This document shows, piece after piece, positions 1 to 64,000 of a DNA stretch of 64,000 nucleotides (positions are counted from its first letter, which is position 1; every line of letters begins with the position of its first letter). The DNA lies in assembly GCA_022072085.1 (NCBI GenBank), contig JAJVII010000043.1, positions 446 to 64,445 on the forward strand. The letters run 5' to 3'. The DNA comes from Phycisphaerae bacterium. Its GTDB lineage: Bacteria > Planctomycetota > Phycisphaerae > JAJVII01. The notes below the pieces were generated by a model. It saw nothing but the letters and a program-made list of their open reading frames with translations. It was not told the origin of the DNA and did no database searches. A program made the translations under genes and the position numbers.

Positions 1-767
1 ACCTCCGGGGCGTAGTTGCGCAGGCGGATGCCCTTGAGGTCAGCCGGGTCGCCGCCGAAGGTCAGCGGGCGTCCGTGTTCGAGGTAGACCAGGTTCTCGC
101 TGCGGGCTTTCTTGTCGGTGACGGCTTCGTGGCTCTCGGTGTTGAAGGTGGGGCAGCTCTGGTAGACCTCGATGAAGGCCGTGCCGCGATGCTTCGTGGC
201 CCGCTCGACCATCGCCCCCAGGTGCTGCACGTCCATATCGACCGTGCGGGCGACGAAGGTCGCGCCGGCGCCCAGCGCCAAGGCCGCGGGGGTGATCGGC
301 CATTCGATCGTGCCGGCCGGGCTGCTCTTGGTCCGCTTGCCGTGCTCGCTGGTCGGGCTGTACTGCCCCTTGGTCAGGCCGTAGATGCGGTTGTTCAGCA
401 GCAGGATGTTCACGTCGAGGTTTCGGCGGATGACGTGGATGAGGTGGTTGCCGCCGATGCTCAGTGCGTCGCCGTCGCCGGTGACGATCCAGACATCCAG
501 GTCCGGCCGGGCCAGCTTGAGCCCCGACGCGACGGTCGGCGCCCGCCCGTGCAGGGTGTGGAAGCCGTAGGTGTTCATGTAGTAGGGGAAGCGGCTGGAG
601 CAGCCGATGCCCGAGACGAACACCGTCCGTTCCGGGCGCACGCCGGCATCGGCGAGCACCTTGCGGACCTGGACCCAGACCGAGTGGTCGCCGCAGCCGG
701 GGCACCAGCGTGCCTGCTGGCTGGAGGCGAAGTCCTTGGGGGTCAGCTTGGGCGACTCGTCCATCAT
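1..767 (-). CDS. korB: 2-oxoacid:ferredoxin oxidoreductase beta subunit (TPP-binding); 3'-truncated by the window edge
   Basis: Not in the ORF track because there is no in-window stop. The minus-strand reading from ATG at 767 gives MMDESPKLTPKDFASSQQARWCPGCGDHSVW...GIGCSSRFPYY...GRAPTVASGLKLARPDLDVWIVTGDGDALSIGGNHLIHV... This is the classic KorB/PorB TPP-binding beta subunit with its CPGCGDH motif, starting 18 nt after the korA stop. The listed ORF 40..705(-) is in a different frame and is low-complexity junk. Confidence 0.8.
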   Translation of the reverse strand, partial: MMDESPKLTPKDFASSQQARWCPGCGDHSVWVQVRKVLADAGVRPERTVFVSGIGCSSRFPYYMNTYGFHTLHGRAPTVASGLKLARPDLDVWIVTGDGDALSIGGNHLIHVIRRNLDVNILLLNNRIYGLTKGQYSPTSEHGKRTKSSPAGTIEWPITPAALALGAGATFVARTVDMDVQHLGAMVERATKHRGTAFIEVYQSCPTFNTESHEAVTDKKARSENLVYLEHGRPLTFGGDPADLKGIRLRNYAPE

Positions 768-787
768 GACGCAGGATTCGGTCGAGC

Positions 788-2674
788 TCACTTGTTGGCT
801 CCTTCAGCAGTCAGCCTCAGCTTGAGGGTTTCGCGGATCGCCCGGGCGATGTCGCCGACAGCCAGGGGCTGGCCCTGGATGCGGTTGAAGCCGGCGGCGT
901 CCACCAGGTAGCGGTCGCGCAGCAGGCCGCGGAGTTGGCCGAGATTGCCCTCGACGACCAGCACGCGGTCGAACCGCTTCAACCGCTCGCCCAGGTCCGC
1001 GGGCAGCGGGTTGATCGCACGCAGGTGGCAGTGGCTGACGGTGACGCCCTCGTCGGCCAGTCGGCTGACGGCCGTGCGGATCGCCCCGCAGGTTCCGCCC
1101 CAGCCGACGACGAGCAACTCGCCGCGGTCAGGGCCGCTCCACAGCAGGCCGGGGCCTTGCAGCTTGACGCCGGCGACCTTGGCCGCCCGCAGCCGGACCA
1201 TCTTCTCGTGGTTGGCCGGGTCGTGGCTGACCTGGCCGGTGACGTCCTGCTTCTCCAGCCCGCCCAGGCGGTGCATCAGTCCGGGCGTGCCGGGGATCGC
1301 CCAGGGCCGGGCCAGTTCCTCGTTGCGCTGGTAGGGCTTGAACGTCGCCGGGTCGGTCGGGTGGGTCACCGGGATCGGCGCCAGCGTGCTGAAATCCGGC
1401 ACGCGCCAGGGCTCGGCGCCCTGGGCGAGGTAGCTGTCGGAGAGCACGACGACCGGAACCATGTAGCGGATCGCGATGCGGGCGGCCTCCAGCGTCGCCT
1501 CGAAGCAGTCGCCCGGCGACGCCGCCGCCAGCACGACCACGGGGCTCTCGCCGTGTCGGCCGAATATCGCCTGGTGCAGGTCGCTCTGCTCGGTCTTGGT
1601 CGGCAGGCCGGTGCTCGGCCCGCCGCGCTGGACGTTAACGATGACCACCGGCAGTTCGGCCATGACGGCCAGGCCGATCATCTCGCTCTTAAGGGCCATG
1701 CCCGGTCCGCTGGTTCCGGTGGCGGCGAGGTGGCCGCCGAAGGCAGCGCCGACGGTAGCGCCCATCGCGGCGATCTCGTCCTCAGCCTGGAAGGTCACCA
1801 CGCCGAAGTTCTTCAGCCGCGACAGCTCGTGGAGGATTTCGCTGGCCGGGGTGATCGGGTAGCTGCCGTAGAAGAGCTTCTTGCCGGCCAGTTGGGCGGC
1901 CGCGACCAGGCCCAGCGCGGCGGCCTGGTTGCCGGTGATCTTGCGATAGGTCCCCGGCGACTGCGGGGCCTGGTCGATGGTGTAGCGGTGGGTGAACAGC
2001 TCAGCCGACTCGCCGTACTGGTGTCCGGCGCCGAGGACTTTCAGGTTGGCCTCGACGAGCTGGGGCTTCTTGGCGAACTTGCTGCGGATGAACTGCTCGG
2101 TCGAGGCGGTTGGACGATCGAACAGCCAGCAGACCAGCCCCAGGGCGAACATGTTCTTGCAGCGGTCGGCTTCCTTAGCGCCAACGCCCAGGTCGGCGAC
2201 GGCCTGCTGGGTCAGCCGCGTCATCGGCACGCGGTAGAGGGTATAGCCCTTGAGCAGTGCGCCGTCGAGGCAGTCGGCGGGCAGGTCGGCCTTGGCCAGT
2301 TCCTTGGCGTTGAAGCTGTCCTCGTTGACGATGATGAGGCCGTCGGGCTTGAGCCGGGCCAGGCTGACCTTCAGCGCCGCCGGGTTCATCGCGACCAGCA
2401 CGTCGATCTCGTCGCCGGGGGTCTGGACGTCGCGGCTAGCGAACTGGAGCTGGAAGCCCGAGACCCCCGCGACGGTGCCGACGGGGGCGCGGATTTCCGA
2501 GGGGAAGTCCGGCAGCGTGGCGATGTCGTTGCCGGCGATTGCACAGGCGTCGGAGAACTGGCCGCCGGTGAGCTGCATCCCGTCGCCGCTGTCGCCGGCG
2601 AAACGGATGGTCACGGTCTGGAGAGGGGTGCGCGGCTTGCCCTGGCCGCCGCCGTTGTTGCCGGACGTTATCAT
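788..2674 (-). CDS. korA: 2-oxoacid (2-oxoglutarate/pyruvate-type):ferredoxin oxidoreductase alpha subunit
   Basis: 628 aa with typical KorA/OorA alpha-subunit N-terminal pyrimidine-binding and central domains (…GNQAAALGLVAAAQLAGKKLFYGSYPITPASEILHEL…GHLAATGTSGPGMALK…). Forms an operon with the downstream beta subunit. Confidence 0.85.
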   Translation of the reverse strand: MITSGNNGGGQGKPRTPLQTVTIRFAGDSGDGMQLTGGQFSDACAIAGNDIATLPDFPSEIRAPVGTVAGVSGFQLQFASRDVQTPGDEIDVLVAMNPAALKVSLARLKPDGLIIVNEDSFNAKELAKADLPADCLDGALLKGYTLYRVPMTRLTQQAVADLGVGAKEADRCKNMFALGLVCWLFDRPTASTEQFIRSKFAKKPQLVEANLKVLGAGHQYGESAELFTHRYTIDQAPQSPGTYRKITGNQAAALGLVAAAQLAGKKLFYGSYPITPASEILHELSRLKNFGVVTFQAEDEIAAMGATVGAAFGGHLAATGTSGPGMALKSEMIGLAVMAELPVVIVNVQRGGPSTGLPTKTEQSDLHQAIFGRHGESPVVVLAAASPGDCFEATLEAARIAIRYMVPVVVLSDSYLAQGAEPWRVPDFSTLAPIPVTHPTDPATFKPYQRNEELARPWAIPGTPGLMHRLGGLEKQDVTGQVSHDPANHEKMVRLRAAKVAGVKLQGPGLLWSGPDRGELLVVGWGGTCGAIRTAVSRLADEGVTVSHCHLRAINPLPADLGERLKRFDRVLVVEGNLGQLRGLLRDRYLVDAAGFNRIQGQPLAVGDIARAIRETLKLRLTAEGANK

Positions 2675-3647
2675 GCTGGCTCCCTGTCTGAGGTCACTGC
2701 CCGGAATCCCGGCGCTGCCGGGGTGAATCCAGTATTATGCCGCGTGGACCGCCCGTGATGGAAGGGGGAATCTTGCTTGTGACGAATATCACAAGCGAAG
2801 CAGGGCGACCGATCTGTCGGCCGCCCTGTCGTCTGGGGCCCGCTGGTGGATGTCTGGACAATCGCTGGTCGTTGACCGGCGCCGCTCATGGCACGCTCTG
2901 CACTCTAGACGGCTGTCCGCCCCGCCGGCCGTCCAAAATGAACAGGCCGACTCTCCGCGACTGATCTGAGGAGAGTCGGCCGATATCGACCGTCTCGTTG
3001 CCCGACCCGGGTGGGCTCGTGTCGGTGCGGATCCAGGTGACCGGAAGCGGCGGACGGCGACACGATCCGTCGGCTGAGAGTTCCCCGGAAACCAGGGAAC
3101 GACTCGATGGCAACCTGCCTTCGTGCGATTCAGGCCGCCGGATGGTGTTTCCGCCGCAACCGAACTCAACAACGCCCTGATGCAAGTCCCGCGTTCGCAG
3201 CATCTCTTGAGGTGGGAAATCTGGCTGCACGTCCGGGTGTCGATCAGTTGCGGGGCTCCCACCCGCGTCAGGCGCCCCTATAAAGATGCAAACCGCGTGC
3301 CACCACCGGTCAACTTGCGATTTTCGGCCTGGAGCGGCCGGATCGCGTTCTGACGCAATGCTTTACGGCCTGGCGCCATCGTCCCGCGGCCAGGGCCCGA
3401 GGCCTGGGTTTCCCGCAAACAGGAAGGGGCCCGGCCGGTGCATGCCAAATGTGGGAACGATTCCTCTGCCATGTTGCGGAGACCCTCTGTTCTTGCGGCC
3501 CTGATCGGGGTTGGCCGCTGCCGCTCGGCTGGCACGCCGTTTGCTCCCGGCTTGGTTGGAGGGGCCGGTCGCCCATCTAAGGAGTCCGCCATGTGGTGGG
3601 GGAAAGTGAAAGCTGACGGCTTTCAATCGGCAGCGGGAGGGCATACG

Positions 3648-5132
3648 ATGAACCCAGCCGGGAGCGGCCCGGGCGGATCGGCCGCGGCGGAGGCGCCGCA
3701 GCCGGTAACCAGCCCCTTCTCCCCCGGCGGGACAGGCCCGATGCCCTCGAGCAAGAAGATCCTGATCGTCGAGGACGAGTCGCTGCTGCGCGAGTCGCTG
3801 GCTGAACTGCTGGCCGGCGAAGGCTATGCCGTCGTCCAGGCCGAGAACGGCCGCGTCGCCCGCGAGAAGGTGCTGGCTGAGCCCGTGGACCTGGTGCTGT
3901 CCGACGTGCGGATGCCGGAGATGGACGGCATAGAGCTGCTCGGCCACCTGCACCAGATCGTGCCCGAGACGCCGGTCATCATGATCACGGCCTACGGCAC
4001 GGTGGAGAGCGCGGTCAAGGCGCTCCAGGCCGGGGCGTACGACTACCTGCTCAAGCCGGTGCAGTTCGAGGACGTGCTGGCCAAGATCGAGCGGGCGCTT
4101 CAGTACCAGGAAATCACGCGGACGCAGCGCGTCATCACCGAGCAACTGGCAGCCGACAGCCTGTTTCACAACCTGATCGGCCGATCGCAGACCATGACCC
4201 GCCTGTTCGAGACGGTCCGCAAGCTCTCGACGGTCCGCAGCAACGTGCTGATCGGCGGGGAGTCGGGCACGGGCAAGGAACTGTTCGCCCGGGCGATCCA
4301 CTACAACGGCATCACGCGGAACAAGCCGTTCGTCGCGGTCAACTGCGGGGCGATCCCCGACACGCTGATCGAGAGCGAGCTGTTCGGCTATCGGCGCGGG
4401 GCGTTCACCGGGGCGACGCGCGACAAAATCGGATACTTCGAGGCGGCCAACAACGGCACGCTGTTCCTGGACGAGATCAGCACGCTGCCGCTGGCGGTGC
4501 AGAGTTCGCTGCTGCGGGTGCTGGAGGAGCGCGTGGTCGTGCCGGTGGGCGACACGCAGCCGCGGCCGGTGGAGCTGCGCGTGATCGCCGCGAGCAACCA
4601 GGATCTGGACAAGATGGTCGAGGAGAAGCGGTTCCGCGAGGACGTGCTGTTCCGCCTGAACGTGGTGAAGCTGATTATCCCGCCGCTGCGGCAGCGCAAG
4701 GAGGACATCCCGCTGCTGGTGCAGCACTTCCTGGAGAAGTACACGTCGGAGTTGAACAAACAGGTCGCGGGCATCACCAACGGGGCGATGCGGGCGCTGC
4801 TCAACCACGACTGGCGGGGCAACGTGCGCGAGCTGGAGAACGTGATCGAGCGAGCCGTGATCTTCGCCGACGGGCGGCAGGTCGGCGTCGAGGACCTGCC
4901 CTTCGCAACCGATGACATGACCGACGAGGTCGGCGAGGACCTCAAGGAAGCGCTGCGGCAGTTCGAGCGCCAGCACATCATCCAGGCGCTGCGCCGCCAC
5001 CACTACGACAAGGTGGAGACGGCCAAACACCTGGGCATCGGCGTCTCGAGCCTCTACCGCAAGCTGGACGAGCTGGAGATCAACAAGAATCTGGACGAGA
5101 CGGAGTCGGCGCAGGGGGAGGAAAGAGGCTAG
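3648..5132 (+). CDS. Sigma-54-dependent response regulator (NtrC family: REC + AAA+ sigma-54 activator with GAFTGA + C-terminal Fis-type HTH)
   Basis: REC domain (KKILIVEDE…DLVLSDVRMPEMDG), Walker A (GESGTGKE), GAFTGA loop (RRGAFTGATRDK) and a C-terminal HTH (KVETAKHLGIGVSSLYRKL). The ORF-track start at 3438 is an upstream extension. Start 3648 is preferred because GGGAGG lies 7 nt upstream; 3741 is an alternative. Confidence 0.85.
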   Translation: MNPAGSGPGGSAAAEAPQPVTSPFSPGGTGPMPSSKKILIVEDESLLRESLAELLAGEGYAVVQAENGRVAREKVLAEPVDLVLSDVRMPEMDGIELLGHLHQIVPETPVIMITAYGTVESAVKALQAGAYDYLLKPVQFEDVLAKIERALQYQEITRTQRVITEQLAADSLFHNLIGRSQTMTRLFETVRKLSTVRSNVLIGGESGTGKELFARAIHYNGITRNKPFVAVNCGAIPDTLIESELFGYRRGAFTGATRDKIGYFEAANNGTLFLDEISTLPLAVQSSLLRVLEERVVVPVGDTQPRPVELRVIAASNQDLDKMVEEKRFREDVLFRLNVVKLIIPPLRQRKEDIPLLVQHFLEKYTSELNKQVAGITNGAMRALLNHDWRGNVRELENVIERAVIFADGRQVGVEDLPFATDDMTDEVGEDLKEALRQFERQHIIQALRRHHYDKVETAKHLGIGVSSLYRKLDELEINKNLDETESAQGEERG

Positions 5133-5134
5133 CG

Positions 5135-5204
5135 ACTAGAGGCCAGAGGCTAGAGAAGACCCTCCCCTCTCTAGCCCCTAGCCCCTGACCTCTAGCCTCT
5201 GGCC
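5135..5204. terminator. Long imperfect hairpin just after the activator gene stop (stem CTAGAGGCCAGAGGCTAGAG / CTCTAGCCTCTGGCC); a possible intrinsic terminator or attenuator, and the first member of the word-repeat palindrome family.
   Basis: Arms at 5135-5154 and 5189-5204 are reverse complements with a ~35-nt loop, lying between the stop at 5132 and the next start at 5219. There is no clear U-tract. Confidence 0.35.
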
Positions 5205-5218
5205 CCCGGACACACACC

Positions 5219-6235
5219 ATGAGAGTCACCTGGGTCATCCTGATCGCGGTGCTGGTCGGACTGATCGTCGCCCTGATGGGCTGGCTGGGGCACATGCCGG
5301 GACCCGGCAACACCCCGGCGACGCCCGCGCCGCCGCCAGCCGCCGGTCCGCCGCCCCTGCGCATCGGCGTCGTGCCCGAGCGCAACATCTACGAGCAACT
5401 CAACCGCTATCGGCAACTGACGGCCTACCTCCAGGCCCGGCTCGGCCAGCCGGTCGAGGCCGTGACGCTGAACACCTACCAGGCGGTGCTCCAGGACTTC
5501 CAGGACGGCAAGCTGGACGCGGCGTTCCTCGGCTCGCTGGCGGCGGTGCTCACGCTGGACCGCTGCAAGGCCCGCGTGCTGGTCAAGCCCGTCGTCGAGG
5601 TCCCCGACCCGGCGACCGGAAAGCTCATCCCGACGACGACCTATCGCGGGGTAATCTTCGTCCGCGACGACTCGCCGATCCGCGACATCGCCGGGCTGGC
5701 CCGCAAGACGATCGGCATGGTCAAGACGACGACGGCCGGACACCTCTTTCCCAAGTTCGTGCTCTTCGAGGCCGGGCTGCTCGACGGGCCCGACGCGCCG
5801 ACCACCGCCTGGCCGGGCACGCATGACGAGGCGATCCAGGAAGTCGTCGATCGCCACATCGACGCCGGGGCCGCGAAGGACCTGCGCGTGATGGCCTGGC
5901 AGGCCGACCATCCGCAGGTGAAGCTGCGCTGGCTGGCAGTCGGCCCGCCGGTGCCCAACAACGCCCTGGTGGTGCACCGCGACATGCCGCCGCAACTGCG
6001 GGCCCGGCTGCGCCAGGCGCTGCTGGGGATGGACTCGGACGACGCCGGCCGACGCGTGCTGGCCGACTTCGGGGCCCTGCGGTTCGTCGACTGCGACATC
6101 ATGGAGTATCAGGCGATCTGCGAGATGGTCAAGAAACTGGGCGACAACTGGAAGAAGATGGCCATCGAGGGCCCGCCGCCGGACCTGAAGCTCGGCTGCG
6201 ATACGCCGACGACGGCGTCCGAGAGTGCTGAGTGA
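5219..6235 (+). CDS. Membrane-anchored periplasmic solute-binding protein, PhnD/SsuA-like (phosphonate-binding fold); probable sensory partner of the adjacent kinase module
   Basis: N-terminal TM helix, a Pro-rich linker, then a ~280-aa domain resembling ABC phosphonate/sulfonate periplasmic binding proteins (GVVPERNIYEQLNRYRQLTAYL…). The call is by family resemblance only. Confidence 0.55.
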   Translation: MRVTWVILIAVLVGLIVALMGWLGHMPGPGNTPATPAPPPAAGPPPLRIGVVPERNIYEQLNRYRQLTAYLQARLGQPVEAVTLNTYQAVLQDFQDGKLDAAFLGSLAAVLTLDRCKARVLVKPVVEVPDPATGKLIPTTTYRGVIFVRDDSPIRDIAGLARKTIGMVKTTTAGHLFPKFVLFEAGLLDGPDAPTTAWPGTHDEAIQEVVDRHIDAGAAKDLRVMAWQADHPQVKLRWLAVGPPVPNNALVVHRDMPPQLRARLRQALLGMDSDDAGRRVLADFGALRFVDCDIMEYQAICEMVKKLGDNWKKMAIEGPPPDLKLGCDTPTTASESAE

Positions 6236-6360
6236 AGAGTGCTGAGTGCTGAGTAAGAAGTGCTGAGTGAAGAGTGCTGAGTGCCGAGTCCTGAGTGGCG
6301 GAAGTGAAGACCTGCTCTTCGCCCCGCACTCAGCACTCAGCACTCGGCACTCGGGACTTT
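6232..6360. repeat. Word-repeat inverted-repeat element: (GTGCTGAGT)n ... (ACTCAGCAC)n
   Basis: Forward copies of GTGCTGAGT/GAAGAGTGCTGAGT are followed by reverse-complement copies ACTCAGCACTCAGCACTCGGCACTCGG. It would form a long hairpin and has lower GC than the flanks. Confidence 0.6.
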
Positions 6361-6364
6361 CTTC

Positions 6365-7390
6365 ATGCTGCGACGCAAACTGCTGATGATCCTCGGTTCG
6401 CTGGTGGTGCTGCTGGCGGTGGTGGCGGCGCTGGCGGTGTGGCAGCTCCAGCAGGTGCTCTCGCGCCTGGACCACATCACCAGCGAGGCCGTGTCGCTGG
6501 TCACCGAGGTCAACGAGGTCGGCGCCAAGCTGACGCAGGTGGAAGTCGAGCTGTACGAGATTCAGCTCGGCCAGCAGCGCCACCTGGATCGGCTGATCGA
6601 CGACGTGGAGGCGATGCGCCGCCGGGTCGACGACATGCAGGGCCACCCCCTGCTCAGCAGCGGGCCCGGGGCCGACGCGTACGGCCGCATCCGCGGGCAG
6701 ATCCCCGCGTTCGCCGGACAGGTCGGCTCGCTGGCCACCACGCGCGACCCGGAACTGGCCCAGCAGCACAACAAGCGCGCCCTCCAGCTCTCGGTGAGTC
6801 TGAGGCGGGACATCCTGGACCTCAGCGACGTGGTCCGGCGCAACGCCGAAACCGAACAGAACGGGCTGGCGGCCCAGTTCCGTTGGCTGGTGCTGGGCCT
6901 GGCGCTGGTCTTCCTGCTGGTCATCAACATCTCGATCATGCTGCTGTGGCGGGTGGCCAGCATCATCCTTCGGCCGGTGGACGAGCTGGTGGCCGCCAGC
7001 CGCCAGCTCGGCATGGAGCACTTCGACCACCGCGTGCAGCTCAAGCAGAAGGACGAGTTCGGCGAACTGGCCGGCGCGTTCAACAGCCTGGGCGAGCGGC
7101 TGGCCGCCAACGAGCAACGCAAGATCGAGATGCTCCACCAGGTGGCGCTGACGCTCAACCACGAGCTGAACAACGCGATCGCGATCATCGAGCTGCAACT
7201 GGAGCTGCTCAGCCAGCAGGCCGGGATCAGCCAGGACGGGGCCTGGCCCAAGTGCCTGCGGCAGATCCGCGAGAACCTCAGGCGGATGACACAGACGGTG
7301 CAGGCGCTCAAGAACATCCGCCGCGTGGTCTTGACCGACTACACGCCGGGCGAGAAGATGATCGACCTGGAAGAGTCCACCCGGGACTGA
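6365..7390 (+). CDS. Signal-transduction protein with 2 TM helices, a HAMP and a DHp-like (HisKA-like) helical domain but no HATPase catalytic domain
   Basis: TM1 at residues 6-28 and TM2 at ~170-195, followed by HAMP-like heptads and an H-box-like LNHELNNAIAII. The protein ends at 341 aa without N/G1/G2 ATP-binding boxes. Confidence 0.6.
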   Translation: MLRRKLLMILGSLVVLLAVVAALAVWQLQQVLSRLDHITSEAVSLVTEVNEVGAKLTQVEVELYEIQLGQQRHLDRLIDDVEAMRRRVDDMQGHPLLSSGPGADAYGRIRGQIPAFAGQVGSLATTRDPELAQQHNKRALQLSVSLRRDILDLSDVVRRNAETEQNGLAAQFRWLVLGLALVFLLVINISIMLLWRVASIILRPVDELVAASRQLGMEHFDHRVQLKQKDEFGELAGAFNSLGERLAANEQRKIEMLHQVALTLNHELNNAIAIIELQLELLSQQAGISQDGAWPKCLRQIRENLRRMTQTVQALKNIRRVVLTDYTPGEKMIDLEESTRD

Positions 7391-7706
7391 GCCGGCCCGG
7401 GCGCAATGTCGAATGTCGAATGACGAATGAAGGAAGAGGCAGGACGGCTGCCGCCTGTGGCGTGCCATGAGTCCTGCTTTTTCGGGATCGGCTTCCGCGA
7501 GCCGCGAACGGGAGTTCGCGGATGGGCTGTGACCGGTGCAACGGCCGCGATGCCGCGCGATCTACCCGCCAGCTTCCGCTGGCGGCTCGAAAAGGCAAGA
7601 GTCGCGGCGTTGATGCCCCACACTCACCAGCCGCGGGCGCCGGAAGCGCATAAGTCTCCTGTTCCGGTTCGTCATTGATTCGGCATTCGACATTCGTTAT
7701 TCGACA
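7391..7706. repeat. MITE-like element bounded by inverted CGAATGTCGAATGACGAATG / CATTCGACATTCGTTATTCGACATTG word repeats
   Basis: Left end 7395-7420 carries GCAATGTCGAATGTCGAATGACGAATGAAGG and right end 7670-7706 carries CGTCATTGATTCGGCATTCGACATTCGTTATTCGACATTGG. The same repeat words recur at 35972-36231 and 36922-37085. The element occupies the whole intergenic spacer. Confidence 0.55.
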
Positions 7707-9056
7707 TTGGCTTCGGTCATCGTCATGAGTCCGACGCAACGAGAGATGCTGGCCAACCCGCTGCTGGTGCAATTGCGCTGGTTCATTTCGCTGCGCTGGG
7801 TGGCCGGTCTGGCAGTGGTGGCCGTCGCGCTGCTGGACCGCTTCTGGCTGCACTGGTACCAGGTCGACGGCTCGGTCGTGGACGCCTGGATCGTCGGCGT
7901 CGGGGGCGCGATCCTGGTCTACAACGCCCTGCTGCGGGTCTGGGTCCGACGCCTGATCGCCCACCCGCGGCACCTGATCGTCCTGTCGTGGACGCAGATC
8001 CTTCTCGACCTGGCCTGCCTGACGGTGCTGGTCCTCTGGGCCGGCGGTCCGGTCAGCCCGTTCCTGCTCTTTTTCGTCTTCCACATGGTCTTCACCAGCC
8101 TGCTGCTGCCCCAGCGGATGGCCTACGGCGGCGCCCTGGTCGCGATCATCATGGTCGTCTGCGGGCTGTGGTTGTACGGGACGCTGCCCGGCTCGCGCCA
8201 GAGCTGGCTGATGCTGGCCGGCTGGGGCATCACGCTGCTGCTGACGGTCTACCTGGCCAACCACATCACGCGGAGCATCCAGCGGCAGTGGCGTCGCCTG
8301 GCCCGGCAGAACAGCCGCATCCGCCGCATGTCCCGCCGCCTGCGGCTCCAGCAGCAGGCAATGATCCAGGGCGAGAAGATGGCCGCCCTGGGCCAGATGG
8401 CCGCCGGCGTCGCCCATGAAATCTCCAACCCCCTGGCCGGCATGGACAGCCTGCTCCAGCTCATCCAGCGACACCCCGAGCGGCAGAGCCCCGACCAGGT
8501 CTCCAAGCTCCGCGAGCAGATCGAGCGGATCAAGACGATCATCCGCCAGATGCACACCTTCAGCCACCCCTCGCAGACCGAGGGCCGCACCGTCGTCGCC
8601 GACGAACTGATCGACGACGCCCTGCGGATGCTTCAGTTCGACCGGCGGCTCAAGCGGGTCGAGGTCCGCCGCGAGCCGGCCCAGCCGCCCTGCCGCATCC
8701 ATGTCCAGCCCGAGGCCGTCCACCAGGTGCTGGTCAACCTGGTCATCAACGCCCTGGACGCAATGGAGGACCGCCAGACGCGGATCCTCACCGTCCGCAC
8801 CCGCCGCGACGGACGCTGGTGTCTGATCGACATCATCGACACCGGACACGGCATCCCCGACTCGCAGCGCAACCGGCTGTTCGAGCCCTTCTTCACCACC
8901 AAGCCGGTCGGCAAGGGCACCGGACTGGGCCTTGCCATCAGCTACGGACTGGTCAGCAAGCAGGGCGGGCGGATCGAAGTCCAGAGCCAGCCCGAGACCG
9001 GCACCACCTTCACCGTCTACCTTCCCGTCGCCGACGCAGCCGCGTCAGCCAAGTGA
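7707..9056 (+). CDS. Sensor histidine kinase (polytopic membrane N-terminus, HisKA, HATPase_c)
   Basis: About 6 TM helices, H-box VAHEISNPLAGM, N-box LVNLVINALDA, G1 DTGHGIP and G2 GKGTGLGL. Confidence 0.8.
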   Translation: MASVIVMSPTQREMLANPLLVQLRWFISLRWVAGLAVVAVALLDRFWLHWYQVDGSVVDAWIVGVGGAILVYNALLRVWVRRLIAHPRHLIVLSWTQILLDLACLTVLVLWAGGPVSPFLLFFVFHMVFTSLLLPQRMAYGGALVAIIMVVCGLWLYGTLPGSRQSWLMLAGWGITLLLTVYLANHITRSIQRQWRRLARQNSRIRRMSRRLRLQQQAMIQGEKMAALGQMAAGVAHEISNPLAGMDSLLQLIQRHPERQSPDQVSKLREQIERIKTIIRQMHTFSHPSQTEGRTVVADELIDDALRMLQFDRRLKRVEVRREPAQPPCRIHVQPEAVHQVLVNLVINALDAMEDRQTRILTVRTRRDGRWCLIDIIDTGHGIPDSQRNRLFEPFFTTKPVGKGTGLGLAISYGLVSKQGGRIEVQSQPETGTTFTVYLPVADAAASAK

Positions 9057-9135
9057 AGCGATCCCTGCGACCGCGCAAACAAGACGCCCCCGTCCTTGCG
9101 GGCGGGGGCGCCACGCGGAACATCCGGGCGGTGCG

Positions 9136-9546
9136 TCAATGGCGATCTCGGTGGTTTCGGCCGTCGTCGCGGTCGCGGCGACCGTTGTCGCGGCGGTCGT
9201 TGTCGCGGCGGCCGTTGTCGCGGCGGTCGTTGTCGCGGCGGCCGTTGTCGCGGCGGTCGAAGTCCCTGCGATCATTGTTGCCGCGCAGGATCACGGCCGA
9301 TCCGGGGCGATTCACGATCACCGGGGCCGGCCGGGTGACGATCACCGGCGCCGGCCGCGTCACCACCACCGGCCGCGGCGCAACCACCACCGGCGCCGGG
9401 GCGAAGCAGGCCGTGCTGTCGTAGTAACCGCGCCCGTAGTCGTTGTGATGGCGATAGTGCGAGCCGAAGGAGAGGTCGGCGTCCAGGCAGCCCGCCAGCA
9501 GGCCGACCGGTGCGAGCATCGTTGCCAACAGGAGGGTCCGGAACAT
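9136..9546 (-). CDS. Small lipoprotein with C-terminal RRDNGRRDND tandem repeats (unknown function)
   Basis: Start MFRTLLLATMLAPVGLLAGC gives a lipobox (L-A-G-C) with GAGGTG 5 nt upstream. The C-terminus is built from ~4 copies of a 30-bp tandem repeat. The ORF-track start at 9648 is an extension. Confidence 0.45.
   Translation of the reverse strand: MFRTLLLATMLAPVGLLAGCLDADLSFGSHYRHHNDYGRGYYDSTACFAPAPVVVAPRPVVVTRPAPVIVTRPAPVIVNRPGSAVILRGNNDRRDFDRRDNGRRDNDRRDNGRRDNDRRDNGRRDRDDGRNHRDRH
9150..9270. repeat. 30-bp tandem repeat (~4 copies; GTCGCGGCGGYCGTTGTCGCGGCGGYCGTT) inside the lipoprotein CDS
   Basis: Visible periodicity in the sequence. On the minus strand it encodes an RRDNGRRDND low-complexity repeat. 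Confidence 0.6.
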
Positions 9547-9699
9547 GGGGCACCTCATCGGGTTAGGCGGCGATCCGAAGCCGGCCTTTCCCGGCCTGGG
9601 CGTCGGACTCTTTGGTTCTCTCCGCACATGCAGGTAGACCCGGGCCACCTGATATGCGTTAGTTAATATTTTCAGATAGTCAACTATGTCTTGGCGTGT

Positions 9700-9830
9700 G
9701 CTTTGTGCACAGGCGGGGGTCAGGGGTCGGGCAATAGGGAGCTGTGGTCGGGGGTCGGAAGGCAGGTTCGCGTCTGTGCTCTTTCTGACCCCTGATCCCC
9801 GACCCCCAACCCTTTACCAGACCGCCGAGA
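9700..9830. repeat. Word-repeat inverted repeat (GGGGTCAGGGGTCGGG ... CTGACCCCTGATCCCCGACCCC)
   Basis: Imperfect reverse-complement arms built from GGGGTC/CTGAC words, in the spacer upstream of the first cytochrome operon. Confidence 0.45.
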
Positions 9831-9911
9831 CCGGGACCGGCAGCCCACCTGGATAAGCCCCTTCAGGGCAGCCTGCGCTTCCTGATTATAGGAGCAGGGC
9901 TATTTCCAGGA

Positions 9912-9927
9912 TTCTTGATTATGGGAA
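9912..9927. promoter_or_regulatory. Candidate enhancer (UAS) half-palindrome TTCTTG-ATTA-TGGGAA; a second degenerate copy TTCCTG-ATTA-TAGGAG lies at 9879-9894
   Basis: Same N4-spaced architecture and TGGGAA half-site as the perfect palindromes at 15719 and 26471. It lies 50-100 bp upstream of the sigma-54 promoter at 9977. Confidence 0.4.
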
Positions 9928-9976
9928 CCGCATACATGCCAACCCGTTTTTCAGTAGCGCCAAGTGGATCCGGCAG

Positions 9977-9992
9977 TGGTACGCGGTTTGCT
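9977..9992 (+). promoter_or_regulatory. Sigma-54 (RpoN) -24/-12 promoter TGGTAC-GCGGT-TTGCT
   Basis: GG and GC are separated by the canonical 10 nt. The 16-mer TGGTACGCGGTTTGCT is identical to the one at 26623. It sits 33 bp upstream of the multiheme cytochrome start at 10025. Confidence 0.7.
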
Positions 9993-10024
9993 CTAAAGGA
10001 CACCAAGTCTATTGGGATTGATAT

Positions 10025-11491
10025 ATGGATACCGCGCGCCAACGAAAGTTGGGGCGTGCAGGACTGCTGGTCGCGGTCGGCGGGTTGTGTGTCGCCTGGT
10101 CGGTGGGGCTGGGCGCTTCGCCAACAACGGCGCCGGACGCGGCCAGGAAGCCGGACACCAAGACAGCCACTTGCACCAATCAGACCTGTCACGCCACCCT
10201 GATCTCCCGGAAGGTCACGCACGGGCCGACGGCGCAGAACAAGTGCGACGCCTGCCATGTCTATGACGAACCGCGAGAGCACACGTTCAAACTCTCAGCC
10301 CCGGCCGACAAGCTTTGTGATAATTGTCACACCCTCAAGCAACGTACCGTCGTGCACACCCCGGTGAAGATGGCTCAGTGCACCGGCTGCCACGACCCGC
10401 ACGGCTCGGACAATCGCACGCTGCTCAAGGCCGACCCCACGCGCGGGCTCTGCGAAAGCTGCCACAAGAAGGATGCGTTCATGAACCGCAAGTTCCTGCA
10501 CGGACCGGTGGCAGCCGGCGCGTGCATCCTCTGCCACGAGCCGCATTCCTCGTGGGAGCCCAAGCTGCTGATCAAGCCCAAGGACCAGCTCTGCGTGACC
10601 TGTCACGCCGACGTCGTCAAGAAGGCCGAGGCCGCGCGCTTCGTCCACGAGCCGGTCAAGAAGGACTGCGGCCAGTGCCACGACCCCCACAGCGGCGACG
10701 CGAAGTATCAGCTCAAGGAGGCGCCGCCCAAGCTCTGCCTGGGTTGCCACGCGGATGTCCGCAAGCAACTGACCGACGCCAAGGTGATTCACGGACAGGC
10801 CCCGCCGCAGAAGAACGAGGACGGCATGCCCAAGGTCGACGCCGCCGCCCACCGGGCCCAGGAGGAGGCCTTTGGCTGCCTGGGCTGCCACAGCGCCCAC
10901 GTTTCGACGCTGCCCAAACTCCAGAAAGCCGCCCAGCCGGACCTCTGCCTCTCCTGCCACAACCAGACGCTGATCGCCGCCGACGGCAGCAAGCTGACCA
11001 ACATGGCGGCCCTGCTCAAGGACAACCCCGAGCACCACGGACCCATCCGCGAAGGAAGCTGCACCGCCTGTCACCAGCCGCACGGCGCGGGGACCTTCCG
11101 ACTGCTCTCGCACGAATATCCGCAGCAGTTCTACGCCCCGTTCAAGCTGGAGAGCTACGCCCTCTGCTTCGACTGCCACATCCCCCAACTCGTGCTCGCG
11201 GAGAAGGGAACCGGGCTGACGCGGTTCCGCAACGGCGACATCAACCTGCACTGGCTGCACGTGAACCGCGAGAAGGGCCGCACCTGCCGGGCCTGCCACG
11301 AGGTCCACGCCTCCAAGCGCCCCTTCCACATCCGCGACGCAGTGCCCTTCGGCGACAGCGGCTGGATGCTGGAGATTCGCTTCGAGCAGACCACGACCGG
11401 CGGCAGTTGCGCGCCGGGCTGCCACCAGAAGCGGACGTATGACCGCGGCCAGGAGAACCTGGGTCCCCCCAAGCCGGGAGGTCTGAAATGA
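10025..11491 (+). CDS. Periplasmic multiheme c-type cytochrome (13 CXXCH plus CX3CH/CX4CH variants), doubled-CXXCH (HGP…C..CH) repeat family
   Basis: Signal peptide, then repeated …HGP(V/T)…C..CH units (CDACH, CDNCH, CTGCH, CESCH, CILCH, CVTCH, CGQCH, CLGCH x2, CLSCH, CTACH, CFDCH, CRACH, plus CAPGCH). It is a paralogue of the gene at 17361. ORFs 10295..11425(-) and 10324..11442(+) are frame artefacts. Confidence 0.85.
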   Translation: MDTARQRKLGRAGLLVAVGGLCVAWSVGLGASPTTAPDAARKPDTKTATCTNQTCHATLISRKVTHGPTAQNKCDACHVYDEPREHTFKLSAPADKLCDNCHTLKQRTVVHTPVKMAQCTGCHDPHGSDNRTLLKADPTRGLCESCHKKDAFMNRKFLHGPVAAGACILCHEPHSSWEPKLLIKPKDQLCVTCHADVVKKAEAARFVHEPVKKDCGQCHDPHSGDAKYQLKEAPPKLCLGCHADVRKQLTDAKVIHGQAPPQKNEDGMPKVDAAAHRAQEEAFGCLGCHSAHVSTLPKLQKAAQPDLCLSCHNQTLIAADGSKLTNMAALLKDNPEHHGPIREGSCTACHQPHGAGTFRLLSHEYPQQFYAPFKLESYALCFDCHIPQLVLAEKGTGLTRFRNGDINLHWLHVNREKGRTCRACHEVHASKRPFHIRDAVPFGDSGWMLEIRFEQTTTGGSCAPGCHQKRTYDRGQENLGPPKPGGLK

Positions 11492-12531
11492 GCGCCCACA
11501 GGGTCACCATCCGCCGGCCGCCCGTTGCCGCCTGGGCGACGCTGGCCGCCCTGCTCTGGCTGGCGCTGCCCGCGACGCCGGCCGGCGCGGTCACGCACCT
11601 CAAGCGCGGCGACGCCGCCGATCCCGTCGCCTTGTCCGACCTGGACGGCAAGCAGGTCAGCACCGCCGACCTCAAGGGCCGCACGCTGATCCTGGTCTTC
11701 GGCGAACTGTATCACCCCCGCACGCGCGACCTGTGCACGCAGATCGCAACGATCCTCAAGGACGGGAGGCTGGCCGACCAGAAGATCGCGTCCATCCTCA
11801 TCGTCGCCCAGGACGCCAAGCCCGACGAGCTGAAGGCCGAGATGGGCGACATCCACTGGCCGGCGATCATCCTGCACGACGCCGGCCGAAAGGCCTTTGG
11901 CGATTACCGCGTCGCGGTGCTGCCCAGCCTGGTCGTCGTCGACCCCGAGGGCAAGGTGGTGCACGCGATGGCCGGGCCGGTCGACCGGTTGGCCGACGTG
12001 CTGACCGACGCCCTGCTGCTGTCGGCGGGCAAGCTGAGCGCGGAGCGGTTCGAGCAGACGCTGCACCCCCAGCCGACGACGGCCCCCAGCGAGGAGTCCG
12101 AGCGATCGGAGCGGTTCACGCAACTGGCCCGCCAACTCGCCCGACGCGGTATGGACGACCTGGCGGCCGAGAAGTATGCCGAGGCCCTGAGCCTCGACCC
12201 CGGCCACGAGTCGGCGCACCTGGGCCTGGGCCTGCTGCTGCTGCGGCAGCGTCGGCTGGCGCAGGCCGAGGAACGCTTCCGCCTCGTGCTGTTGAGCGAC
12301 CCGCAGTCGCAGGAGGCGGTGCTGGGGCTGGCCTACGTGCAGACGCTGCGCGGGGGCGCGGAGCTGGCGGCGGCGGAGAAGTCCGTCCGCGACCTGCTGG
12401 CCAAGAGCCCGTCGCAGCCGCGGGCGCATTACCTGCTGGGGCTGATATGCGAGCAGCGCCACCAGACCGACAAGGCGGCTGCCAGTTTCAAGCGGGCAGC
12501 CGAGCTGCTGCTGGAGCGGAGCGAAGAGTGA
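11488..12531 (+). CDS. Secreted thioredoxin-fold (TlpA/AhpC-like) domain protein with C-terminal TPR repeats; lacks a CXXC active site
   Basis: Signal peptide, a thioredoxin-like core (GRTLILVFGELYHP…VLPSLVVVDPEGKVV) with a single Cys instead of CXXC, then TPR-like helices (AEKYAEALSLDPGHESAHLGLGLLL…). Translationally coupled to the upstream cytochrome with a 4-nt overlap. Confidence 0.6.
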   Translation: MSAHRVTIRRPPVAAWATLAALLWLALPATPAGAVTHLKRGDAADPVALSDLDGKQVSTADLKGRTLILVFGELYHPRTRDLCTQIATILKDGRLADQKIASILIVAQDAKPDELKAEMGDIHWPAIILHDAGRKAFGDYRVAVLPSLVVVDPEGKVVHAMAGPVDRLADVLTDALLLSAGKLSAERFEQTLHPQPTTAPSEESERSERFTQLARQLARRGMDDLAAEKYAEALSLDPGHESAHLGLGLLLLRQRRLAQAEERFRLVLLSDPQSQEAVLGLAYVQTLRGGAELAAAEKSVRDLLAKSPSQPRAHYLLGLICEQRHQTDKAAASFKRAAELLLERSEE

Positions 12532-12980
12532 TGAGCGAAACCACGCACGACCCTGCGCCCACGCACGACCGCGATGGACGGCGGACCTTCTGCAAGCTGT
12601 GCATCGGCGGGCTTTCGGTGGCGTCGGCGGCGACGGTGGCCTACCCGGTGGCATCGTTCCTGGGCATGCCGATCACCGTCGGGGCCAACAAGCCCGTAGC
12701 GGTCCCGCTGAGCAGCCTGGCCCCGGGGCAGGCTCACTACGCGGAGTTCCAGGGCCAGCAGATCGTCATCCTGTCGGACGAGGAAGGCCAGCGGGTGTTC
12801 AGCGCGTCCTGTCCGCACCTGGGTTGCAACGTGATGTGGAGCCCGGCTGACGCCCTGTTCCACTGTCCGTGCCACGGGGCGGTGTTCAACTCGCACGGGC
12901 AGGTGGTCAGCGGGCCGGTCAGCGCGTCGCTGAAGAAGGTCCCCTTCGAGGTCAAGAACGGGGTCATCATCGTTTCCTGA
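12531..12980 (+). CDS. Rieske [2Fe-2S] protein of a cytochrome bc-type complex
   Basis: Box I CPHLGC and box II CPCHGA are 19 residues apart, with an N-terminal TM/TAT-like segment. TGATG overlap with the previous gene. The ORF-track entry 11733..12980 is a spurious N-terminal extension in the same frame. Confidence 0.85.
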   Translation: MSETTHDPAPTHDRDGRRTFCKLCIGGLSVASAATVAYPVASFLGMPITVGANKPVAVPLSSLAPGQAHYAEFQGQQIVILSDEEGQRVFSASCPHLGCNVMWSPADALFHCPCHGAVFNSHGQVVSGPVSASLKKVPFEVKNGVIIVS

Positions 12981-12989
12981 GGTGCCTCC

Positions 12990-13649
12990 ATGCGTCTGCT
13001 GGGACGGATATTCGACTGGTTCGACGAGCGGTATGAGCTGACGCCGCTGATCGAGAAGAACGTCACCCACAAGCAGGTGCCGCGGACGCTGGGCTGGAGC
13101 GCCTGCTTCGGCGGGCTGGCCTTCCTCACCTTCCTGGTCCAGGTCTTCACCGGGATGCTCCTGCTGATGTACTACAAGCCGCACCCGTCGGCCGCCTGGG
13201 ACAGCGTGACCTTCATCAAGAGCAACGTGCCGATGGGCTGGCTGGTGCAGCGGATCCACACCGTGGGCGCCAACACGATGATCGTGCTGGTGTTCATGCA
13301 CTTCGCCCGGGTGGCCTACTACAAGATCTTCCGCAAGCCGCGCGAACTGCACTGGATCAGCGGCGTGGTGCTGATGCTCATTACGACGATCATGGCCTTT
13401 ACCGGCTACCTGCTGCCCTGGACGCAACTGAGCTACTGGGGCGCCAAGGTCGGCACCGAAATCCCCGGCGCCGTCCCGTGGATCGGCGAAGGCATCCGCA
13501 ACTGGGTCCGGCGCGGGCCGGCCATCAGCGGCGAAACCCTCGGCTTCTTCTTCTCGCTGCACATCTGGATCCTGCCGGCGGTCGCGGTGGCCTTCATGCT
13601 CATGCACTTCATGATGATCCGGAGGACGGGCATCTCGCGGCCGCTGTGA
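12990..13649 (+). CDS. Cytochrome b, N-terminal half (cytochrome b6-like, 4 TM, bis-His heme ligands)
   Basis: 219 aa with four TM helices, conserved His in helices B and D (…RIHTVGANTMIVLVFMHF…, …FFFSLHIWILPAVAVAFMLMHF…) and a PetB-like length. Confidence 0.85.
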   Translation: MRLLGRIFDWFDERYELTPLIEKNVTHKQVPRTLGWSACFGGLAFLTFLVQVFTGMLLLMYYKPHPSAAWDSVTFIKSNVPMGWLVQRIHTVGANTMIVLVFMHFARVAYYKIFRKPRELHWISGVVLMLITTIMAFTGYLLPWTQLSYWGAKVGTEIPGAVPWIGEGIRNWVRRGPAISGETLGFFFSLHIWILPAVAVAFMLMHFMMIRRTGISRPL

Positions 13650-13848
13650 ACGCGCATAAGAGAACGCAGGGGGGCAGAGAAGGACAGAGGGCGCAGGGAC
13701 GGAATGAACGAAGCGAAGGAAGAGCGAAAGGGACACGGAGAACACGCGGCGGGCAGAAGGAAGATGAGAATCAGGATTTCTCTGCCCGACCTCTGCCTCT
13801 CCGCCCCTCTGCGTTCCTCTTGAACTCGCCCCCAGCCGGGGCGAACGG

Positions 13849-14499
13849 ATGGAGCAGGCCATGGGCGCCGATTACAAGAAGCAATACCGGCCCGACCAGT
13901 TGGAGCCCTTCTGGCCCAACGAGATCATCAAGATGGTCGTCGTCGTGCTCTGCACGCTGGCGGTCATCATGTTCTTTGCCGTCCTGCCGGTGCTGCTGGA
14001 CATGATCGGCGTGCACGGGGCGATGCACGGCGAGGAGCCGGCCAACCCGCAGGGCGCCACGCCCGCCGGCATCAAACCCGAGTGGTACTTCCTGGCCGTC
14101 TACCAGTATCTCCGCCTGATGCCCACCGAACTGTTCGGGATCAGCGGCAAGACGCTGGGCGTGCTCAGCCAGGGGGTGGGCATCGCGGCGGTCGTGCTGC
14201 TGCCGTTCTGGTATCGCCGACGGGCTAGCCGGCGCCCGGGCTGGGTCTATCGGCTGATTGTCACCGCCGGCCTGGTGGGGTTCCTGGTACTGACGATCTG
14301 GGGCGGCTGGCCCGAGACGCAGGGCCCCGACGGCGGCGAGGAACTGATTCCCTTCAAGGACTACCTCCACCAGAAGCCGACCATGTTCATCCTGTTCGGC
14401 GTGGCCCTGGTCGTCTTCTACTTCCTGATCTGGCGCGAGCGGCGGATGATCCGCCAGGTGCTCGACGCCCCCGATCCCGGGGAAGGAGCCGCGCCGTGA
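13849..14499 (+). CDS. Cytochrome b C-terminal half / subunit IV-like (PetD-like, PEWY motif)
   Basis: Three TM helices and a PEWYFL motif (…AGIKPEWYFLAVYQYLR…). An alternative start at 13861 has a GGAG 6 nt upstream. Confidence 0.75.
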   Translation: MEQAMGADYKKQYRPDQLEPFWPNEIIKMVVVVLCTLAVIMFFAVLPVLLDMIGVHGAMHGEEPANPQGATPAGIKPEWYFLAVYQYLRLMPTELFGISGKTLGVLSQGVGIAAVVLLPFWYRRRASRRPGWVYRLIVTAGLVGFLVLTIWGGWPETQGPDGGEELIPFKDYLHQKPTMFILFGVALVVFYFLIWRERRMIRQVLDAPDPGEGAAP

Positions 14500-15431
14500 A
14501 GACTTCGATGATCCGAATGGCTGCGGTCCTGCTGGCCACCGCGCTGGCCGCCCGGACGCCCGCCCTGCGCGCCGCCGACGACGATCCGTTCGCGAACAAC
14601 GCCTGCGTGAACTGCCACCGCGACCTGCCCGGGCGCAGCAGCGAGATCGTCACCCTCGAGTGGAAACAGAGCGTTCACCACGCCGCCGGGGTCGGCTGCG
14701 ACGGCTGCCACGGCGGCGACCCCTCGGTCCGCCGCGACCAGTTCGCCATCGAGGACGACTACAAGCGGGCGGCCCACCTTCAGCGCAATCCTGACTTCCT
14801 GCTGATGCAGGACCGCACCGACCCCTTCGTCGGTCCGGTCCGAGGACGCAAGGTTTCGTACTTCTGCGGCAAGTGCCACGCCGACATCAAGGAGAAGCAT
14901 CTGGGCAGCCCGCACGGCGACTTCGGCGACCCGACCTGTCTCTACTGCCACGGGCAGGGCTCGCACAAGATCACCCACCCGACAGCCGAGGAGATCATCG
15001 ACACGCGGCCCAAGTCCGAGAACGGACGGTGCAGCCCCTGCCACCGGGCCGCAACCATGCAGGCGGTCACTACTATCAAGAAGACGCTGATCGACGCCGA
15101 GGACAGGATCCAGACCTCCGGCAATCTCTACGCGCGACTGGAGAGCTGGGGCTACCAGAACCTGGAGTTGGAGAAGCTGCACCATCACGCCCGGGAGGTC
15201 CGCTCGCAACTGCGGCAGATCTTCCACAGTTTCAACATGAGGGACATTAACAATTTCGCCTCGGAGATCGGCGACGTGGCCGATCGCACGCAGGCGACCT
15301 ATGACCTGGTCAGCAACCTGCGCCGCACCCAGCGTCGCCAGACGGTCGTCGGAGCGTCCGCCGTCGGCATGCTGCTGCTGTTTGCCGGCCTGCTGGTTTA
15401 CTACAAGCGATCGTTCCTGGATGAGCATTAG
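14496..15431 (+). CDS. Pentaheme c-type cytochrome with C-terminal membrane anchor (bc-complex-associated)
   Basis: Signal peptide, then CVNCH, CDGCH, CGKCH, CLYCH and CSPCH, with a C-terminal TM helix (VVGASAVGMLLLFAGLLVYY). ATGA overlap with the preceding gene. Confidence 0.8.
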   Translation: MKTSMIRMAAVLLATALAARTPALRAADDDPFANNACVNCHRDLPGRSSEIVTLEWKQSVHHAAGVGCDGCHGGDPSVRRDQFAIEDDYKRAAHLQRNPDFLLMQDRTDPFVGPVRGRKVSYFCGKCHADIKEKHLGSPHGDFGDPTCLYCHGQGSHKITHPTAEEIIDTRPKSENGRCSPCHRAATMQAVTTIKKTLIDAEDRIQTSGNLYARLESWGYQNLELEKLHHHAREVRSQLRQIFHSFNMRDINNFASEIGDVADRTQATYDLVSNLRRTQRRQTVVGASAVGMLLLFAGLLVYYKRSFLDEH

Positions 15432-15718
15432 GCACTGTCTGACGAATCGATCGTCGGCCTGAGAGCGAGCGAATTCGCGGCCGGCAAGGCGGCCGAAGCA
15501 GGCGTTACTCTTTCGTATCGCCGATGCAGGCCAACGCCGCCGGACGCGAATGCAGCCGCTCGGAGCCAGAGCGATTCGTCAGACAGAGCCTGGGCGAAGG
15601 TCGGCCCCGCCCTGTTTCTCCCAGCGCCACACTGCCCGCAAGGTTGCATCGCGACGCCGCGACCTTTGTGAAAAGTCGCGCGAACGTCTTGTGGCCGGGA
15701 CGACGGCGAGCGAGGAAA

Positions 15719-15734
15719 TTCCCACTTATGGGAA
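15719..15734. promoter_or_regulatory. Perfect 16-bp palindrome TTCCCA-CTTA-TGGGAA; candidate enhancer-binding-protein site (UAS)
   Basis: Exact reverse-complement half-sites with a 4-nt spacer, 50 bp upstream of the -24 element at 15785. Confidence 0.5.
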
Positions 15735-15784
15735 CCGGATGGCATAAGTTCCATCACAATGTGGCCTTACGGGGGTTGACTCGC

Positions 15785-15799
15785 GGCACGCCGTTTGCT
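15785..15799 (+). promoter_or_regulatory. Sigma-54 -24/-12 promoter GGCACG-CCGT-TTGCT
   Basis: Matches the consensus (T)GGCACG-N4-TTGCW with correct GG/GC spacing. Lies ~40 bp upstream of the NapC-like cytochrome start. Confidence 0.7.
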
Positions 15800-15837
15800 T
15801 ACCTGATGGATGATCGACGGGTGTGAAGGAGGTTTCG

Positions 15838-17364
15838 GTGCGCAAGTTGTTCAGATGGTTCTGGGCCAAGCGCCTTCGCCGCTGGGGGCTGATCGCCGGC
15901 GTGGGGCTCGTCCTCCTGTCGGTCGGCACGGTAGAGCTGACCAGCCAGAGCTGGTTCTGCAATTCCTGCCACATCATGAACACCTACTACGCCAGTTGGA
16001 AGACTTCGCCGCACAAGGACGTGGAGTGCATCCGCTGCCACATCGCGCCGGGGATGAACAACTTCGTCTCGGCCAAGCTCAACGGGCTGGGCCAGGTCGT
16101 CGATGACGTCCTGCACCGCACGAGCACCAAGCCCTCGGCGTCGGTGAGCGACATGAGCTGCACCCGCGCCGGCTGCCACGAGCAGGCGGTCGTCCAGGCC
16201 AATGACTACACCGCCGTGACAGCCGCCGCCATGTCGGCGACACAGACCCCGCCACGTGCCTACTTCTTCGACCACAGCAAGCACCTGGGGCGCGAGTATC
16301 GGGGCATCAGCATCCACTGCTCGACCTGCCACTCGCACGTCCAGGGCGACCAGCACTTCGAGGTGAACACCAACGTCTGCGTCACCTGCCACCTGTTCAG
16401 CGGGCCGGGCACGGCGCCCCAGTGGTCGGCCCCGGTGCTGTCGGTCACGACGACCCGGCCCGACGCCGCCCCCAGCAGCCAGGCCGAGCAGATCACCGGC
16501 TCGACGGTCGCCTCCCCCGACCAGGCCGTCGCCGCCCCGTCGCGCTGCAAGAACTGCCACGAGCCGCCCAAGCAACCGGTGAACTACCACGGGCTTCAGG
16601 TCATCCACGACGAGTATCTGGCCTACGGAGCGGCCTGCGAAAGCTGCCATCGCAACGTGACGGCCGCGTTCGCCACGATCGGCGACACCCAGTGCTACGC
16701 CTGTCACGACTTCGGCGCCGAGCGGATCGGCGACATCGAGGACCTCCACCGCGTCCACACCGTCGGCGAGCACAAGGTCGAGTGCTTCAGTTGCCACGGG
16801 CTGACGGCCCACGGGCCCAAGGCGGCCGCCTCGGCGCTCCAGCTCGAGCAGCTCACCTGCGGCGCCTGCCACAAGGGCCAGCACCAGATCCAGCAGACGA
16901 CTTACAAGCCCGGCGTCGAGCCGACGCCGACCCAGCCCGAGCAGGGCCACGCCCAACCCGAGCAGTCGGTCGCGGTCTCGCCGATGTTCATGGCCCACGT
17001 CGACTGCACCGGATGCCACGTCAGGCAGCAGCCGCTGGAATTCAAGCCCGACACCGGCGCGACTGTCGCGATGGCCGCGCCGCAGGCCTGCGACGCCTGC
17101 CACAAGCCCGGACTGGGCGCGTCGCAGATCGCCCTGTGGCAGAAGGCCACCAAGGCGCTCTACGAGCAGGCGGCCGCCCTGCTGCCGGCAACGCCGCCGG
17201 CGCCGGGCAGCGAGTCGGCCCGGCTGGTCGCCGAGGCCCGCAAGCTGCTGGACCTCGTGCGGCTGGACGGCTCGTGGGGCGTTCACAATCCGAAGTACAC
17301 CGAGAGCCTGCTGCTGGAGGCGATCGCCAAGCTCCGGCAGGCGTCGGCGGGAGGTGGTTCATGA
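15838..17364 (+). CDS. NapC/NirT/NrfH-family membrane-anchored multiheme cytochrome c, extended (11 CXXCH + 1 CX4CH); putative quinol dehydrogenase
   Basis: N-terminal TM helix immediately followed by CNSCH…CIRCH, the NapC/NrfH hallmark, then 9 more heme motifs. GTG start at 15838 is preceded by AAGGAGG at -6; the ORF-track start 15823 is 5 codons upstream. Confidence 0.8.
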   Translation: MRKLFRWFWAKRLRRWGLIAGVGLVLLSVGTVELTSQSWFCNSCHIMNTYYASWKTSPHKDVECIRCHIAPGMNNFVSAKLNGLGQVVDDVLHRTSTKPSASVSDMSCTRAGCHEQAVVQANDYTAVTAAAMSATQTPPRAYFFDHSKHLGREYRGISIHCSTCHSHVQGDQHFEVNTNVCVTCHLFSGPGTAPQWSAPVLSVTTTRPDAAPSSQAEQITGSTVASPDQAVAAPSRCKNCHEPPKQPVNYHGLQVIHDEYLAYGAACESCHRNVTAAFATIGDTQCYACHDFGAERIGDIEDLHRVHTVGEHKVECFSCHGLTAHGPKAAASALQLEQLTCGACHKGQHQIQQTTYKPGVEPTPTQPEQGHAQPEQSVAVSPMFMAHVDCTGCHVRQQPLEFKPDTGATVAMAAPQACDACHKPGLGASQIALWQKATKALYEQAAALLPATPPAPGSESARLVAEARKLLDLVRLDGSWGVHNPKYTESLLLEAIAKLRQASAGGGS

Positions 17365-18857
17365 GCCGCCTGCCTCGCCGAAACGGCGCCAGGCGTCGCG
17401 TCGTCAGCCCGCTGCCGGCGGCGCTGGTGCTGGTCGGCCTGGGGTTGATGGCCTTGTCGATCCGGATCGGCCGGGCCGACGACGCTGCCGCCAAGAAGGC
17501 CCCGACGACGCGGACCGTCAACTGCACCGAGGGCGGCTGCCACGCCAAGGAGATCGACTACAAGGTGCTGCACGGGCCGACCTCCATCGGCGCCTGCGAC
17601 ACCTGCCACGAGTACACCGACGTCGCGACGCACAAGTTCAAGCTCAAGCGCGAACCGACCAAGCTGTGCACCTTCTGCCACGTCGGGCAGGAAGCCGGCA
17701 AGTTGATCCACAAGCCGGTGTCTGAGGGCCAGTGCCTGGGCTGCCACAACCCGCACGGGTCGAGCAACCGCCAGATGCTCCGCAGCGACAACGCCGGCCA
17801 GCTCTGCGCGACCTGCCACGGCGACGTCACGCAGGCCCGCAAGCAGGTCCACGGGCCGGTCGCCGCCGGCAACTGCGTCACCTGCCACAACGCCCACAGT
17901 TCCAACCACCCGCACCTGCTGGTGGCCGAGGGACGCGGCCTCTGCCTGGGCTGCCACAAGGAGATGGATCAGCAGCTCAAGGAGGTGAAGTATCTCCACG
18001 AGCCGGTCAAGGGCGACTGCCTCCAGTGCCACGAGCCCCACGCCTCCAACCAGAAGATGCATCTCCGCAAGGACCCGCTGGACCTGTGCAGCTCCTGCCA
18101 CGCCAATGTGAAGGACCAGGCCCTCAAGAGCACGCACAAGCACACCCCGGTGACCACCGGCGACGCCTGCATCAGTTGCCACACGCCCCACGGCAGCGAC
18201 ACGGCCAAGCTGATGAAGGCGCCCGCCGCCAAGGTCTGCCTCGCCTGCCACGACAAGCCGATCAAGGAAGACAACCTGACCGTCGCCTCGGTCGCCGAGA
18301 TCGCCAAGCCCGGCGAGTTCCTCCACGGGCCCATCCGCGACGGCAACTGCTCCGGCTGCCACAACGTCCACGGCAGCAACGAGAGTCGGCTGCTGGCGGC
18401 GCCCTACACATCCAACTTCTACGCCCCGTTCAGCGTCGAGGATTACGAGCTCTGCTTCACCTGCCACAGCAAGCAGATGGTGACCACCGCGCAGACCCAG
18501 GGGCTGACCAACTTCCGCGACGGGACGGCCAACCTGCACTACGTCCACGTCAACCGCGAAAAGGGGCGCACCTGCCGGGCCTGCCACAGCACCCACGCCT
18601 CCGACCACCCGCTGCACATCCGCGACAGCGTGCCGTTCGGCAACTGGGAGCTGCCGATCCACTTCACCCCGACCGCCAACGGCGGCAAGTGCCAGAGCGG
18701 CTGCCACAAGCCGCTGGAATACAACCGCCTCGGGGCCGTGACGATCAAGCCGCCCGGCGCCCCGGCCACCCAGCCCGACGCCCCGCCGCCCGGCCCGTCC
18801 GCGACCCCTGCGCCCGCAACGACGACCGCACCCGACACCCCGGATGCCAAGCCATGA
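17361..18857 (+). CDS. Periplasmic multiheme c-type cytochrome (13 CXXCH + variants), paralogue of 10025..11491
   Basis: Same doubled-CXXCH repeat architecture, ending …CRACHSTHASDHPLHIRDSVPFG…C..GCH as the paralogue. ATGA overlap with the upstream gene. ORF-track 16422..18857 is an N-terminal extension. Confidence 0.85.
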   Translation: MSRLPRRNGARRRVVSPLPAALVLVGLGLMALSIRIGRADDAAAKKAPTTRTVNCTEGGCHAKEIDYKVLHGPTSIGACDTCHEYTDVATHKFKLKREPTKLCTFCHVGQEAGKLIHKPVSEGQCLGCHNPHGSSNRQMLRSDNAGQLCATCHGDVTQARKQVHGPVAAGNCVTCHNAHSSNHPHLLVAEGRGLCLGCHKEMDQQLKEVKYLHEPVKGDCLQCHEPHASNQKMHLRKDPLDLCSSCHANVKDQALKSTHKHTPVTTGDACISCHTPHGSDTAKLMKAPAAKVCLACHDKPIKEDNLTVASVAEIAKPGEFLHGPIRDGNCSGCHNVHGSNESRLLAAPYTSNFYAPFSVEDYELCFTCHSKQMVTTAQTQGLTNFRDGTANLHYVHVNREKGRTCRACHSTHASDHPLHIRDSVPFGNWELPIHFTPTANGGKCQSGCHKPLEYNRLGAVTIKPPGAPATQPDAPPPGPSATPAPATTTAPDTPDAKP

Positions 18858-19915
18858 ACTCGAAGGAGTCTGCCATGATCTCGCATCCCGTTCGACTCCG
18901 CCTCACGCCGACGCTCGCCCTGGCGTTGCTGGCCGGGCTGAGCTTCTGGCCCACCGGCGCCGTCGGCGACGATCAGCCCACCACCGCCGCCGACGACGCT
19001 CAGTGGTCAGCCAAGGACCTCGACGGCAACGCCGTCCAACTGGGCGACCCGGCCAAGCCGACCGTGCTGCTGTTCCTCATGTCGGGCCAGCCGCAGAGCG
19101 CCGACGCCCTCAAACGCGTCACCGCGTCAGTCAAGGCCCACCCCGGCGTGGACGCCGTCGCCATCGTCAGCGCCGACAAGGCCGCCGACTACGCCGCCAA
19201 GATCAAGGCCGACTGGCCCGGAAAGGTCGCCCTGGACGCCGACTACGCGCTGGCCGGTCGGTGCAACGTGCACGTCTGGCCGACCACGGTCATCCGCGTG
19301 CCCGGCGGAAAGCAACTCGCCCACATGGGCGGACTGCCCGCGTCGCTGGACAACCAGGTGGGGGCCTGGCTGGACTTCGCGACCGGCGCGATCGACGAGG
19401 CCGCGCTCAAGCGTCGGCTCAGCGGGCAGGAGGTCGTCGAGGACAACCCCGCGCAGATGGCGGCGCGGCACCTGGCGGCTGCCGACCGGCTGCTGGACAA
19501 GGGGCTGGTCGCCCAGGCGCGCGACGAGTTGGAGCGCGGGCTGAAGATCAGGCCCGCCGACAGCGCCCTCCAGCTTGCGATGGCCCGCGTGCTGCTGCTG
19601 ATGGACCAGCCGGCCGACGCGATGGCCCTGCTGGACCGGATCGACGCCTCCTCCGTCCCGCCGTGGAAGCTGGACGTGGTGCGAGGCCGGGCCCTGATGG
19701 CGATGGAGAAATGGGACCAGGCCTCGGCGGTGCTGGTCCGGGCGGTGAAGCTGAACCCCGAGCCGTCGGAGGCCTACTACGCGCTGGGCCAAATCTACGA
19801 ACACGCCCTGGACTACCGCCAGGCGGCGACGGCCTACAGGGCGGCGTTCGAGAACAGCCCCACGGGGAGGAAGCTGACGATTTCCCCGATTCCGACGACG
19901 CAGCCGGGGGAGTGA
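18854..19915 (+). CDS. Secreted thioredoxin-fold + TPR protein, paralogue of 11488..12531 (no Cys in the Trx-like core)
   Basis: ATGA overlap with the cytochrome. Same domain order as the paralogue (Trx-like core PTVLLFLMSG…VWPTTVIRVPGGKQ, then TPR helices). ORF-track 17732..19915 is an extension. Confidence 0.6.
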   Translation: MNSKESAMISHPVRLRLTPTLALALLAGLSFWPTGAVGDDQPTTAADDAQWSAKDLDGNAVQLGDPAKPTVLLFLMSGQPQSADALKRVTASVKAHPGVDAVAIVSADKAADYAAKIKADWPGKVALDADYALAGRCNVHVWPTTVIRVPGGKQLAHMGGLPASLDNQVGAWLDFATGAIDEAALKRRLSGQEVVEDNPAQMAARHLAAADRLLDKGLVAQARDELERGLKIRPADSALQLAMARVLLLMDQPADAMALLDRIDASSVPPWKLDVVRGRALMAMEKWDQASAVLVRAVKLNPEPSEAYYALGQIYEHALDYRQAATAYRAAFENSPTGRKLTISPIPTTQPGE

Positions 19916-20044
19916 AACAGTTGGCAGGCCAGGACGCCTGAAGGAGCCGCGCGGGGCGAGCCGCCGCGGTTCCTTGCATTCCGGGCGCGGCGACCTTGCC
20001 CGCGACGGCACGTTGGAGTATGACAGCAGCGAGGGTTCCACCGG

Positions 20045-21223
20045 ATGTCCAGCGGCCTGCAACAGCCTGAGCGCCCGCCGCGGCTTCGTGCGCCCGGCGC
20101 GTGGGCCCGCCGCCTGATGCTGGCGGCGATGGTCGCGGTCGTCGCGGCCATGGGGTGCAGCGATCCGCACACGCGATACAAGGTGCTCAGCTTCTTCTTC
20201 GACGGCGTGCCCGACCCCGACGCCCCGCCGGGGACCGGTCCTGAGGGCACAGGAGAAACGGCGTCGGCCGCCGCCAACGTCAAGCCGCAATTCATCCACG
20301 CCCCCTACCGCGACCGCAACTGTCTGCCCTGCCACGAGGTGGCCACGCCCCAGACCGGGCTGACGGCCAACATGACCATCTGCGGCAAGTGCCACGCGGT
20401 CTACGGGCAGTTCGGGGCCGCCGAGTGGGTCCACGGGCCGACCGCGCTGGGCCTGTGCGGGCTCTGCCACGACCCGCACAAGTCGGAATACCCGCACATC
20501 ATCAAGCAGGCGCAGCCGACGCTCTGCCTCAACTGCCACACCGATCCCAAGCTGCTGGGCGAGCCCTATCACGAGCTGGCGGCGCTGGGCAAGGCCGTCT
20601 GCTCCGACTGCCACGACCCGCACATGGCGGGCAACCGGCTGCTGCTGGTCGACGCCGGCAGCTACCAGCGGCGCAAGCCGGACCTGAAGCTGGCCAGCAC
20701 GCACCCGCCGTTCCGCGACCGCAAGTGCCAGATGTGCCACTCGGGCGACTCCAACGCGGTGCGTCCGAACCTCGTCCAGGAAGCCTGCCGGACCTGCCAC
20801 AAGAACATTCGCGAGCCGAGCGGCCCGAACGAGAAGGTGCACCCGGCGCTGGCCCAGGACAAGTGCCTGAACTGCCACGAGCCGCACCAGTCGACGCGGC
20901 CGCACCTGATCCGCCCGACGGCCCAGGAGATCTGCATGACCTGCCACAAGGTCGAGCAGATCAGCGGGCCGGCGCATCCGCCGGTGGTGCGGGTCGACTG
21001 CCTGCTCTGCCACCAGGGACACGAATCGACGCGGGCGCACCTGCTGCGCCGCGGCGTGCCGATCGCCGGGGAGAAGGTTCCGCCGGTGGAATGGCTGGAG
21101 GAGCCCGGACGCCCGCCGGCCAACCTGGAAACGACGCCACCCACGACGCAGCCGACGACGGCGGAAGATGACGCCGCGCCGGCGCCCGGAACGGGGCCGA
21201 CCCCCGCAGGACCCCAGCCGTGA
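20045..21223 (+). CDS. Decaheme c-type cytochrome, probable lipoprotein (candidate periplasmic or OM component of a porin-cytochrome conduit)
   Basis: Signal/lipobox-like AAMGCS, then CLPCH, CGKCH, CGLCH, CLNCH, CSDCH, CQMCH, CRTCH, CLNCH, CMTCH, CLLCH, and a Thr/Pro-rich tail (TTPPTTQPTT). Confidence 0.8.
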   Translation: MSSGLQQPERPPRLRAPGAWARRLMLAAMVAVVAAMGCSDPHTRYKVLSFFFDGVPDPDAPPGTGPEGTGETASAAANVKPQFIHAPYRDRNCLPCHEVATPQTGLTANMTICGKCHAVYGQFGAAEWVHGPTALGLCGLCHDPHKSEYPHIIKQAQPTLCLNCHTDPKLLGEPYHELAALGKAVCSDCHDPHMAGNRLLLVDAGSYQRRKPDLKLASTHPPFRDRKCQMCHSGDSNAVRPNLVQEACRTCHKNIREPSGPNEKVHPALAQDKCLNCHEPHQSTRPHLIRPTAQEICMTCHKVEQISGPAHPPVVRVDCLLCHQGHESTRAHLLRRGVPIAGEKVPPVEWLEEPGRPPANLETTPPTTQPTTAEDDAAPAPGTGPTPAGPQP

Positions 21224-23238
21224 TGCGCTCGGCGCGTTGGATCTTGGGACTGGCGGGAGCGCTGGCGGCGGCGGCGTGGCCGGCGACAGCGCGGGCGGCC
21301 GAGCCCGACGCCGGTCCGGTCCAGATTGTGCCGCTCAAGGTACTGACGCGCAGCGGCAACCTGTACGTCCGCGGCAGCATGAAGCAGAAGAAGGAGACGT
21401 TCGGCGGCGGCAGCGACTCGAACCAGAAGGACACGTACCTCGAAGAGGGTGTCGACTTGCAGTCCACCGGATACATCTATCACCCCAACCTGATGGAGTG
21501 GTTCGCCGCCTTCCGCCTGGGGCTCACCCAGCAGCAGATTGACCTGAACGAAACGCAGGAGAAGTTCCGCGGCACGCTGCTGGGCTTCGACCTGTCGGGC
21601 CTGCTGCTCCAGAAGAAGCGCGTCTCCGCGCGGGTCTTCGCATCGCGGACGCAGAACCAGGTCGACCGCAACTTCGCCGCCCGCCTGGAGGTCATCCAGA
21701 GCCGCTTCGGCGTCGAGCTGATCCGCCGGGGCAAGTTCCCCATCACGCTGCTGCTGGAGCAACTGGGCCTGACCGAGAAGGACGAGCAGCGCAACGACGA
21801 CCAGACCAGCCGCCACGCCCGGTTCACGGTCAGCGACCAGCGGAACTCCGACCATTTCACCGAGCTGATCCTGGACCTGCTGGACGTGACCGAGACGATC
21901 ACCAACATCGGCGACACGACCAGCACGACCGAGGACGCCTCCTACCGACAGCTCGAGGCGCTGCTGAACACGGTGCACCGGTTCGGGTCGGGGACCGAGA
22001 AGAACCGCTTCGCCGCGTCGGGGCGACTGCGCGACCGCACGGGGTACTTCCCCGAGCGCGAAATGGACCTGGACGCGTCGCTGGACCTGGTCCACAGCCC
22101 GACGCTGACCAGCTTCTACCACGCCGCTTACCACGACAACCGCACCGACACGGACCAGGACAAGACGACGACGCTGGACGCCGGTTTCGCCAAGCAGATT
22201 TACGAGAGCCTGAACATCGCCGGGCGCGGGAACTGGACCAGCTCGCAGTTCATCGGCGGGACGCAGAAGATCGTCGGCCTGTTCACCGACCTTCAGTACC
22301 ACAAGAAGACGCCCATCGGCCCGTACACCAGTCAGTTGTCGCTGGGCTGGCAGCGCGAGCAGGAGCAGAACGCCGGCAGCACGCGCGTCGTCCGCGACGA
22401 GTCTCACACGCTGGACGACGTCACGTTCACCCAGCTCATGCAGGCCAACGTCATCTCCGGGACCGTCCAGGTCACCAACGCCGACCACACGCAGACCTAC
22501 GTGCTGGACAGCGACTACGAGCTTCAGACGACCGGCGCCTTCACCGAAATCCGCCGTAAGACCACCGGCGACATCGCCGCCGACCAGGCGGTGCTGGTCA
22601 CCTACTCGATCGCCGTCGCCGGAGACTCGACCTTCGACACGACCACGCTGACCTGGAACAACCGGCTGGCCCTGGAGAAGGTTCCCCTGACCCCTTACTA
22701 CAACATCCACCGCCGCGCCGACAAGCTGACCGGCGGGCAGGACCCCGGCAACCTGGACACCCAGACCACGCAGTTGTTCGGACTGCAACTGGACTGGAAG
22801 GGCCTGATCGTCAACGTCGAGCATGAGACCCGCGATCAGATGCTCTACCCCTCCTCGGTCGCCGACCGCGTCCGCGCCCGTTACCAGCACCGCCTCACCC
22901 GCGACGCCGACCTGTCGCTGGGCGGACTGATCGAGAAGCTGACCTACGACAGCGCCGCCCGCTACAACCTGGGTCCCAACGGCGACCGCCTGGACACCAC
23001 GACCGCCTTCGCCCGCACGACGATCCGGCTGCGCAACTCCCTGCTGCTGCGGCTGTCGGCCGACTACATCAAGACCCAGGGCCGCACCAACGACGAGCGG
23101 GCCGAGTTCAAGGGCCAACTGGAATGGAACTACCGCAACATCGAGCTGTCGGTGGAAGCGCGGCAGAACTTCTATCAGCACGAACAGAACAAGGGCAACG
23201 AACAGGCGATCCTCTTCTCGATCAAGAGGAGGTTCTGA
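21220..23238 (+). CDS. Outer-membrane beta-barrel protein (MtrB/OmbB-like porin candidate)
   Basis: Cleavable signal peptide (…AAAWPATARAAEP). 672 aa rich in T/S/N/Q/D/R/Y with alternating amphipathic stretches, and a C-terminal …AILFSIKRRF ending in Phe, the classic OMP signature. ATGA overlap with the decaheme gene. The 952-aa ORF 20662..23520(-) is its antisense artefact. Confidence 0.6.
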   Translation: MMRSARWILGLAGALAAAAWPATARAAEPDAGPVQIVPLKVLTRSGNLYVRGSMKQKKETFGGGSDSNQKDTYLEEGVDLQSTGYIYHPNLMEWFAAFRLGLTQQQIDLNETQEKFRGTLLGFDLSGLLLQKKRVSARVFASRTQNQVDRNFAARLEVIQSRFGVELIRRGKFPITLLLEQLGLTEKDEQRNDDQTSRHARFTVSDQRNSDHFTELILDLLDVTETITNIGDTTSTTEDASYRQLEALLNTVHRFGSGTEKNRFAASGRLRDRTGYFPEREMDLDASLDLVHSPTLTSFYHAAYHDNRTDTDQDKTTTLDAGFAKQIYESLNIAGRGNWTSSQFIGGTQKIVGLFTDLQYHKKTPIGPYTSQLSLGWQREQEQNAGSTRVVRDESHTLDDVTFTQLMQANVISGTVQVTNADHTQTYVLDSDYELQTTGAFTEIRRKTTGDIAADQAVLVTYSIAVAGDSTFDTTTLTWNNRLALEKVPLTPYYNIHRRADKLTGGQDPGNLDTQTTQLFGLQLDWKGLIVNVEHETRDQMLYPSSVADRVRARYQHRLTRDADLSLGGLIEKLTYDSAARYNLGPNGDRLDTTTAFARTTIRLRNSLLLRLSADYIKTQGRTNDERAEFKGQLEWNYRNIELSVEARQNFYQHEQNKGNEQAILFSIKRRF

Positions 23239-23239
23239 G

Positions 23240-24310
23240 ATGAACGCAACGAGAGTCGGACAACGCGCCCGGCGGCGCGGAGCGATCCGGATAACGCTGC
23301 TGGCGGCGGCGCTGCTGGCCGTCGCCGGGACGTCGGGCGGCTGCAAGCCCAACGAGCCGCCGCAGATTCTCCGCACCTGGCCCGCGACCGGCACGCCGCG
23401 AATCGTCCTGCGCAAGGTCATCCACGGAGCCCAGGACGTCGAGCCGCAGACCGGGCTGGCGGCGTTCATCCGCAATCTGGCCGGCCCGACCAAACAGGTC
23501 ATCCGCCGCCCGCAGGGCATCGCCGTGGACGACCGCCGGCGGCTGTTCGTCGTCGACCAGGAGAACCAGGGCGTTCACGTCCTGGACCTGGACAAGGGCG
23601 AGGTGCATTTCATCGACCGGGCCGGCAAGACGGCGTTCGTTTCGCCGGTGGCGGCCGCCTGGTGCGACGGCAAGCTGGCCGTCTCCGACAACGCCCTCAA
23701 GCAGGTCTTCTGGCTGGACGCCTCCGGCAAGCTGCTGGGGACGGTGAACGCGCCGGGCGGGTGGCGTCGGCCGACCGGACTGGCGTGGGATTCGACGTCG
23801 CACGAGCTTTACGTCGTCGACACGGTCACCGACGAGGTGCTGGTGTTCGGCGGCGACGGGCAACTGGTGCGGAAGTTCGGCCAGCCGGGGACCGGCCCGG
23901 GCCAGTTCAACGCCCCGACGCACCTGTCCGTCGCGCCCGGCGGGCCGGTGCTGGTGGCCGACTCGCTGAACTACCGCATCCAGCTTCTGGACCGCACGGG
24001 CAAGCCGCTGCTGGCGATCGGCAAGCAGGGCGACGCCAGCGGGCACATGGGCCTGCCCAAGGGCGTGGGCATCGACGCGCTGGGCCATCTCTACGTGGCC
24101 GACTCGGGCCTGGCGGCGGTGCAGATATTCGATCAGAAGGGCGACCTGCTGCTGGGCGTCGGCGAGCGAGGCAGCGGCGTGGGGGAGTTTGAAATCCCCA
24201 CGGGAATGGCTGTGCGCGGTAACATGATCTATGTCAGCGACTACTTCCTCAGTCGCGTCCTGGTGTTCGAATACGTGGGCGGGGAGGATGACCATGAACA
24301 GGCTCAGTAA
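23240..24310 (+). CDS. NHL-repeat beta-propeller lipoprotein
   Basis: Lipobox (AGTSGGC), then six NHL-like blades (…LYVADS…, …PTGLAWD…, …PTHLSVAPGGPVLVADSLNYRIQLLD…). Confidence 0.75.
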   Translation: MNATRVGQRARRRGAIRITLLAAALLAVAGTSGGCKPNEPPQILRTWPATGTPRIVLRKVIHGAQDVEPQTGLAAFIRNLAGPTKQVIRRPQGIAVDDRRRLFVVDQENQGVHVLDLDKGEVHFIDRAGKTAFVSPVAAAWCDGKLAVSDNALKQVFWLDASGKLLGTVNAPGGWRRPTGLAWDSTSHELYVVDTVTDEVLVFGGDGQLVRKFGQPGTGPGQFNAPTHLSVAPGGPVLVADSLNYRIQLLDRTGKPLLAIGKQGDASGHMGLPKGVGIDALGHLYVADSGLAAVQIFDQKGDLLLGVGERGSGVGEFEIPTGMAVRGNMIYVSDYFLSRVLVFEYVGGEDDHEQAQ

Positions 24311-25985
24311 TTTCGACTTCAGCGTCCGGATCGCGGCCTGGGCGATCTGCCTGCTGCTGCCGACGGCCCTGTCGGCGCAGGACTTCAGCAAGGTGGCCAA
24401 CACCAAGCACAACCTGACGGCCAGCGGACCCGGTCCAATCAAGGTGGCCGGCGCCGGCGAGGTCTGCTACTTCTGCCACACGCCGCACTCAGCCAACCCG
24501 ATCGCGCCGCTGTGGAACCGCCAGACCAACGGCCAATACTACGACGTCTACGGCAGTTCGACGATGAAGGCCGAAGTGCCCCAGCCGACCGGCTCGTCGC
24601 GGCTCTGCCTGAGCTGCCACGACGGGACCATCGCCCTGACGCAGACCTACAACCCGCGGGTCTCGTTCCAGGGGACGATCTACATCACCCCGCAGGACTC
24701 GGGCTATCTGGGCACGGACCTGCGCGACGACCACCCGATCAGCTTCGTCTACGACCAGGGGCTGACTACGCGCGATCCGCAGCTCCGTGACCCGCTCACG
24801 CTGCCCAAGCAGCTCCCCCTGGACGCCGAGAGCCGCGTCCAGTGCACCACCTGCCACGACGCCCACGACGACAGCCTGGGCTTCTTCCTGCGCATGGACA
24901 ACCGCGAGTCGGCCATGTGCGTGAGCTGCCACAACGTCACCGGCTGGACCGCCTCGGTCCACGCGACCTCGGGGCAGGCCGTCCCCGCCGGCAGCGGCAA
25001 GTGGGGCAACCTCACCTACGGCACCGTGCGCGAACTGGCCTGCGAAGCCTGCCACCGCCCCCACACTGCCGGCGGACGCGCCCGGCTGCTTCGCTACCAA
25101 GCCGAAGAGGACAACTGCCTGGACTGCCACGACGGCTCGGTCGCCACCAAGAACGTCTCAAGCGAGCTGACCAAATTCGGCTCGCACCGCGTCAGCCAAT
25201 ACATCAACATCCACGATCCGGCCGAGGATCCGGCGACGATGTCCGAGCACGTCGAATGCGCCGACTGCCACAACCCCCACCAGATGACGGCCACGGGCTC
25301 GGCGTCCGCGCCCAACATCAAGCCCACGATGAAGGGGGCCTCCGGATACACGCGCTTCGGCGCCTCCGTCTCGCCGGCCAACTACGAGTACGAGGTCTGC
25401 TACAAGTGCCACGCCGTGCGCAACCCGGCGACGCCGGTGGTTGACCGCGTCGATCACGACAACAACATCGCCAACGAACTGGACCCCGGCAACGTGAGCT
25501 ATCACCCCGTCGTCGCCCAGGGCCGCAACTCCAGCGTGCCCAGCCTCATCCTTCCCTGGCGGACCACGAGCATGGTCTACTGCACCGACTGCCACGGCAG
25601 CGACGGCAACACGGTCAAGGGCCCCCACGGCTCGGCTTTCTCTCCCCTGCTGGTCAAGAACTACGACTACCACGACCCCTCCAGCGAGTCGCCGCAGGCC
25701 TACGCCCTGTGCTACACCTGTCACAACCGCGACAGCATCCTGGCCAACCAGAGCTTCTCCGAGCACAACCGGCACGTTGCCGAGAAGAAGACCTCCTGCG
25801 CGATCTGCCACGACCCGCATGGCTCGCGGACCAACAAGTTCATGATCAACTTCGACCGCACCGTCGTCACCGCGACCTCCGGCGGCCAGGGACCGACCTA
25901 CACCAGCACGGGCTTGCGCAGCGGCACCTGCACCCTGCGCTGCCACAACGTCGATCACAACAACAAGGCCTACCCCGATCACTGA
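24294..25985 (+). CDS. Secreted multiheme c-type cytochrome (11 CXXCH + CX3CH), candidate extracellular or outer-surface cytochrome
   Basis: Signal peptide (…LLLPTALSAQD), then CYFCH, CLSCH, CTTCH, CVSCH, CEACH, CLDCH, CADCH, CYKCH, CTDCH, CYTCH, CAICH and CTLRCH. GGGAGG lies 7 nt upstream of ATG 24294, which overlaps the NHL gene by 17 nt. Confidence 0.8.
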   Translation: MNRLSNFDFSVRIAAWAICLLLPTALSAQDFSKVANTKHNLTASGPGPIKVAGAGEVCYFCHTPHSANPIAPLWNRQTNGQYYDVYGSSTMKAEVPQPTGSSRLCLSCHDGTIALTQTYNPRVSFQGTIYITPQDSGYLGTDLRDDHPISFVYDQGLTTRDPQLRDPLTLPKQLPLDAESRVQCTTCHDAHDDSLGFFLRMDNRESAMCVSCHNVTGWTASVHATSGQAVPAGSGKWGNLTYGTVRELACEACHRPHTAGGRARLLRYQAEEDNCLDCHDGSVATKNVSSELTKFGSHRVSQYINIHDPAEDPATMSEHVECADCHNPHQMTATGSASAPNIKPTMKGASGYTRFGASVSPANYEYEVCYKCHAVRNPATPVVDRVDHDNNIANELDPGNVSYHPVVAQGRNSSVPSLILPWRTTSMVYCTDCHGSDGNTVKGPHGSAFSPLLVKNYDYHDPSSESPQAYALCYTCHNRDSILANQSFSEHNRHVAEKKTSCAICHDPHGSRTNKFMINFDRTVVTATSGGQGPTYTSTGLRSGTCTLRCHNVDHNNKAYPDH

Positions 25986-26470
25986 CGCCGGGTCGCCGCG
26001 GCAAGGCCCTGATGACATCGCAGTCGCACTTTGCCCCCGGAGCGAGGCTGCATAGCGGGGTCTTCAGAACCTGCCGATCCGTTCCCGCGATGGGTTCCTG
26101 GGATGTCGCCAATCTCGAAATTGGGACAGGGGGAACTGGGTTTGGTGGATGCAAAGAAGGCAGAATGTAAAAATAGGGAATCCTGACAGCCTGGCCGTTG
26201 CCTGTTCGCATCCTCGCCCGTTGTCTGGCTGACGCATATCACCCAATTCGGGCAATTCTCCCCGGCGCCGTTTTCGTGATGTTCACGCCACGCATCATCG
26301 CCCCGATTAGCCGGTAATCATCCCCGCAACGCCCTCAGACCCCCATCGGCTGCCGGGATGCCTCGGATCGCCCTGAGCAGCCGGGCAAACCGCACCGCGT
26401 AAGCTCCATTACAGATTTGGACGCCTCGGCCCTTTCGCTCGCGGACGCTGGGCGTGGCCGACTGTCTGAA

Positions 26471-26484
26471 TCCCATTTTTGGGA
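26471..26484. promoter_or_regulatory. Palindrome TCCCA-TTTT-TGGGA; candidate UAS for the sigma-54 promoter at 26623
   Basis: Same half-sites and N4 spacing as 15719-15734, ~140 bp upstream of the -24 element. Confidence 0.45.
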
Positions 26485-26622
26485 CGGGTCGGAGGCGGGG
26501 AAAACCAATTTCGGAAAAGGTCGCGTGAAGCTGGGAAGACCTTGTCGGACATGCCTGTGGGCAAGTGTTCAAAGGGGCTCAGTTTGTGGCTTTTTCGGGG
26601 AAATCTACCCGAAAACGGCCTC

Positions 26623-26638
26623 TGGTACGCGGTTTGCT
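26623..26638 (+). promoter_or_regulatory. Sigma-54 -24/-12 promoter TGGTAC-GCGGT-TTGCT (identical 16-mer to 9977)
   Basis: Exact 16/16 identity with the promoter at 9977, 145 bp upstream of the first tetraheme gene. Confidence 0.75.
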
Positions 26639-26783
26639 ACATACTCCTTGTAGATCGGGGAAACGCCCCCTCCGATCAGGAGACTGACAGATGATGATGC
26701 GACCGGCTGAATATCGCAGGACCCGCGTGGGTGGCGGCGGCCAGGTTCATCAGGGCAACGGTCAGCCAACTAGGAGGTGTCTT

Positions 26784-27437
26784 GTGAGACATGTTGCCGG
26801 ACACGTATTGACTGGGCTGGCGTTCGTCGGGGTTATGGTGTGGGCCGCCCAGGCCCAGGCCCACCCGTCGACGTGCAGCAACTGTCACACGCCCCACAGC
26901 TCGGTCGACCCCAACAGTGATACGGACTACGGGGTTCCGCTGTGGAGCACGAAGTGGAACAGCGACGGCCTGCCGACGTTCACGGTCTACACCAGCCCGC
27001 TGTTCGACGCGTTGGGAACCGACATCGGCCAGCCCGACGGGCCGAGCAAGCTCTGCCTGGGATGCCACGACGGCAGCTACATCAGCTCCAAGACCGGCAA
27101 CCCGATGGGCACGACGCACAGCTTCAACCCCGGCGGCGGCTCGCTCGCCCAGGGCCAGATGACCCTGACCGAGTCGCACCCGATCAGCTTCACCTACGCG
27201 ACCGCCTACAACAATCCGAACCTGCATGTGCCCGGTTCGCTGAAGGATCCTTCCTCGCCCAGCGGACTGCCGACCGGCGGCACGATCGCCAGCGACCTGC
27301 TGGACAGCAAGGGCAAGGTGCAGTGCACCAGCTGCCATGACGTTCACAACGCCAGCGCCGTGGGCGATCCGAACCTCCGCTTCGACTACGAGGCCGATCA
27401 CGGCAAGACCATGTGCCGGGCCTGCCACAACAAGTAA
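26784..27437 (+). CDS. Small secreted tetraheme c-type cytochrome (paralogue 1)
   Basis: GTG start preceded by AGGAGGTGTCTT. Signal peptide, then CSNCH, CLGCH, CTSCH and CRACH. ORF-track 26691 is an upstream extension. ORF 26676..27428(-) is antisense. Confidence 0.75.
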   Translation: MRHVAGHVLTGLAFVGVMVWAAQAQAHPSTCSNCHTPHSSVDPNSDTDYGVPLWSTKWNSDGLPTFTVYTSPLFDALGTDIGQPDGPSKLCLGCHDGSYISSKTGNPMGTTHSFNPGGGSLAQGQMTLTESHPISFTYATAYNNPNLHVPGSLKDPSSPSGLPTGGTIASDLLDSKGKVQCTSCHDVHNASAVGDPNLRFDYEADHGKTMCRACHNK

Positions 27438-27583
27438 TCGACGCCCAGGGTTCTTAACCGCCGGCCTCGGCCGGCCGACATGGAGAGATGACGATGAACC
27501 TGGTTGAAAACAAGACGGCCAACATGGAAGGCAGCAGCCAGGCTCATCTGATCCGCGAAATGACTTTGAACAGGAGGTGTCTT

Positions 27584-28210
27584 GTGAGACACGTTGCCGG
27601 ATACGTAGTGATCGGATTGGCGGTTCTGGCTGTCGTGATGCAGCCCGCCCCGGTCCTGGCGGCTCATAGCGACTACGGGTGCGCCGGGTGCCACACCCCG
27701 CACTATGCGACCAAGGCCAATGACGCCGAAGGAACCTGGGGCGTCCCGCTGTGGAACAACGTGAACCTGAACGACCAGGCCCTGCCCACGTTCACGCTCT
27801 ACAACAGCCCGACCTTCGACGTTCTGGACACCCAGATCACCCAGCCCGACGGGCCGAGCAAGCTCTGCCTGGGTTGCCATGACGGGACCTACTCCTACAT
27901 GTCGACCGAGCACAGCTTCGGCGCCGGCGGCGGGATGAGCCTGGAAACGTCACACCCCATCAGCTTCGTCTACAGCGACGCGCTGGCCAGCGATCCCAAG
28001 CTCCAGCACGCCGGCGAGCTGAAGCCGCCGTCCACGACGGCCAGCGGGCTGACCGCCAGCGGCACCATCGCGACCGACATGCTCGACGCCAAGAGCAAGA
28101 TGCAGTGCACCAGTTGCCATGACGTGCACACCAGCGGCATCGGTGAGACCCTGCTCCGCAAGAGTTACACCGACGGCAAAACGCTGTGCGTCACCTGCCA
28201 CAACAAGTGA
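27584..28210 (+). CDS. Small secreted tetraheme c-type cytochrome (paralogue 2)
   Basis: Near-identical translation-initiation context (CAGGAGGTGTCTTGTGAGACACGTTGCCGGATAC). Signal peptide, then CAGCH, CLGCH, CTSCH and CVTCH. Confidence 0.75.
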   Translation: MRHVAGYVVIGLAVLAVVMQPAPVLAAHSDYGCAGCHTPHYATKANDAEGTWGVPLWNNVNLNDQALPTFTLYNSPTFDVLDTQITQPDGPSKLCLGCHDGTYSYMSTEHSFGAGGGMSLETSHPISFVYSDALASDPKLQHAGELKPPSTTASGLTASGTIATDMLDAKSKMQCTSCHDVHTSGIGETLLRKSYTDGKTLCVTCHNK

Positions 28211-28251
28211 CAGTGATCGGCAGGCGACCTGACTCGCACCCTTGATCCCCC

Positions 28252-28290
28252 GGGCCGCAGGCGGTCACCCCGCCTGCGGCCCTCTTCTTT
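28252..28290 (+). terminator. Rho-independent terminator (GGGCCGCAGGCGG-tcacc-CCGCCTGCGGCCC followed by TCTTCTTT)
   Basis: A 13-bp perfect GC-rich stem and 5-nt loop with a T-rich tract, 42 nt after the stop of the second tetraheme gene. Confidence 0.7.
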
Positions 28291-28474
28291 GAACGCCCGC
28301 GCGGATAGCCGCCAGGGCGCCAAGGAAGCGCCAAGGGAAGATCGGAAGAGAGAGGAGGGGAATTCAGAGTCGGGCCCGGACTCTTCCTCCCGGCGACTTG
28401 GCGGTTGTCTTCTCATGGCTGCGCCTTGGCAACGCGTCGGGGCAGAATACAATGAAAGGCCCAGGAGGTATGCG

Positions 28475-29623
28475 ATGAGCCGATTCGCGACACCCGTGAC
28501 GGTCCTGGTTCTGACGCTGGCCGCCGCCGCGCTGCTGCCGCTGGCCGGCTGCGAGAAGCCGGAGGAGTCCGGTCCGGCCAAGCTCGTCTTCTATCCCACG
28601 CCGCCCGACCCGCCGCGCTACCAGTTCCTGACCAGCTTCTCGGACATCCAGGAGTGGATCAAGCCCACCCAGACCAGCCTGAAGGACTGGATCGTCGGCG
28701 GACCCACCGAATCCGAGCAGGCGATCAGCAAGATCAAAAACCCCTACGGCGTCGCCTGCCACCAGGGCAAGCTCTACATCTGCGACCTGGGGTTGACGCG
28801 GCTGGACGTGATCGACCTGGTCAAGGGGACCTACACGACGCTGGGCGACAAGCGGACGCTGCCCGACCCGATGAGCATCGAGATCACGCCTGACGGCACG
28901 AAATACGTCTGCGACAAGGCGCTCAAGCAGATCGTCGTCTTCGACGCCAACGACCAGTTCGTCTCGGCCCTGGGCGACCCGAAGGCCTGCACCCCGTCGG
29001 ACGTGGCCGTCGGCGCTGACGAACTCTACGTCGTTGACCAGCTCGGCGCGAAAGTCCAGGTCTGGTCGCGCGACGGCCAACTCAAGCGCGTCATCGGCGG
29101 GGTGGACAAGAACAGCGGCCAACTCATCAAGCCCGTGAGCATTGTGCTCGGCCAGGACAACCAGCTCTTCGTCTCGGACATGATCGCCAACACGATCTTC
29201 GTCTTCGACACCCAGGGCAAGTATCTCCGCAAGATCGGCGCGCCCGGCGACACGACCGGCCACTTCGCCCGCATCAAGGGGATGTGCCTGGACCCGGCCG
29301 GCCGACTCTATGTCGCCGACTCGACCTGGGACACGCTCCAGATCTTCACCCAGGACGGCCAGTTGCTGCTGGCGATCCGCGACCTGACCGAGACCCCGCA
29401 CCAGATGACCCAGCCGACCTGGGTGGCCGCCGACGGCTCCCCGGCCACCATGGAAGTGTTCAGGAAATACGCCGCCCCAGGCTTCGACCCGCAGTTCGTC
29501 GTCTTCGTCTCCAACGAGTTCGGCAAGAACAAGATCACCGTGCTGGCCTACGGCGAAGGCCGACTGCAAGCCGTCCCGGTCCCCGCGGCTGCCCCGACCA
29601 CGCAGCCGGCATCGGCCGACTGA
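28475..29623 (+). CDS. NHL-repeat / beta-propeller lipoprotein
   Basis: AGGAGG lies 6 nt upstream of ATG 28475. Lipobox LAGC. Repeated …LYV(C/A)D… and …QL(F/Y)V(S/V)D… blade motifs. ORF-track 28289 is an extension. Confidence 0.7.
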   Translation: MSRFATPVTVLVLTLAAAALLPLAGCEKPEESGPAKLVFYPTPPDPPRYQFLTSFSDIQEWIKPTQTSLKDWIVGGPTESEQAISKIKNPYGVACHQGKLYICDLGLTRLDVIDLVKGTYTTLGDKRTLPDPMSIEITPDGTKYVCDKALKQIVVFDANDQFVSALGDPKACTPSDVAVGADELYVVDQLGAKVQVWSRDGQLKRVIGGVDKNSGQLIKPVSIVLGQDNQLFVSDMIANTIFVFDTQGKYLRKIGAPGDTTGHFARIKGMCLDPAGRLYVADSTWDTLQIFTQDGQLLLAIRDLTETPHQMTQPTWVAADGSPATMEVFRKYAAPGFDPQFVVFVSNEFGKNKITVLAYGEGRLQAVPVPAAAPTTQPASAD

Positions 29624-29796
29624 ACGCTCTTTCTTCTCCGCCGAGCCGCCAGCGGAAGCTGGCGGGTATCTCACGCGCCGAAGAGAACCGCCAAGGCGCC
29701 AAGGGAAGACGCCAAGGGCGCCAAGCGGGGAAGAGTTTCAACGCCACAGATGGGGCAGGCAGGAGGCGCTGGGCATGTCACCTGCTGGGACCGCTT

Positions 29797-29912
29797 GCAT
29801 TTCTCATTGATCATTGCTCATTTCACATTGAGGGATTGCAGACGCCGACAGCAGCCCGCGCAACCTCTTCAATCTGCAATGTGAAATGAGCAATGATCAA
29901 TGTTCAATTCTC
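29797..29912. repeat. Low-GC element with a perfect 26-bp inverted repeat (CATTGATCATTGCTCATTTCACATTG / CAATGTGAAATGAGCAATGATCAATG) separated by 46 bp
   Basis: Arms at 29805-29830 and 29877-29902 are exact reverse complements. The AT-rich composition contrasts with the 68% GC background. Confidence 0.6.
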
Positions 29913-29996
29913 CCCAGTGCGTCAGGATGACCTTCCGAGCCGATCCGCTGCCTCAAATCGCCCTTCCCGGGTCTAGGATGCTCGGGCGCGGGGGCT

Positions 29997-30012
29997 GTCT
30001 CAGGGGTGAGAC
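29997..30012. promoter_or_regulatory. Perfect palindrome GTCTCA-GGGG-TGAGAC, candidate regulator site upstream of the ccm sigma-54 promoter
   Basis: 16-bp palindrome with an N4 spacer, ~105 bp upstream of the -24 element at 30117. Confidence 0.4.
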
Positions 30013-30116
30013 TGCGGGGGAAAGCGGGGCAAGAAGATGCTGGACCGCCAACACATAAAACACTATCATTACATAGGTTAAGAAATCTCCGTCGAGCCCG
30101 TCGAAAACCCTGTGAT

Positions 30117-30132
30117 TGGCATGCCGCTTGCA
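30117..30132 (+). promoter_or_regulatory. Sigma-54 -24/-12 promoter TGGCAT-GCCGC-TTGCA
   Basis: Textbook TGGCAY-N5-TTGCW match, 42 bp upstream of the ccmE start. Confidence 0.75.
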
Positions 30133-30173
30133 ACTACACTACTTGCAGAGGGCGGCTGACAGGGAGCCTTGCG

Positions 30174-30593
30174 ATGCGACACATGAAGATCAAGCTGGGA
30201 GTCGGAGCGGCCGTCGTGCTGCTGGCGGTCGGGTTTCTGGCCTACGCCGGCGTCCGCAAAGCCCAGGTTTATTACATGGAAGTCGACCAGTTCCTGGCCG
30301 ACCACGACGCCCAGGGCCAGCGGGTCCGGCTGTGCGGCACGGTGGCTGACGGGTCAATCCAGCGCAACGAGTCCGACCTCTCCCTGAAGTTCGAGCTGGC
30401 CGGCCGCGAGCACCGGATCCCCGTCCACTACAGCGGCCAGGTGCCCGACCTGTTTGCCGCCGGCGGCGAGGTGGTCGTGGAAGGCACGCTGGGCGGCGAC
30501 GGGGTGTTCGAGGCCGCCACGCTGATGACCAAGTGCGCCAGCAAGTACAAGCCCGAGGATTACCCGGCCAAGAAGACGGAGACGGGTAAATGA
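30174..30593 (+). CDS. ccmE: Cytochrome c maturation heme chaperone CcmE, variant with Cys replacing the heme-binding His (CxxxY type)
   Basis: N-terminal TM anchor followed by an OB-fold. The VRLCGTVADGS…GQVPDLFAAGGEVVVEGTL…LMTKCASKY block aligns with the proteobacterial CcmE …LPDLFREGQGVVVQG…LAKHDENY, with C where the covalent heme His sits. ORF-track 30006 is an extension. Confidence 0.8.
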   Translation: MRHMKIKLGVGAAVVLLAVGFLAYAGVRKAQVYYMEVDQFLADHDAQGQRVRLCGTVADGSIQRNESDLSLKFELAGREHRIPVHYSGQVPDLFAAGGEVVVEGTLGGDGVFEAATLMTKCASKYKPEDYPAKKTETGK

Positions 30594-32962
30594 CCTCCGC
30601 GTCCTTGGGCGCCATTTCGCTCCTGATCGCAACGGTGATCGCGGCGGCGACGGCCCTGGCGGCCGTGGCGGCGGTCGCGTTCCGCCGTGACGGGCTGGCC
30701 CGCCTGGCCCGGCTGGGCCTGCTGCTGCTGGCGGTCGCGTTCACCCTCTCCTGCGGCATCCTGATCGAGGCCTTTGTTCATAACCGCTTCGTCATCCGCT
30801 ACGTCGCCGACTATTCCGACACCGCCCTGTCGATCGGCTACAAGGTCGCGGGCCTGTGGGCCGGTCAGGCCGGCAGCCTGCTGCTGTGGGGCTGGCTGGT
30901 CGCCGCCATGGGCCTGTTGGCAGCGTTCGGACTGCGCCGCCGCGAGCCGGCGATGCAGGGCGGGCTGATCCTGACGGTCGCGCTGGTCTGCGGCTTCTTC
31001 GGCCTGGTGATGGTCGCGGTGGACGAGGCCCGGCCCTTCACAACCTACGACGCCATCGCCCGCGTCGGGCAGGAGCAGATGCTCGACGCCTTCTCGCCGG
31101 GGGACCGCTCCCGCATCGGCGAGTGCGCCAACGCCCTCCAGAACGCCGTGATGGGCCTGGCGGCCCAGAAGGACAAGCCCTGGAGCGGCACGATCGCGCG
31201 GGTGACTTTCAAGTCCGAGTCGGTCCCCGTCCCGCCCGACCCGTCGCACCCCGGGCTTCACACGCATCAGGAATACGCCGCCTACATCTACCTGGCTGAC
31301 GGGCAGCCCGGCGGCAGCCAGGCGCTGCTGAAGGCGCTGTCAGCCCGTGTGGGCCGGCTGGCCCCGGCCAGCGAGGGCGTCGGCCTCAAGCCGCTGCTCC
31401 AGAACCCGGCGATGGTGATTCATCCGCCGATGCTGTTCGTCGGCTACGCGGGGTTCACGCTGCCGCTGGCGCTGCTGGTGGGCGGGCTGCTGGCAGGCGG
31501 GCTGGACCACGACTGGATCGCCCGCGCCCGCCGCTGGACGGTGGTGAGCTGGCTGTTCCTGGGCGTGGGCATCGTGCTGGGGATGTGGTGGGCCTACGTC
31601 GAACTGGGCTGGGGCGGCTACTGGGCGTGGGATCCGGTCGAGAACGCCTCGCTGCTGCCCTGGTTCGTGGGCACGGCGCTGCTGCACGCGCTGATCGTGA
31701 TGCGCCACCGCCGCCTGTTCAAGCCGATCGTCGCGATCCTCACGCTGCTGACTTTCGCGCTGTGCATCTTCGCGACCTACCTGGTCCGCAGCGGCGTGAT
31801 CCAGTCGGTTCACGCGTTCGGCACGAGCGTTATCGGCGACTGGTTCCTGTGGTTCCTGATCGGCTCGATCGTCGTTTCAGCCGTGGCGATGGTCGTCCGT
31901 TTCCGCGTGCTGGCGCCCGAGGGCGAGGCCCGCTGGGGCGGACGCGAGTGGGCATTGGCCGCCGCCTGCGCCCTGCTCGTGCTGATGTGCGGGTTCACGC
32001 TGGTCGGCACGACTTGGCCGCTCATTTACAAGGCCCTGTTCGGCAAGATGGGCCTGGCGATGGACCAATCCTTCTATAACAACCGCGTGCTGCTGCTGTG
32101 GGGCCTGCCCACTGTGGCGCTGATGGCGTTCGGCCCGCTGATCGCCTACGGCAAGAAGATCCCCGACGACCTCGTGCGGCTGCTGGCCTTCTGCGGCGTG
32201 GCCGCGGCGGTGGCGGTCGGCCTCCCCTACCTGGCCGGCGTAAAGAGCCTCTGGGCGGGCGTCGGGCTGGCGATCCTCGGCCTGACCTTCGGGCTGGTCG
32301 TCTACGACTTCGTGCGGGCGATGTCGCTGGAGCGGGGCCAGGGCCCGGGCGGGGTGGGCCTGGCGTTCCGCATATTCGACGCCAACCACCGCCGCTACGG
32401 CGCCCAGCTCGCCCACGCGGGCGTCGCCCTGTTCATGATGGGCGTGCTGGGCACGGCCCTGTTCAGCACCGACCAGAAGGTGCTGCTGCGGCCGCACCAG
32501 ACCGTCGCCGCGACCAACCCGCTGACCGGCGGCGAATACACCGTCACCTACGACCAGTTCGTGGAGAAGGCCGCCGACACCTACGACTACCAGGCGGTCG
32601 TCCTCGCCGTGGACGCCGGCGGCGGACTCATCCGTCTGACGCCCGAGCAGCGGTCCTACTACTCGCACGTCGGCGAGACCTACGGCGAGATCGACATGAA
32701 CTCCACCGCCGCCCGCGACGTCTACGTCGCCCTGATCGGCGTGGGCAACGGCGGGCTGGTGCGGCTGAACATCATGGTCAAGCCGCTGGCGATGTGGCTG
32801 TGGATCGGAGCGACGGCGATCGCCCTGGGCGGGCTGCTCTGCCTCGTGCCGCCGCTGATTCCCGCGTTCAACCCCGCGACGGCCCGTCAGGGGGACCGCA
32901 AACCCGAACGACCCCGGCCGACGCCGGCCAAGGCCCAGTCGCCCTCGACAGCACGGACCTGA
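30590..32962 (+). CDS. ccmF: Cytochrome c-type biogenesis protein CcmF (heme lyase, WWD domain)
   Basis: 790-aa polytopic membrane protein with a WWD signature (WWAYVELGWGGYWAWDPVENASLLPW). ATGA overlap with ccmE. Confidence 0.85.
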   Translation: MTSASLGAISLLIATVIAAATALAAVAAVAFRRDGLARLARLGLLLLAVAFTLSCGILIEAFVHNRFVIRYVADYSDTALSIGYKVAGLWAGQAGSLLLWGWLVAAMGLLAAFGLRRREPAMQGGLILTVALVCGFFGLVMVAVDEARPFTTYDAIARVGQEQMLDAFSPGDRSRIGECANALQNAVMGLAAQKDKPWSGTIARVTFKSESVPVPPDPSHPGLHTHQEYAAYIYLADGQPGGSQALLKALSARVGRLAPASEGVGLKPLLQNPAMVIHPPMLFVGYAGFTLPLALLVGGLLAGGLDHDWIARARRWTVVSWLFLGVGIVLGMWWAYVELGWGGYWAWDPVENASLLPWFVGTALLHALIVMRHRRLFKPIVAILTLLTFALCIFATYLVRSGVIQSVHAFGTSVIGDWFLWFLIGSIVVSAVAMVVRFRVLAPEGEARWGGREWALAAACALLVLMCGFTLVGTTWPLIYKALFGKMGLAMDQSFYNNRVLLLWGLPTVALMAFGPLIAYGKKIPDDLVRLLAFCGVAAAVAVGLPYLAGVKSLWAGVGLAILGLTFGLVVYDFVRAMSLERGQGPGGVGLAFRIFDANHRRYGAQLAHAGVALFMMGVLGTALFSTDQKVLLRPHQTVAATNPLTGGEYTVTYDQFVEKAADTYDYQAVVLAVDAGGGLIRLTPEQRSYYSHVGETYGEIDMNSTAARDVYVALIGVGNGGLVRLNIMVKPLAMWLWIGATAIALGGLLCLVPPLIPAFNPATARQGDRKPERPRPTPAKAQSPSTART

Positions 32963-32981
32963 CGACGGAAGGAAGCGACCC

Positions 32982-34166
32982 ATGAAACGCATCGCATACA
33001 CTCTCGCGGCCGCGCTGGCCGGCCTCCTGCTGATCGCCGGTTCGCCACTCCGCGCGGACGACGCCCCCCAGGCCCCGACGACCCAGCCCGACGCGACCGG
33101 CCAGACGCCGCGCCTGCCCGCGGGCCACCCGGCCATCGGCGACACGTCCCGCCTGCCGGCCGGGCATCCGGCCATCGGCGGACAGGGCAAGCTGCCGGCC
33201 GGCCACCCGGCGATCGGCGGGACGGGCGGCCTGCCCGCGGGCCATCCGGCCCTGGGTCCCAACGGCAAGATGCCCGCCGGCCATCCGCAGGTCGAGGGCG
33301 TGACTCCCGAGCAGGCCCCGCCCTTCCCCACCAGCCAGCCCGAGACCGTCCGCGGCGTGCTGATGATAACCGCGACCCAGGGCACCGCGGGCGCCGCCGT
33401 CCCGGCCGGCGACGACGTGCTGGTCGACCTGATGTACGGCGGGTTCTCCATCCGCCAGCTCCGCGGCAAGCTGGACAGCGGCGGGCGGCTGATCCTCAGC
33501 GACGTCCCCGTCGGCGTGAAGGTGATGCCGATGGTCACCGTGCGGCACGACAACCACGACTTCCGCCAGACCGGCCCGCTGATGTCGCCGGAGGACCCCG
33601 ACCGGGCCGTCCGCATCGCCGTCTACCAGACCACCGAGACCGCCCCGGCCTGGAAGGTGTCCATGCACCACCTGATCCTCACCAGGATGCCTGACGGCAA
33701 GTCCTATCGCGTTCGTGAGATGCTGGTCGTCGAGAACCCCACCGACAAGGTCTGGATCGGCCCGATGGACGCCAAGGGCCAGCGCGTGACCATGCACATC
33801 CCGCTGCCGGTCAACACCGACGGCCGGGCACAGGTCGACGCGACGGTGGCTGTGCCCCCGGGCAGCTCGCAGCACACGATCGCCTACGCGATCCCGGTCA
33901 AGGACGGCAAGGCCGTCGTCGAGCTGGTCGCCCCGGCCCCGACCGACCGGCTGGTCGTGGTCAAGGCCGACGACGACGGCGCGAAGGTGAGCCTGGCGGG
34001 CCTGGAGGTCGGCCAGCAGATGCAGATCGACAAGGGGCGCACGATGACCTTCTACCAGGCCGAGTCGCTCAAGGCCGGGCAGAAGGTGTCGTTGACGCTG
34101 GAGCTGTCCGACAAGCCCGCCCCGCCCAAGACCAACGAGGCGTGGCGGACCGGCGGCGGCAAGTGA
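32982..34166 (+). CDS. Secreted protein with five 13-aa xxxLPAGHPAIGx repeats (His/Pro-rich), unknown function, inserted in the ccm cluster
   Basis: Signal peptide, a 39-bp tandem DNA repeat encoding (T/S/G)xxLPAGHPAIGx five times, then a ~250-aa domain shared with the next gene (…ETAPAWKVSMHHLILTRMPDGKSYRVREMLVVENP…). Confidence 0.55.
   Translation: MKRIAYTLAAALAGLLLIAGSPLRADDAPQAPTTQPDATGQTPRLPAGHPAIGDTSRLPAGHPAIGGQGKLPAGHPAIGGTGGLPAGHPALGPNGKMPAGHPQVEGVTPEQAPPFPTSQPETVRGVLMITATQGTAGAAVPAGDDVLVDLMYGGFSIRQLRGKLDSGGRLILSDVPVGVKVMPMVTVRHDNHDFRQTGPLMSPEDPDRAVRIAVYQTTETAPAWKVSMHHLILTRMPDGKSYRVREMLVVENPTDKVWIGPMDAKGQRVTMHIPLPVNTDGRAQVDATVAVPPGSSQHTIAYAIPVKDGKAVVELVAPAPTDRLVVVKADDDGAKVSLAGLEVGQQMQIDKGRTMTFYQAESLKAGQKVSLTLELSDKPAPPKTNEAWRTGGGK
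33100..33295. repeat. 39-bp tandem repeat x5 inside the CDS (encodes LPAGHPAIG units)
   Basis: Five successive CTGCC(C/G)GC(C/G)GGCCA(C/T)CCGGC(C/G)ATCGGC-containing units. Confidence 0.6.
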
Positions 34167-34170
34167 ACCC

Positions 34171-35208
34171 ATGACGCGATCCGGGGAACAGCCCGTGTTT
34201 GGACAAGCTTACTTTCGATTCGGCGCGATGGGGATGGGAGTGGCGGCGGCGTGGCTGGCGTTCGCGCCGGCGGCGTCGGCCCAGCCCCAGGCCGACCCGA
34301 ACCCGACGCACATGACCGGCTCGATCCCCGGCACGCTGCTGGTCATGGTCCAGCAGGGAACCAAGGGGGCGCCGGCCATCGCGGGCGGCCAGGTGGCCGT
34401 GGACCTGGTGCACGGCCGGCAGTCGCACTGGCACAAGACGGCCGAGTTAAGGGAGGACGGGCGGGTGCTGTTGGAGCAGATCCCGATCACCCTGCCGATC
34501 CAGCCCCAGGTGACATTCGCCTACAAAGGCATCGACTACACGCTGGTGGGCAAGGCCATGACTCCCGGCGCCCCCGACGGCGTCGTGCGGATCACCGTGT
34601 TCGAGCCGACCGAGACCGAGCCGGCCTGGGTCGTGAAGATGCACCATATCATCATCACGCCGACGCCCGACGGGCAGGCCTACAGGGTCGAGGAGAGCCT
34701 GGTGGTCGAGAACCCCGACGACCATACCTGGATCGGCAGACCCGACGGCCACGGCGGGCACGTCACGATGCGGCGGGCCCTGCCGGAGAACCTGGACAAC
34801 AAGCCCGAGTTCGTCAGCGATCAGCCGCTGCTGGGCGGCACGTCGAACTTCAAACTCGGCTACGTCATCCCGGTCCGCGACCGCAAGGCCGCCCTGCGAG
34901 TGCCGATGGTCGCGCCGACGCGGCAGGTAGAGGTCATGGTGACCGCCGACGAGGGCACACAGGTCGAGGCGGTGGACCTCACGCCCGACCCGTCCATGAA
35001 CCAGATGACCGGCAGAGAGTGCTACAAGGCCACGGACCTGGCGACCGGGCAGACGGTGGGCGTCTCGCTGGCGCTGCCGGCAGCCAAGGCGGTCGCCACG
35101 GCCGCCGGCGGCTCGCCCCTGCGCAAGATGCTCGCGCTGATCGGCGGAGCGATCGTGCTGCTGGGCCTGGGCATGTTCTGGTTCAGGAAGAAAGAGAAGA
35201 AGGCGTAG
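34171..35208 (+). CDS. Paralogue of 32982..34166 without the HP repeats, with a C-terminal TM anchor (unknown function)
   Basis: Shares …TE(T/P)(A/E)PAW(K/V)V(S/K)MHH(L/I)I(L/I)T…DG(K/Q)(S/A)YRV(R/E)E…VVENP… with the previous gene. Signal-like MGMGVAAAWLAFAPAASA gives an alternative start at ~34228. C-terminal helix LALIGGAIVLLGLGMFWF. Confidence 0.5.
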   Translation: MTRSGEQPVFGQAYFRFGAMGMGVAAAWLAFAPAASAQPQADPNPTHMTGSIPGTLLVMVQQGTKGAPAIAGGQVAVDLVHGRQSHWHKTAELREDGRVLLEQIPITLPIQPQVTFAYKGIDYTLVGKAMTPGAPDGVVRITVFEPTETEPAWVVKMHHIIITPTPDGQAYRVEESLVVENPDDHTWIGRPDGHGGHVTMRRALPENLDNKPEFVSDQPLLGGTSNFKLGYVIPVRDRKAALRVPMVAPTRQVEVMVTADEGTQVEAVDLTPDPSMNQMTGRECYKATDLATGQTVGVSLALPAAKAVATAAGGSPLRKMLALIGGAIVLLGLGMFWFRKKEKKA

Positions 35209-35212
35209 CGTC

Positions 35213-35971
35213 ATGAGCGTCGTGCTGGCTGCATCCGACACCGCGAAGGCCCCGCCGCCGACCCGGTCGCTCCCGGCGGTGCAGGCGCTGGAGATCAGCA
35301 AGCGGATCGACGGCCGACCGATCCTCCAGGACGTCTGCATCGACATCGCCAAGGGGCGCTACGTCGCCCTGCTGGGGGCCAACGGCGCGGGCAAGACCAC
35401 ACTGATGAAACTGCTCTCGATGCTCGCCCCGCCCAGCGGCGGGCAGCTCCACCTGTTCGGCCAGCGGGTCACGCGCGAGGGGTCGCCGAAGCTCCGGGCG
35501 AGGATCGGGCTGATCGGCCATCAGCCGATGCTCTACGGCGACCTGACGGCGCGGGAGAACCTGCTGCTGTTCGGGCGGCTCTACGGCGTGTCCGACGTCG
35601 CCGACCGGGCCGAGGCGCTGCTGAAGCGCGTGGACCTGGCCGGCCGCGCGGACGACCCGGTGAAGGCTTACAGCCGCGGCATGACCCAGCGGGCCTCCAT
35701 CGCCCGGGCCCTGATGCACGGGCCGGACCTGCTGCTGGCCGACGAGCCCTTCAGCGGGCTGGACGCCCCCTCTAACCAGATGCTGGAGGAGCTGCTGGCC
35801 GAGTTGCACCGCGACGGCAAGACGATCGTGCTGGCCCATCACGACATCGAGCAGAGCCTGCGGGTCGCCGAGCAGGCCGTCGTGCTCCGCCGCGGACGCG
35901 TGGTCGTCGACCGCCCGACCCGGCAGCTCGACCGCGAGACGACGCTGGCGGAAATGACCGGGCAGGCATGA
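35213..35971 (+). CDS. ccmA: Heme exporter ATP-binding protein CcmA (ABC ATPase)
   Basis: Walker A GANGAGKTT, signature FSGLD?-like LSGG region (PFSGLD), Walker B LLLADEP. Position and family consistent with ccmA. Confidence 0.75.
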   Translation: MSVVLAASDTAKAPPPTRSLPAVQALEISKRIDGRPILQDVCIDIAKGRYVALLGANGAGKTTLMKLLSMLAPPSGGQLHLFGQRVTREGSPKLRARIGLIGHQPMLYGDLTARENLLLFGRLYGVSDVADRAEALLKRVDLAGRADDPVKAYSRGMTQRASIARALMHGPDLLLADEPFSGLDAPSNQMLEELLAELHRDGKTIVLAHHDIEQSLRVAEQAVVLRRGRVVVDRPTRQLDRETTLAEMTGQA

Positions 35972-36231
35972 ATACCGAATGGCGAATGTCGAATGGATGA
36001 CGAAACCCGAATGCCGAATGTCGAATGGCCCGCCGGCGGCGCAAGCTTCCGGTTCGTCATTGGTGCTTCGTCATTCTTTCGTCATTGGGAAATCGGGGCT
36101 TCCGAAAGGCCCCGGGGTCTGGCTCGCTTTTCGCCGGCTCGGAGGCGTAAAGCGTGCCTGACCCCCTCTCCCAGGGGCCTTTCAGAAACCCCCATTCGTC
36201 ATTCGTCATTGCCCCCCGAAGGGGGCCTGCC
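35972..36231. repeat. MITE-like CGAATG word-repeat element (left CCGAATGGCGAATGTCGAATGG…, right …CATTCGTCATTCGTCATTG) with internal hairpins
   Basis: Forward GAATG-type repeats at 35975-36030 and reverse-complement CGTCATT/CATTCG repeats at 36045-36210, plus small GC hairpins (GGGGCTTCCGAAAGGCCCC, CCCCCCGAAGGGGGC). Fills the ccmA-ccmB spacer. Same family as 7391-7706. Confidence 0.55.
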
Positions 36232-36921
36232 ATGACCGTGCTGGGCCAGATCGTTCTGCTCACCGGCAAGGACCTGCGGATCGAGCTGCGCACGCGGCAG
36301 ACCGTCGGACTGGTCATCACGCTGGGGCTGCTGATCGTGACGGTGCTGGGGCTGGGCCTGGCGCCGGAGGGCAAGCTGGGCGGCTACGCGGCGCCGGCAG
36401 TGCTCTGGGTCGCCTACCTCTTCGGCGGCGTGCTGATCTTCGAGAAGACGATGGACAAGGAGCGCCGCGACGGGGCGATGGCCGGCCTGATGATGGCCCC
36501 GATCGACCGCGGCGTGATCTTCCTGGCCAAGCTGCTGAGCAACCTGGCGCTGCTGGGGTTCCTGGCCGTCGTGATCGCGCTGTTCGCGATCGTGCTGTTC
36601 GGGCTGGACCTGTCGGCGGCCCCGGGCGGTTTCGCCGGGGTGATGGCGATGAGCCTGCTGGGGTTCGCCGCGGTCGGGACGCTTTTTTCGGCGCTGACCA
36701 GTTCGACGCGGCTGTCGGGCGGGCTGCTGGCGATGCTGGTGTTCCCGATCGCCATCCCATTGGTGATTGCATCGACCAGCGTGCTCAACCGGCTGTTCGC
36801 GTCCAAGCCCGCTGCCGGGGACGACGGCACGTTTCTGACGGCCCTGGGCGTGCTGGTCGCATTTGACGTGGTGTTCCTGGTGGTGAGTTGGCTGATCTTC
36901 GAGGTCGTGCTGGAACCGTGA
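36232..36921 (+). CDS. ccmB: Heme exporter membrane protein CcmB
   Basis: About 229 aa with 6 TM helices and CcmB-like N-terminus MTVLGQIVLLTGKDLRIELRTRQ. ORF-track 36154 is an extension into the repeat element. Confidence 0.7.
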   Translation: MTVLGQIVLLTGKDLRIELRTRQTVGLVITLGLLIVTVLGLGLAPEGKLGGYAAPAVLWVAYLFGGVLIFEKTMDKERRDGAMAGLMMAPIDRGVIFLAKLLSNLALLGFLAVVIALFAIVLFGLDLSAAPGGFAGVMAMSLLGFAAVGTLFSALTSSTRLSGGLLAMLVFPIAIPLVIASTSVLNRLFASKPAAGDDGTFLTALGVLVAFDVVFLVVSWLIFEVVLEP

Positions 36922-37085
36922 GGTCAATGACGAATGTCGAATTCCGAATGACGAAGGAATGGCGAAGCACCAATGACGAATGGAAGGCGCGCGTCGCTCT
37001 CGGCCCGTGGGCATTCGTGATTCGGGCTTCGTCATTCACTCGACATTCGACATTCATCACTCGACATTGCCCGTAGGAGTCTTCC
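36922..37085. repeat. MITE-like CGAATG word-repeat element (third copy), ccmB-ccmC spacer
   Basis: AATGACGAATGTCGAATTCCGAATGACGAAGGAATGG… is followed by its inverted counterpart …ATTCGTGATTCGGGCTTCGTCATTCACTCGACATTCGACATTCATCACTCGACATTG. Confidence 0.55.
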
Positions 37086-37763
37086 ATGCGGATGAGAGTC
37101 ACACTCTACTGGCTGGCCACGGCGGCGGCGTTCGCCGGCGGGGTGGCCTTGCTGATCCTCTACACGCCCAGGGAACGGACGATGGGCGTGATCCAGAAGG
37201 TCTTCTACGTCCATCTGCCGTCGGCAATCTGCATGCTGCTGTGCGGGCTGCTGGTGTTTGTCGCAAGCATCGGCTACCTCGGCTCGCGGCGGATGTGGTG
37301 GGACGACCTGGCGGCGGCCGCGGCGCGGGTGGCGATCCTGCTGGGGGCGATCGTCCTGATGACCGGCATGCTGTGGGGCCACATCGCCTGGTGGGGCCGG
37401 ATGCGGTGGTGGTACTTCACCCCCAAGCTCACCTTCAGCCTGCTGCTGTTCCTGCTCTATCTGGTCTACGTGATGATTCGGCCGGCCGTCGAGTCGCCGC
37501 AACGCCGGGCGGTCGTGGCGGCCGTCTACGGCGTCATCGCCTTCCTGGATGTACCGCTGGTCTGGCTGTCGGCCAGGCTGATCCCCGACCCGCTGCACCC
37601 GGTCAACGAGGGCATGGCCGCCCCGATGAAGATGACCCTGCTCTACTGGTTCGTGCCGGTGGGGCTGATGGTGGCCGGGCTGATCGTCGCCCGGTTCCGG
37701 CTCAACCGCGCCGTCCGCGAGCGGGCCGACGCCCTGGCCGGGTCGGCCGGAGGTGACGCATGA
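37086..37763 (+). CDS. ccmC: Heme exporter protein CcmC-like (divergent tryptophan-rich loop)
   Basis: 225 aa with 6 TM helices and a W-rich periplasmic loop (GMLWGHIAWWGRMRWWYFTPKLT) in the position of the CcmC WWD motif. Family call is by architecture and context. Confidence 0.65.
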   Translation: MRMRVTLYWLATAAAFAGGVALLILYTPRERTMGVIQKVFYVHLPSAICMLLCGLLVFVASIGYLGSRRMWWDDLAAAAARVAILLGAIVLMTGMLWGHIAWWGRMRWWYFTPKLTFSLLLFLLYLVYVMIRPAVESPQRRAVVAAVYGVIAFLDVPLVWLSARLIPDPLHPVNEGMAAPMKMTLLYWFVPVGLMVAGLIVARFRLNRAVRERADALAGSAGGDA

Positions 37764-37876
37764 GCGACAGGCAGTTCCTTATCCTGGCTTACGCGATCGC
37801 CCTGGGCTTGATGTGGGGCTACGCCGCGATCCTCTGGGCAGGCCTGGCCAGGTTGCGTGCGAAGTCGAAGCGGTAA
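37760..37876 (+). CDS. ccmD: Small single-TM protein, CcmD-like
   Basis: 38 aa (MSDRQFLILAYAIALGLMWGYAAILWAGLARLRAKSKR), ATGA-coupled to ccmC. Not in the ORF track, which is presumably length-filtered. Confidence 0.45.
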   Translation: MSDRQFLILAYAIALGLMWGYAAILWAGLARLRAKSKR

Positions 37877-37880
37877 GACC

Positions 37881-37894
37881 GGCACGAACGACGC
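37881..37894 (+). promoter_or_regulatory. Weak sigma-54-like element GGCACG-AACGA-CGC
   Basis: GG/GC spacing and the GGCACG -24 box are correct but the -12 region lacks TT. Lies upstream of the 37934 octaheme gene. Confidence 0.3.
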
Positions 37895-37933
37895 CCGCAA
37901 CCGTTCGGTCCTGATTCTGGATTCGAGTCTGAA

Positions 37934-39136
37934 GTGAACGAGCAACTTGTACGACATCTTGGCGTGTCCCGATGGATCGCCCGATCCGCGATGGCGCTGC
38001 TGTCGATCGGACTGGTCGCGGGTCTGGCCCGGGCGCTGGCTGACGGCGACGCCCCGGCCGCCGAACCCGCGAAGGTGCAACCCGCGCCCAACCCGCACTG
38101 GAACGACGCCGGCTGCGCCACCTGCCACGGGCCGGGCGAGCCGAAGAAGATCGCCCCGGCTGACGCCGACAAGCTCTGCCTCTCCTGCCACGACGGCAAG
38201 CGGGCGCTGCTGGAGACCCACCCGGTCGGCCGACCGCTGGACGCCGAGCAGTTCAACCAGCCGCCCGGCTGGCCGTTGACCGACGGGCGCATCGGCTGCC
38301 TGAGCTGCCACAACCCGGCCCGGGAGCACTGCCGGCGCGGGCAGCGGAGGCCGATGCTCAACCCGATGTTCCTGCGCGGGCTGGCCGCCGGGGGCGTGGT
38401 CAACGCGTTCTGCTCCAACTGCCATCGGCTGGGCAATTACCAGAAGCTCAACCCGCACGTCCAGCGCGACGAGTCGGGCGTGCTGGCAGCCAAGTGCGGC
38501 TTCTGCCACGGCGAGGCGATGAGCGCCCAGGCGAAGGTGCGCACCGGCTACGAGGGGCTGCACCGCCCGCAGGTGGAACTCTGCCGCGGCTGCCATCCGA
38601 CGCACATCGAGTATTTCAATCCCGGCCATGTCGGGCAGAAGCTCTCGCCGACGATGCTGGCGCGGGTCAAGCCGCTGGCTGACCTGGTCGGTCCGGCGCC
38701 CGGCGGGCAGATCGCCTGCTCAACCTGCCACAACCCGCACGAAGCCGGCGTCTTCCCCCTCGGCAGCGAAATGAACGGTCCGACGCCGCTGCGGGCGGCC
38801 GGCCCGGACAAGATCATCGCCTCGATGAACCCCAGCAAGCTCTGCTCGAGCTGCCACGAGATGGCCCGCGGCGCCGGGGCGCTGAAGGTCGAGAAGGGCC
38901 CGGAGGACGCCAACGCCCCGGTCCTGCCCGAGCCGCCGCTGCTGAAGCTGGCCGTCTGCCCCGTGGACGACCGGCCGCTGGGGCCCGACGCGATCACCGC
39001 GACCGTCCGCGGGCAGCGGATCACCTTCTGCTCGCGCGTCTGCATGAGGAAGTTCCAGACCGACCCCGACGCCTGCCTGCTGAAGATCCGCCGTATGCAG
39101 CAGCAGGCGCCGACCACGCAACCGCAATCGCCGTGA
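37934..39136 (+). CDS. Octaheme c-type cytochrome with C-terminal YHS/TRASH-like metal-binding domain
   Basis: Signal peptide (MALLSIGLVAGLARALA is an alternative start at 37991). Eight heme motifs: CATCH, CLSCH x2, CSNCH, CGFCH, CRGCH, CSTCH, CSSCH. The C-terminal CPVDDRPLGPDAITATVRGQRITFCSRVCMRKFQTDP matches a YHS-type Cys pattern. Confidence 0.75.
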   Translation: MNEQLVRHLGVSRWIARSAMALLSIGLVAGLARALADGDAPAAEPAKVQPAPNPHWNDAGCATCHGPGEPKKIAPADADKLCLSCHDGKRALLETHPVGRPLDAEQFNQPPGWPLTDGRIGCLSCHNPAREHCRRGQRRPMLNPMFLRGLAAGGVVNAFCSNCHRLGNYQKLNPHVQRDESGVLAAKCGFCHGEAMSAQAKVRTGYEGLHRPQVELCRGCHPTHIEYFNPGHVGQKLSPTMLARVKPLADLVGPAPGGQIACSTCHNPHEAGVFPLGSEMNGPTPLRAAGPDKIIASMNPSKLCSSCHEMARGAGALKVEKGPEDANAPVLPEPPLLKLAVCPVDDRPLGPDAITATVRGQRITFCSRVCMRKFQTDPDACLLKIRRMQQQAPTTQPQSP

Positions 39137-39146
39137 GGACGCCGCC

Positions 39147-41144
39147 TTGGGCATGACAAGAATCATAAGCGTGCTTGTGAAGGATCGCACCGGCGACAGG
39201 CTCCGTCGCTTGCAGCGGGGACTCTGCTGCGCGGCGCTGGCAGCGCTGGCCATGATGGGCCTGCCCGCAGGCGCCCGCGCCGACGACACCGAAGGCTGCC
39301 TGATGTGCCACCGCTACGCGGGGCTGACGGCGGTCGACCCCAAGACCGACCACATTCGGCTCTATGGCGTCGACCCGGACTACTATCGCCACGAGCTGGG
39401 CCCGCACGTCCGGCTGAAGTGCACCGACTGCCACGACCGCGAAGCGGTGAGCACCGTGCCGCACAAACCGGTCCAGCCGGTGGACTGCACGCGGCAGTGC
39501 CACCTGAGAAGTCCGCAGCGGACCGAGCAGCTCTTCAGCCACAGCCGCATCGCCAGCATGCTCAAGGCGTCGGTTCACGACCCCGGCATGACGCTGGCCC
39601 AGAGCAACCGGCTGCTGGGCAGCCCGCTGCGCGAGGGCCAGAGCACCTGCCTGCTCTGCCACGACGAGCCGCGGTTCCTGCCGCCGGGGCACTCGTGGGC
39701 CGACAGTGAGGCCCCGATCGAGCGCTGCAACGTCTGCCACGACGAGTCGATGGGCGTGGACACGCGATACTTCTACCGCCACGTCGAGGCCCGCAGCGCG
39801 TCGGCCCGCAACAACCAGGACACCGTCCGCGTCTGCGCCCTCTGCCACGCCAACGACGCGGTGCGCAAGCAGTACGAGCTGCCCGACTCGATCGCCAGCT
39901 ACCTCAACAGCTTTCACGGCAAGGCCACGCTGCTGGGCAGCCAGGAGACCGCCGACTGCCTCGACTGCCATGTCGGGCCCATGCAGAACGTCCACATGGT
40001 GATGCGGCACGCCGACGCCAGGGCGCCGACGCATCCCGGCCGGCTCGAGGACACCTGCCGCACGCCCAGATGCCACCCGGCCGCAGGTGCAAGAATCAGC
40101 TCGGCCGCCGTCCACCTGGACCTCGCGACCGGACGAAGCGTCGAGTGGGTCATCGCACTGCTGTTCATCTTCCTGATCCTGTTCACCTTCGGCCCGTCGG
40201 TGATGCTGACGGCGCTCAAGATGCTCCACGTCGTCGTCGGCCGCCACGACCCGGGCGACCACGACCGTGCCCACCGCGCCGAGCGGATCGTCGTCCAGCC
40301 GCGCGGGCGCAAGCTGCTCGAGCGGTTCAACCCACACCAGCGGGCCCAGCACTGGGTGCTGGCGATCACCTTCGCGACGCTCGTGCTGACGGGCTTCCCG
40401 ATGAAGTTCGCCGACCGGGCGTGGGCCGCCTGGCTGGTCAACCTGATCGGCGGGCTCACCGTCGCCCGCGTCGTCCACCGCGTCGCCGGCGTGACGCTGA
40501 TCGTCGCGATGCTCTACCACATCGGCTACATCATCCGCACGCTGGTGCGCAGCAAGCGGCGCGAGGGCAAGAGCTGGTTCCGCGCCGTCTACGAACTGCC
40601 GATGATGATCACGTTCGCCGACCTCAAGCAGATGGGCCAGATGATGGCCTACCTGCTGTTCCTGCGCCGGACGCGGCCGCAGTTCGACCGCTTCAACCTC
40701 GAAGAGAAGTTCGAATACATCGGCGTGTTCTGGGGCACGTTCCTGCTGGGGTTCACCGGGGCGCTGATGTGGGCCAACGCATGGACCAGCCAGCACTTCC
40801 CCGGGCGGCTGCTCACCATCGCCACGCTCGTCCACACGATGGAGGCGCTGCTGGCGCTGCTGCACGTGGGCGTCGTCCACATGATCAGCGTCATTTTCGC
40901 GCCCGGCGTGTTCCCGATCAGCCCGGCCATGTTCACCGGCAGGACGCCCACCGAGGAAATCGCCGAGGCCCACGGCGCGATGCTCGCCCGGGCCGAGGCG
41001 GCCATGGGCGTCGGCGAGCATTACGATTCCCCGCCGTCAGGTGGGGATCGGGGGTCAGGGGCCGGGGGCCAGGCGCCTCCGCCCGATCCCCAGCCCCCGA
41101 CCCCCGACCCGGCCAAGGGCGGAAAGGAGGACAGCCATGGTTAA
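39147..41144 (+). CDS. CbcL-like fusion: periplasmic multiheme cytochrome c domain (6 CXXCH + CX3CH/CX4CH) fused to a membrane diheme cytochrome b (HydC/FdnI family) domain; putative quinol oxidoreductase feeding periplasmic cytochromes
   Basis: Signal peptide, then CLMCH, CTDCH, CTRQCH, CLLCH, CNVCH, CALCH, CLDCH and CRTPRCH. Five TM helices follow, with HydC/FdnI-like His pairs (…NPHQRAQHWVLAITFATLVLTGFPMKF…, …EALLALLHVGVVHMISV…). Low-complexity Pro-rich tail. Confidence 0.8.
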   Translation: MGMTRIISVLVKDRTGDRLRRLQRGLCCAALAALAMMGLPAGARADDTEGCLMCHRYAGLTAVDPKTDHIRLYGVDPDYYRHELGPHVRLKCTDCHDREAVSTVPHKPVQPVDCTRQCHLRSPQRTEQLFSHSRIASMLKASVHDPGMTLAQSNRLLGSPLREGQSTCLLCHDEPRFLPPGHSWADSEAPIERCNVCHDESMGVDTRYFYRHVEARSASARNNQDTVRVCALCHANDAVRKQYELPDSIASYLNSFHGKATLLGSQETADCLDCHVGPMQNVHMVMRHADARAPTHPGRLEDTCRTPRCHPAAGARISSAAVHLDLATGRSVEWVIALLFIFLILFTFGPSVMLTALKMLHVVVGRHDPGDHDRAHRAERIVVQPRGRKLLERFNPHQRAQHWVLAITFATLVLTGFPMKFADRAWAAWLVNLIGGLTVARVVHRVAGVTLIVAMLYHIGYIIRTLVRSKRREGKSWFRAVYELPMMITFADLKQMGQMMAYLLFLRRTRPQFDRFNLEEKFEYIGVFWGTFLLGFTGALMWANAWTSQHFPGRLLTIATLVHTMEALLALLHVGVVHMISVIFAPGVFPISPAMFTGRTPTEEIAEAHGAMLARAEAAMGVGEHYDSPPSGGDRGSGAGGQAPPPDPQPPTPDPAKGGKEDSHG

Positions 41145-42279
41145 GCGCGTCCTCCGACAGATCGAGGTGAAGCTGGCCAAGCTGAGCTGGGCCGCCATCC
41201 GCACGACGACGGTTCGGCTGTGGGCGGCGGCGATCCTGGTCGTCGTGGTCTGGGCCGGCGCCGTCGCGGTGCGCTACCTGGTCCGCCAGGTCTTCCAGCC
41301 CGCGCCGGTTCCGCAGAAGTTCCTCGCCTGGCAGGGACACATAGAAGCCGACGACCTGCGACAGCCTGACGTGCCGGGCCTGAACGCCCCCAGCCAGCGG
41401 GCCCCGCTGGGCCACTATCACACCGTCGAGTCGTGGTATCAGCCCGAGCCGCGCAACGCCTGCACGCTGTCCGGCTGCCACGGTCCGCTGCCGCACGAGA
41501 AGATCGCGACGGTGCGGGCCTTCGCCAACTTCCACACGACGTTCCTCAACTGCCTCACCTGCCACGGAGAATATGACGCCGGTCCGATCCCCGCCTGCTG
41601 GGTAAACACCCAGAGCGGCGAGGCCCAGGACCCGCCGCCGCTGCTCCAGATCATCAGCTACTTCCAGGAGCAGCAGGCCGAGCTTCGCAAGCGGGCCGAG
41701 TCGGCCGACGCCGCCGGCCAGCCTCAGCCTGACGCCGGAGCGGCGCTCTTCCCGCCGCTGTTCGCCGACACGCCACGGCAGGCCAACGACAAGGTGCTGC
41801 CGTTGCTGCGCGAGGTGATCGCGCTGACCGGTCCGCGCGGCGTGCTGAACTACCTGCTGCTCCAGATTCAGACCAGCCAGCCCGGCTCGCCGGTGTGGAA
41901 GCACGCGATGGCCCAACTCGCCAGCGAAGCCCCCAGCCATGCCCGCGGGCAATACGGCGCCAAGATCGCCCCGGGCGGCGGCGACGACTACCTCGACGCC
42001 AACGACGCCTTGGCCAAGCTGGCCCGGCAGTATCTCAAGGCCTCCCAGGGCGGCGACCGCTCACGGCTCTACGGGCAGATTCACAAGTCCGTGATGTCCC
42101 AGCCGCACGATTGCGTCACCTGTCACGACACGCAGGCCCATCGGCTGGATTTCGCCAAGCTCGGCTATTCGCCGCAGCGTGAGAACGACCTGCGCAACCT
42201 GGAGCAGGCACGCGTCGGCGACATGGTCCGCCACGGCGGCGTCTGGCGGATGCCGGCCATGATGATGGAGGGCCCGTGA
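41137..42279 (+). CDS. Membrane-anchored c-type cytochrome (2 CXXCH + 1 CX4CH), CbcL-associated
   Basis: AAGGAGG lies 6 nt upstream of ATG 41137. TM anchor (LWAAAILVVVVWAGAVAV), then CTLSGCH, CLTCH and CVTCH. Overlaps the preceding gene by 8 nt. ORF-track 41041 is an extension. Confidence 0.6.
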   Translation: MVKRVLRQIEVKLAKLSWAAIRTTTVRLWAAAILVVVVWAGAVAVRYLVRQVFQPAPVPQKFLAWQGHIEADDLRQPDVPGLNAPSQRAPLGHYHTVESWYQPEPRNACTLSGCHGPLPHEKIATVRAFANFHTTFLNCLTCHGEYDAGPIPACWVNTQSGEAQDPPPLLQIISYFQEQQAELRKRAESADAAGQPQPDAGAALFPPLFADTPRQANDKVLPLLREVIALTGPRGVLNYLLLQIQTSQPGSPVWKHAMAQLASEAPSHARGQYGAKIAPGGGDDYLDANDALAKLARQYLKASQGGDRSRLYGQIHKSVMSQPHDCVTCHDTQAHRLDFAKLGYSPQRENDLRNLEQARVGDMVRHGGVWRMPAMMMEGP

Positions 42280-43289
42280 TGCGCGCCCGCCTCCTCTGCC
42301 TGGTCCTGGGGGCGACGGTCCTGCTGACGGCCCCCGCCGACGCCGTCGCGCCCATGCCCCCGGACAAGCGGATCGTCGCGAAGGTCTCCAGCCGACTGGC
42401 CGGTCCCGACGATGCCCCGCTGGTCATGCCCACCGACGTCGCCTCCGACAGCCGCGGCCGCGTCTACGTCGCCGACGGCGTGAACAACCGCGTGCTGATC
42501 TTCGACGCCGCAGGCAAACCCGCCGGCCTGCTGACCACCGCCCGCGACACGCCGCTCAAGTGCCCGACCGGCCTGTTCGTGGACGCGACCGACCGGCTCT
42601 GGATCGCCGACACCGGCAACCGGCGGGTTGTCGTCGTCGCCCCGACCGGCGAACTGGCCGACGTGATCCCCGTCGCGGGCGCCGACGCCGCCCACCCGAC
42701 CGACGCCACCGACGTCGCCGTCAGCGCCGACGGGACGCGCCTGTTCGTCATCGACAACGACAACCACCGCATCCTGATCCGCGACAACGCGACCGGCAAG
42801 TGGACCGCCGCCGGCAAGTCCGGCCAGGCGCTGGGCCAGTTCCGCTGGCCATTTACCGCCTGCATCGACGGCGACGGCGAGCTGCTGGTCTGTGAGGCCA
42901 TCGGCGCCCGCGTGCAGCGGGTCGTCCCCGGACCCGAGCCCCGGTGGGCCGGCGAAATCGGCCACTTCGGCGTTCGGCTGGGCCAGCTCTATCGCCCCAA
43001 GGGCGTCGCGTCGGTCGGCCGCGGCGACGCGACCCGCGTCTACGTCTCCGACTCGACCACCGGCACGGTGCAGGCGTTCGACCTCCAGGGCCGCTCGCAG
43101 GGCGCGCTGACCGACGACCAGGGCCGCCTGCTTCGATTCGAGCACCCGATGGGCCTGTGGATCGACCGCCAGGGGCGGCTGCTCATCGTCGAATTCGGCG
43201 CCAACCGCGTCGCGGTCGTCGACCTGCCCGACAGCCGGCCCGCGCCCGACGCGCCGACCACGCAACCCGACGCGGAGGGCCGCCCGTGA
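42276..43289 (+). CDS. NHL-repeat beta-propeller protein (periplasmic)
   Basis: Signal peptide, then repeated …RVYVADGVNNRVLIFD…, …LWIADTGNRRVVVV…, …LFVIDNDNHRILIRD…, …VYVSDSTTGTVQAFD… blades. Confidence 0.7.
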   Translation: MMRARLLCLVLGATVLLTAPADAVAPMPPDKRIVAKVSSRLAGPDDAPLVMPTDVASDSRGRVYVADGVNNRVLIFDAAGKPAGLLTTARDTPLKCPTGLFVDATDRLWIADTGNRRVVVVAPTGELADVIPVAGADAAHPTDATDVAVSADGTRLFVIDNDNHRILIRDNATGKWTAAGKSGQALGQFRWPFTACIDGDGELLVCEAIGARVQRVVPGPEPRWAGEIGHFGVRLGQLYRPKGVASVGRGDATRVYVSDSTTGTVQAFDLQGRSQGALTDDQGRLLRFEHPMGLWIDRQGRLLIVEFGANRVAVVDLPDSRPAPDAPTTQPDAEGRP

Positions 43290-46099
43290 TCGGCAGCCGA
43301 CCAGACCGGCCCGCCGTCGTTGGCCTGCTGGCGCTGGCGGCCGCTGCGCTCTGCCTGCCGGCCGGCGCCCGCGGCCAGGACCGCAACCCGGTCTCGCTGA
43401 CGGCCAACGGCGGCCAGCAGTGCGCGACCTGCCACCTGCGATGGACCGACAGTTTCACGACCAACTATCAGGCCGGCCAGTTGCCGCTGCTGATCGATCG
43501 GCCGGACAACAACGTCGTCGCCGAGGAAGACTCCTGCCTGGGCTGCCATGACGGCGGCGTCGCCGACAGCCGCGACCGCGTCTGGCGCAAGCACGGCCAC
43601 CGCACCGGCATCGCCGTACCCAAGGACATGGCCGTCCCCGAGCAACTGCCACTGGACGGCGGCAAGGTCGCCTGCCGCACCTGCCACTCGGCCCACGGCG
43701 GCGGCGCCGGCGCGGGCGGCATCTCCGACATCGTCTTCCTGCGCATGGACAACAGCCGGGACCAGCTCTGCAAGAGCTGCCACACCGACGCCGCCGGCGG
43801 CAAGGTCGCCCACTCGGCCCACCCGATGGGCCCGATGCCCGCGCCGATCCCCGCGATGCTCGCCGACGCCGGCGGACGCGCCGGCAAGGACGGCCGCACC
43901 CTTTCCTGCCAGACCTGCCACGCCCCCCACGGCGGCGGCGACGACAACCTGCTCATCATCGACGCCAGCCGAAGCACCCTGTGCGTCGCCTGCCACACGC
44001 AGATGGCAGTCGAGCGCTGGCGGCCGGGCATCAGCGGCGATCACCCCCAGAACCCGCCGCTCCAGAACCGCGCCCAACGCGACGCGATCAAGGCCATGGG
44101 CGGACGCGTCGGACCCGACGACACCCTCGTCTGCCTGAGCTGCCACCGCATGCACAACGGCGCCGCCGGCAGCAAGATGCTCGCCGACACGCTGGCCGAC
44201 GGACGCTTCTGCCTCGACTGCCACCCCGACCGCAAGACGATACTGGCCTCGATGCACGACCTGCGCAAGAGCGCCCCCGAGTCCCGCAACGACGCTGGCC
44301 GAACGCCCGACCAGAGCGGGCCCTGCGGCGCGTGCCACAGCTTCCACACCTACTCCCGCAAGCCGGTTCCCGCACCGGTCGATCCGACCGGGCTGTGCAC
44401 CACCTGCCACCGACCGGGCGGCGCGGCCGCGAAGTTCAACCCGACCTTCGGCCATCCGACGGACCTGGGCGGGGCCAACCTGCCGGCGCAGGCCAGGCTG
44501 CCGCTCTATCCCGACGCCGCCCACGCCGGGGCCAGGTCCATCGCCTGCCTGAGCTGCCACAACCCGCACGACCCGGGCAACGCGAACTTCCTCCGCGACA
44601 AGCCCGACGAACTCTGCGGCCGATGCCACCCTGGGCCGGCCGAGTCGCTCGCGGGCGCCCACGACCTGACCGCCATGCCCAAGGCCGCCAACGGCCGCGG
44701 CATGACGGTTGAGCAGAGCGGGCGCTGCGGCTTCTGCCACGCCATCCACAACAGCGAAGGCCCGCTGCTGTGGGCCGCAACGCCCGGCCAGCCGGCTTCG
44801 CCCGACGCCGCATGCACCGGCTGCCACAGCGGCGAAGGTGTCGCCCGGGCCAAGCCCGCCAGCGCCCTGTCGCACCCGACCGGCCCGGGGACCGCGGGGT
44901 TCGCGCAGGTGCTGCCGATCAGCGTGCCGCTGTTCGACGCCGCCGGCCATCGCGCCAAGGACGGCGCCGTCGCCTGCGGAACCTGCCACGACGTCCACGG
45001 CGACAGCCGCGCCCGCGCGTCGCTGCTCCGCCTGGACAAGGGCCTGCCGACTTCCGCGCTCTGCGTCCAGTGCCACGCCGAGCAAGGCTTCATGGCCCGA
45101 GGCCAGCACGACGCCCGCGGCGGCGCCGACGCGTGGAAGGCAATCGTCAAGACCAACCCCAAGGCTGGTGAGGACCTCTGCGCCGCCTGCCACGTCGCCC
45201 ACAGCGACGACAAGGCCCGCGGCCTGTGGACCGTCGCCGGCAAGGGCGGCGGCGCCCCGGCTGACGCCGCCTGTCTGAGCTGCCATCCCAAGCAGGCCTG
45301 GGCCCAGCCGGCCGGCGAGCTGGCTGCCGGGACGATGATTCATCCGCAGATCGTCCAGGCGACCGCGGCGCTCAAGGCCGTCGCCCTGCCGATGGGGCCC
45401 GATCCGGGCGACGGCAAGCTGGACATCGAGTGCGCGACCTGCCACAACCCGCACGCGACGCGCGGGACGGCCGACATGCTCCGCACCGCCGGCAGCCTCG
45501 AGGCAGCGACGCTCTGCACCCGCTGCCACGCCGATGCCCGCGCGGTGCAGTCCGGCCCGCACGGGGCGGCGTCGCTGGCTGCGGCGAACAAGGTCAAGGC
45601 GGCCCAGCCCGCCGCCGGCCAGGCGGCCGCGGTCTGCGGGCCCTGCCACGACGTCCACGCAACCGACCACAGCAGCCGCTCGAAGCTCTGGGCCCTGGGA
45701 GAGCCGACCAAGGCCGACGGCACGCCGGACGGCTCGCCCGACGCCCGCTGCCTCCAGTGCCACGGGCCGGGCGGCTCGGCCCGCCAGCCGGCGATGGTCA
45801 AGCACCCCAAGGTTTACCTGCCGGTGGGCGGCGCCCAGGGCGGGATCACCTGCGCGACCTGCCACATCCCGCACGGAAGGACCGACCTGCCCGTGGCCGC
45901 GCTGGGCGACGACGCCGAAGCCCGCACGCGGCGCGAATCGACCCGGCCGATGGTTCGCCCCGACGCCGTGCAGGACAGCTGCGCCATCTGCCACGGGCCC
46001 GACGCCCTGCGGCGGTTCCTCTACTTCCACCAGCCCGAGAAGCGGCTGCGGATGCACTTCTGGGCATCGCCGCCGCCCAAAGGTCCGTCGCAGAAATAG
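43286..46099 (+). CDS. Giant multiheme c-type cytochrome (~24 CXXCH), secreted
   Basis: GTG start (GTGA overlap, GGAGGG 7 nt upstream). Signal peptide (…LCLPAGARGQD), then 24 CXXCH motifs spread over 937 aa. ORF-track 42944 is an extension. The 1005-aa ORF 43040..46057(-) is antisense. Confidence 0.8.
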   Translation: MIGSRPDRPAVVGLLALAAAALCLPAGARGQDRNPVSLTANGGQQCATCHLRWTDSFTTNYQAGQLPLLIDRPDNNVVAEEDSCLGCHDGGVADSRDRVWRKHGHRTGIAVPKDMAVPEQLPLDGGKVACRTCHSAHGGGAGAGGISDIVFLRMDNSRDQLCKSCHTDAAGGKVAHSAHPMGPMPAPIPAMLADAGGRAGKDGRTLSCQTCHAPHGGGDDNLLIIDASRSTLCVACHTQMAVERWRPGISGDHPQNPPLQNRAQRDAIKAMGGRVGPDDTLVCLSCHRMHNGAAGSKMLADTLADGRFCLDCHPDRKTILASMHDLRKSAPESRNDAGRTPDQSGPCGACHSFHTYSRKPVPAPVDPTGLCTTCHRPGGAAAKFNPTFGHPTDLGGANLPAQARLPLYPDAAHAGARSIACLSCHNPHDPGNANFLRDKPDELCGRCHPGPAESLAGAHDLTAMPKAANGRGMTVEQSGRCGFCHAIHNSEGPLLWAATPGQPASPDAACTGCHSGEGVARAKPASALSHPTGPGTAGFAQVLPISVPLFDAAGHRAKDGAVACGTCHDVHGDSRARASLLRLDKGLPTSALCVQCHAEQGFMARGQHDARGGADAWKAIVKTNPKAGEDLCAACHVAHSDDKARGLWTVAGKGGGAPADAACLSCHPKQAWAQPAGELAAGTMIHPQIVQATAALKAVALPMGPDPGDGKLDIECATCHNPHATRGTADMLRTAGSLEAATLCTRCHADARAVQSGPHGAASLAAANKVKAAQPAAGQAAAVCGPCHDVHATDHSSRSKLWALGEPTKADGTPDGSPDARCLQCHGPGGSARQPAMVKHPKVYLPVGGAQGGITCATCHIPHGRTDLPVAALGDDAEARTRRESTRPMVRPDAVQDSCAICHGPDALRRFLYFHQPEKRLRMHFWASPPPKGPSQK

Positions 46100-46149
46100 A
46101 GTCGCCCCGCGGATTCCGCCCGGCGACCCGCGCCGCTTGCGACCTCTGC

Positions 46150-46380
46150 GTCTCAGGACTTCTCATAATTGGCCGCTGAGGCGCTGAGTCGCAGAGGGAC
46201 AAAGGTTGATGGAAGGCGTTGCGTTCGAGTCTTTCGATCGCTTCCGATGCCTGTCTTCAACCAAGTCCTTTCCCTCAGCGACTCAGCGCCTCAGCGGCGA
46301 ACTGAATTATGAGAAATGCTTCGTATCCTAACTCCTAACTCCTGACTTCTGACTTCTGACTCCTGACCCCTGACTTCGCA
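46150..46380. repeat. Composite word-repeat element: ~40-bp imperfect inverted repeat (…CTCATAATTGGCCGCTGAGGCGCTGAGTCGCAGAGGG / CCCTCAGCGACTCAGCGCCTCAGCGGCGAACTGAATTATGAG…) followed by tandem CTGACTTCTGAC/CTAACTCCTAAC 8-mers
   Basis: Arms at ~46158-46197 and ~46271-46315 are near reverse complements. A tandem pyrimidine-rich 8-mer array lies at 46327-46377. Confidence 0.5.
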
Positions 46381-46562
46381 TCCCAAGCCCGCAAATCGCC
46401 CCGGCGCAGCCCTGTTAGAAAGACAGCCGCGCGAAATATGGGACCTGTCCGGCGATTTGCCTTTCCTTTTTCCGCATCTGAGTTACTTTTTAGTCAGGAG
46501 GCGCCGTTCCCAGGCCGATACCTCTCGGGTCGTGTCAACCAACATGATCCTGGAGGGGCGTC

Positions 46563-47063
46563 ATGCGTATGATGTTGGCCGGAACGGTTTTCTTTTGCGC
46601 CGCGCTCGCGCTGCCCGGCTGCCAGTGGGCCATTACGCCCGATCCCGAAGCCGACAGTTGGGCTCCCCTGCATCACGAGTATCCCCCGTCGCTGGTGGAG
46701 ATAGGCCCTGACGGGTCGGCCTGCACCCGCGACCAGGGCGACGAATGCCCCCTGGTCAACGGGCGGACCTACATCATCGTCTACTGCTACGGCCGCGACC
46801 GCGACCGGGCCTACGAACTGAAAGACCTGCTGGCGGTCCTCGGCGTGGACGTGGTCGTCGGCCACCAGTTCAGCCACGGGATGTTCTTCGTGCGATCGCG
46901 CAAGGGCTACGACTGGGACGACCCGGCCAGCCGAAGTGAAGCCATCGAGCTGATGTCGGAAGCGACGACGGCCATGGAGCAGATTCGCCGCGATCGCCCG
47001 GGGGCGCTCGAAACGCGGATCAACAACGAACCGCCCTACGCCCTGCCGGCGATGAGACCCTGA
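46563..47063 (+). CDS. Lipoprotein, unknown function
   Basis: Signal peptide with lipobox LPGC, 166 aa. No recognisable domain. Confidence 0.5.
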   Translation: MRMMLAGTVFFCAALALPGCQWAITPDPEADSWAPLHHEYPPSLVEIGPDGSACTRDQGDECPLVNGRTYIIVYCYGRDRDRAYELKDLLAVLGVDVVVGHQFSHGMFFVRSRKGYDWDDPASRSEAIELMSEATTAMEQIRRDRPGALETRINNEPPYALPAMRP

Positions 47064-47202
47064 GCGGCGGAAAAGGCCTCAACACCAAGAACCACGAAGC
47101 AACGGGGAGGCTCACGAAGCTGTTCCCTCTTTCGGAAGAGGTAAATTCGCTTCGCGGCCCTTCGTGTTGTTTCTTTCCGTCTTGCGACGGGCATGACCCG
47201 CG

Positions 47203-48090
47203 CTATTCGCGGGACGCCCCCAGGCGCACCGTCGCCGGGCGGCCGGCTACGAAGGCGTTGTCCTTGTTGTCCATCTCCAGGATCACGCCGAAGGTGTTGG
47301 ACGCACGATCGACCTGCGGATCGACGCGGAGCACGCGGGCCTCGCGGACTTGGCTGCCCATCGTCACCGTGGCCTTCAGGCCCGGGACGATCTGGCCGTA
47401 GTAGTCGCCCAGCACGTTCAACTCGACCCAGAGGCTGTCCAGGTTGACCAGCTCGCAGACGGGGGCCTGCTCCTGCACGGCCTCGCCGGCCTCCTTGTAG
47501 GTCCGGGAGATCACGCCGTCCCACGGCGCCAGCAGGCGGCGGCGTTTCAGGGCGACCTCGGCCTGGCGGGCTTCCTGGATTTCCAGATCCTGCTGAAACT
47601 TCGCGTAGTCCATGCGGACCTTGGCCAGCTCGACCTCCAGCTCGGCCTGGCGAAGCTCCCACGCCGTCGCGGCGTTCTTCTTCTGCAACTCCTTCACCCG
47701 TTCCAGGTCGTGGGCCTTCTGATCCATCGTCAGGCGGGCGGCGGCGACCTGGTGCGTGCTGGAGGCCTTGAGCTTGGCGATCGCCAGCGCCGCCTCCTCC
47801 AGTTCGCTGTCCAGCCGGGCGAGCAGGTCGCCCTGGCGGACACGCTGGCCGACCTCGGCGGTCCGCTCGGCGATCACGCCCGCGATGCTGAGCGCCAGCG
47901 TCACCTGCTTGCTCGGCCGCAGTTGGCCCTGGAGGTCGATGTCGGTCACGCGCCGGGCCTCGGTCCGCCCGTTGCCGGCCGGGTCGGCGGCCCGCCCCTG
48001 TCGCTCGATGCCGACCACCACCGCCGACGCCAGGCAGATCACCAGGAACGCCCAGACCGTCGGCCGCGAATTCAGCTTCAACCTGCTCAT
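47203..48090 (-). CDS. HlyD/membrane-fusion-protein family periplasmic adaptor (third adaptor of the operon)
   Basis: N-terminal TM anchor (VWAFLVICLASAVVV), a coiled-coil hairpin (…ARLDSELEEAALAIAKLKA…ELEVELAKVRMDYAKFQQ…) and a beta-barrel/lipoyl-like C-terminus. Start 48090 (MSRLKLNS) sits downstream of the ORF-track start. Confidence 0.65.
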   Translation of the reverse strand: MSRLKLNSRPTVWAFLVICLASAVVVGIERQGRAADPAGNGRTEARRVTDIDLQGQLRPSKQVTLALSIAGVIAERTAEVGQRVRQGDLLARLDSELEEAALAIAKLKASSTHQVAAARLTMDQKAHDLERVKELQKKNAATAWELRQAELEVELAKVRMDYAKFQQDLEIQEARQAEVALKRRRLLAPWDGVISRTYKEAGEAVQEQAPVCELVNLDSLWVELNVLGDYYGQIVPGLKATVTMGSQVREARVLRVDPQVDRASNTFGVILEMDNKDNAFVAGRPATVRLGASRE

Positions 48091-48196
48091 CTCGGTCTCC
48101 TCGTGCGGGAGCGCTGTCGGGCGCTCCGGGGGGTTACTTGATAGTGTAGCGCTCATCTCTGCCGCGCTCCCATCGCGGCGGATGTCGCGCGCCCGG

Positions 48197-50185
48197 TCAC
48201 GTCTCGCGGCCGGCGAATCCAAGGTACTCGTCCAGCCAGTCGTCGGTCCGCAGCACGTCCTTGCGCTGCCGCAGCGCGACCCGCCCGCTGCGCCGCTGGG
48301 CGGCGTCGATGACCCGCCTGGCCGACGCCGAGTCGATCTCGCCGTCGGCGGCGGCGTAGCGGCGGCGGAGCAACCCGCCCAGCCGCGGGGCGTAACGGGC
48401 CAGCAGTTCGTCGGTCAGGCTGACCATCGCAACGGCGCTGCCGGGATCGCCCTGCCGGCCGGATCGGCCGAAAAGCTGGCGATCGACGCGGGCCGAGTCG
48501 TTCCGCTCGGCGGCGATGACGTGCAGGCCGCCGGCTTCGGCGACGTCGCGTCCGAGTTTGATGTCGGTGCCGCGGCCGGCCATGTTGGTCGCGACGGTGA
48601 CGCGTCCGGCGGCGCCCGCGCCGGCGACCACCTGGGCCTCCTCGCGGTGGCGGACGGCGTTGAGGACCGCGTGCTCCAGCCCGACGGCCGTCAGCAGGGC
48701 GCTTAGATTCTCGCTGGCTCGCACGTTGCGGGTGCCGACCAGGACCGGGCGGCCGGCCTGGTGCATGCGGGCGACCTCCTCGACGACGGCGCGGCTGCGG
48801 GCCTCGTCGGTCGCGAAGACGCGGTCGGGCAGATGCACGCGGCGGATCGGCCGATGCGTCGGGATCACGACGGTAGGCAGGTGGTAGATCTGCCAGAACT
48901 CGCGCCACGCCTCGGCGGCTGTGCCGGTCATGCCCGAGAGCTTGCGATACATGCGGAAGAACCGCTGGAAGCTGATCCGCGCGAACGTGTCCTTGGGCGG
49001 GTTAACGGTCAGCCGCTCCTTGGCCTCGATCGCCTGGTGCAGCCCCTCGCGCCAGGTGCGGTCGGGCATGAGTCGGCCGGTGAAGTCGTCGACGATGACG
49101 ACCTTGCCCTCGTCGATGACGTATTGCTTTTCGAGCAGGTAGAAGTGGCGGGCGACCAGGGCCTGGTTGACCATCTCCTCGCGCCGCCGGGCGCCGGCCC
49201 AGACGCCGCCCAGGCCGGCTGCAAGTCCCTCGGCCCGCCGGCGACCTTCAGCGGTCAGGTCCACCTCGCGGTAGCGCTGGTTGAGACGGTAGTCGCGGCC
49301 CTCGACCAGCGCCGGGGCCAGGGCGGCCGCCTGCACGTAGGCCTCCACCTGCTCGGCGTTGGGGGCGTCGCCGGAGATGATCAGCGGCGTGACGGCCTCG
49401 TCGATGAGCACAGAGTCGGCTTCGTCTATGATCGCGTAGTGCAGCCCGCGCCCGACCAGTCGGTCGGTCCCCGCGCCGCTGCCGTCGACCAGGCGGGCCA
49501 GCAGCGCCGACGACAGGTTGCTCAGCCGGCCCAGCGCGAGCCGGTCGCGGAGGTAATCGGCGGTGATCTCCTTGTTGGTGCAATAGGTGATGTCGCAGCG
49601 GTAGGCGTGGCGTCGGTCAGGGGCGGCCATCGGGCCCTGGACGGCCGACACCGTCAGCCCGCAGAAGCGGTAGACCGGCGCCATCCAGGCGGCGTCGCGG
49701 TCGGCCAGGTAGTCGTTGACGGTGACGACGTGGCAGCCGCGGCCGCGCCAGCCGGCAATCGTCGCGGGCATCGTCGCCGAGAGCGTCTTGCCCTCGCCGG
49801 TGGCCATCTCCGCGACGCAGCCGGCCTCCAGCGCCAGGGCGCAGGCGACCTGCTCCAGGAACGGCCGCATCCCCATCTGCCGCGACGCGACCTCACGGAC
49901 CATGGCGAACGCCCGCAGCCGGTCGTCCGGCCGCTCGCGCCCGCGGGCGAACAACTCGCGCATCTGCCCGGCCTGCTCGCGGAGGCGGGCCTCGGTCAAC
50001 TCGGCGAATTCCTTCTCCATCGCCAGCACGCGGGCGGCTTCGCCCAGGAACCGGGCCCGTCGCGGGGCCAGCCGGGCCAGCGCCCCGCCGGCGGCGTCCC
50101 AGGCGGCGTCCAGTCCGCGCGGCAGCGGCTTGCGGGCTGTCCGCTGGGCGAGCATCCGCCAGATTGTGCTGGGCACGGTGCTCAT
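48197..50185 (-). CDS. SecA-like motor ATPase paralogue (DEAD motor NBD1/PPXD/NBD2, truncated C-terminus), non-canonical context
   Basis: Contains the SecA hallmarks …MATGEGKTLSATMPA…VVTVNDYLADRDAAWMAPVYRFCGLTV…, …IDEADSVLIDEA… and …TNMAGRGTDIKLG…, but is only ~660 aa against >850 for housekeeping SecA, and lacks the C-terminal Zn-finger region. Start 50185 is 2 nt after the upstream gene's stop; the ORF-track alternative is 50236. Confidence 0.7.
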   Translation of the reverse strand: MSTVPSTIWRMLAQRTARKPLPRGLDAAWDAAGGALARLAPRRARFLGEAARVLAMEKEFAELTEARLREQAGQMRELFARGRERPDDRLRAFAMVREVASRQMGMRPFLEQVACALALEAGCVAEMATGEGKTLSATMPATIAGWRGRGCHVVTVNDYLADRDAAWMAPVYRFCGLTVSAVQGPMAAPDRRHAYRCDITYCTNKEITADYLRDRLALGRLSNLSSALLARLVDGSGAGTDRLVGRGLHYAIIDEADSVLIDEAVTPLIISGDAPNAEQVEAYVQAAALAPALVEGRDYRLNQRYREVDLTAEGRRRAEGLAAGLGGVWAGARRREEMVNQALVARHFYLLEKQYVIDEGKVVIVDDFTGRLMPDRTWREGLHQAIEAKERLTVNPPKDTFARISFQRFFRMYRKLSGMTGTAAEAWREFWQIYHLPTVVIPTHRPIRRVHLPDRVFATDEARSRAVVEEVARMHQAGRPVLVGTRNVRASENLSALLTAVGLEHAVLNAVRHREEAQVVAGAGAAGRVTVATNMAGRGTDIKLGRDVAEAGGLHVIAAERNDSARVDRQLFGRSGRQGDPGSAVAMVSLTDELLARYAPRLGGLLRRRYAAADGEIDSASARRVIDAAQRRSGRVALRQRKDVLRTDDWLDEYLGFAGRET

Positions 50186-50187
50186 GG

Positions 50188-52425
50188 CTACTGGGCGGCC
50201 TTCTCCTGGAACATCTGCCGCAGGGTCCGCCACCACTGCCGGGCCAGCGGCTTGGGCGGGTTCTGGAAACGGACCACGACCCGCTGGCCGCTGCGGAGCG
50301 CGACCGGTCGGCCGGTTTCGTCGCAGAGCCTGCGGATGGATTCATCGTCGGGGACGATGCGCAGCTCGAATCCGCGCTGAAGGGCCCGCGTGCCTTCCTT
50401 GTCGCCAGGGGCGGTCATGATCGACCCGCCGGCGGCGTAGCCCAGGGCTGCGGAGGGCAACTGCTCCTGGCCGGCCGGCAGCATGCGGTCCAGCCGCCCG
50501 GTCAGCTTCAGGTCGGGCCGGCCCTGGACGCGAATCTCGACGCGGGGGTCGGCGTCCTGAATGCGGGCGGCCTCGGAGGGGTCGGCCCAGGCGCGAATGA
50601 TGAAGCGGTCCGTGCCGGCCACCTTGCCCAGTTCCTGGCCGCGCAGCAGCCGGGCGCCTTGCAGGGCGTCGGCGTCGGGCGAAAGCCAGACGCCCGTCCG
50701 CGGGGCGTGGATCGTCAACCTGGCTTCGCGGTCGCGGGCCAACTTCTGCTGACCGTCGATCAGCGCCTCGCGCTGCCGCTGGACCTGCTGGCGGACGCTC
50801 TCCTGGCTCTCGCCGGTCTGCCGCTCCTGGAGCCAGGTCAGCCCGGCGTAGGCCTGGAGGTAGGCCAGATCGGCGTCGATGCCGGCCAGGTCGGCCTGCA
50901 CCTCGGGGCTCTCGGAGATCAGCAGCGGCGGCCCGTCGGGGCTCACCGCCGCGCCGTCGGGCAGCACCTTGTCAGCCGTGCCGTCCTCGGCGACGTAGAT
51001 GACCGACAGCTCCTCCGGCTCCCAGACGCCGTCGACGCGCGTGCGGTCGGGCATGCGGATGGCCCCGACGCCGACGTAGATCGCCGCGGCCGCCAGCAGC
51101 GCGGTGAAGACCGCCCGCCCCCGGGTCCGCGACAGCTCCTGGTGCGTAAGCAGGTAGTGGGCGAACTTGCCCAGCGGGACCAGCACCCACGCGACCGCCG
51201 CCGCCAGCGCCAGGGCGACGCCGAGCATGAGAAAGCGCGCGGCGATGAACAGCAGGATCGCAACACAGATGAAGACGCGGTAGATCGTCGAGGCGACGGC
51301 GTAGACGACCAGCCAGGCCTTCTCGCCGCGGCTGTGCGAGGGGTCGGGCGCCCGGCGGACCGACCAGACCCAGCGGCGGACGAGGTAGTAGAGATACTGT
51401 CGGCTGCGCTGCTGGAGGTTGGGCATCTCCAGCCAGTCGCTCAGAATGTAGTAGCCGTCGTAGCGGAGCAGCGGGTTGGCGTTGAACAGCAGCGTGCTGA
51501 CCGAGGCAATGAAGATGGCGTTGTAGGCGACGGTGTTGATCGTGCTGCCCGGGATGGTGCGGGCCCAGACGATGGCCGCGACGGCGGCGACGGCCATTTC
51601 GACGTACATGCCGGCGGCCGAGACGACGATCCGCCGCCACTTGCTGCGAAAAGCCCACGCGCTGCTGGCGTCGACGTAGGGCAGCGGGGTGAATACCAGG
51701 AACATGACGCCCATCGCGTGGACCTCGCCGCCGCCGCCGTCGCGCCCGAACCACTTGCAGGCGAACGCGTGGCCGAACTCGTGCAGCACCTTGAGCCCGA
51801 CGATCGTCGCGTAGAGCAGCGGAAGGTTGCCCAGGAGGTTCTGTCGGCTGAAGAACTGCATTGTCTGCGAGGTCAGTTCGCCGAAGCGCGGCAGGACGAA
51901 GTAGAGCCCCGCGCCCATCAGCGCCAGCCACAGCACGAAGCCCGTGCGCGTGAACAGGCGGCCGAACAGTCCGACCCAGCGCTTGAGGAAATGGTCGGGG
52001 TCCAGAAGCGGGATGCGGACGAACAGGAAGTTCATCAGGTAGCCACGCACCTCACGGGTGACGCGCTTGTGGTAGCGTTCGAACAGGCCCGCGGCGTCGG
52101 GGGGCAGCTCGGCGGCGATCAGGTTGTTGACGTAGAGCTGGCCCAGGAGCTGGATGGCCTCGTTCTGCGTGGGGGCCTCGTCGCCCAGCCGGTCGTTGCA
52201 CAGGTCCCAGACCTCGGCGACGGTCCGCCGTCCGTCCAGCAGGGCGACGAAACGATAGGCCGACTCGTTGAGGCGGAAGAACTGGTTGCTGCCCGGGTCC
52301 TGGAGCACCTGCCACATCCGCCCGCGGTAGTGCTGGCGGAACGACTGCACCGTGCCGCGCAGCCGCGGGCGGAGGTCCGCGACGCGATACCACGACTCGC
52401 TGAATGTCGGGCGATCGACGGGCAT
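50188..52425 (-). CDS. Three-part fusion: N-terminal PqqD-like (RiPP-recognition-element-like) domain + site-2-protease/M50-like polytopic metalloprotease (HEFGH) + C-terminal HlyD-like periplasmic adaptor domain
   Basis: The N-terminus …FFRLNESAYRFVALLDGRRTVAEVWDLCNDRLGDEAPTQNEAIQLLGQLYVNNLI… resembles the PqqD/RRE fold. About 6 TM helices carry HEFGHAFACKWFG (HExxH) and a downstream conserved Asp region. The C-terminal ~300 aa is coiled-coil/beta like membrane fusion proteins. 745 aa. Confidence 0.65.
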   Translation of the reverse strand: MPVDRPTFSESWYRVADLRPRLRGTVQSFRQHYRGRMWQVLQDPGSNQFFRLNESAYRFVALLDGRRTVAEVWDLCNDRLGDEAPTQNEAIQLLGQLYVNNLIAAELPPDAAGLFERYHKRVTREVRGYLMNFLFVRIPLLDPDHFLKRWVGLFGRLFTRTGFVLWLALMGAGLYFVLPRFGELTSQTMQFFSRQNLLGNLPLLYATIVGLKVLHEFGHAFACKWFGRDGGGGEVHAMGVMFLVFTPLPYVDASSAWAFRSKWRRIVVSAAGMYVEMAVAAVAAIVWARTIPGSTINTVAYNAIFIASVSTLLFNANPLLRYDGYYILSDWLEMPNLQQRSRQYLYYLVRRWVWSVRRAPDPSHSRGEKAWLVVYAVASTIYRVFICVAILLFIAARFLMLGVALALAAAVAWVLVPLGKFAHYLLTHQELSRTRGRAVFTALLAAAAIYVGVGAIRMPDRTRVDGVWEPEELSVIYVAEDGTADKVLPDGAAVSPDGPPLLISESPEVQADLAGIDADLAYLQAYAGLTWLQERQTGESQESVRQQVQRQREALIDGQQKLARDREARLTIHAPRTGVWLSPDADALQGARLLRGQELGKVAGTDRFIIRAWADPSEAARIQDADPRVEIRVQGRPDLKLTGRLDRMLPAGQEQLPSAALGYAAGGSIMTAPGDKEGTRALQRGFELRIVPDDESIRRLCDETGRPVALRSGQRVVVRFQNPPKPLARQWWRTLRQMFQEKAAQ

Positions 52426-52431
52426 CGCGGC

Positions 52432-54366
52432 TCACCACCAGAGTTTCATGCGGACCCAGCGGATCAGCGGGCGGGTCCAGAGCGTCGCGTAGCGGTCGCG
52501 GCCGAGGTGGATGCGGGCCGAGCCCTCCAGTCCGGGCTTCATCCAGTCCGGCTGCTCGTCCAGCCGCACGCGCACTTTGAAGACGTTGTCGCCGCCGACG
52601 ACCTCGGCCACCGGGCTGATGTGCACGACCTCGAACCCGACGGTCTTGTCCGGGTCCGACGGGTTGACCAGCCGACCGTGCTGGTGCTCCTGCACGTCCA
52701 CGATGTCGCGCTCGGGGACGTTCAGCTCAGCCAGCAGCGCCGTCGGGCCGATCTCGAACAGCTTGTCGCCGGTGTGCAGCGGGCGGCCGACGGTCTGCGT
52801 CCAGTCGCCCCAGAGCACCTGGCCATCGATCGGCGCTGCGATCTTCGCCCGGCTGATCTGCTCGTCCAGGAGCCGGACCTTGGCGCGGGCCCCGTCGGCC
52901 TGGGCGAGCTGGGCCTGCTGCTCGGCCACCTTCTTGGCGGCCAGCGCCGTGTCGGCCTGCTTGAGGTAGCGGTCGACCTCCGCCTGGGCCGCCTCGCGCT
53001 GCGAGACCAGCGTACTGACATCCAGGACCGCGAGGAGTTGGCCGTCCTTGACATGGGCGCCGGGCTCGATGCCCTCGCCCAGTTCCTTGAGCGGCGCGTC
53101 GTAGGGCGCGGTGATGATCCGCTTCTGCATCGGCTGAAGCACATAGGGCGACTTCACCTCGTGGTCGCCGCGGGCCAGTATCGAAAAGACGATCAGCCCG
53201 CAGATCGCCATCGCCGTCAGCTTGGCCCAGGTGTGCTTGGGACCGATCAGCACGCCCAGACCGCGCCCGGCGGCGTCGGCCCAGCGGGCCCCGAACCAGC
53301 GGTCGGTCCGGTGCAGACGCAGCAGCCAGGGGGTGCACAGGTCGCAGGTCAGCCGCATCGCCTCGATGTCGGCGGCGTCCCACGGGCGATCCAGCGGGCG
53401 CTCGGCCGTCACGACACCGACCACCTCGCCCTCGCGGCGGAGCGGCAGGCTGAGCACCGCCGACGGGCCGAACCGGCCGGCCAGTTCCGCGGTCATCCGC
53501 CCGACGCACGAAGACTGGGGCGGCGGCGGGTGGATCACCTCCAGGTCCTGGTCGAGGCACTCCTCCATCGCCGACTCGACGGACTGGATCAGCTCCATCC
53601 GGCGGCTGAATTTTTCGGTGTGGCTGGTGGCGCGGAGCTGCACGTAGCGCCCGCGCAGGAAGCCGATGCTCACGCGGTCGGCGTCCCAGCGGGAAGCCAG
53701 CTCGTTGCAGAAGGTCATCGCGGCGGCGCGAAAACGGTCGTGCTCGCCGACGGCCGCGAGCGTTTCCATCGCAGTCCGCATGTGGGCCATGTCGGCCTGG
53801 CGGGTCTGGGTGGCCAGCCGCATCTCGTAGAGGCTCAGCAGCGGCAGGGTCATCTCCAGCCGCTCGCAGGCCACCGACACGGCCGCCGGCTCGGACCGGT
53901 CGATGAGGAACGCCTCGGCGCCTCGCGTCTGCCCGGCCCCGCGGATCGGCAGCAACACGATGTGGCGGGCCGCCTGCTGGCCGTAGAGTTCGTCGCCGCG
54001 CAGCAGCGGCGCGGTGCGGGCCGAGCCGCTCTGCACGACCTCCGGGCCCAGCTCGACGGCCCGGGCCAGCCAGGCCGGGATCGTCCGGTCCTGCGGCAAT
54101 TGAGGCCAGACGCAGAGCAGCCCGAGGCGGGACTGGGCGGGCCGGCCCTCCTCGGATTGGTCAGCCGACACGCGGAGGATCGCCCCCCCAGCCGCCGGGC
54201 CGAGCAGGCACTGGGTCTGAAGCAGGCTGACAAGGAAGTCCTGGGGCGGGCCGGTGAAACGCATCAGCCGCTCGACGATTTCGCCGGCGGTGGGCGCACC
54301 CTGTCCGGCGCCCGCGGCGACGGGCTGGGTCCGGACCGGCTGGGCCTGTTCGCTCTCCATCGTCAT
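52432..54366 (-). CDS. Cytoplasmic GAF-like domain(s) + TM + HlyD-like periplasmic adaptor domain protein
   Basis: The N-terminal ~370 aa is GAF-like by fold resemblance. A TM helix follows (LTAMAICGLIVFSILA), then an MFP-like coiled coil (…QREAAQAEVDRYLKQADTALAAKKVAEQQAQLAQADGARAKVRLLDEQ…) and beta domain. Confidence 0.55.
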   Translation of the reverse strand: MTMESEQAQPVRTQPVAAGAGQGAPTAGEIVERLMRFTGPPQDFLVSLLQTQCLLGPAAGGAILRVSADQSEEGRPAQSRLGLLCVWPQLPQDRTIPAWLARAVELGPEVVQSGSARTAPLLRGDELYGQQAARHIVLLPIRGAGQTRGAEAFLIDRSEPAAVSVACERLEMTLPLLSLYEMRLATQTRQADMAHMRTAMETLAAVGEHDRFRAAAMTFCNELASRWDADRVSIGFLRGRYVQLRATSHTEKFSRRMELIQSVESAMEECLDQDLEVIHPPPPQSSCVGRMTAELAGRFGPSAVLSLPLRREGEVVGVVTAERPLDRPWDAADIEAMRLTCDLCTPWLLRLHRTDRWFGARWADAAGRGLGVLIGPKHTWAKLTAMAICGLIVFSILARGDHEVKSPYVLQPMQKRIITAPYDAPLKELGEGIEPGAHVKDGQLLAVLDVSTLVSQREAAQAEVDRYLKQADTALAAKKVAEQQAQLAQADGARAKVRLLDEQISRAKIAAPIDGQVLWGDWTQTVGRPLHTGDKLFEIGPTALLAELNVPERDIVDVQEHQHGRLVNPSDPDKTVGFEVVHISPVAEVVGGDNVFKVRVRLDEQPDWMKPGLEGSARIHLGRDRYATLWTRPLIRWVRMKLWW

Positions 54367-54420
54367 CGGCTTGCCCCCGGTCCGTCGGTCGGACGGGCTG
54401 GGCGCGGCGGCGACGCCGAC

Positions 54421-54828
54421 CTAGTTGGCCTGCGTCCGCCGGGCGCGTTTGTTGGCGTCCAGTTCCAGCTCGCCGAACTGCTCCTCGTGACGCCGCACGA
54501 GCTGGCTGAGCGTGATCGCCAGGCGCTTGGCCGAGTAGTAGTTCAGGATCACCCGGTGGGTGAGCTTGAGCAGGATTTCGGGTTGGCTGTCGGGTTGGGC
54601 GCCCTGGTTGACCAGGTTCAACCCCAGGTCGAGGATGACCTCGTCGGGCGTGCCGTTGGTGCGGAACGCGTTGGCATAGGAAGTAGTCAGCTCGCGCTCG
54701 TCGACCCGGACGCGGACCTGCGTGCCGGCCTGTTCGGAGGCCTGCGGCGAAGCCGGAGCGGCGCCGGGGGCGGGTTCCTTCTTCTCGACCATGCGTGGGT
54801 TCCTTTCCATCACAGGATTATCGGCCAT
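54421..54828 (-). CDS. DUF3467-family small protein (start uncertain: 54828, 54810 or 54792)
   Basis: …TSYANAFRTNGTPDEVILDLGL…ILLKLTHRVILNYYSAKRLAITLSQLV… matches the conserved YSN…EF(V/I)LDF…AKRL pattern of DUF3467. Lies 54 nt upstream of the GAF-HlyD gene on the same strand. Confidence 0.45.
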   Translation of the reverse strand: MADNPVMERNPRMVEKKEPAPGAAPASPQASEQAGTQVRVRVDERELTTSYANAFRTNGTPDEVILDLGLNLVNQGAQPDSQPEILLKLTHRVILNYYSAKRLAITLSQLVRRHEEQFGELELDANKRARRTQAN

Positions 54829-54959
54829 CGGCCGGTCTTGCTTAATGCCTATTGCGTTAGCGCGTGGCGTCCAATTCAGCCCCTCGTGAATACTCGGGGG
54901 GCGGCGGACTCCGCGATTGCTGCGGCCCCGAGCGTGTTCACCCGGGCTATTGAGTCCCG

Positions 54960-55085
54960 CAAAAGAAATCTTCACCACAGAGAACACAGAGGGCACAGAG
55001 TCAGACGTATTGAATGATTCTGGATTTCGGTCATTTCTTGACGTTTCGGACCCCCTCTGTGATCTCGGTGTCCTCTGTGGTGAAT
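54960..55085. repeat. Word-repeat inverted repeat (CACCACAGAGAACACAGAGGGCACAGAG / CTCTGTGATCTCGGTGTCCTCTGTGGTG) flanking an AT-rich core
   Basis: Arms at ~54967-54995 and ~55053-55081 are near reverse complements built from CACAGAG words. Confidence 0.45.
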
Positions 55086-55140
55086 GAAGATTCCTTTTGC
55101 AGGAGTCAATAAGTACGCCCCCTGCATTCTCGACGCCGAC

Positions 55141-56514
55141 CTACCCCTCGTTGAACAGCGTGATCGTCTGGCCGTCCGGCTCGATGGCGTCGGGCGCCGT
55201 CACTTCGTGGGCCCCCGCGCCCTGGAGGCGGAATGTTACCGGCCGACCGGCCACGCGGCAGGTCAGTTCCGCCGCCAGCCGACCGCCGCCCGCCCCGTGC
55301 AGCCGCACGACGTTGAGCCCGGGGCGCAGCCGCGGGGTGACCTGGGGGTTCAGCTCGACCACCGCGTCCAGTTCCAGGTCGACCGCCCCGCTTCGCCCGG
55401 GCGCGCGGACGATCAGTTCGAACCCCGTGCCGGCCAGAGCGTCGGGCCCGGGCTGGTGCGTGCCAGCCGACCGGATCGGCAGCAGCACGTCGCGCGTGCT
55501 GGGCGGGAAGAGCAGGAAGCCCGAGCAGTCGCCCGCGCCGCCGGCCGGGGTCGTCCGCCAGTCGATCGACGTGACCGGATAGGGCAACTCGACGCCCAGC
55601 CGCCAGTCGCCGGTGGGCCCGTTCCAGCCCGTGCTTCCCGCGCCGGGGGTCAGCCGCGTGCGCCACGAGAACCGCCCGTTGCCATAGCGGGCCGGGCGGG
55701 CGTTGCGGCGTCCCTCGCGCGGGCCGCCGCCGATGGATTCGGCATCGAAGATCGCCCGCATCTGCGGGTGCAGGAAAAACTGCCCGGGCAGCGGCTCGCC
55801 CAGGAAGGTGAACGACTGCCCCGGCGCCAGCGTCAGCGGGGCCAGCCGCCCGGGCCAGCAGTTCAGCCCCGGCTCGTGGAACTTGATCGTGGAGCGGGTG
55901 AAGATTTCCGGCTCGGGCCCGTAGGGCATGTCGCCCTCGGGGTCGCCGACGGGCCGGTCGGCCAACTCGGGGCGATCGGCGATCTCCTGGAGCGAGACGA
56001 TCCGCCCGGCGGCGTCGCGGCGGTAGAAGCCGACCATCACGTCCAGGAAGTGCCACCGGCCGTCCCAGCGGACCTCCAGCGAGCTGTGGCCGGACAGGTC
56101 GCCGGGCTTGCGCTTCGTCGAGGCCATCGACCAGCGGAACGCCCACGGGCGGCCGTCCTCGCCGATCCGCCACGCCCCGACTTCGCGCTCCTGCATGCCG
56201 ACCAGGCGGACGTTCTGATGGCCGAGCAGTTCGCCAGCCAGGATGCCGAAGGTCTTGGACAGCCGCCCGCACAGTCCGAAGCCCCACCAGTTGATGGTGC
56301 GGATCGCCTGGTTCAGCGGGTCGAGGGTGTCGTCCACGGTGCCCAGGTAGGCGAACAGGTTCCGCCGCGTCCAGCGGTAGAGCGCGAGCACCTGGGTTTC
56401 GGTGTCAGCGCCGGCAGGCAGATCGGCCAATACGTCGCGGACGATGCTCGCGATCGAGCCGGCATCGACCTGGCCGTCGATCGTCAACCTGCAACCGGTG
56501 ATGGCGTCGGACAT
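55141..56514 (-). CDS. Hypothetical protein, possibly transglutaminase-like cysteine protease fold
   Basis: AGGAGC lies 6 nt upstream of ATG 56514. It has a Cys…His…Asp arrangement (…NWWGFGLCGRLSKTFG… / …RWDGRWHFLDV…) reminiscent of the transglutaminase-like core, which is a weak call. ORF-track 56910 is an extension. ORF 55084..56532(+) is antisense. Confidence 0.4.
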   Translation of the reverse strand: MSDAITGCRLTIDGQVDAGSIASIVRDVLADLPAGADTETQVLALYRWTRRNLFAYLGTVDDTLDPLNQAIRTINWWGFGLCGRLSKTFGILAGELLGHQNVRLVGMQEREVGAWRIGEDGRPWAFRWSMASTKRKPGDLSGHSSLEVRWDGRWHFLDVMVGFYRRDAAGRIVSLQEIADRPELADRPVGDPEGDMPYGPEPEIFTRSTIKFHEPGLNCWPGRLAPLTLAPGQSFTFLGEPLPGQFFLHPQMRAIFDAESIGGGPREGRRNARPARYGNGRFSWRTRLTPGAGSTGWNGPTGDWRLGVELPYPVTSIDWRTTPAGGAGDCSGFLLFPPSTRDVLLPIRSAGTHQPGPDALAGTGFELIVRAPGRSGAVDLELDAVVELNPQVTPRLRPGLNVVRLHGAGGGRLAAELTCRVAGRPVTFRLQGAGAHEVTAPDAIEPDGQTITLFNEG

Positions 56515-56728
56515 GCGGCGCTCCTGGCGTAGGGAATGACCGACTGTCATTGTAACCCGACTCGGGCGTCCGCCAAGCGGGGGAACAGGGCAAAGCCATC
56601 CGGCCTGGCCGATGCCGTGCGACGGGTTCTCCGGTCCTGACACGGGCGGGACGGGTTGAAATAGGGATGTCATCCGGATCTCGCGGCGACCCGGAGATAT
56701 ACCCATTGATACATGGAAAGGACGCAAG

Positions 56729-59700
56729 ATGAGCCATCGGAAAATGCGAGTCGGAGTTGCGACCATCGGCCTGATGCTGCTGGGGCTGGCCTTGTCGGCC
56801 GGTCCGGCCTGGGCGCTGGACATCCCCATCACCGTTGCCGAGCCGATCGGCCTGGCCCGCAAGGCCGCTCCCGTATCCTGCGGCATTCCCCTGCCCGGCG
56901 GACAGTTCAAGGCTGACCAGGCCTTCTCGCTCTTTGACGGCGAGGCCGAGACGCCCCTTCAAGCCCTGCCGCTGGTGGTTGACGAGAAGGGCTTCCTCCG
57001 CTGGGTCCTGCTGGACTTCCAGGCCGACCTGGCCGCGGGGCAGACCAGGACTTTCACGCTGAAGACCGAGAAGGGCGCCGCCGCGCCGGCCAAGGCCCTG
57101 AAGGTGACCGACGCCGCGGACGGCGTCACGGTGGACACCGGCAAGGCCAGCTTCGCGATCGCCAGGAACAAGCCCTTCGCCCTGTTCGATTCGGCGGCAG
57201 CCGGCGGCAGGCAGGTCGTCGCCGGGGGGACCGCGACCTACACCGACGGATTCGACGGCAAGCAGTACGTCGCCGACAAGCCCGACAGCGTCGAGGTAAA
57301 CTACGCCGGCCCGCTGCGGACGACGATCAGCGTCAAGGGCCACTTCGTGGGCGACGCGAACAACAGGTTCCAATACATCGCCCGGATCACCGCATGGGCC
57401 GGCCACAGCGACGTGCTCGTGAAATACTCGCTGGCCAACAGCAACCCGGACCACTACTGCTACCGCCAGGTGTCCGACTCGACGGTGACGCTGAAGCTGG
57501 CGAACGCGCCGGCCGGGGCGATCCTCGGGACGTCCAAGGCCCTTGAAGCCGACGGACCGGCCTGGATGCAGCAGTCCGAGCGGGCGGTCGTCGCCGCCTG
57601 CCACCACAACGACGCCCTGGGTTCGGCCGCTTGGGCGCAGAAAGCGCCCGCGGCGTCGGCGCCGGGCGGCTGCAAGGCGATGGCCGGCGAGAAGGAACTC
57701 TGGACCAGCCAGGGCAAGGGCGACCAGTCGCAGGGCTGGATCGCCGCCAAGGCCGGCGCCGGCACGGTCTTCGTGACCGACCTCTACTTCGTCGAGGATC
57801 CGCCGCGCAAGCTCGCCGTCACCGCCGAAGGGCTGGCGCTGGTGGGCGTCACGACGCCGCTGGAGGGCGCCCAGCTGCCCTTCGCCGAGCCGATCCGCTG
57901 GTTGTTCGACTGCTCGCACCTCAGCTCGCAGTACGTGATCGACTTCGCCGCCGAGGATCCGGCGACCATGTCGGCGCTGGCTCGCGCCGCCCGCGGGCGG
58001 CTGTGGGGCATGGCCCCGCCGGCATGGTATTTCCAGACCGAGCAGTTGCCGGTCGGCCACTTCGGCACGCAGGCCGATGAACTGAAGTGCTACGACCTGT
58101 GGGACTGGAAGTATGACAAGTCGAAGGTTCCGACGGGCCCGGTGGATCAGATGGCCCGCATCGGCCGATGGACCTATGCCGACGACAACCACTTCACCAG
58201 CGAACAGGACACAGCCGACGGCCTGCTGCTGATGTACCTGCGGACCGGGGACCGCGGGTTCTTCGACGCGACCGAGAGCTGGATCCATTACTTCGAGGAT
58301 CTCCAGACCTGGCGGACCGACGGGTGGCGCTGGAAGGACGGCGGGGTGTGGTGGCACGGCGGGCCCGCAGGCAACCGGCCCCAGCGCGCCCCCGACCCGG
58401 TGACAGGCCTGCGCAACAGTCTGCCGGCCGAGTGGACCAAGAGCGTCAAGACCCCGCTGGGCGAGTGGGGCCTGGCGCGGTGCCGGCAGATCAGCTCGCT
58501 GTTCCTGGCCAAGGCCTGCCACTGCCACAACTGGGGCGAGGGGCTGGCAGAGTGGTTCATGCTCACCGGCGACCGCGACGCCTATGAGGCGGCCATCGAC
58601 ACCGTCGAGCAGAACGTGGACACGCAAGTCCGGGCCTTCGGCAAGGCGCCGGGCAAGGCCAACTCCTACAGCCGCGACTTCACCCGCTCCTGCTACCTCA
58701 CCAACGCGACGCGGATGATCGCTCCGACCGACGAGTTCGTGGTCAAATCGTCCGACGAACTGGCGGCCGCGTTCCTCGGCCGCGCGGGACGCGAGGTCCG
58801 CGGACTGGTCAACGGCCCGCACTCGATGTCGCTGTCGGCGGCCGAGCTCAAGAAGCTCGTCGGCCAGCAGGGCATCGACGAGATGAACCGGCTGGGCGTG
58901 TCGTGCAACCCCAAGACCGGCGAACTGACCGACCCGAAGACCGGGGCCAAATGGTACCCGATCGCCGGGATCACGACGTGGATGTATCCGCCACTGTCGC
59001 GGGCGATGGAGCTGTACTACCGCCTGACCGGCAACGAGGACGCGATGGACTGGGTCGTCGCCTACGGCCAGGCCGCCGCCCGCGTGATGTATCAGCCGCG
59101 GCACGGGCAACTGCACGCGAGCATCCTGGCCGATTTCCCGGCCAAGGGCGTGGTCAAGGACGTGGCAAGCTGGACGCTGCCGCCGGACAGCAAGGACGGC
59201 GACGGGATGAGCATCAGCGGCTACCTGGCCCAGTTCTATCCTGACGTGGCGATGCGCGGCTACACGTTTGCCGGCGAGGAGATCTGCAAGCAGCGGGCCT
59301 ACGACTACTGGTACTACGGCAGCCACCGCGGCTACCAGGCCACCAAACTGTCCAACATTGGCGGCGTCGGCATGTGGGTGAACGTCTATACGACCCACGG
59401 CGAGAGCGTCTGCTTCACCGGCGACACGTTCTACCAGTTTGCCCACCCGCGCAGCGACGAGAAGGCCCCGGCCGCCGTCGATGACTTGAGAGTCACGCTG
59501 GCCGGCGACAAGGCGACGGTGAGCTTCACCGCCCCGGCCGACGCCGGCGGCGGCAAGGTGGTCCGCTACCAGCTCAAATGCTCGGACAAGCCGATCGTCG
59601 ACTACGCAACCTTCCTGGACAAGTACGCCGCCAACCAGGACGCGGCCCTGACCAACTGGTGGATGGCCGCCAACCTCGCCGGCGAACCGGCCCCGCAGGC

Positions 59701-59827
59701 TGCCGGCGCGAAGGTCTCGTTCCAGGTCAGTGGCGTGCCCGAGGGTGCGAAGTACTTCGCACTGCGGACGTTCGACGATTCGTCCAACCGCAGCGCGATC
59801 GGCAACGTCGTCCAGGCCGGCGACTGA
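56729..59827 (+). CDS. Large secreted protein (1032 aa), unknown function
   Basis: Clear signal peptide (MSHRKMRVGVATIGLMLLGLALSAGPAWALD) and consistent codon usage. No confidently recognisable domain; it is rich in W/G/D and may be a carbohydrate-active or lyase-like beta-helix/alpha-toroid fold. Confidence 0.55.
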   Translation: MSHRKMRVGVATIGLMLLGLALSAGPAWALDIPITVAEPIGLARKAAPVSCGIPLPGGQFKADQAFSLFDGEAETPLQALPLVVDEKGFLRWVLLDFQADLAAGQTRTFTLKTEKGAAAPAKALKVTDAADGVTVDTGKASFAIARNKPFALFDSAAAGGRQVVAGGTATYTDGFDGKQYVADKPDSVEVNYAGPLRTTISVKGHFVGDANNRFQYIARITAWAGHSDVLVKYSLANSNPDHYCYRQVSDSTVTLKLANAPAGAILGTSKALEADGPAWMQQSERAVVAACHHNDALGSAAWAQKAPAASAPGGCKAMAGEKELWTSQGKGDQSQGWIAAKAGAGTVFVTDLYFVEDPPRKLAVTAEGLALVGVTTPLEGAQLPFAEPIRWLFDCSHLSSQYVIDFAAEDPATMSALARAARGRLWGMAPPAWYFQTEQLPVGHFGTQADELKCYDLWDWKYDKSKVPTGPVDQMARIGRWTYADDNHFTSEQDTADGLLLMYLRTGDRGFFDATESWIHYFEDLQTWRTDGWRWKDGGVWWHGGPAGNRPQRAPDPVTGLRNSLPAEWTKSVKTPLGEWGLARCRQISSLFLAKACHCHNWGEGLAEWFMLTGDRDAYEAAIDTVEQNVDTQVRAFGKAPGKANSYSRDFTRSCYLTNATRMIAPTDEFVVKSSDELAAAFLGRAGREVRGLVNGPHSMSLSAAELKKLVGQQGIDEMNRLGVSCNPKTGELTDPKTGAKWYPIAGITTWMYPPLSRAMELYYRLTGNEDAMDWVVAYGQAAARVMYQPRHGQLHASILADFPAKGVVKDVASWTLPPDSKDGDGMSISGYLAQFYPDVAMRGYTFAGEEICKQRAYDYWYYGSHRGYQATKLSNIGGVGMWVNVYTTHGESVCFTGDTFYQFAHPRSDEKAPAAVDDLRVTLAGDKATVSFTAPADAGGGKVVRYQLKCSDKPIVDYATFLDKYAANQDAALTNWWMAANLAGEPAPQAAGAKVSFQVSGVPEGAKYFALRTFDDSSNRSAIGNVVQAGD

Positions 59828-59978
59828 CGCCGGCCTCGAAGGCCACACGAGCCCCGCGCGGCCTGGCGCGGGGCTCGCTCTCTGCGCGCCGGCCCGGCGC
59901 GGGAATGGGCCGCAACACCGGCTGCCCGATCCGGGGTTTGGTATACTGTCCGCCTGTCAACCGGGAGCGGCGAAACAG

Positions 59979-62900
59979 ATGACGCGATGTGCCACGATGA
60001 TCGGCCGGTCCACACCGGCCCGGGCGAGTGCTTGGTACATTCTCCTGCTGCTCGCGTCGTCGGCGTCGGCCCAGCCGGCGCCGCCCAACCCCGACGACGC
60101 CGAGGCCGCCCGGCTGCTCGCCGCCGCACGCAACACTTACAGCCAGCGCAACTATCCGGCTGCGGTTCAGCAGTTCCGGCAGTACCTGACGCGCTTCGCC
60201 GCCCGGCCCGAGGCCGCCGACGCCCAGTTCGGGCTGGGCATGGCCCTGCTCGATCAGCCGGGCGCGAGGCCTGAGGACCTCAAGGCCGCCGCCGAGGCGC
60301 TCAAAGCCGCCGCCGAGGCCAAGGGCTTCGCCGACCCGCCGGCGGCGTTGTACTGGCTGGGCGCCGCTCACCGCGACCAGGGCGTCGCCGCCCTGGCTCA
60401 GGCCGTCGCTCATCCCGAAGCCGCGGCCCAGCACCGCGCCGCCGCTGAGCAGGCGTTCGGTGACGCGGCAGCCCGATTCGCCGCCGCCGCCGCCGCGTTC
60501 GCTCAGCGGGCCAGGTCCGCCCCTGCTGACCGGCAGGCGATCGACCTCGCCTGGTCCGCGCGGGCCCGGTGCGACCGCTGCCGCATGCTGCTCTGCATGG
60601 GCAAGAACAAGGAGGCGCTGGCGGCCGCCGACGCCATTCTCACCGACGCGGCATTGGCCGGTCCGGCCGCCGCCGACAGCCGGGCGCTGGCCCTCTACCT
60701 GTCCGGTGACGCCGCCTACCGGTCGGACGATCTGCTGGCAGCCGGGCGGACGCTCAGCCGCCTGGCCCCGTTTGACGGCAACTTCGACTTCATCCCGCAG
60801 ACCCGCTACCTGCTCGGCCGCATCCATCACCGGCTCGATCAGCAGCCCGAAGCCGCCGCCCAATACAAGGCCGCCCTCGATGCGTTCGAGCAACAGAAGA
60901 AGTCGGCCCGCCAGAAGCTCGGCAACCCGGCCGCCCTGACCCCGCAGCAGCGCGACGCCTGCCGGTCGCTGGCCAACGGGCCCGCGCCGGACTTCGTCGT
61001 CCGGGCCACCTACTACCTGGCGATCCTCCAGGCCGACCTCGGCCGCTTCTCCGAAGCCGTGCAGGGCTTCGCCGCCCTGCTGAACGCCTGGCCGCGCTCG
61101 CCGCTGGCCCCGCAGGCCCAGCTCCGCCTGGGCTACTGCCAGCTCCAGCTTCGCAACCTGCCTGAGGCCGTTCGCTGGCTGACGCCCCTGCTGTCCAGCG
61201 GCGAACTGGGCGACCGCGCCGGCTGGTGGCTGGCCCGGGCCCAGGTGGCCGGCGCCGACCGCAACAACGCCCCCGCCTGGCAGCAGGCGCTCGCGGCCGC
61301 GATCGCCAACCTCAAGGCCGCCGCCGACAAGGCCGCCTCCCTGGCCAAGAGCGACCCGGCCGCCGCTGCCCGCCGCGCCGACATGCTGCTGGAGCTGAGC
61401 GACCTACAGCAGTCGGCAGCCCGGTTCGCCGATGCCGCCGCGACCTGCGCCGCCGTCGTCGCCGACAAAGTGGACCCGCTCCGCGGCGAGCAGGCGCTCC
61501 AGCGGCAGGTTGAGGCCCTGCACCTGGCGGGCCAATACGCCGCCTCCGACGCTGCCGCCGAGCGATTCCTGCGAGGCTGGCCCCGCAGCACGCTGGCCCC
61601 GGCGGTGCTGTTCCGCCAGGCCGAGAACGCCTACCTCCTCGCCGTCGCGGCGACCGCCGCCGAGCCGCCCGCGCCGCAGGCCGACCGCGACCGGCTGTTT
61701 GCCGCCGCCGTTGACCGCTACCGCGGCCTCATCGCCCGCTACCCCGACTTCGACCGCGCTAACCTCGCCCGGCTGGGACTGGCGACGGCGCTCTATCAGC
61801 TTGGAAAGTTCGACGACGCCGCAGCCGCGCTGGCCGACATCCCCGAGCCCGACCGCGTCGGCGAACTGGCGGCGGTTCCCTACCTGCTGGCCGACTGCAC
61901 GATGCGGGCCCTGCCGCCCGAGTCGCCGGCCGCCGACGCGCTGGTCGCTGCCCGCGTGATCGATCGGGCCGACCGCTGCGCCCGCCTGCTGGAGGGCTAC
62001 GTCGCCGCGGCTCCACCGGACGCTGCCCAGCTCGACGATGCCCTGGTGAAGCTGGGCTGCTGTTACCTGCGGCTGGCCGGGCTGGTCGCCGACAAGCCGG
62101 AGCGCGACAAGGTGCTGGTGCAGGCCCGCACCGCGCTGGAGCGGGCGCTGGCGATCCCGGGCCGACCGAGCCGACCGGCGGCCCATTACGAGCACGCCCG
62201 CTGCGTCGCGCTCCAGGGCGACCTGAACGCAGGCATCGAGGAACTGGGCCGCTTTCGGCCGGAGAACCCCAACTACGGCGCCAGCCCGATCGCCGCGCTG
62301 GGCATGCTGCGACAGGCGACCTACCTGCGGGCGGCCGGCCGATCGGCTGAGGCGGCCGCCGTGCTGGACCTCTGCCGCAAAAGCTACGAGCAGGCCCTGC
62401 TGAAGGATCCCGTTCGTACCGCGTGGGTTCCGGCGATCCAGTACGAGCAGGCGGCCGCGGCGGCTGACCTGGGCAAACCCGCTGACGCCCGGACCCTGTT
62501 CGAGGCGCTGGCCCGGCAGTTCCCCAGGCAACCCGAGGCGACGGACGCCGTCTGGCAGGCGGCACGTTGCGCCCGGCTGGAAGCGACGCCCGCCGCAGCG
62601 GCCGCGGCTGCAACGCTGGCCCGACCGCTGGCGTCGGCGCAGGAGATCGCCGCTGCTGAGAAGGCGCTGGACGCCGCCGCGGCGACGCTGGCGCCCTGGA
62701 TCGACGCGCTGGCCGGCCAGGCCGAGACGCTCGCGACGCTCGCCCGCGGCAGTGAGTCGCACCTGCGGATGGAATACGAACTGGCGAACTGCCACCGCTT
62801 CTGCGCCGACGCCCGGCTGGAGAAGGCCCGCCGCCGCCTCGCCCGCGAGCTGCGCGACAAGGCCACCCCCCCCGGCCAGGCGCCTGGCCCGCTGCCCGAC

Positions 62901-63167
62901 GTGGCGCCGGCAGCCGTCCCGGTCGATCCGGTAGAGAACCTCGCGTGCAAGGCGCTGGCCAGGCTGATCGCCGCGGCGCCACAGGCGGAGCTGGCGACGG
63001 CGGCCCGCATCGAACTGGCTGAACTGCACCGGCGGCGCGGCCACCGCGAGGCGGCCGTCGCCCTGCTGGCTGAGGCGCTGGAGAACAGCCCACCGGCCGA
63101 CCAGGCCAAACGGATTCGCCGGTGGCTGGCGGAACTGAACAAACCGGCGACGGAGAAACGGCCATGA
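59979..63167 (+). CDS. Secreted TPR-repeat protein (about 1060 aa)
   Basis: Signal peptide (…WYILLLLASSASAQP) followed by many TPR-like helical repeats (…AEALKAAAEAKGFADPPAALYWLGAAH…, …YYLAILQADLGRFSEAVQGFAAL…). ORF-track 59730 is an extension. The long minus-strand ORFs across it are antisense artefacts. Confidence 0.6.
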   Translation: MTRCATMIGRSTPARASAWYILLLLASSASAQPAPPNPDDAEAARLLAAARNTYSQRNYPAAVQQFRQYLTRFAARPEAADAQFGLGMALLDQPGARPEDLKAAAEALKAAAEAKGFADPPAALYWLGAAHRDQGVAALAQAVAHPEAAAQHRAAAEQAFGDAAARFAAAAAAFAQRARSAPADRQAIDLAWSARARCDRCRMLLCMGKNKEALAAADAILTDAALAGPAAADSRALALYLSGDAAYRSDDLLAAGRTLSRLAPFDGNFDFIPQTRYLLGRIHHRLDQQPEAAAQYKAALDAFEQQKKSARQKLGNPAALTPQQRDACRSLANGPAPDFVVRATYYLAILQADLGRFSEAVQGFAALLNAWPRSPLAPQAQLRLGYCQLQLRNLPEAVRWLTPLLSSGELGDRAGWWLARAQVAGADRNNAPAWQQALAAAIANLKAAADKAASLAKSDPAAAARRADMLLELSDLQQSAARFADAAATCAAVVADKVDPLRGEQALQRQVEALHLAGQYAASDAAAERFLRGWPRSTLAPAVLFRQAENAYLLAVAATAAEPPAPQADRDRLFAAAVDRYRGLIARYPDFDRANLARLGLATALYQLGKFDDAAAALADIPEPDRVGELAAVPYLLADCTMRALPPESPAADALVAARVIDRADRCARLLEGYVAAAPPDAAQLDDALVKLGCCYLRLAGLVADKPERDKVLVQARTALERALAIPGRPSRPAAHYEHARCVALQGDLNAGIEELGRFRPENPNYGASPIAALGMLRQATYLRAAGRSAEAAAVLDLCRKSYEQALLKDPVRTAWVPAIQYEQAAAAADLGKPADARTLFEALARQFPRQPEATDAVWQAARCARLEATPAAAAAAATLARPLASAQEIAAAEKALDAAAATLAPWIDALAGQAETLATLARGSESHLRMEYELANCHRFCADARLEKARRRLARELRDKATPPGQAPGPLPDVAPAAVPVDPVENLACKALARLIAAAPQAELATAARIELAELHRRRGHREAAVALLAEALENSPPADQAKRIRRWLAELNKPATEKRP

Positions 63168-64000
63168 GACAGCGACGCTGCATCGGCCTGGTGTTCGCGG
63201 TGGCGCTGCTGCTGGCGATGCCGCGCCCGGGGCGGGCGTACATCGAGGCCCCCTTCACGCTCGGACGCATCTGCAACGAATCAACCAACATCCTGGTCAT
63301 GCGGATCGAGAGCGTGGACCGGCAGAAGAACCTGATCGTCTACCGCAAGGTGCGCGACCTGAAGGGTACGCACCCGGGCGAGGTGATCCGCCACAACATC
63401 GCCCGCGCGGGCTTCAACCCGCGCGAGTGGCAGAACGTGATGGCCTGGGCCGAGGTGGGCAAGACGGCGGTCTTCTTCCACAACGGCGGCGCGGGCGAGG
63501 TCTGCATCGATCACTACTGGTACCAGGCCTACGCCGGCGAGTGGTGGTCGATGAGCCACGCCGAGCCCTTCCTGCTGCGGTCCTTCTGCGGTCGGCCGTC
63601 ACGGCTCATCACCTCGGTCCAGGCGATGCTCGCAGGCCAGGAGGTCGTCGTCCCCTGCATGGTCGACGGCGACAAGAACGCCCTGCACCTCCGCACGGCG
63701 CGGCTGCAACGGCTGCGGGCCAGCCTCAAACTCGTGGAATACGACACCAAGCGCGACTTCGCCGGCTGGGGCGTCGAGGAGTTCTCGCCGCTGGTCGGCC
63801 TGCCCGGGTTCACGCACCAGGCCCCGTTGGCCAACGTCGGCCCGTCGGCGATCGGCATCGCCGCCGGCGACTTCGACGGCGACGGCAAGAGCGACTTCTG
63901 CCTCTACGGACCGACGCGGCTGTCGCTGCTGCACAACGAGTCGGGCTCGCCGGCCGACGCGTCGCCCGGCCTCGACGGTGGGGCCCGCGGGGCGAGTTGG
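63164..64000 (+). CDS. Secreted protein with FG-GAP-like repeat (5' part only; runs off the window)
   Basis: ATGA overlap with the TPR gene. Signal peptide (…LLLAMPRPGRAYIEAP). The C-terminal …GIAAGDFDGDGKSDF… is an FG-GAP/VCBS-like motif. No stop before position 64000. Confidence 0.5.
   Translation, partial: MRQRRCIGLVFAVALLLAMPRPGRAYIEAPFTLGRICNESTNILVMRIESVDRQKNLIVYRKVRDLKGTHPGEVIRHNIARAGFNPREWQNVMAWAEVGKTAVFFHNGGAGEVCIDHYWYQAYAGEWWSMSHAEPFLLRSFCGRPSRLITSVQAMLAGQEVVVPCMVDGDKNALHLRTARLQRLRASLKLVEYDTKRDFAGWGVEEFSPLVGLPGFTHQAPLANVGPSAIGIAAGDFDGDGKSDFCLYGPTRLSLLHNESGSPADASPGLDGGARGASW

Follow-up and report, generated by a model that had tools for sequence, protein, structure and literature searches.

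Our analysis suggests that the 64,000-nt stretch of Phycisphaerae DNA analysed here (the window) probably encodes two parallel, separate inner-membrane menaquinol:multiheme cytochrome c oxidoreductases, which would feed an extracellular electron-transfer conduit from one sigma-54-controlled island. The observation reported in an earlier note on this DNA was confirmed as a whole: the genes that it described lie on the forward strand at their positions (Table 1). The boundaries of its units are revised below.

Table 1. Features of the cytochrome region and its regulators, with window positions.
Feature	Position	Strand	Basis or remark
NtrC-type sigma-54 enhancer-binding response regulator	3438–5132	+	Response_reg + Sigma54_activat (E=1e-66) + HTH_8
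PhnD-like periplasmic binding protein (sensor set)	5219–6235	+	Pfam
HAMP/HisKA protein (sensor set)	6365–7390	+	Pfam
Histidine kinase (sensor set)	7707–9056	+	Pfam
Sigma-54-type site TGGTACGCGGTTTGCT	9977–9992	+	1 mismatch; 33 nt upstream of first operon
MtrA-like periplasmic multiheme cytochrome	10025–11491	+	Heme motifs, Pfam; first gene of Rieske/b operon
Thioredoxin-fold (AhpC/Redoxin-like) + TPR protein	11488–12531	+	Pfam
Rieske [2Fe-2S] subunit, 149 aa	12531–12980	+	PF00355 (E=3.7e-13), motifs
Cytochrome b6-like, 4-helix, 219 aa	12990–13649	+	PF00033 (E=2e-53)
Long imperfect hairpin	13657–13820	+	Folding; in the 200 nt separating cytochrome b from subunit IV
Subunit IV-like protein, 216 aa	13849–14499	+	PF00032 (E=2.9e-13), structure alignments, TM scan
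Pentaheme cytochrome c, 311 aa	14496–15431	+	Heme motifs, TM scan
Long hairpin	15432–15587	+	Folding; directly 3' of pentaheme stop codon
Sigma-54-type site CGGCACGCCGTTTGCT	15784–15799	+	1 mismatch; before 12-heme gene
TM-anchored NrfH/NapC-type cytochrome, 12 heme sites	15823–17364	+	PF03264, heme motifs
Second MtrA-like cytochrome, 15 sites	17361–18857	+	Translationally coupled to 12-heme gene
Second TPR protein	18854–19915	+	Translationally coupled; operon of 12-heme gene
10-heme putative lipoprotein	20045–21223	+	Putative outer-membrane conduit
672-aa signal-peptide protein, last residue Phe	21220–23238	+	Putative outer-membrane conduit
NHL beta-propeller	23240–24310	+	Putative outer-membrane conduit
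MtrC-domain cytochrome	24231–25985	+	Putative outer-membrane conduit

Organization and control of the operons

The Rieske/b genes, listed from 12531 in the earlier note, do not form a unit of their own. Their operon begins at 10025, behind its own sigma-54-type site, and runs to 15431 through six genes, whose products are in order the MtrA-like cytochrome, the TPR protein, the Rieske protein, the b6-like protein, subunit IV and the pentaheme cytochrome; the Rieske/b genes are translationally coupled to the two upstream genes. The MtrA-like cytochrome, found upstream of Rieske/b in about 30 genomes, carries 13 CxxCH, one CxxxCH and one CxxxxCH motif, and it matches Paired_CXXCH_1 (E=1e-59) and the solved structure 6r2q chain A (6e-18). 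The TPR gene is syntenic in relatives, its start overlapping the preceding stop and its stop the Rieske start, and its product lacks a CxxC motif.

Stop/start overlaps occur inside this operon and inside the one headed by the 12-heme gene. The two are separated by a 391-nt gap containing a long hairpin, a probable operon boundary: the fold of 15432–15822 had a z of -3.6, with 15432–15587 paired. The hairpin between cytochrome b and subunit IV (MFE -90.1 kcal/mol, z = -5.2) was equalled in stability by none of 200 shuffles, and neither the rest of the window nor the loci compared showed a further copy. A Ccm system I cluster for cytochrome maturation lies downstream (30006–37763).

Scoring against the consensus TGGCAC-N5-TTGCW gave six sigma-54-type sites in the window versus 1.9 expected, a number reached in 0 of 100 shuffles, and the sites at 9977, 15784, 26623 and 30117 precede operon starts. 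Those at 9977 and 15784 contain a single mismatch, which at 15784 changes the first T of the consensus to C. No sigma-70-like promoter was found in 9500–17500. Similar sites precede NapC-like genes in L007 and L010, conservation among relatives being patchy. The NtrC-type regulator probably starts in reality 3' of the sigma-54 site at 3530–3545. The same regulator set flanks the cytochrome cluster in relatives, and the order of the sensor set beside the cytochrome genes is kept in L001, L004, L006 and L072. The predicted site, together with a sigma-54 activator and kinases that adjoin the cluster here and in relatives, supports the earlier proposal that the 12-heme gene has its own sigma-54 promoter.

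The Rieske/b-pentaheme module

The Rieske protein has an RR signal/anchor and the cluster boxes CPHLGC and CPCHGAVF, and the form CPCHGA[VIMA]F is kept in all 28 Phycisphaerae-type loci in which a Rieske gene was recovered. In yeast, Ser-to-Ala and Tyr-to-Phe changes at box positions drop the Em by about 130 and 65 mV, and low-potential quinones accompany low-potential Rieske proteins (PMC12954380). The CPCHGAVF box predicts a low-potential Rieske cluster.

The top solved-structure matches of the cytochrome b6-like protein were b6 chains (1e-54). It contains the His pairs H90/H104 and H191/H206, and C39, within the heme cn motif CFGG, aligns with Cys35 of b6. The window cytochrome b shares 41% identity with phototroph b6, and the two fell into separate clades in a neighbour-joining tree without bootstrap; it therefore does not group with phototroph b6, whereas grouping with ordinary phototroph b6f was among the outcomes that the earlier note had set against its own idea. 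For the subunit IV-like protein four TM helices are predicted, against three in PetD, and its start may be M5 (13861), judging from homologue N-termini. Its Qo motif is KPEWYFL, so that PEWY (residue 77), which the earlier note had proposed to check for a variant, is canonical. Both CxGG and PEWY are kept throughout the Phycisphaerae-type clade, and from these residues and the Rieske box the complex looks functional and of the menaquinol type.

The pentaheme protein contains exactly five CxxCH motifs, a signal-like N-terminal segment and a single C-terminal TM helix (283–301), and its start codon overlaps the subunit IV stop. All five motifs and six further His residues are invariant in 20 homologues. 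The MHC-TPR-Rieske-b-IV-pentaheme order is shared by about 30 Planctomycetota species genomes, including that of the cultured Fontivita pretiosa B-254, at 36–70% pentaheme identity, and subunit IV and the pentaheme form one polypeptide in four separate protein clusters (P0056, P0059, P0062 and P0107). In Nitrospinota, Nitrospirae, Desulfuromonadaceae and others, Rieske-b-IV is followed by a five-CxxCH homologue of 24–31% identity. Because of the synteny and the fusions, we infer that the pentaheme is a genuine c-type subunit of the Rieske/b complex, standing in place of cytochrome c1/f as first proposed.

The 12-heme protein

The 12-heme protein combines 11 CxxCH motifs and one CTRAGCH (CxxxxCH) with a TM helix at its N-terminus, and it scored 43 bits against PF03264 (cut-off 24.1). 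Its start is more likely the GTG at 15838, behind the Shine-Dalgarno sequence GAAGGAGG, than 15823, in agreement with a 508-aa database protein of 100% identity (P0121). The N-terminus aligns with NrfH (2j7a_C), CxxCHxM included, which bears out the NapC/NrfH-type identity originally assigned. Across 24 homologues there is no variation at any of the 12 heme sites, at CxxCHIM, at M52 or at K85, and the protein is probably an NrfH-type quinol entry point.

Proposed electron route and its direction

In module 1 (12531–15431), a b6-type Rieske/b complex, quinol would be oxidized at the canonical PEWY Qo site. One electron would pass through the predicted low-potential Rieske cluster to the membrane-anchored pentaheme, at the cytochrome c1/f position, and the other would return to quinone by way of hemes bL and bH, probably with a covalently bound heme cn as a further step. 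This path is a Q cycle, so energy would be conserved. Module 2 (15838–17364) would be an NrfH-type quinol dehydrogenase with its tetraheme core extended to 12 predicted hemes, and no Q cycle would be involved. The co-encoded MtrA-like 15-site periplasmic cytochromes would receive electrons from both modules and pass them on to the decaheme lipoprotein, the large outer-membrane protein, the NHL propeller and the MtrC-like cytochrome; the presumed endpoint is extracellular, or at minimum outer-membrane, electron transfer. The 672-aa outer-membrane candidate showed no detectable similarity to MtrB or to any Pfam or PDB entry, and the conduit set of 20045–25985 recurs in L072 and L074, and also in L031 and L034. 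Geobacter uses ImcH, CbcL and CbcBA under different conditions, and separate sigma-54 promoters may similarly select a high-yield or a low-yield branch by condition. The earlier description "branched or bifurcating" is thus plausible in its first half, while bifurcation beyond the ordinary Qo split of a Q cycle is without support.

A low-potential acceptor chain would leave the Q cycle little driving force, so the direction of electron flow is uncertain. Alternatively, an external donor such as Fe(II), reduced humics, a cathode or a partner cell might feed electrons in through the conduit, to reach quinone via the NrfH-type protein, a Rieske/b complex running in reverse, or both. In principle, a porin-cytochrome conduit and a Rieske/b complex can each work either way, and reverse operation has been proposed for the petI bc1 complex in iron-oxidising acidophiles. 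The sequence fixes no direction, and several membrane entry points suit uptake as much as export. We nevertheless consider uptake unlikely: no carbon-fixation or obvious lithotrophy context was found within the window, a PFOR gene is located upstream, uphill transport would gain no special advantage from a low-potential Rieske cluster, and Phycisphaerae are characterised in a published survey of genomes as degraders of complex carbon (PMC11266412).

Separable modules

The earlier note had placed the 12-heme protein within one "bc-type complex". Its gene is instead the first of a second operon that extends to the outer-membrane conduit, and its distribution shows the protein to be a separable module. 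Orthologues occur after the same regulators without Rieske/b genes in L072–L074; in L072 the orthologue heads a full MHC-TPR-decaheme-OMP-NHL-MHC operon. In L001 and L072 it is followed by an MtrA-like cytochrome and a TPR gene, as in the window; L073 and L074 also have the MtrA-like cytochrome after it, but the following gene is on the opposite strand. Conversely, no NrfH-type protein was seen at 23 Planctomycetota Rieske/b loci, 16 of which cover about 10 kb on each side. Rieske/b modules lie beside an OMP/NHL/MHC set on the opposite strand in L031 and L034; most Planctomycetota Rieske/b-pentaheme loci have neither an NrfH-type protein nor an OMP set within 10 kb, so the module need not be tied to an outer-membrane conduit.

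In four phyla, nevertheless, Rieske/b-pentaheme modules repeatedly have an NrfH-type 11–13-heme protein encoded no more than 10 kb away. In its strongest form, the earlier idea would have the two modules joined in one physical supercomplex that works by a special mechanism, either coupled or bifurcating. In its favor, the two are repeatedly encoded near each other, namely in Planctomycetota, Nitrospirae, Nitrospinota and one Pseudomonadota genome, and the Nitrospirae NrfH-type gene lies directly 3' of the pentaheme gene. However, many genomes hold either module without the other, no fusion joining both was seen, and in the window the hairpin, the gap and a separate predicted promoter divide them. 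The Rieske/b-paired proteins of other phyla are also shorter (about 300 aa), with 23% identity in one gapped 360-column alignment that is clearest at the NrfH-like N-terminus. Such an assembly is, in our judgement, improbable.

A reductase role for the 12-heme protein seems more doubtful still. It would then be a quinol-linked periplasmic reductase of a soluble nitrogen or sulfur oxyanion, NrfH joined to an NrfA/MccA/ONR-like catalytic domain, and Rieske/b would support the metabolism of nitrogen oxides, for which Nitrospina and anammox bacteria offer parallels. Residues 459–507, with an MccA/NrfA-like helix (DGSWGVHNP), align with the C-terminal helix of the sulfite reductase MccA (motif DGSWGVHNPKYT), a YgbA_NO family gene adjoins the regulators in L001 and L002, and a divergent Phycisphaerales paralogue has its multiheme subunit fused to a GltD-like NAD(P) oxidoreductase, reminiscent of anammox complexes. 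In contrast, the MccA match is limited to one helix, the protein lacks CxxCK and has no significant match to catalytic NrfA, MccA or HAO families, neither an NAD(P) oxidoreductase nor an HAO-like gene is present in the window cluster, and orthologues always precede MtrA-like cytochromes, often with the OMP/NHL/MHC set as well. Chance adjacency of two unrelated respiratory operons, which would suit the separability of the modules and their varying adjacency in close relatives, is the least credible reading given the shared regulators, the same sigma-54 motif type before both operons, the paralogous MtrA-like and TPR gene pairs in both and the recurrence across four phyla.

Comparison with known systems

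The two parallel oxidoreductases that we favor had been likened to both anammox and Geobacter complexes. The first resemblance is limited: the Rieske box, with Ala/Phe rather than Ser/Tyr and a predicted low potential, and the lack of an NAD(P) oxidoreductase indicate that the window complex is not of the anammox type, and an HAO-like octaheme is also absent. The second is apt, since Geobacter Cbc6/ExtMNOPQS is made of the same kind of parts as the window cluster (PMC5877670, PMC2825233). The Geobacter Cbc6 cluster, itself still uncharacterised, is comparable with the branched electron export route proposed here.

Gene organization and transcription units

The window (G+C about 68%) carries a single long island of plus-strand genes, delineated by ORF listing, third-position G+C and domain searches and listed in the table. 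The Ccm system I cluster lies immediately 3' of the cytochrome island. Upstream of the island is a pyruvate:ferredoxin/flavodoxin oxidoreductase-type gene, consistent with an anaerobic or facultative lifestyle. In two fetched loci of related genomes, L001 (1561-1926) and L002 (3627-4037), a gene of the YgbA_NO (“nitrous oxide-stimulated promoter”) family adjoins the regulators; its positional counterpart in the window, ORF 2789-3262 (-), has no family match. The pentaheme and 12-heme proteins are identical (100%) to database entries P0001 and P0121, both annotated by NCBI as hypothetical protein.

Features of the multiheme island and its surroundings
Feature	Position (nt)	Strand	Remarks
Pyruvate:ferredoxin/flavodoxin oxidoreductase-type gene	788-2674	-	POR, POR_N and PFOR_II domains
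Sigma-54-type site	3287-3302	-	perfect; faces 157-aa ORF without family match
Sigma-54 activator	3438-5132	+	domain search
Sigma-54-type site	3530-3545	+	perfect; divergent partner of 3287-3302 around activator gene
PhnD-like binding protein	5219-6235	+
HAMP/HisKA protein	6365-7390	+
Histidine kinase	7707-9056	+
Sigma-54-type site	9977-9992		precedes first gene of Rieske/b operon
First 15-site MtrA-like cytochrome	10025-11491	+
Thioredoxin-fold/TPR protein	11488-12531	+
Rieske protein	12531-12980	+	PF00355, E=3.7e-13
Cytochrome b, b6-like	12990-13649	+	Pfam Cytochrome_B, E=2e-53
Hairpin	13657-13820		in cytochrome b/subunit IV gap
Subunit IV	13849-14499	+	KPEWYFL; PF00032 domain in fused homologues
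Pentaheme cytochrome	14496-15431	+	five CxxCH
Hairpin	15432-15587		directly 3' of pentaheme stop
Sigma-54-type site	15784-15799		one mismatch
12-heme NrfH-like protein	15823-17364	+	11 CxxCH and one CTRAGCH; likely start 15838
Shine-Dalgarno sequence	15825-15832		5' of GTG 15838
Second 15-site cytochrome	17361-18857	+
Second TPR protein	18854-19915	+
Decaheme putative lipoprotein	20045-21223	+
672-aa signal-peptide protein	21220-23238	+	no family match
NHL propeller	23240-24310	+
MtrC-domain cytochrome	24231-25985	+
Sigma-54-type site	26623-26638	+	precedes two small cytochrome genes
Two small cytochromes and second NHL protein		+	between MtrC-domain cytochrome and Ccm cluster in gene listing
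Ccm system I cluster	30006-37763	+	CcmE, CcmF, two unassigned ORFs, CcmA-like ABC ATPase, CcmB, CcmC
Sigma-54-type site	30117-30132	+	inside listed CcmE ORF, 5' of CcmE domain
Further MtrC-domain cytochrome	37934-39136		follows Ccm cluster

From 10025 to 12990 and again from 14496 on, neighboring genes overlap or abut at their stop and start codons, and a sigma-54-type site precedes the gene of the first MtrA-like cytochrome, indicating that the Rieske/b genes form the distal part of a six-gene operon. The unit that an earlier note on this DNA had taken to begin at 12531 thus starts 2.5 kb upstream. The 12-heme gene overlaps the following gene by 4 nt, and that gene overlaps its successor likewise; therefore, the 12-heme gene opens a second operon. 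It is preceded by the sigma-54-type site CGGCACGCCGTTTGCT, which deviates at one position from TGGCAC-N5-TTGCW; from its end, the listed GTG at 15823 is 24 nt away and the likely start at 15838 is 39 nt away. The Shine-Dalgarno sequence GAAGGAGG supports GTG 15838 as the real start, in agreement with the 508-aa database protein. With one mismatch allowed, the window contains six such sites (1.9 expected), and none of 100 shuffles reached six. A promoter scan of 9500-17500 found no sigma-70-like promoter. We predict that the site before the 12-heme gene is a sigma-54-dependent promoter served by the activator encoded at 3438-5132. The plus-strand member of the divergent pair around the activator gene is probably the activator's own promoter, and the entire 30-kb island may be one sigma-54 regulon.

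Two intergenic hairpins were observed in this region. A long, imperfect hairpin (MFE -90 kcal/mol, z = -5.2) with a purine-rich and a pyrimidine-rich arm fills the 200 nt that separate cytochrome b from subunit IV, a gap of only about 20 nt in relatives such as L002; the hairpin might act in mRNA processing or stability and so set the stoichiometry of the subunits. The second, of 156 nt, lies 5' of the sigma-54-type site in the 391-nt gap after the pentaheme gene; it has no T-run and is therefore not a classical intrinsic terminator. It is single-copy, without a repeat in the window or related loci. A mobile REP-like element was rejected for both hairpins, which showed neither repeats nor sequence conservation in related loci.

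Rieske protein, cytochrome b and subunit IV

The core subunits retain the features that a Q cycle requires, and these are kept across the clade. The Rieske protein has both cluster-binding boxes (CPHLGC at 94, CPCH at 112), including the disulfide cysteines, and RR in its N-terminus. The histidine pairs H90/H104 and H191/H206 of cytochrome b align to H86/H100 and H187/H202 of b6, the ligands of hemes bL and bH, with the b6 spacing of 13 (helix B) and 14 (helix D) residues. Cys39 in the CFGG motif aligns with b6 Cys35, the attachment site of heme cn, of which CxGG is the signature (PMC5600118). The best solved-structure matches are b6 chains (E ~1e-54). Subunit IV has four predicted helices, one more than PetD, and its Qo motif at residue 77 is the canonical KPEWYFL; PEWY is kept in all Planctomycetota homologues, so the Qo-site check proposed in the earlier note returned no variant. 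From these features, the assembled complex is predicted to have Q-cycle quinol:cytochrome c activity.

The quinone type is suggested by the second Rieske box, CPCHGAVF, in which Ala and Phe replace the Ser and Tyr hydrogen-bond donors; CPCHGA[VIMA]F was found in all 28 Phycisphaerae-type loci where the Rieske protein was recovered. The Ser/Tyr donors raise the potential of Rieske proteins of bc1 and of the high-potential anammox proteins (+303 and +335 mV; Ser and also Tyr), mutation of the Ser or Tyr position in the yeast protein cuts Em by about 130 or 65 mV, respectively, and low-potential quinones go with low-potential Rieske proteins (PMC12954380). We therefore infer that the complex is of the menaquinol type and of low potential.

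In a neighbor-joining tree without bootstrap, cytochrome b falls in a tight Planctomycetota clade (67-80% identity), whose sister is a Nitrospirae clade (52-53%), while chloroplast b6 is distant (41%) and in a separate clade. The phylogenetic check put forward in the earlier note thus gave no grouping with phototroph b6. The protein scores nearly equally with the NCBIfam models for b6 (226 bits, cut-off 325) and for cytb_ExtP (NF040969; 219.9 bits, equivalog cut-off 290), below the cut-off in both cases.

The pentaheme cytochrome

The protein encoded after subunit IV has exactly five CxxCH motifs. Its N-terminus is signal-like and one helix lies at the C-terminus, a topology shared with cytochromes c1 and f; the Pfam and NCBIfam profiles gave no cytochrome f match. 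Of the 68 species-representative loci fetched, those of about 30 Planctomycetota genomes retain the order MtrA-like cytochrome-TPR-Rieske-b-IV-pentaheme, including that of the cultured Fontivita pretiosa B-254 (pentaheme identity 70%). Furthermore, subunit IV and the pentaheme occur as single polypeptides of about 530-545 aa with PF00032 first (P0056, P0059, P0062 and P0107). This synteny and these fusions mark the pentaheme as a subunit of the Rieske/b complex; it is neither c1 nor f, as the earlier note had proposed in calling the complex unusual.

A sequence search returned at least 250 homologues, of which those with a named source were all from Phycisphaerae or other Planctomycetota; among 1.84 billion cluster representatives searched with a profile, 608 relatives passed E<=1e-3 and 143 passed E<=1e-10. 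Across 20 homologues, all five heme motifs and six other histidines are invariant. In Nitrospinota, Nitrospirae, Desulfuromonadaceae, ‘Glassbacteria’ and others, the gene after Rieske-b-IV encodes a more distant homologue with five CxxCH (24-31% identity). Distant relatives of about 420-440 aa, considered as further subunit IV fusions, proved to be larger multiheme proteins; true fusions are limited to the ~530-545-aa proteins.

The AlphaFold2 model is poor in the heme-binding regions (mean pLDDT 67.8) and confident in the C-terminal helix alone. In a Foldseek search of the PDB with this model, no hit had an E-value under 1.9, and we therefore make no structural assignment; the family profile had a single marginal match among PDB sequences, to hemes 1-2 of cytochrome c554 (E=0.0065).

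The 12-heme NrfH-type protein

The 12-heme protein has one N-terminal transmembrane helix (22-40) and matches PF03264, the NapC/NirT N-terminal heme domain, at 43.2 bits (cut-off 24.1). It aligns with Desulfovibrio NrfH (2j7a_C) over the transmembrane helix and the first two heme motifs, CxxCHxM included. Across 24 homologues there is no variation in CNSCHIM, in K85 or at any of the 12 heme sites. By its offset of +3 residues, K85 may correspond to Lys82 near the quinol site of NrfH. Scores were far below the cut-offs of the equivalog models (TIGR03153 for NrfH, 42 against 134 bits; TorC models, 24-30 against 455-478 bits). These data and the site in front of the gene agree with the NrfH-type quinol dehydrogenase behind a sigma-54 site that had been described earlier.

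Residues 459-507, about the last 50, align with the C-terminal helix of the sulfite reductase MccA (4rkm); this helix, DGSWGVHNPKYT, is invariant in the family and carries the motif DGSWGVHNP. In the pentaheme, a comparable helix motif, RQxFHSFNM, is likewise invariant. A heme-motif scan found no CxxCK in the 12-heme protein, and the Pfam and NCBIfam profiles gave no significant match to a catalytic multiheme family. Its AlphaFold2 model (mean pLDDT 53.4) is likewise poor in the heme-binding regions and confident in the C-terminal helix alone.

Relationship between the two modules

All genes of 12531-17364 named in the earlier note, and the sigma-54 site, lie where it had placed them; the single bc-type complex that it had built from them resolves into two separable modules in two operons. 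True orthologues of the 12-heme protein (about 50% identity) on three long contigs (L072-L074) stand directly after the same regulators, without Rieske/b genes; in L072, the window order continues exactly behind the orthologue: MtrA-like cytochrome, TPR protein, decaheme, 662-aa protein, NHL protein and cytochrome. In turn, 23 Planctomycetota loci with the Rieske/b-pentaheme module show no NrfH-type cytochrome in the flanking DNA covered (about 10 kb on each side in 16 of the 23). The window's own arrangement was found only in L001/L011. In a group of loci including that of Fontivita (NZ_CP191258.1, 914479-935312), a CbcL-like gene (multiheme plus Ni_hydr_CYTB) stands between the pentaheme gene and an NrfH-type paralogue of 28-30% identity. 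Judged by these neighborhoods, the 12-heme protein does not belong obligatorily to the bc complex.

The CbcL-like protein (about 705-720 aa) combines multiheme c and a Ni_hydr_CYTB-type b, like Geobacter CbcL. It occupies the position between the pentaheme gene and the NrfH-type paralogue in many relatives, and the gene was located in L002 (11720-13888), L073 (19288-21405), L004 and L006-L010. Some genomes thus align three distinct quinol-oxidising modules.

Four phyla have NrfH-type proteins, defined by a transmembrane helix, CxxCHxM as first motif and 11-13 hemes, in the vicinity of Rieske/b-pentaheme modules: Planctomycetota (11 loci, including two pairs of duplicates), Nitrospirae (4 loci, the gene directly after the pentaheme gene), Nitrospinota (3 loci) and Pseudomonadota (one genome). 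The Nitrospirae protein has about 300 aa and 23% identity to the window protein in one gapped alignment, clearest at the NrfH-like N-terminus. What recurs across phyla is a protein type, not a single orthologous family. We read the pairing as a functional partnership in one pathway rather than as one complex.

Outer-membrane conduit candidate

The 15-site cytochromes hit MtrA in the solved Mtr structure (6r2q chain A, 6e-18) and also the DmsE family. Each of their genes is followed by a TPR-protein gene, a pairing kept across relatives; the TPR proteins may have a chaperone or scaffold role. The first TPR protein has an AhpC/Redoxin-like thioredoxin fold without CxxC; no redoxin domain was detected in the second, unlike its counterparts in L002 and L072.

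Downstream, the decaheme putative lipoprotein is followed by the large signal-peptide protein, which ends in Phe, by the NHL beta-propeller, itself a putative lipoprotein, and by the MtrC-domain cytochrome. No similarity of the 672-aa protein to MtrB or to a Pfam or PDB entry was detected. The set of decaheme, ~660-690-aa protein, NHL protein and MtrC-domain cytochrome is conserved in the window (20045-25985), L072 (14201-20132), L074, L031 and L034, and adjoins Rieske/b modules in the latter two. It looks like an undescribed conduit of the porin-cytochrome type.

Proposed function

With moderate confidence, we consider a branched menaquinol-to-multiheme route feeding the outer-membrane conduit to be the most likely function of the island. 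In the first branch, menaquinol would be oxidised in a Q cycle through the Rieske/b complex; in the second, the NrfH-type protein would oxidise it. The branched pathway of the earlier note is kept in this form, while nothing supports the bifurcation beyond a normal Q cycle that it had offered as an alternative.

It is very improbable that the pair instead forms a periplasm-to-quinone-to-periplasm redox loop, or a supercomplex with non-canonical bifurcation. In the loop, a low-potential donor outside the cell or in the periplasm would supply the electrons with which the NrfH-type protein reduces menaquinone, and the Rieske/b complex would re-oxidise the quinol via the Q cycle toward a higher-potential extracellular acceptor; energy would then be conserved purely from the potential difference between two external redox couples. 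The supercomplex would draw on kinship to the NAD(P)-linked anammox complexes through one paralogue. In L034 (10001-12559; Phycisphaerales bin37, CP070744.1), a divergent six-heme relative of the pentaheme carries C-terminal Fer4_20, Pyr_redox_2 and 4Fe-4S domains, that is, a GltD-like NAD(P) oxidoreductase (FeS/FAD domain); the same fusion occurs in P0243. The gene adjoins the outer-membrane protein/NHL/cytochrome set, and the Rieske box of the locus is CPCHEGKF. An NAD(P) oxidoreductase of this kind is the defining feature of the anammox Rieske/b complexes, present in L034 but not in the window, and the fused paralogue is a possible bridge between the two types of complex.

Sediments, soils and bioreactors harbor Phycisphaerae in abundance, and members of the class are mostly portrayed as fermenters or simple respirers. 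A conserved b6-type Rieske/cytochrome b complex that includes a pentaheme subunit is present in many of them; here it is embedded in a large gene island of multiheme and outer-membrane proteins under apparent sigma-54 control. A class-wide genome survey found the bc1 complex in no Phycisphaerales genome (PMC11266412), and the b6-type complex seems to have been overlooked in it. If the island supports extracellular electron transfer, a major uncultured lineage would join the cyclers of iron, manganese and humics, and a second system, phylogenetically far from Geobacter, would become available for studying why electron exporters keep multiple quinol oxidases, the Cbc6-type Rieske/b complex among them. 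The cultured Fontivita pretiosa B-254 carries the Rieske/b module and an NrfH-type paralogue, which makes these questions experimentally testable.

Comparison with known systems

The likeness to Geobacter Cbc complexes suggested earlier is borne out, since the closest described analogue, Cbc6/ExtMNOPQS of G. sulfurreducens (GSU2930-2935), has the same kinds of parts: 12-heme and 10-heme cytochromes, Rieske, cytochrome b, a small membrane protein and a few-heme lipoprotein cytochrome (PMC5877670). Its Rieske protein is small, its split cytochrome b measures about 23 kDa, a small protein takes the position of subunit IV, and the cluster adjoins outer-membrane electron-transfer genes (PMC5877670, PMC2825233). 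The window cluster has this architecture, its cytochromes being compared with ExtM, ExtN and ExtS through the published description (PMC5877670). In contrast to Cbc6, the gene order differs, TPR and thioredoxin-fold genes are interleaved, the host is a planctomycete and regulation is of the sigma-54 type; nothing homologous to ExtH (rhodanese), ExtI (porin) or ExtKL (selenoprotein) was seen. The CxGG motif for heme cn is present in the window and in the sampled Nitrospirae homologues, and absent from the sampled homologues of Desulfuromonadaceae, Nitrospinota and Glassbacteria. A 2026 review continues to give the role of Cbc6 as unknown (PMC13591261).

The anammox likeness holds in part. Kuenenia Kuste4569-4574 and Kustd1480-1485 also belong to Planctomycetota and combine a b6-like cytochrome b and subunit IV with a multiheme c replacing cytochrome f, and they include an NAD(P) oxidoreductase subunit and, in one case, an HAO-like octaheme (PMC12954380, PMC5600118). 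Domain searches found no NAD(P) oxidoreductase domain among the genes of 10025-25985, and we therefore rejected an NAD(P)-linked complex of the anammox type; the Ala/Phe Rieske box is a further difference, and the window likewise has no HAO-like octaheme. Short CxGG-bearing cytochromes b in Planctomycetes, and multihemes in place of c1/f in anammox bacteria, Nitrospina and Deltaproteobacteria, have been described (PMC5600118, PMC3578206, PMC2825233); our literature search found no paper joining Rieske, cytochrome b6, Planctomycetes and multiheme.

With b6f, the complex shares the split cytochrome b and subunit IV, the histidine spacing, the CxGG cysteine and PEWY, but it differs in lacking cytochrome f, in the fourth helix of subunit IV, in the low-potential-type Rieske box and in the non-phototrophic host. 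An ordinary phototroph b6f was rejected on the identity of 41%, the separate clade and the score below the b6 cut-off.

Among the NapC/NrfH-type proteins, the 12-heme protein resembles NrfH, NapC, CymA and ImcH in its N-terminal transmembrane helix and PF03264. Its first heme motif, CxxCHxM, is that of Desulfovibrio NrfH, and the conserved Lys downstream may be a further likeness. It has 12 heme sites against four in NrfH, NapC and CymA, five in TorC and seven in ImcH, and differs from the NrfH family in one CxxxxCH site and the MccA/NrfA-like C-terminal helix. Like Geobacter ImcH, it is an extended member that would open a route of extracellular electron transfer (PMC13591261).

The downstream genes recall MtrCAB in the MtrA-like cytochromes, the decaheme putative lipoprotein before a large signal-peptide protein and the MtrC/MtrF-domain cytochrome further downstream, whereas the 672-aa protein has no MtrB similarity and an NHL beta-propeller belongs to the set. 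In this last respect, the set recalls outer-membrane cytochrome clusters of Desulfovibrio ferrophilus.

Follow-up and report, generated by a model that had tools for sequence, protein, structure and literature searches.

The stretch from about 20045 to 29623 of the window (the 64,000 nucleotides of Phycisphaerae DNA analysed as a whole) is, with moderate confidence, the Phycisphaerae version of a "porin-scaffold-cytochrome" kit of the OmcE/Uet type that serves in extracellular electron transfer. The locus belongs to a recently described, widespread and still uncharacterised class, and is no lineage-specific invention. The initial annotation had viewed four genes, here called g1 to g4, as a conduit across the outer membrane of the Mtr/Pcc type. 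Part of this view survives, because a barrel is coupled to multiheme cytochromes and g1 is closest to MtrA. However, OmcE-like tetraheme genes and a second NHL gene downstream, together with an OmcE module within g4, tie the locus to cytochrome-nanowire-type clusters and not to a self-contained analogue of Mtr/Pcc.

Gene organization and neighborhood

All four core open reading frames were recovered on the + strand (Table 1), tightly coupled in the order g1, g2, g3, g4. The translational coupling proposed earlier holds in that the junctions are tight, but they are not literal ATGA overlaps: g1 and g2 meet in GTGA (or TGATG), g3 begins after a 1-nt spacer following the TGA of g2, and g4 overlaps g3 by 17 nt if it starts at the ATG at 24294, which has GGAGG 6 nt upstream and is preferred over 24231. 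The functional unit extends beyond the limit of 25985 originally drawn and ends at ~29623, with two OmcE-like tetraheme genes, E1 and E2 (26691-28210), and a second NHL lipoprotein gene, N2, downstream of g4.

Table 1. Features of the locus, numbered from the first letter of the window
Feature	Position	Strand	Description	Matches and remarks
g1	20045..21223	+	Decaheme c-type cytochrome lipoprotein, 392 aa	MtrA/DmsE-like paired-CXXCH chain
g2	21220..23238	+	Outer-membrane beta-barrel, 672 aa, ~28-30 strands	C-terminal ...RRF beta-signal; no Pfam family
g3	23240..24310	+	NHL-repeat beta-propeller lipoprotein, 356 aa	Pfam NHL 9e-18; DUF5128 six-bladed propeller 3e-14
g4	24294..25985	+	Secreted cytochrome, about 563 aa	UetJ-like; alternative starts 24288, 24231
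Sigma-54-type -24/-12 promoter-like site	26623..26638	+	TGGTACGCGGTTTGCT	53 nt upstream of E1
E1	26691..27437	+	OmcE-like tetraheme cytochrome, 248 aa, 4 CXXCH	9YUQ_N, E 2.2e-7
E2	27488..28210	+	Second OmcE-like tetraheme cytochrome, 240 aa	7TFS_A, E 3.3e-11; 9YUQ_N, 6.8e-10; possible start 27560
Intrinsic-terminator-like hairpin	28252..28282	+	Strong; 13-bp stem, 12 GC, T-rich tail	After E2
N2	28475..29623	+	Second NHL beta-propeller lipoprotein, about 382 aa	Lipobox LAGC; Pfam DUF5128 6e-14, NHL 6e-8

Sigma-54-like sites with at most one mismatch occur six times in the window against 1.9 expected, a number reached by none of 100 shuffles. Four of the six lie no more than ~50 nt from a gene start, and the other two (3287-3545) surround the putative start of the regulator gene, a sigma-54 activator gene at 3354-5132. 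A scan for sigma-70 promoters stayed at chance level, and neither an Rfam match nor a tRNA gene turned up in the window. Ccm cytochrome-maturation genes adjoin the locus, and its neighbors include modules of the quinol-oxidising type that combine cytochrome b with multiheme cytochromes (12981-17364) and a CbcL-like fusion gene (39084-41144).

Components of the kit

The description of g1 as a decaheme lipoprotein is borne out by exactly 10 CXXCH motifs and a signal peptide ending in a lipobox cysteine (AAMGC, followed by S). This cysteine and an LSFFFDGVP motif are kept in g1 homologs upstream of related barrels (loci L001, L003, L085, and L086). g1 matches Pfam Paired_CXXCH_1 at 4e-37, and in the PDB it is matched best by MtrA of the Mtr complex (chain 6R2Q_A, E 2.3e-8). 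It is thus a relative of the MtrA/DmsE family, but its TIGR03508 score of 94.7 bits (cutoff 192.2) leaves it short of membership, and it likewise stays below the cutoffs of the MtrC/OmcA family (TIGR03507; 40 bits, cutoff 209) and the GSU2203 decaheme family (NF041028; 61.6 bits, cutoff 325), which served as a proxy for the Geobacter Pcc/Ext cytochromes. It also matches the 8-heme protein of the Geobacter omcE cluster (9e-18). We propose that g1 is a periplasm-side or barrel-inserted electron carrier, but the inside/outside assignment could be reversed, since g1 is a lipoprotein, unlike MtrA, and the lipoprotein cytochromes of the Geobacter Pcc/Ext systems are surface-exposed partners.

For g2, an alignment-based AlphaFold2 model (pLDDT 93.6) yields a barrel of roughly 28-30 strands with very short loops, a wide lumen, and one small inserted beta domain (about residues 399-465) that houses the majority of the motifs best conserved across the g2 family. 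The protein is thus predicted to be a large outer-membrane barrel, as first supposed, rather than a non-barrel fold. A single-sequence prediction (pLDDT 32, spuriously helical) was dropped in favor of this model, and an apparent phage tail-tube homology of residues 382-475 (NCBIfam, 5e-8; 32.6 bits, cutoff 60) was rejected; the match marks only the inserted domain. The earlier statement that the barrel has no similarity to MtrB/PioB agrees with a Pfam search that gave nothing at E<=0.1, MtrB_PioB included. Word-index searches with the g2 sequence or with A1, our alignment and HMM of the g2 barrel family, returned the query itself only; the orphan status that this suggested was overturned by an exhaustive HMMER scan, which found 1075 representative proteins at E<=1e-3. 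When compared by hhalign with the barrels of loci that have the uet gene order, A1 aligns over 511 columns (91.8%, E 7.5e-7) at an identity of only ~10%, which suggests that the g2 family is related to Uet-type barrels by remote homology only. The barrel of the Geobacter omcE cluster (740-780 aa) reaches only 22-35% in hhalign, over the C-terminal 200 columns, and the A1 HMM finds no match at 1e-3 in 28 Desulfuromonadia loci; homology of g2 to this barrel or to MtrB is not demonstrable from the sequences. It resembles ushers no more closely than it does other barrels.

The assignment of g3 as an NHL propeller was correct. Its lipobox cysteine is kept in homologs, a g3-type gene always lies directly 3' of the barrel gene (L001, L003, L086, L040, L049, L039, and L041), and the propeller of the Geobacter omcE cluster matches it at 5e-38. 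N2 is a paralog of g3 (1e-30), and its orthologs adjoin OmcE-like genes in L001, L003, L040, and L074.

The secreted cytochrome g4 has a Sec-type signal peptide without a cysteine, followed by a complete OmcE-like tetraheme module and an extension of ~350 residues with seven CXXCH motifs and one CX3CH motif (CTLRCH). Residues 20-215 align with residues 12-231 of 232 in 7TFS_A, the filament structure of Geobacter sulfurreducens OmcE (E 3e-23), and with residues 15-217 of 218 in 9YUQ_N (E 2e-25), and the match to the OmcE-family HMM covers positions 12-224 of 225 (1.4e-55); TIGR03507, the MtrC/OmcA family, gave no match. g4 had been counted as a 12-heme protein. Only 11 of its motifs are canonical CXXCH, all of them kept in 12 homologs, but a twelfth heme is plausible because the CX3CH is present in nine of nine aligned homologs from clusters of the same type; it is lacking in UetJ-type proteins. 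Fusion of an OmcE module to such an extension is kept in loci with A1-type barrels, i.e., those of the g2 family, and in Uet-type loci, and is absent from Geobacter-type loci.

E1 and E2 are paralogs (phmmer, 4e-64). In the alignment, both carry the features of the OmcE family, namely four CXXCH motifs, the CHxPH, HP[IV], and CHxxH histidines, and an N-terminal histidine; in E1 the distal histidines are conserved as CHxPH, HP[IV], and CHDVH, and a further histidine stands at the predicted mature N-terminus. E1 matches the OmcE-family HMM at 1.5e-51, with E1 itself among the sequences from which the model was built. Both proteins match positions 42-225 only, and the N-terminal KH(N/D)L arm found in OmcE and g4 is missing from them. 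Judging from sequence, it is uncertain whether E1 and E2 polymerise into a filament.

Loci with barrels just 23-40% identical to g2 have the order cytochrome-barrel-NHL-cytochrome as well, and so do loci from Betaproteobacteria, Acidobacteriota, and Nitrospirota. The four-gene core with 4-nt overlaps is seen in L001 (barrel 23% identical), L003, and L086, the tightest coupling being the 4-nt overlap of g1 and g2, which is kept in L001 and L086. OmcE-like genes and a second NHL gene lie beside A1-type barrels in L001, L003, L040, L049, L041, L062, L074, L083, and L085; L086, a short contig, has the core without an OmcE-like gene in its sequenced flank. Contigs were scanned with a G. sulfurreducens OmcE fragment taken from the 7TFS alignment. 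It was matched best by an uncultured Geobacter (88% identical) and by G. hydrogenophilus, and G. sulfurreducens PCA was not among the sequences returned.

Relation to described clusters

The undecaheme electron transfer (uet) cluster of 'Ca. Tenderia electrophaga', Tenderiales, and Gallionella encodes a 28-strand barrel (UetC), NHL proteins (UetH/I), a tetraheme (UetA), and an undecaheme (UetJ) (bioRxiv 10.1101/2022.05.06.490989; PMC10734462). Our comparison used Rhodocyclales and Gallionella loci with the published uet gene order rather than the Tenderia reference sequences. The two systems share an OmcE-like tetraheme (UetA and E1/E2), a barrel of ~28 strands (UetC and, by remote homology only, g2), two NHL propellers (UetH/I and g3, N2), adjoining cytochrome-maturation genes, and a secreted undecaheme with an N-terminal OmcE module (UetJ and g4), in which 11 of 11 g4 CXXCH motifs align with the undecahemes of the Gallionella loci. 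However, the SurA-like PPIase (UetB), the triheme c7 proteins (UetD/E/G), and the cupredoxin (UetF) were not found within 20045-29623, where the barrel-coupled decaheme lipoprotein g1 takes their place; the comparison locus L045 has both the PPIase (9e-14) and trihemes. Further differences are the extra conserved CX3CH of g4 and the maturation system, which is Ccm here and CcsAB in uet.

In Geobacter and other Desulfuromonadia, the minimal omcE cluster as published combines OmcE and a large beta-barrel with a pair of multiheme cytochromes and a pair of beta-propeller lipoproteins (bioRxiv 10.1101/2025.10.22.684050). This component list matches g1 and g4, g3 and N2, E1/E2, and g2, and at the sequence level E1, E2, and g4 are homologous to OmcE, whose filament structures are 7TFS and 9YUQ. 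The clusters differ in barrel family and gene order, in the fused OmcE module, which no cytochrome of the Geobacter clusters bears in full, in the KH(N/D)L arm that E1 and E2 lack, and in a block of glycosylation genes that is absent here. Planctomycetota lie outside the five phyla for which OmcE clusters are given (bioRxiv 10.1101/2025.10.22.684050). A 'porin-scaffold-cytochrome EET1' with OmcE-like cytochromes has been described in Acidobacteriota.

The locus also differs from MtrCAB, PioAB, and MtoAB: g2 has no MtrB_PioB match in Pfam, g1 is a lipoprotein and falls below the DmsE-family cutoff, the outer partner is of the OmcE rather than the MtrC/OmcA type, and the NHL propellers and free tetrahemes are additional. 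The propellers had been considered new to conduits of this kind, but NHL proteins are known from the uet, Geobacter omcE, omcS/osc, and Desulfovibrio ferrophilus clusters. The osc (omcS-companion) cluster of G. sulfurreducens, in the summary of Shen et al. 2025 given in PMC13194489, includes an NHL propeller, and OscE/F/G are proposed to act in secretion. The NHL beta-propellers of D. ferrophilus DFE_0448-0451/0461-0465 have been proposed to stabilise an outer-membrane cytochrome complex (PMC5815863). Likeness to these two systems is by description only, not by sequence, and consists in nanowire or outer-surface cytochromes encoded together with accessory proteins; OmcS has no sequence relation to OmcE.

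Proposed mechanism and alternatives

We infer all localisations and contacts of the g2-family members and their partners, as follows. Lipid-anchored g1 would insert its heme chain into the wide lumen of g2, as MtrA does in MtrB, and so carry electrons across the outer membrane. Exported g4 would dock on the outer face, where its C-terminal extension would take electrons from g1, while its OmcE module may interface with, nucleate, or anchor polymerised or stacked E1/E2 and thereby extend the path outward. The NHL lipoproteins would serve as assembly or scaffold factors of the barrel-cytochrome complex. The neighboring quinol-oxidising modules, the CbcL-like fusion included, would deliver the electrons, and heme maturation would fall to the adjacent Ccm system. 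Outward transfer is favored in view of the Geobacter-like inner-membrane modules nearby.

More specifically, g4-type proteins might be adaptors that link, both physically and electronically, a filament of the OmcE type to the porin-cytochrome conduit of g1 within g2, acting as the nucleator or base of the filament and docking on the inserted domain of g2; we put this forward as a tentative idea that may well prove wrong.

A usher-like arrangement is the strongest alternative, although we consider it rather unlikely. The barrel and NHL lipoproteins would then mainly form an export pore and mount, through which a filament of E1/E2, possibly started by g4, passes, and g1 would only feed the periplasmic filament base without occupying the lumen. 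An export or mount role has already been proposed for the barrel of the omcE cluster and, in the summary in PMC13194489, for OscEFG with OmcS. The very short loops and wide lumen of g2 would suit such a role, as would the sigma-54-like promoter and strong terminator that E1/E2 have to themselves, as expected of an abundant structural subunit. However, the tightest coupling is between g1 and g2 rather than between OmcE and barrel, g1 is MtrA-like, g2 is no closer to ushers than to other barrels, and some contigs with A1 barrels show the core without an OmcE-like gene (L086, a short contig).

The same hardware could instead work inward, in Uet-like uptake of extracellular electrons from Fe(II), minerals, or a cathode. 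The only supported remote homologs of the barrel are indeed of the Uet type and come from electron-uptake or Fe-oxidising lineages (Rhodocyclales, Gallionella), and g4 shares all 11 CXXCH motifs with UetJ-type proteins. We nevertheless judge inward transfer improbable, as the Uet-specific SurA-like PPIase, triheme c7 proteins, and cupredoxin are missing from the window, no oxidase or carbon-fixation genes were seen there, the neighboring CbcL-like and cytochrome-b/NapC-like modules are Geobacter-style, and Phycisphaerae in surveys mostly carry reductive-type EET genes.

Finally, a self-contained, lineage-specific four-gene conduit of the Mtr/Pcc kind, bearing a new NHL accessory and having no relation to any system described, would fit the cytochrome-barrel-cytochrome gene logic, the position of g2 outside the MtrB/PioB family by sequence, and the word-index search that found g2 alone, but is very improbable given the 1075 relatives of g2, the occurrence of the kit across several phyla and among published, named clusters, and the downstream OmcE-like and NHL genes that are part of the conserved unit.

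Electromicrobiology has yet to explain how cytochrome nanowires are exported, how they are held in place, and how they connect electrically to the periplasm. The preferred reading places a full porin-scaffold-cytochrome kit in a Phycisphaerae genome, within a large island of quinol-oxidising modules, Ccm genes, and sigma-54 control. The comparison brings out a barrel family that is large and unannotated, its remote tie to Uet barrels, and the conserved OmcE-fusion cytochrome, a natural candidate for the base of a filament. Our results suggest that metagenomic surveys could score the kit as a unit (barrel, NHL protein, OmcE-fusion cytochrome, and OmcE-like tetraheme) instead of isolated multihemes. 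If the adaptor idea is right, the unnamed g2 family, with more than 1000 representatives and no Pfam model, would be a general mount for cytochrome wires on diderms outside Geobacter.

The gene cluster and its extent

The initial annotation had placed a large outer-membrane barrel between a decaheme lipoprotein and a secreted cytochrome, and this four-gene observation proved correct except in the form of the junctions. The lipobox cysteines of g1 and g3 are both kept in homologs, g4 carries a signal peptide of the ordinary type, and g2 likewise starts with a signal peptide, its last residues being KRRF. The junctions, described as ATGA overlaps, are instead a GTGA overlap (g1/g2), a 1-base spacer (g2/g3) and, given a g4 start at ATG 24294, a candidate preceded by GGAGG at 6 nt, a 17-nt overlap (g3/g4). 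The GC content of the window is ~68%.

Features of the barrel cluster and its surroundings
Feature	Position	Strand	Content
sigma-54-type sites	3287-3302(-), 3530-3545, 9977-9992, 15784-15799, 26623-26638, 30117-30132		TGG[CT]ACGC[CG]GTTTGC[TA]
Regulator gene	3354-5132		sigma-54 response regulator
Duplicated pair	10022-12531, 17427-19915		13-CXXCH paired-CXXCH cytochrome, then thioredoxin/AhpC-like + TPR protein
Cbc-like module	12981-17364		cytochrome b (PF00033), petD-like C-terminal subunit, multiheme partners
g1	20045-21223	+	lipoprotein, 392 aa, 10 CXXCH
g2	21220-23238	+	barrel, 672 aa, zero heme motifs
g3	23240-24310	+	NHL lipoprotein, 356 aa
g4	end at 25985	+	cytochrome, 11 CXXCH + CTLRCH
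Gap	25986-26690		706 nt, non-coding
E1	26691-27437		4 CXXCH; paralog of E2
E2	27488-28210		4 CXXCH; paralog of E1
Hairpin	28252-28282		strong terminator
N2	28475-29623		NHL lipoprotein
Ccm genes	30006-37763
Second block	37877-46096		8-heme cytochrome, CbcL-like fusion, ~360-460-aa protein without Pfam family, NHL propeller, giant 24-CXXCH cytochrome
CbcL-like fusion	39084-41144		multiheme + cytochrome b561
Export-like set	47203-54420	-	four co-oriented genes: HlyD-like, SecA-like paralog (714 aa as translated), PqqD + HlyD fusion, GAF + HlyD fusion

The order cytochrome lipoprotein, barrel, NHL lipoprotein and cytochrome of ~525-572 aa recurs, with frequent 4-nt overlaps, on contigs with distant members of the barrel family, including L001/L002 (barrel 23% identical), L003/L004 (~40%) and L086. 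In related contigs the core is adjoined by genes for small tetraheme cytochromes and another NHL protein, and the matching genes E1, E2 and N2 sit in the window just beyond 25985, where the unit had been thought to end. E2 matches the Geobacter sulfurreducens OmcE filament (7TFS_A, E 3.3e-11), and both E2 (6.8e-10) and E1 (2.2e-7) match 9YUQ, a second deposited filament-type tetraheme cytochrome with 16 chains. Both retain four CXXCH motifs and the conserved distal histidines; they have no N-terminal KH(N/D)L arm and start instead with His at the predicted mature N-terminus. In the gap between g4 and E1 neither an Rfam match nor a convincing ORF was found; its sole feature is a sigma-54-like site near the 3' end. 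Since the terminator hairpin closes E1-E2, these OmcE-like subunits may well lie on a separate, probably highly expressed transcript.

The same subunit recurs within g4, residues 20-215 of which align end to end with the entire OmcE subunit (7TFS_A 12-231 of 232, E 3e-23; 9YUQ_N, E 2e-25), and the OmcE-family HMM covers positions 12-224 of 225 (1.4e-55). This whole-length agreement identifies g4, at the sequence level, as an OmcE module fused to a ~350-aa extension bearing 7 CXXCH and the CX3CH. All 11 CXXCH motifs are kept in 12 homologs, and the CX3CH in nine of nine aligned homologs from clusters of the same type. Among solved structures, g1 is best matched by MtrA in the Mtr complex (E 2.3e-8); against the DmsE-family model, g1 scores below the cutoff.

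The barrel and its family

A Pfam search assigned g2 to no family, and word-index searches returned only g2 itself, annotated in a Phycisphaerae MAG as a hypothetical protein. When 1.84 billion representatives were scanned exhaustively with HMMER, 1075 relatives emerged at E<=1e-3, of which 507 reached <=1e-10 and 73 reached <=1e-30. Even the closest shares just 40% identity with g2, and Phycisphaerae themselves account for at least one of the near relatives. Among the best 150 of the 1075, full-length members are mostly of 650-690 aa. Inspection of the termini of 40 showed a signal peptide in each and, with few exceptions, a C-terminal Phe, typically as R-[RK]-x-F.

That g2 is a beta-barrel was borne out by an AlphaFold2 model built with an 89-sequence family alignment, A1 (pLDDT 93.6, pTM 0.83; a single-sequence prediction was worthless and was discarded). 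Because the model consists of ~28-30 long antiparallel strands joined by turns of 2-6 residues, with a single small beta domain inserted at residues ~399-465, g2 is predicted to be a generic, very large barrel, not recognisable as a member of a solved family. The insert, a putative plug or docking site, carries many of the family's best-conserved motifs, with D432, Y433, R446, I452 and Y462 near-invariant. Residues ~382-475 match NF052337, a phage tail-tube model, below threshold (5e-8; 32.6 bits, the cutoff being 60).

The surrounding electron-transfer island

Six near-identical sigma-54-type -24/-12 sites lie in the window, against 1.9 expected; six were reached in none of 100 shuffles. Four lie within ~50 nt upstream of gene starts (13-heme cytochrome, NapC-like cytochrome, E1 and CcmE), and two stand back to back (3287-3545) around the putative start of the response-regulator gene. 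A motif scan of the window found none 5' of g1; transcription from the promoter at 15784 may therefore continue through g1-g4.

One copy of the duplicated pair lies directly upstream of g1. The TPR protein gives CcmH/CycH-type TPR matches, and such pairs might serve the cytochromes as dedicated helpers in heme attachment or thiol redox chemistry. Two further cytochromes belong to the Cbc-like inner-membrane module: one has 5 hemes and a membrane anchor at its C-terminus, the other is NapC/NirT-like, with 11 CXXCH and one CX4CH. The order of the second block is repeated 3' of the barrel cluster in L001 (14836-22049), despite 23% barrel identity, and conservation therefore extends beyond the barrel operon to the whole island. 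The adjoining SecA-like set is an unusual accessory-SecA/membrane-fusion group that might form a dedicated export system. L003/L004 (GCA_011682385.1), among the closest relatives of the cluster (cluster of P0002, 40% identity), come from a MAG labelled Actinobacteria/Actinomycetota, probably a binning or taxonomy error, since an outer-membrane barrel with lipoprotein partners would be odd there.

Relation to described systems and proposed electron path

The Tenderiales uet cluster comprises a tetraheme (UetA), a PPIase (UetB), a 28-strand barrel (UetC), trihemes (UetD/E/G), a cupredoxin (UetF), NHL proteins (UetH/I) and an extracellular undecaheme (UetJ) (bioRxiv 10.1101/2022.05.06.490989; PMC10734462); it is reported in Gallionella as well. 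We retrieved 80 OmcE-like loci, all from named genomes, and classified the neighbouring genes. A 740-780-aa barrel lies directly 3' of omcE in 28 Desulfuromonadia loci, and 21 loci from Rhodocyclales, Gallionella and Gammaproteobacteria have a second barrel type, with the genes ordered as in uet (in L045 with a SurA-like PPIase between tetraheme and barrel). Barrels of the A1 family occur with the window's components in Betaproteobacteria, Acidobacteriota, Nitrospirota and other loci. In profile-profile comparison A1 matched the Uet-type barrels (91.8%, E 7.5e-7, 511 columns), its link to the Geobacter type being weak (22-35%). The fused OmcE-module cytochrome is found in A1- and Uet-type loci and is absent from Geobacter-type loci. 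The window cluster is closest to the Uet type in barrel and undecaheme, but has a decaheme lipoprotein where Uet has trihemes. The "porin-scaffold-cytochrome" architecture (EET1) that a 2026 preprint on peat reports for Acidobacteriota, with OmcE-like cytochromes among its four clusters, is probably the same arrangement. In lake surveys Phycisphaerae often have CbcL and cytochrome genes of the D. ferrophilus (DFE) type; NHL propellers are among the DFE cluster components (PMC5815863).

Of the conduit interpretation, the coupling of an outer-membrane barrel to multiheme cytochromes therefore stands, whereas its novelty to this lineage does not, given 1075 barrel relatives and the same components in several phyla. 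By homology, the cluster belongs, as a Phycisphaerae member, to an OmcE/Uet-type porin-propeller-cytochrome class known only through genomics, transcriptomics and OmcE-subunit filament structures.

The data establish the parts list, homologies, conserved coupling and barrel fold. In the path that we propose, g1 would insert into the wide, loop-poor g2 barrel, allowing electrons to cross the outer membrane; g4 would lie outside, its OmcE module coupling to E1/E2, which would lengthen the path; and g3 and N2 would act in the assembly of this complex or as its scaffold. In the usher-like model, the main rival, which comes from work on nanowires, the barrel is filled by the filament itself (bioRxiv 10.1101/2025.10.22.684050; PMC13194489), the omcE-cluster barrel being viewed as a putative anchor or pore for secretion (bioRxiv 10.1101/2025.10.22.684050). 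We lean towards the conduit model, with g1 in the barrel, because g1 is MtrA-like and its tight coupling to g2 is conserved. As to direction, the surrounding genes (the Cbc-like module, the CbcL-like fusion and the Ccm genes) look more like the modules for outward transfer in Geobacter than like the setting of Uet uptake. The most useful product of the analysis is a testable idea, that of the OmcE-fusion cytochrome as a candidate filament-to-conduit adaptor.

Follow-up and report, generated by a model that had tools for sequence, protein, structure and literature searches.

A 64,000-nucleotide stretch of Phycisphaerae DNA (hereafter the window) carries two tandem genes for small tetraheme cytochromes, raising the question of whether their products are OmcE-like subunits of extracellular filaments, expressed from a transcription unit of their own. 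OmcE is the subunit of 'insulated' extracellular cytochrome nanowires in Geobacter and Desulfuromonas, and the physiological role of its filaments is disputed (PMC13194489, PMC11077965).

The small cytochrome genes and their control elements

The first gene (26784-27437, + strand) encodes a protein of 217 aa from a GTG start, with the Shine-Dalgarno (SD) sequence AGGAGG at 26772-26777, and the second (27584-28210, + strand) encodes 208 aa in the same SD/GTG context. Their products, cytochromes 1 and 2, are 52% identical in a full-length comparison. Each carries four CXXCH motifs and a predicted Sec-type signal peptide, with cleavage between AQA and H in cytochrome 1 and between VLA and A in cytochrome 2. 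The initial annotation had described two tandem paralogues of about 210 aa with these properties, and both match an OmcE-type subunit in size (~200-230 aa), export signal and heme count. A third paralogue, P0006, is on record without its genomic context. Scanning the window for Rfam families and tRNAs gave no hits.

The initiation contexts of the two genes are almost the same, as first noted: AGGAGGTGTCTTGTGAGACAYGTTGCCGGAYAC recurs at 26772-26804 and 27572-27604 with ~36 of 38 positions identical, compared with ~60% in the flanks. Longer open reading frames begin upstream, and the initial annotation regarded these as mis-started. We favor the GTG starts because the members of the family have a median length of 203 aa, the source MAG annotation of the first gene is 217 aa (P0001), the arrangement GGAGGTG-N4-GTG is kept in the related contig L082, and the N-terminal extensions of the longer frames are poorly conserved. 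SD-like sequences also accompany both in-frame upstream ATGs (26691 and 27494), so the case for GTG falls short of proof; the mature cytochromes are identical whichever start is used.

Motif statistics and conservation identify a sigma-54-type promoter, TGGTACGCGGTTTGCT (26623-26638, + strand; GG at -24 and GC at -12), upstream of the pair, with -24 TGGCAC and -12 TTGCW elements at canonical spacing. A second, identical copy lies at 9977. When up to one mismatch is allowed, TGGYACGNNNNTTGCW occurs at six sites in the window against 0.8 expected, a number reached in 0 of 100 shuffles, and all six precede a probable gene start on the same strand. Each of the four related contigs that we used for comparison within the subfamily (L082, L083, L084 and L085) also has the motif, 110-240 bp ahead of the orthologous gene, despite ~50% protein identity. 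Several canonical OmcE homologues share this feature: those of L002, L025, L030, L045 and L059 have strict sigma-54 motifs <400 bp ahead of them. A predicted 5' UTR of ~135 nt and the lack of a detected terminator after the upstream 11-heme cytochrome gene would suit a different explanation, in which the motif would be fortuitous or a non-functional repeat and the pair would be transcribed, together with the upstream cytochrome operon, from another promoter. The excess and placement of the six sites, the conservation across four contigs and an activator gene in both the window and L084 all argue against it, and we consider it very improbable.

The activator gene (3591-5132, + strand, in an ORF from 3438) encodes an NtrC-type enhancer-binding response regulator with Response_reg, Sigma54_activat (E 1e-66) and HTH_8 domains. 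It has its own sigma-54-type promoter at 3530, and a histidine kinase is encoded at 7707-9056. We infer that this bacterial enhancer-binding protein drives the 26623 promoter. The UAS-like palindrome reported earlier is present ~150 bp upstream of that promoter as ATCCCATTTTTGGGAC (26470-26485, + strand), with the core TCCCATTTTTGGGA at 26472-26485. Palindromes align with it at equal promoter distance in L083 (TCTCATTTTTGAGA) and L082 (TTCCCTGTTTTGGGA), the motif having been derived from these same regions. Across the window, TTCCCA-N4-TGGGAA has three matches against 1.2 expected, a count equaled by 11 of 100 shuffles; it is not significant on its own and was rejected as a window-wide UAS motif. 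We retain the palindrome at 26470-26485 as a candidate UAS on account of the cross-genome alignment. Closer to the promoter is a 15-nt inverted repeat (26508-26552, + strand, 80% complementary), the left arm of which falls within a block partly conserved in L083.

Downstream of the pair, an intrinsic-terminator-like hairpin (28252-28290, + strand; stem-loop 28252-28282) has a stem of 13 bp, 12 of them GC pairs, and TCTTCTTTG, an interrupted U-tract, follows it. Its fold z-score of -3.7 agrees with the strong terminator originally called. Together, the conserved -24/-12 promoter in four other loci and the NtrC-type activator in the window support the earlier proposal that the small cytochrome pair forms its own sigma-54 transcription unit.

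The 146-nt spacer between the two genes contains a GC hairpin with a 6-bp stem and no U-tract (27460-27475, + strand), which had been suggested as a processing or attenuation site. The stem exists, but the fold of its region is no more stable than that of shuffled sequences (z -0.7), and reading the single other spacer compared, that of L083, revealed no such hairpin by eye; the suggested role was rejected as unsupported.

Relationship to OmcE

Cytochrome 1 matches PDB 9YUQ, identified as the D. soudanensis OmcE nanowire (bioRxiv 10.1101/2025.10.22.684050), with E 1.8e-7 in pairwise phmmer. Searched against the PDB, the family profile matches only two solved OmcE subunits, 9YUQ (E 1.9e-15) and 7TFS (E 4.6e-15), both over near-full length, and the next best match reaches just E 0.11. 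7TFS is the G. sulfurreducens OmcE filament, so that both solved relatives of the family are filaments. In BLASTP, the solved OmcE subunits align with cytochrome 2 at 33% and 29% identity (E 6e-15 and 6e-16); as a test of sequence homology, BLASTP E values to solved OmcE subunits were recorded as 6e-15 to 9e-11. Alignment of the family with nine canonical small OmcE homologues by hhalign gives a probability of 100% and E 1.5e-44, and covers the proteins from the first CXXCH to the C-terminus, ending in the C-terminal CHxK. Identity of the small cytochromes to the solved subunits is 28-33%, a degree of divergence that we count against the filament reading.

The family has eight conserved histidines, four of them in the CXXCH motifs and the others at H27, H38, H132 and H188. 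Three of the four distal histidines, H38, H132 and H188, line up with histidines of OmcE (in CHTPH, (D/S)HP(I/V) and CH(D/K)VH), whereas the conserved N-terminal H27 sits in a far shorter arm that fails to align with the xHDLS arm of OmcE. This histidine is predicted to be mature residue 1 or 2 and lies 4-9 residues before the first heme Cys, while in most canonical OmcE homologues an xHD(L/F)S motif precedes that Cys by 12-30 residues. Because the arm is short and does not align, contacts between subunits could differ from those of OmcE or be absent.

The N-terminus bears some resemblance to a different filament cytochrome. Its mature form, xHS..C..CH..H, is similar to FHSGGVAECEGCHTMH of OmcS (GSU2504, 6EF8), a likeness confined to a short motif. 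We take the inter-subunit ligand of OmcS to be His16, the histidine of CxxCHxxH. OmcS differs in having six hemes and 407 aa, and the family profile meets 6EF8 in a single short stretch at E 0.11, which does not place the small cytochromes in the OmcS family. OmcS is reported to share with OmcE both the packing of its hemes and the ligation by His between subunits (PMC9473688), and OmcS, with its osc assembly operon, also has companion genes proposed for secretion, according to a passage of PMC13194489 that cites Shen et al. 2025.

The AF2 monomer of cytochrome 1, made from a 43-sequence alignment, has a pLDDT of 54.5, and a Foldseek search of the PDB with this model returned 0 hits. We regard this outcome as uninformative, since it concerns a heme-free model of a mostly-coil cytochrome. 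Fold matches of OmcE itself are confined to OmcE and its close homologues (PMC9473688), and the empty search is therefore no refutation of an OmcE-like structure.

Homology does not guarantee filament formation, because the OmcE-like module also occurs as a domain of larger cytochromes and the OmcE-related superfamily is very large (2333 representative clusters at E<=1e-10). Each of these properties, together with the shortened arm, would fit small cytochromes that are OmcE homologues by descent and act as monomeric tetraheme carriers, and the eight conserved histidines suit a self-contained bis-His tetraheme protein equally well. Such carriers would be periplasmic shuttles, or loosely bound to the surface, and would serve a conduit made of the barrel and the 10- and 11-heme cytochromes encoded nearby. 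What speaks against them in the homology data is that both structurally solved members of the family are filaments; the neighboring genes bear on this alternative further.

Neighboring genes and related loci

According to Petersen et al. 2025 (bioRxiv 10.1101/2025.10.22.684050), the minimal OmcE cluster consists of OmcE, two multiheme cytochromes, two beta-propeller lipoproteins and a large beta-barrel, and a barrel and a propeller lipoprotein nearby are the published criterion for nanowire-capable OmcE homologues. Exactly these components accompany the small cytochromes in the window. The first partner is a 10-heme cytochrome with a lipobox-like signal, AAMGC (cyt392; 20045-21223, + strand). 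It is followed by a 672-aa protein with a signal peptide and a C-terminal Phe (orf672; 21220-23238, + strand), which has no Pfam hit and is modeled as a large, all-beta outer-membrane barrel (pLDDT 84; best structural matches Cir, FimD, MtrB and LptD), a putative secretion pore or anchor. NHL beta-propeller 1, a probable lipoprotein with homologues in OmcE loci (NHL1; 23240-24310, + strand), comes next, and then a 584-aa cytochrome with 11 CXXCH motifs (cyt584; 24231-25985, + strand). Residues 77-235 of cyt584 form an OmcE-like N-terminal module that resembles the solved OmcE subunits more closely than do the small cytochromes. Beyond the terminator lies NHL beta-propeller 2 (NHL2; 28475-29623, + strand), a predicted lipoprotein with the lipobox LAGC and its own sigma-70-like promoter at 28426-28453.

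Each cluster component has homologues in loci that were retrieved with the G. sulfurreducens and D. soudanensis OmcE proteins (GSU0618, 7TFS; DSOUD_2954, 9YUQ, strain WTL) and that span many phyla. The conserved order in these loci is OmcE (one or two copies)-NHL2-small cytochrome-~670-aa ORF-NHL1-~585-aa cytochrome; the cytochrome labels are approximate, since the cytochrome profiles of our iterative HMM survey absorb one another's members. The window departs from this order in that the OmcE-NHL2 block comes after the cytochrome-barrel-NHL1-cytochrome block, whereas canonically it comes before. The window also differs in having genes for cytochrome c maturation (System I) immediately downstream (30006-37756, + strand), among which we identified ccmE, ccmF, ccmA and ccmB. 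The last ORF of this span (36980-37756) has no Pfam hit and is called ccmC by its position relative to L083 only; the ccm gene order is the same in L082 and L083. A further difference is taxonomic, in that Planctomycetota (here the class Phycisphaerae) lies outside the five phyla named in the 2025 preprint.

Three of the four related contigs (L083, L084 and L085) have the same cluster beside small cytochrome genes, and the short contig L082 shows only the NHL2-ccm part. In the isolate ZRK34 (CP050848), the locus with the barrel/propeller/cytochrome block lacks a small subunit, which we count against the filament reading. On balance, the profile matches to solved structures (E ~1e-15), the hhalign result and the cluster signature bear out the initial view of the small cytochromes as OmcE-like candidates, and these sequence comparisons make it very likely that the two genes encode divergent OmcE-family members within an OmcE-type assembly cluster.

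Similar combinations of genes are known from other electron-transfer systems. As in the porin-cytochrome conduits (MtrAB/C; Geobacter Pcc), a gene for a large outer-membrane barrel stands beside genes for periplasmic or lipoprotein multiheme cytochromes, and MtrB is among the best structural matches of the barrel model (6r2q_B, TMq 0.38), in a comparison where TM-scores are low. The barrel protein, with no Pfam hit, has no sequence-family match to Mtr or Pcc, and the NHL propellers and OmcE-like subunits of the cluster are foreign to both systems. Judged by literature description alone, the outer-membrane cytochrome clusters DFE_0448-0451 and DFE_0461-0465 of Desulfovibrio ferrophilus likewise pair NHL beta-propeller lipoproteins and multiheme cytochromes; the extracellular proteome shows enrichment of DFE_0465 (PMC8322314), and 'DFE variants' have been described in Phycisphaerae MAGs (bioRxiv 10.1101/2022.03.26.485925). 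MtrB sheathes a cytochrome conduit across the outer membrane, and the likeness to it is a further point for the monomeric carriers considered above. Yet the small cytochromes are, by sequence and position, orthologous to the small OmcE gene of the canonical cluster, and the barrel and propeller lipoprotein that the published criterion calls for are both nearby. We hold monomeric carriers to be a real but minority possibility.

The related loci also inform the history of the pair. Tandem small cytochrome genes number from two to five per locus, and these anciently diverged copies set the family apart from canonical OmcE. Between this genome and that of L082, paralogue pairs across genomes are 63-66% identical, compared with 56-59% within a genome, and by this sequence comparison the paralogues predate the split of the two genomes. 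Their age and the recurrence of multiple copies would be consistent with different roles in one filament, either as a heteropolymer or as a major subunit and a minor one that initiates, adapts or caps, and the OmcE-like N-terminus of cyt584 could provide a membrane-proximal base. The authors of the D. soudanensis structure also predict an OmcE-like 'stopper', ideally co-located with the major subunit (bioRxiv 10.1101/2025.10.22.684050). Against such a division of labor, the L083 copies are most similar to one another, our comparison found no residue signature (a conserved ninth histidine, for example) that marks one paralogue class, and the solved OmcE filaments are homopolymers. We consider different roles within one filament unlikely.

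Proposed assembly and significance

Combining these results, we propose the following model, which we favor slightly when taken as a whole, from sigma-54 control through export to OmcE-like polymerization. The NtrC-type activator encoded in the island would bind the upstream palindromes and activate the sigma-54 promoter at 26623, to produce a bicistronic mRNA with its 3' end at the 28252 terminator; the sequence itself shows the promoter, the activator gene and the terminator. Sec would export both precursors, with the signal peptide presumably cut just before the conserved N-terminal His, and the adjacent Ccm system would attach hemes to the four CXXCH motifs. Conservation and the OmcE alignment suggest that the eight histidines would then form four bis-His hemes. 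Judging from conserved synteny, the barrel, the two NHL lipoproteins and the 10- and 11-heme cytochromes may pass electrons across the outer membrane, and the synteny with OmcE clusters suggests that the same set may move the small cytochromes to the outer membrane or anchor them there. By homology to OmcE, the small cytochromes may stack head to tail on the surface into a continuous heme chain. It is from these comparisons of genes and gene order that we infer both the extracellular location and the polymerization of the small cytochromes.

More speculatively, the short-arm Phycisphaerae proteins could be a distinct type of nanowire, in which the diverged paralogues co-assemble as a heteropolymer or as a major subunit with an initiator or 'stopper', the cyt584 module docks the filament to the barrel, and an OmcS-like N-terminus on an OmcE-like body bridges OmcE and OmcS. 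We give this idea a low probability. If true, it would make the short-arm proteins a bridge at the sequence level between two families that have so far been linked only by heme geometry.

Phycisphaerae are abundant in sediments, and to our knowledge they have no reputation for extracellular electron transfer; the only solved cytochrome nanowires that we know of come from Geobacter, Desulfuromonas and two archaea. The present analysis finds in this class an OmcE-type cluster that is complete, has predicted sigma-54 control of its own and adjoins heme-maturation genes. The old, co-located OmcE look-alikes found here match what has been suggested in the field as possible filament terminators, and the locus is therefore a concrete system for testing models of assembly. 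Since the OmcE-related genes lie inside the cluster that accompanies OmcE, the little-studied Phycisphaerae probably make OmcE-like extracellular "wires", which suggests that a lineage of Planctomycetota could join in mineral or interspecies electron transfer.

Two tandem OmcE-like cytochromes

We read the region 26200-28500 for the ORFs of both small cytochromes, which lie on the forward strand at 26784-27437 (protein 1, 217 aa) and 27584-28210 (protein 2, 208 aa; lengths with GTG starts). Each carries four CXXCH motifs and a Sec-type signal peptide, and the pairwise identity is 52% over the whole length, bearing out the tandem ~210-aa paralogues of the initial annotation. The shared initiation context that it described is also evident: AGGAGGTGTCTTGTGAGACAYGTTGCCGGAYAC is near-identical in both initiation regions, and the start-codon surroundings (~38 nt; 26772-26809 versus 27572-27609) agree at 36 of 38 positions, whereas the adjacent DNA is only ~60% identical. 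The near-identity could stem from gene conversion, or from selection acting on the region that initiates translation. The leader can be aligned between the copies over ~95 nt, so the duplication unit included it.

Whether the ORF track mis-starts both genes, as had been claimed, is less clear-cut. GTG starts are favoured over the upstream ATGs by sequence comparison, because the family median length is 203 aa, the Shine-Dalgarno match is perfect and GGAGGTG-N4-GTG recurs in L082, a locus of the same Phycisphaerae subfamily, as GGAGGTG-N4-GTGARGAC; yet in-frame ATGs upstream of both genes likewise have Shine-Dalgarno-like sequences (26691-26783; 27488-27583). Protein 1 is 100% identical to BIFFINMI_03145 of the source Phycisphaerae MAG, annotated at 217 aa, and protein 2 is annotated at 238 aa from the upstream ATG. 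The mature products are identical whichever start is used.

Pfam reports a generic doubled CXXCH motif only. Searched against the PDB as a single sequence, protein 1 matches 9YUQ (E 1.8e-7, residues 29-217), the D. soudanensis WTL OmcE nanowire bundle (bioRxiv 10.1101/2025.10.22.684050), and a profile of 43 family members matches 9YUQ (1.9e-15) and the G. sulfurreducens OmcE filament 7TFS (4.6e-15), with no other PDB match below E 0.1. When the family is compared profile to profile with nine small OmcE homologues of the canonical type, the match (probability 100%, E 1.5e-44) extends from the first CXXCH through the C-terminus. The PDB searches are decisive: at the sequence level the small proteins are homologous to OmcE, the tetraheme subunit of extracellular cytochrome nanowires, and the likeness proposed initially holds. 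The family has exactly eight conserved histidines, four in the CXXCH motifs plus H27, H38, H132 and H188, the last three of which align with OmcE histidines.

The window proteins share only 28-33% identity with the solved OmcE subunits. Small OmcE proteins of canonical clusters bridge this gap: those of L018 and L010, for example, share 36-41% identity with the window proteins and 41% with the solved G. sulfurreducens (L018) or D. soudanensis (L010) OmcE. In the window family, cleavage of the signal leaves the N-terminal histidine at residue 1 or 2 (consensus AAHSDxGC), and the first heme cysteine follows 4-9 residues later, whereas most canonical homologues have xHD(L/F)S 12-30 residues ahead of that cysteine; this arm is unaligned in the profile-profile comparison. 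In its short form the arm looks like the start of mature OmcS (FHSGGVAECEGCHTMH), which otherwise has no detectable similarity to the family (E 0.11). The Phycisphaerae subfamily also differs from OmcE in carrying 2-5 tandem copies of the subunit gene. Each window paralogue is nearer a particular L082 copy (63-66%) than the other window paralogue (56-59%), so the duplication is old.

Filament subunits or non-polymerising carriers

An OmcE-like module also occurs within cyt584, a 584-aa cytochrome with 11 CXXCH motifs (24231-25985). Its N-terminal four-heme module (residues 77-235), whose arm reads NTKHNLT, is an OmcE-like unit of the canonical type and resembles the solved subunits more closely (37% identity, E 8.5e-27) than the two small proteins do. 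Most OmcE loci examined encode a ~585-aa homologue. The main rival explanation, that the small cytochromes are non-polymerising carriers serving a porin-cytochrome complex, stays in contention because the module doubles as a domain in larger cytochromes, the superfamily has very many members (4665 representative clusters at E<=1e-3, 2333 at E<=1e-10), the arm of the window family is unlike that of canonical OmcE, and the AF2 model, a monomer, is of low confidence (pLDDT 54.5) and returned no Foldseek matches. In the filament mechanism that we consider the likeliest, the proteins would pass to, or anchor at, the cell surface via a predicted outer-membrane barrel, and head-to-tail polymerisation would give an insulated heme wire. 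What OmcE filaments do physiologically is debated in the literature (PMC13194489).

A gene neighbourhood of the OmcE type

The minimal OmcE cluster comprises OmcE, two multiheme cytochromes, two beta-propeller lipoproteins and a large beta-barrel, and a barrel plus a propeller lipoprotein nearby is the criterion for homologues that possibly assemble nanowires (bioRxiv 10.1101/2025.10.22.684050). The window neighbourhood matches this cluster. It contains a 10-heme lipoprotein-like cytochrome (20045-21223), a 672-aa protein, the NHL propellers NHL1 (23240-24310) and NHL2 (28475-29623, lipobox LAGC), and cyt584. The 672-aa protein has a signal peptide, a terminal Phe and an all-beta AF2 model (pLDDT 84) that, among PDB structures, best matches large barrels of the outer membrane (Cir, FimD/PapC ushers, MtrB, LptD); TM-scores are 0.3-0.38, so the model supports a predicted large barrel at the level of fold class only.

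Searching a one-genome-per-species collection with the OmcE of G. sulfurreducens and that of D. soudanensis, we retrieved 80 loci, among which every window component has homologues. The recurring order is OmcE (one or two copies), NHL2, small cytochrome, ~670-aa ORF, NHL1 and ~585-aa cytochrome, seen in Opitutales, Planctomycetota/Tepidisphaeraceae, Bacteroidota, Desulfuromonadaceae, Geobacteraceae, Thiodiazotropha and others. In contrast to canonical clusters, two blocks are exchanged in the window, each intact; L010 (Bacteroidetes) has the window's local order of cytochrome, OmcE and NHL2. Among four related Phycisphaerae contigs, the cluster lies beside the small cytochrome genes in L083, L084 and L085, and L083 keeps the window order from the ImcH-like cytochrome through ccmC; the short L082 contig shows no more than five tandem copies and, after them, NHL2 and ccm genes.

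Some loci carry a five-CXXCH OmcE-like paralogue beside the four-heme one (L018 9134-9802, L025 9782-10510, L067 7521-8315, L079 3775-4635), fitting the "5-heme OmcE-like" class of the 2025 preprint (bioRxiv 10.1101/2025.10.22.684050). OmcE-like modules with NHL propellers also occur in iron- and manganese-oxidising Betaproteobacteria (Sphaerotilus, Leptothrix and Piscinibacter in L022, L029, L041 and L042; Sideroxydans in L067), and the module may therefore serve electron uptake as well. These betaproteobacterial modules are often fused into far larger cytochromes (1174 aa in L022).

The cluster is part of a large extracellular-electron-transfer island (9977-46099) with a 13-heme cytochrome (10025), a TPR-thioredoxin protein (11488), split cytochrome b/b6 (12990, 13849), a 5-heme cytochrome (14496), an ImcH-like NapC/NirT 11-heme cytochrome (15823), adjacent ccm maturation genes (30006-37756; ccmE, F, A and B identified), an 8-heme cytochrome (37934), a CbcL-like cytochrome fused to cytochrome b561 (39147), a further NHL propeller (42276) and a 1051-aa 24-heme cytochrome (42944). 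A cytochrome-barrel-NHL-cytochrome block with an ImcH/CbcL-like set is also found in Planctomycetales bacterium ZRK34 (CP050848.1, 315392-337410), a locus from which the small OmcE-like gene is absent. ZRK34 is apparently an isolate, judging by its strain designation and 5.7-Mb contig, and is a possible experimental handle.

Predicted sigma-54 control and significance

The promoter reported upstream of the gene pair, TGGTACGCGGTTTGCT at 26623, has an identical copy at 9977. Allowing at most one mismatch, the sigma-54 consensus TGGYACG-N4-TTGCW occurs at six window sites against 0.8 expected, a count reached in 0 of 100 shuffles. Besides 26623, the sites precede a 157-aa ORF of unknown function (3287-3302, reverse strand), an NtrC-type activator gene (3530-3545, forward strand), the 13-heme cytochrome operon (9977-9992), the ImcH-like cytochrome (15784-15799) and ccmE (30117-30132). 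These five further promoter-type sites suggest one sigma-54 regulon over the whole island. Both a histidine kinase and an enhancer-binding response regulator of the NtrC type (Sigma54_activat E 1e-66) are encoded in the window; the regulator would act on the small-cytochrome promoter, and the site before its own gene, with its divergent partner, makes autoregulation possible.

The strongest support for the predicted promoter is cross-locus comparison: in all four related loci the first gene for a small cytochrome is preceded, at 110-240 bp, by a -24/-12 motif (TGGTCCGCCGCTTGCT in L082, TGGCATCCAGTTTGCT in L083, TGGCACCGTAGTTGCT in L084, TGGTACGCAGGTTGCA in L085). Five further loci have strict sigma-54 motifs ahead of their canonical OmcE homologues. 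The proposed UAS, a TCYCA-N4-TGRGA-like palindrome ~150 bp further upstream, aligns at equal distance among the window, L082 and L083, but counted in the window alone it has no statistical significance. The strong terminator claimed after the pair is confirmed as a hairpin with a 13-bp stem (28252-28282, fold z = -3.7), and NHL2 downstream has a separate sigma-70-like promoter. The intergenic GC hairpin (27460-27475) exists, but its fold is unremarkable (z = -0.7) and no counterpart was seen in the L083 spacer. Promoter, two genes and terminator together make a separate sigma-54 transcription unit, as first proposed, plausible.

OmcE filaments and their cluster have been described, with Planctomycetota outside the five phyla named (bioRxiv 10.1101/2025.10.22.684050); the wide distribution of OmcE homologues is known, and multiheme "EET" gene sets were already noted in Phycisphaerae MAGs (bioRxiv 10.1101/2022.03.26.485925). 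Our literature search found no paper tying Phycisphaerae to cytochrome filaments. The window's small cytochromes are therefore new, divergent members of an already described kind, whose short arm, ancient tandem paralogues and conserved sigma-54/UAS architecture are worth follow-up.
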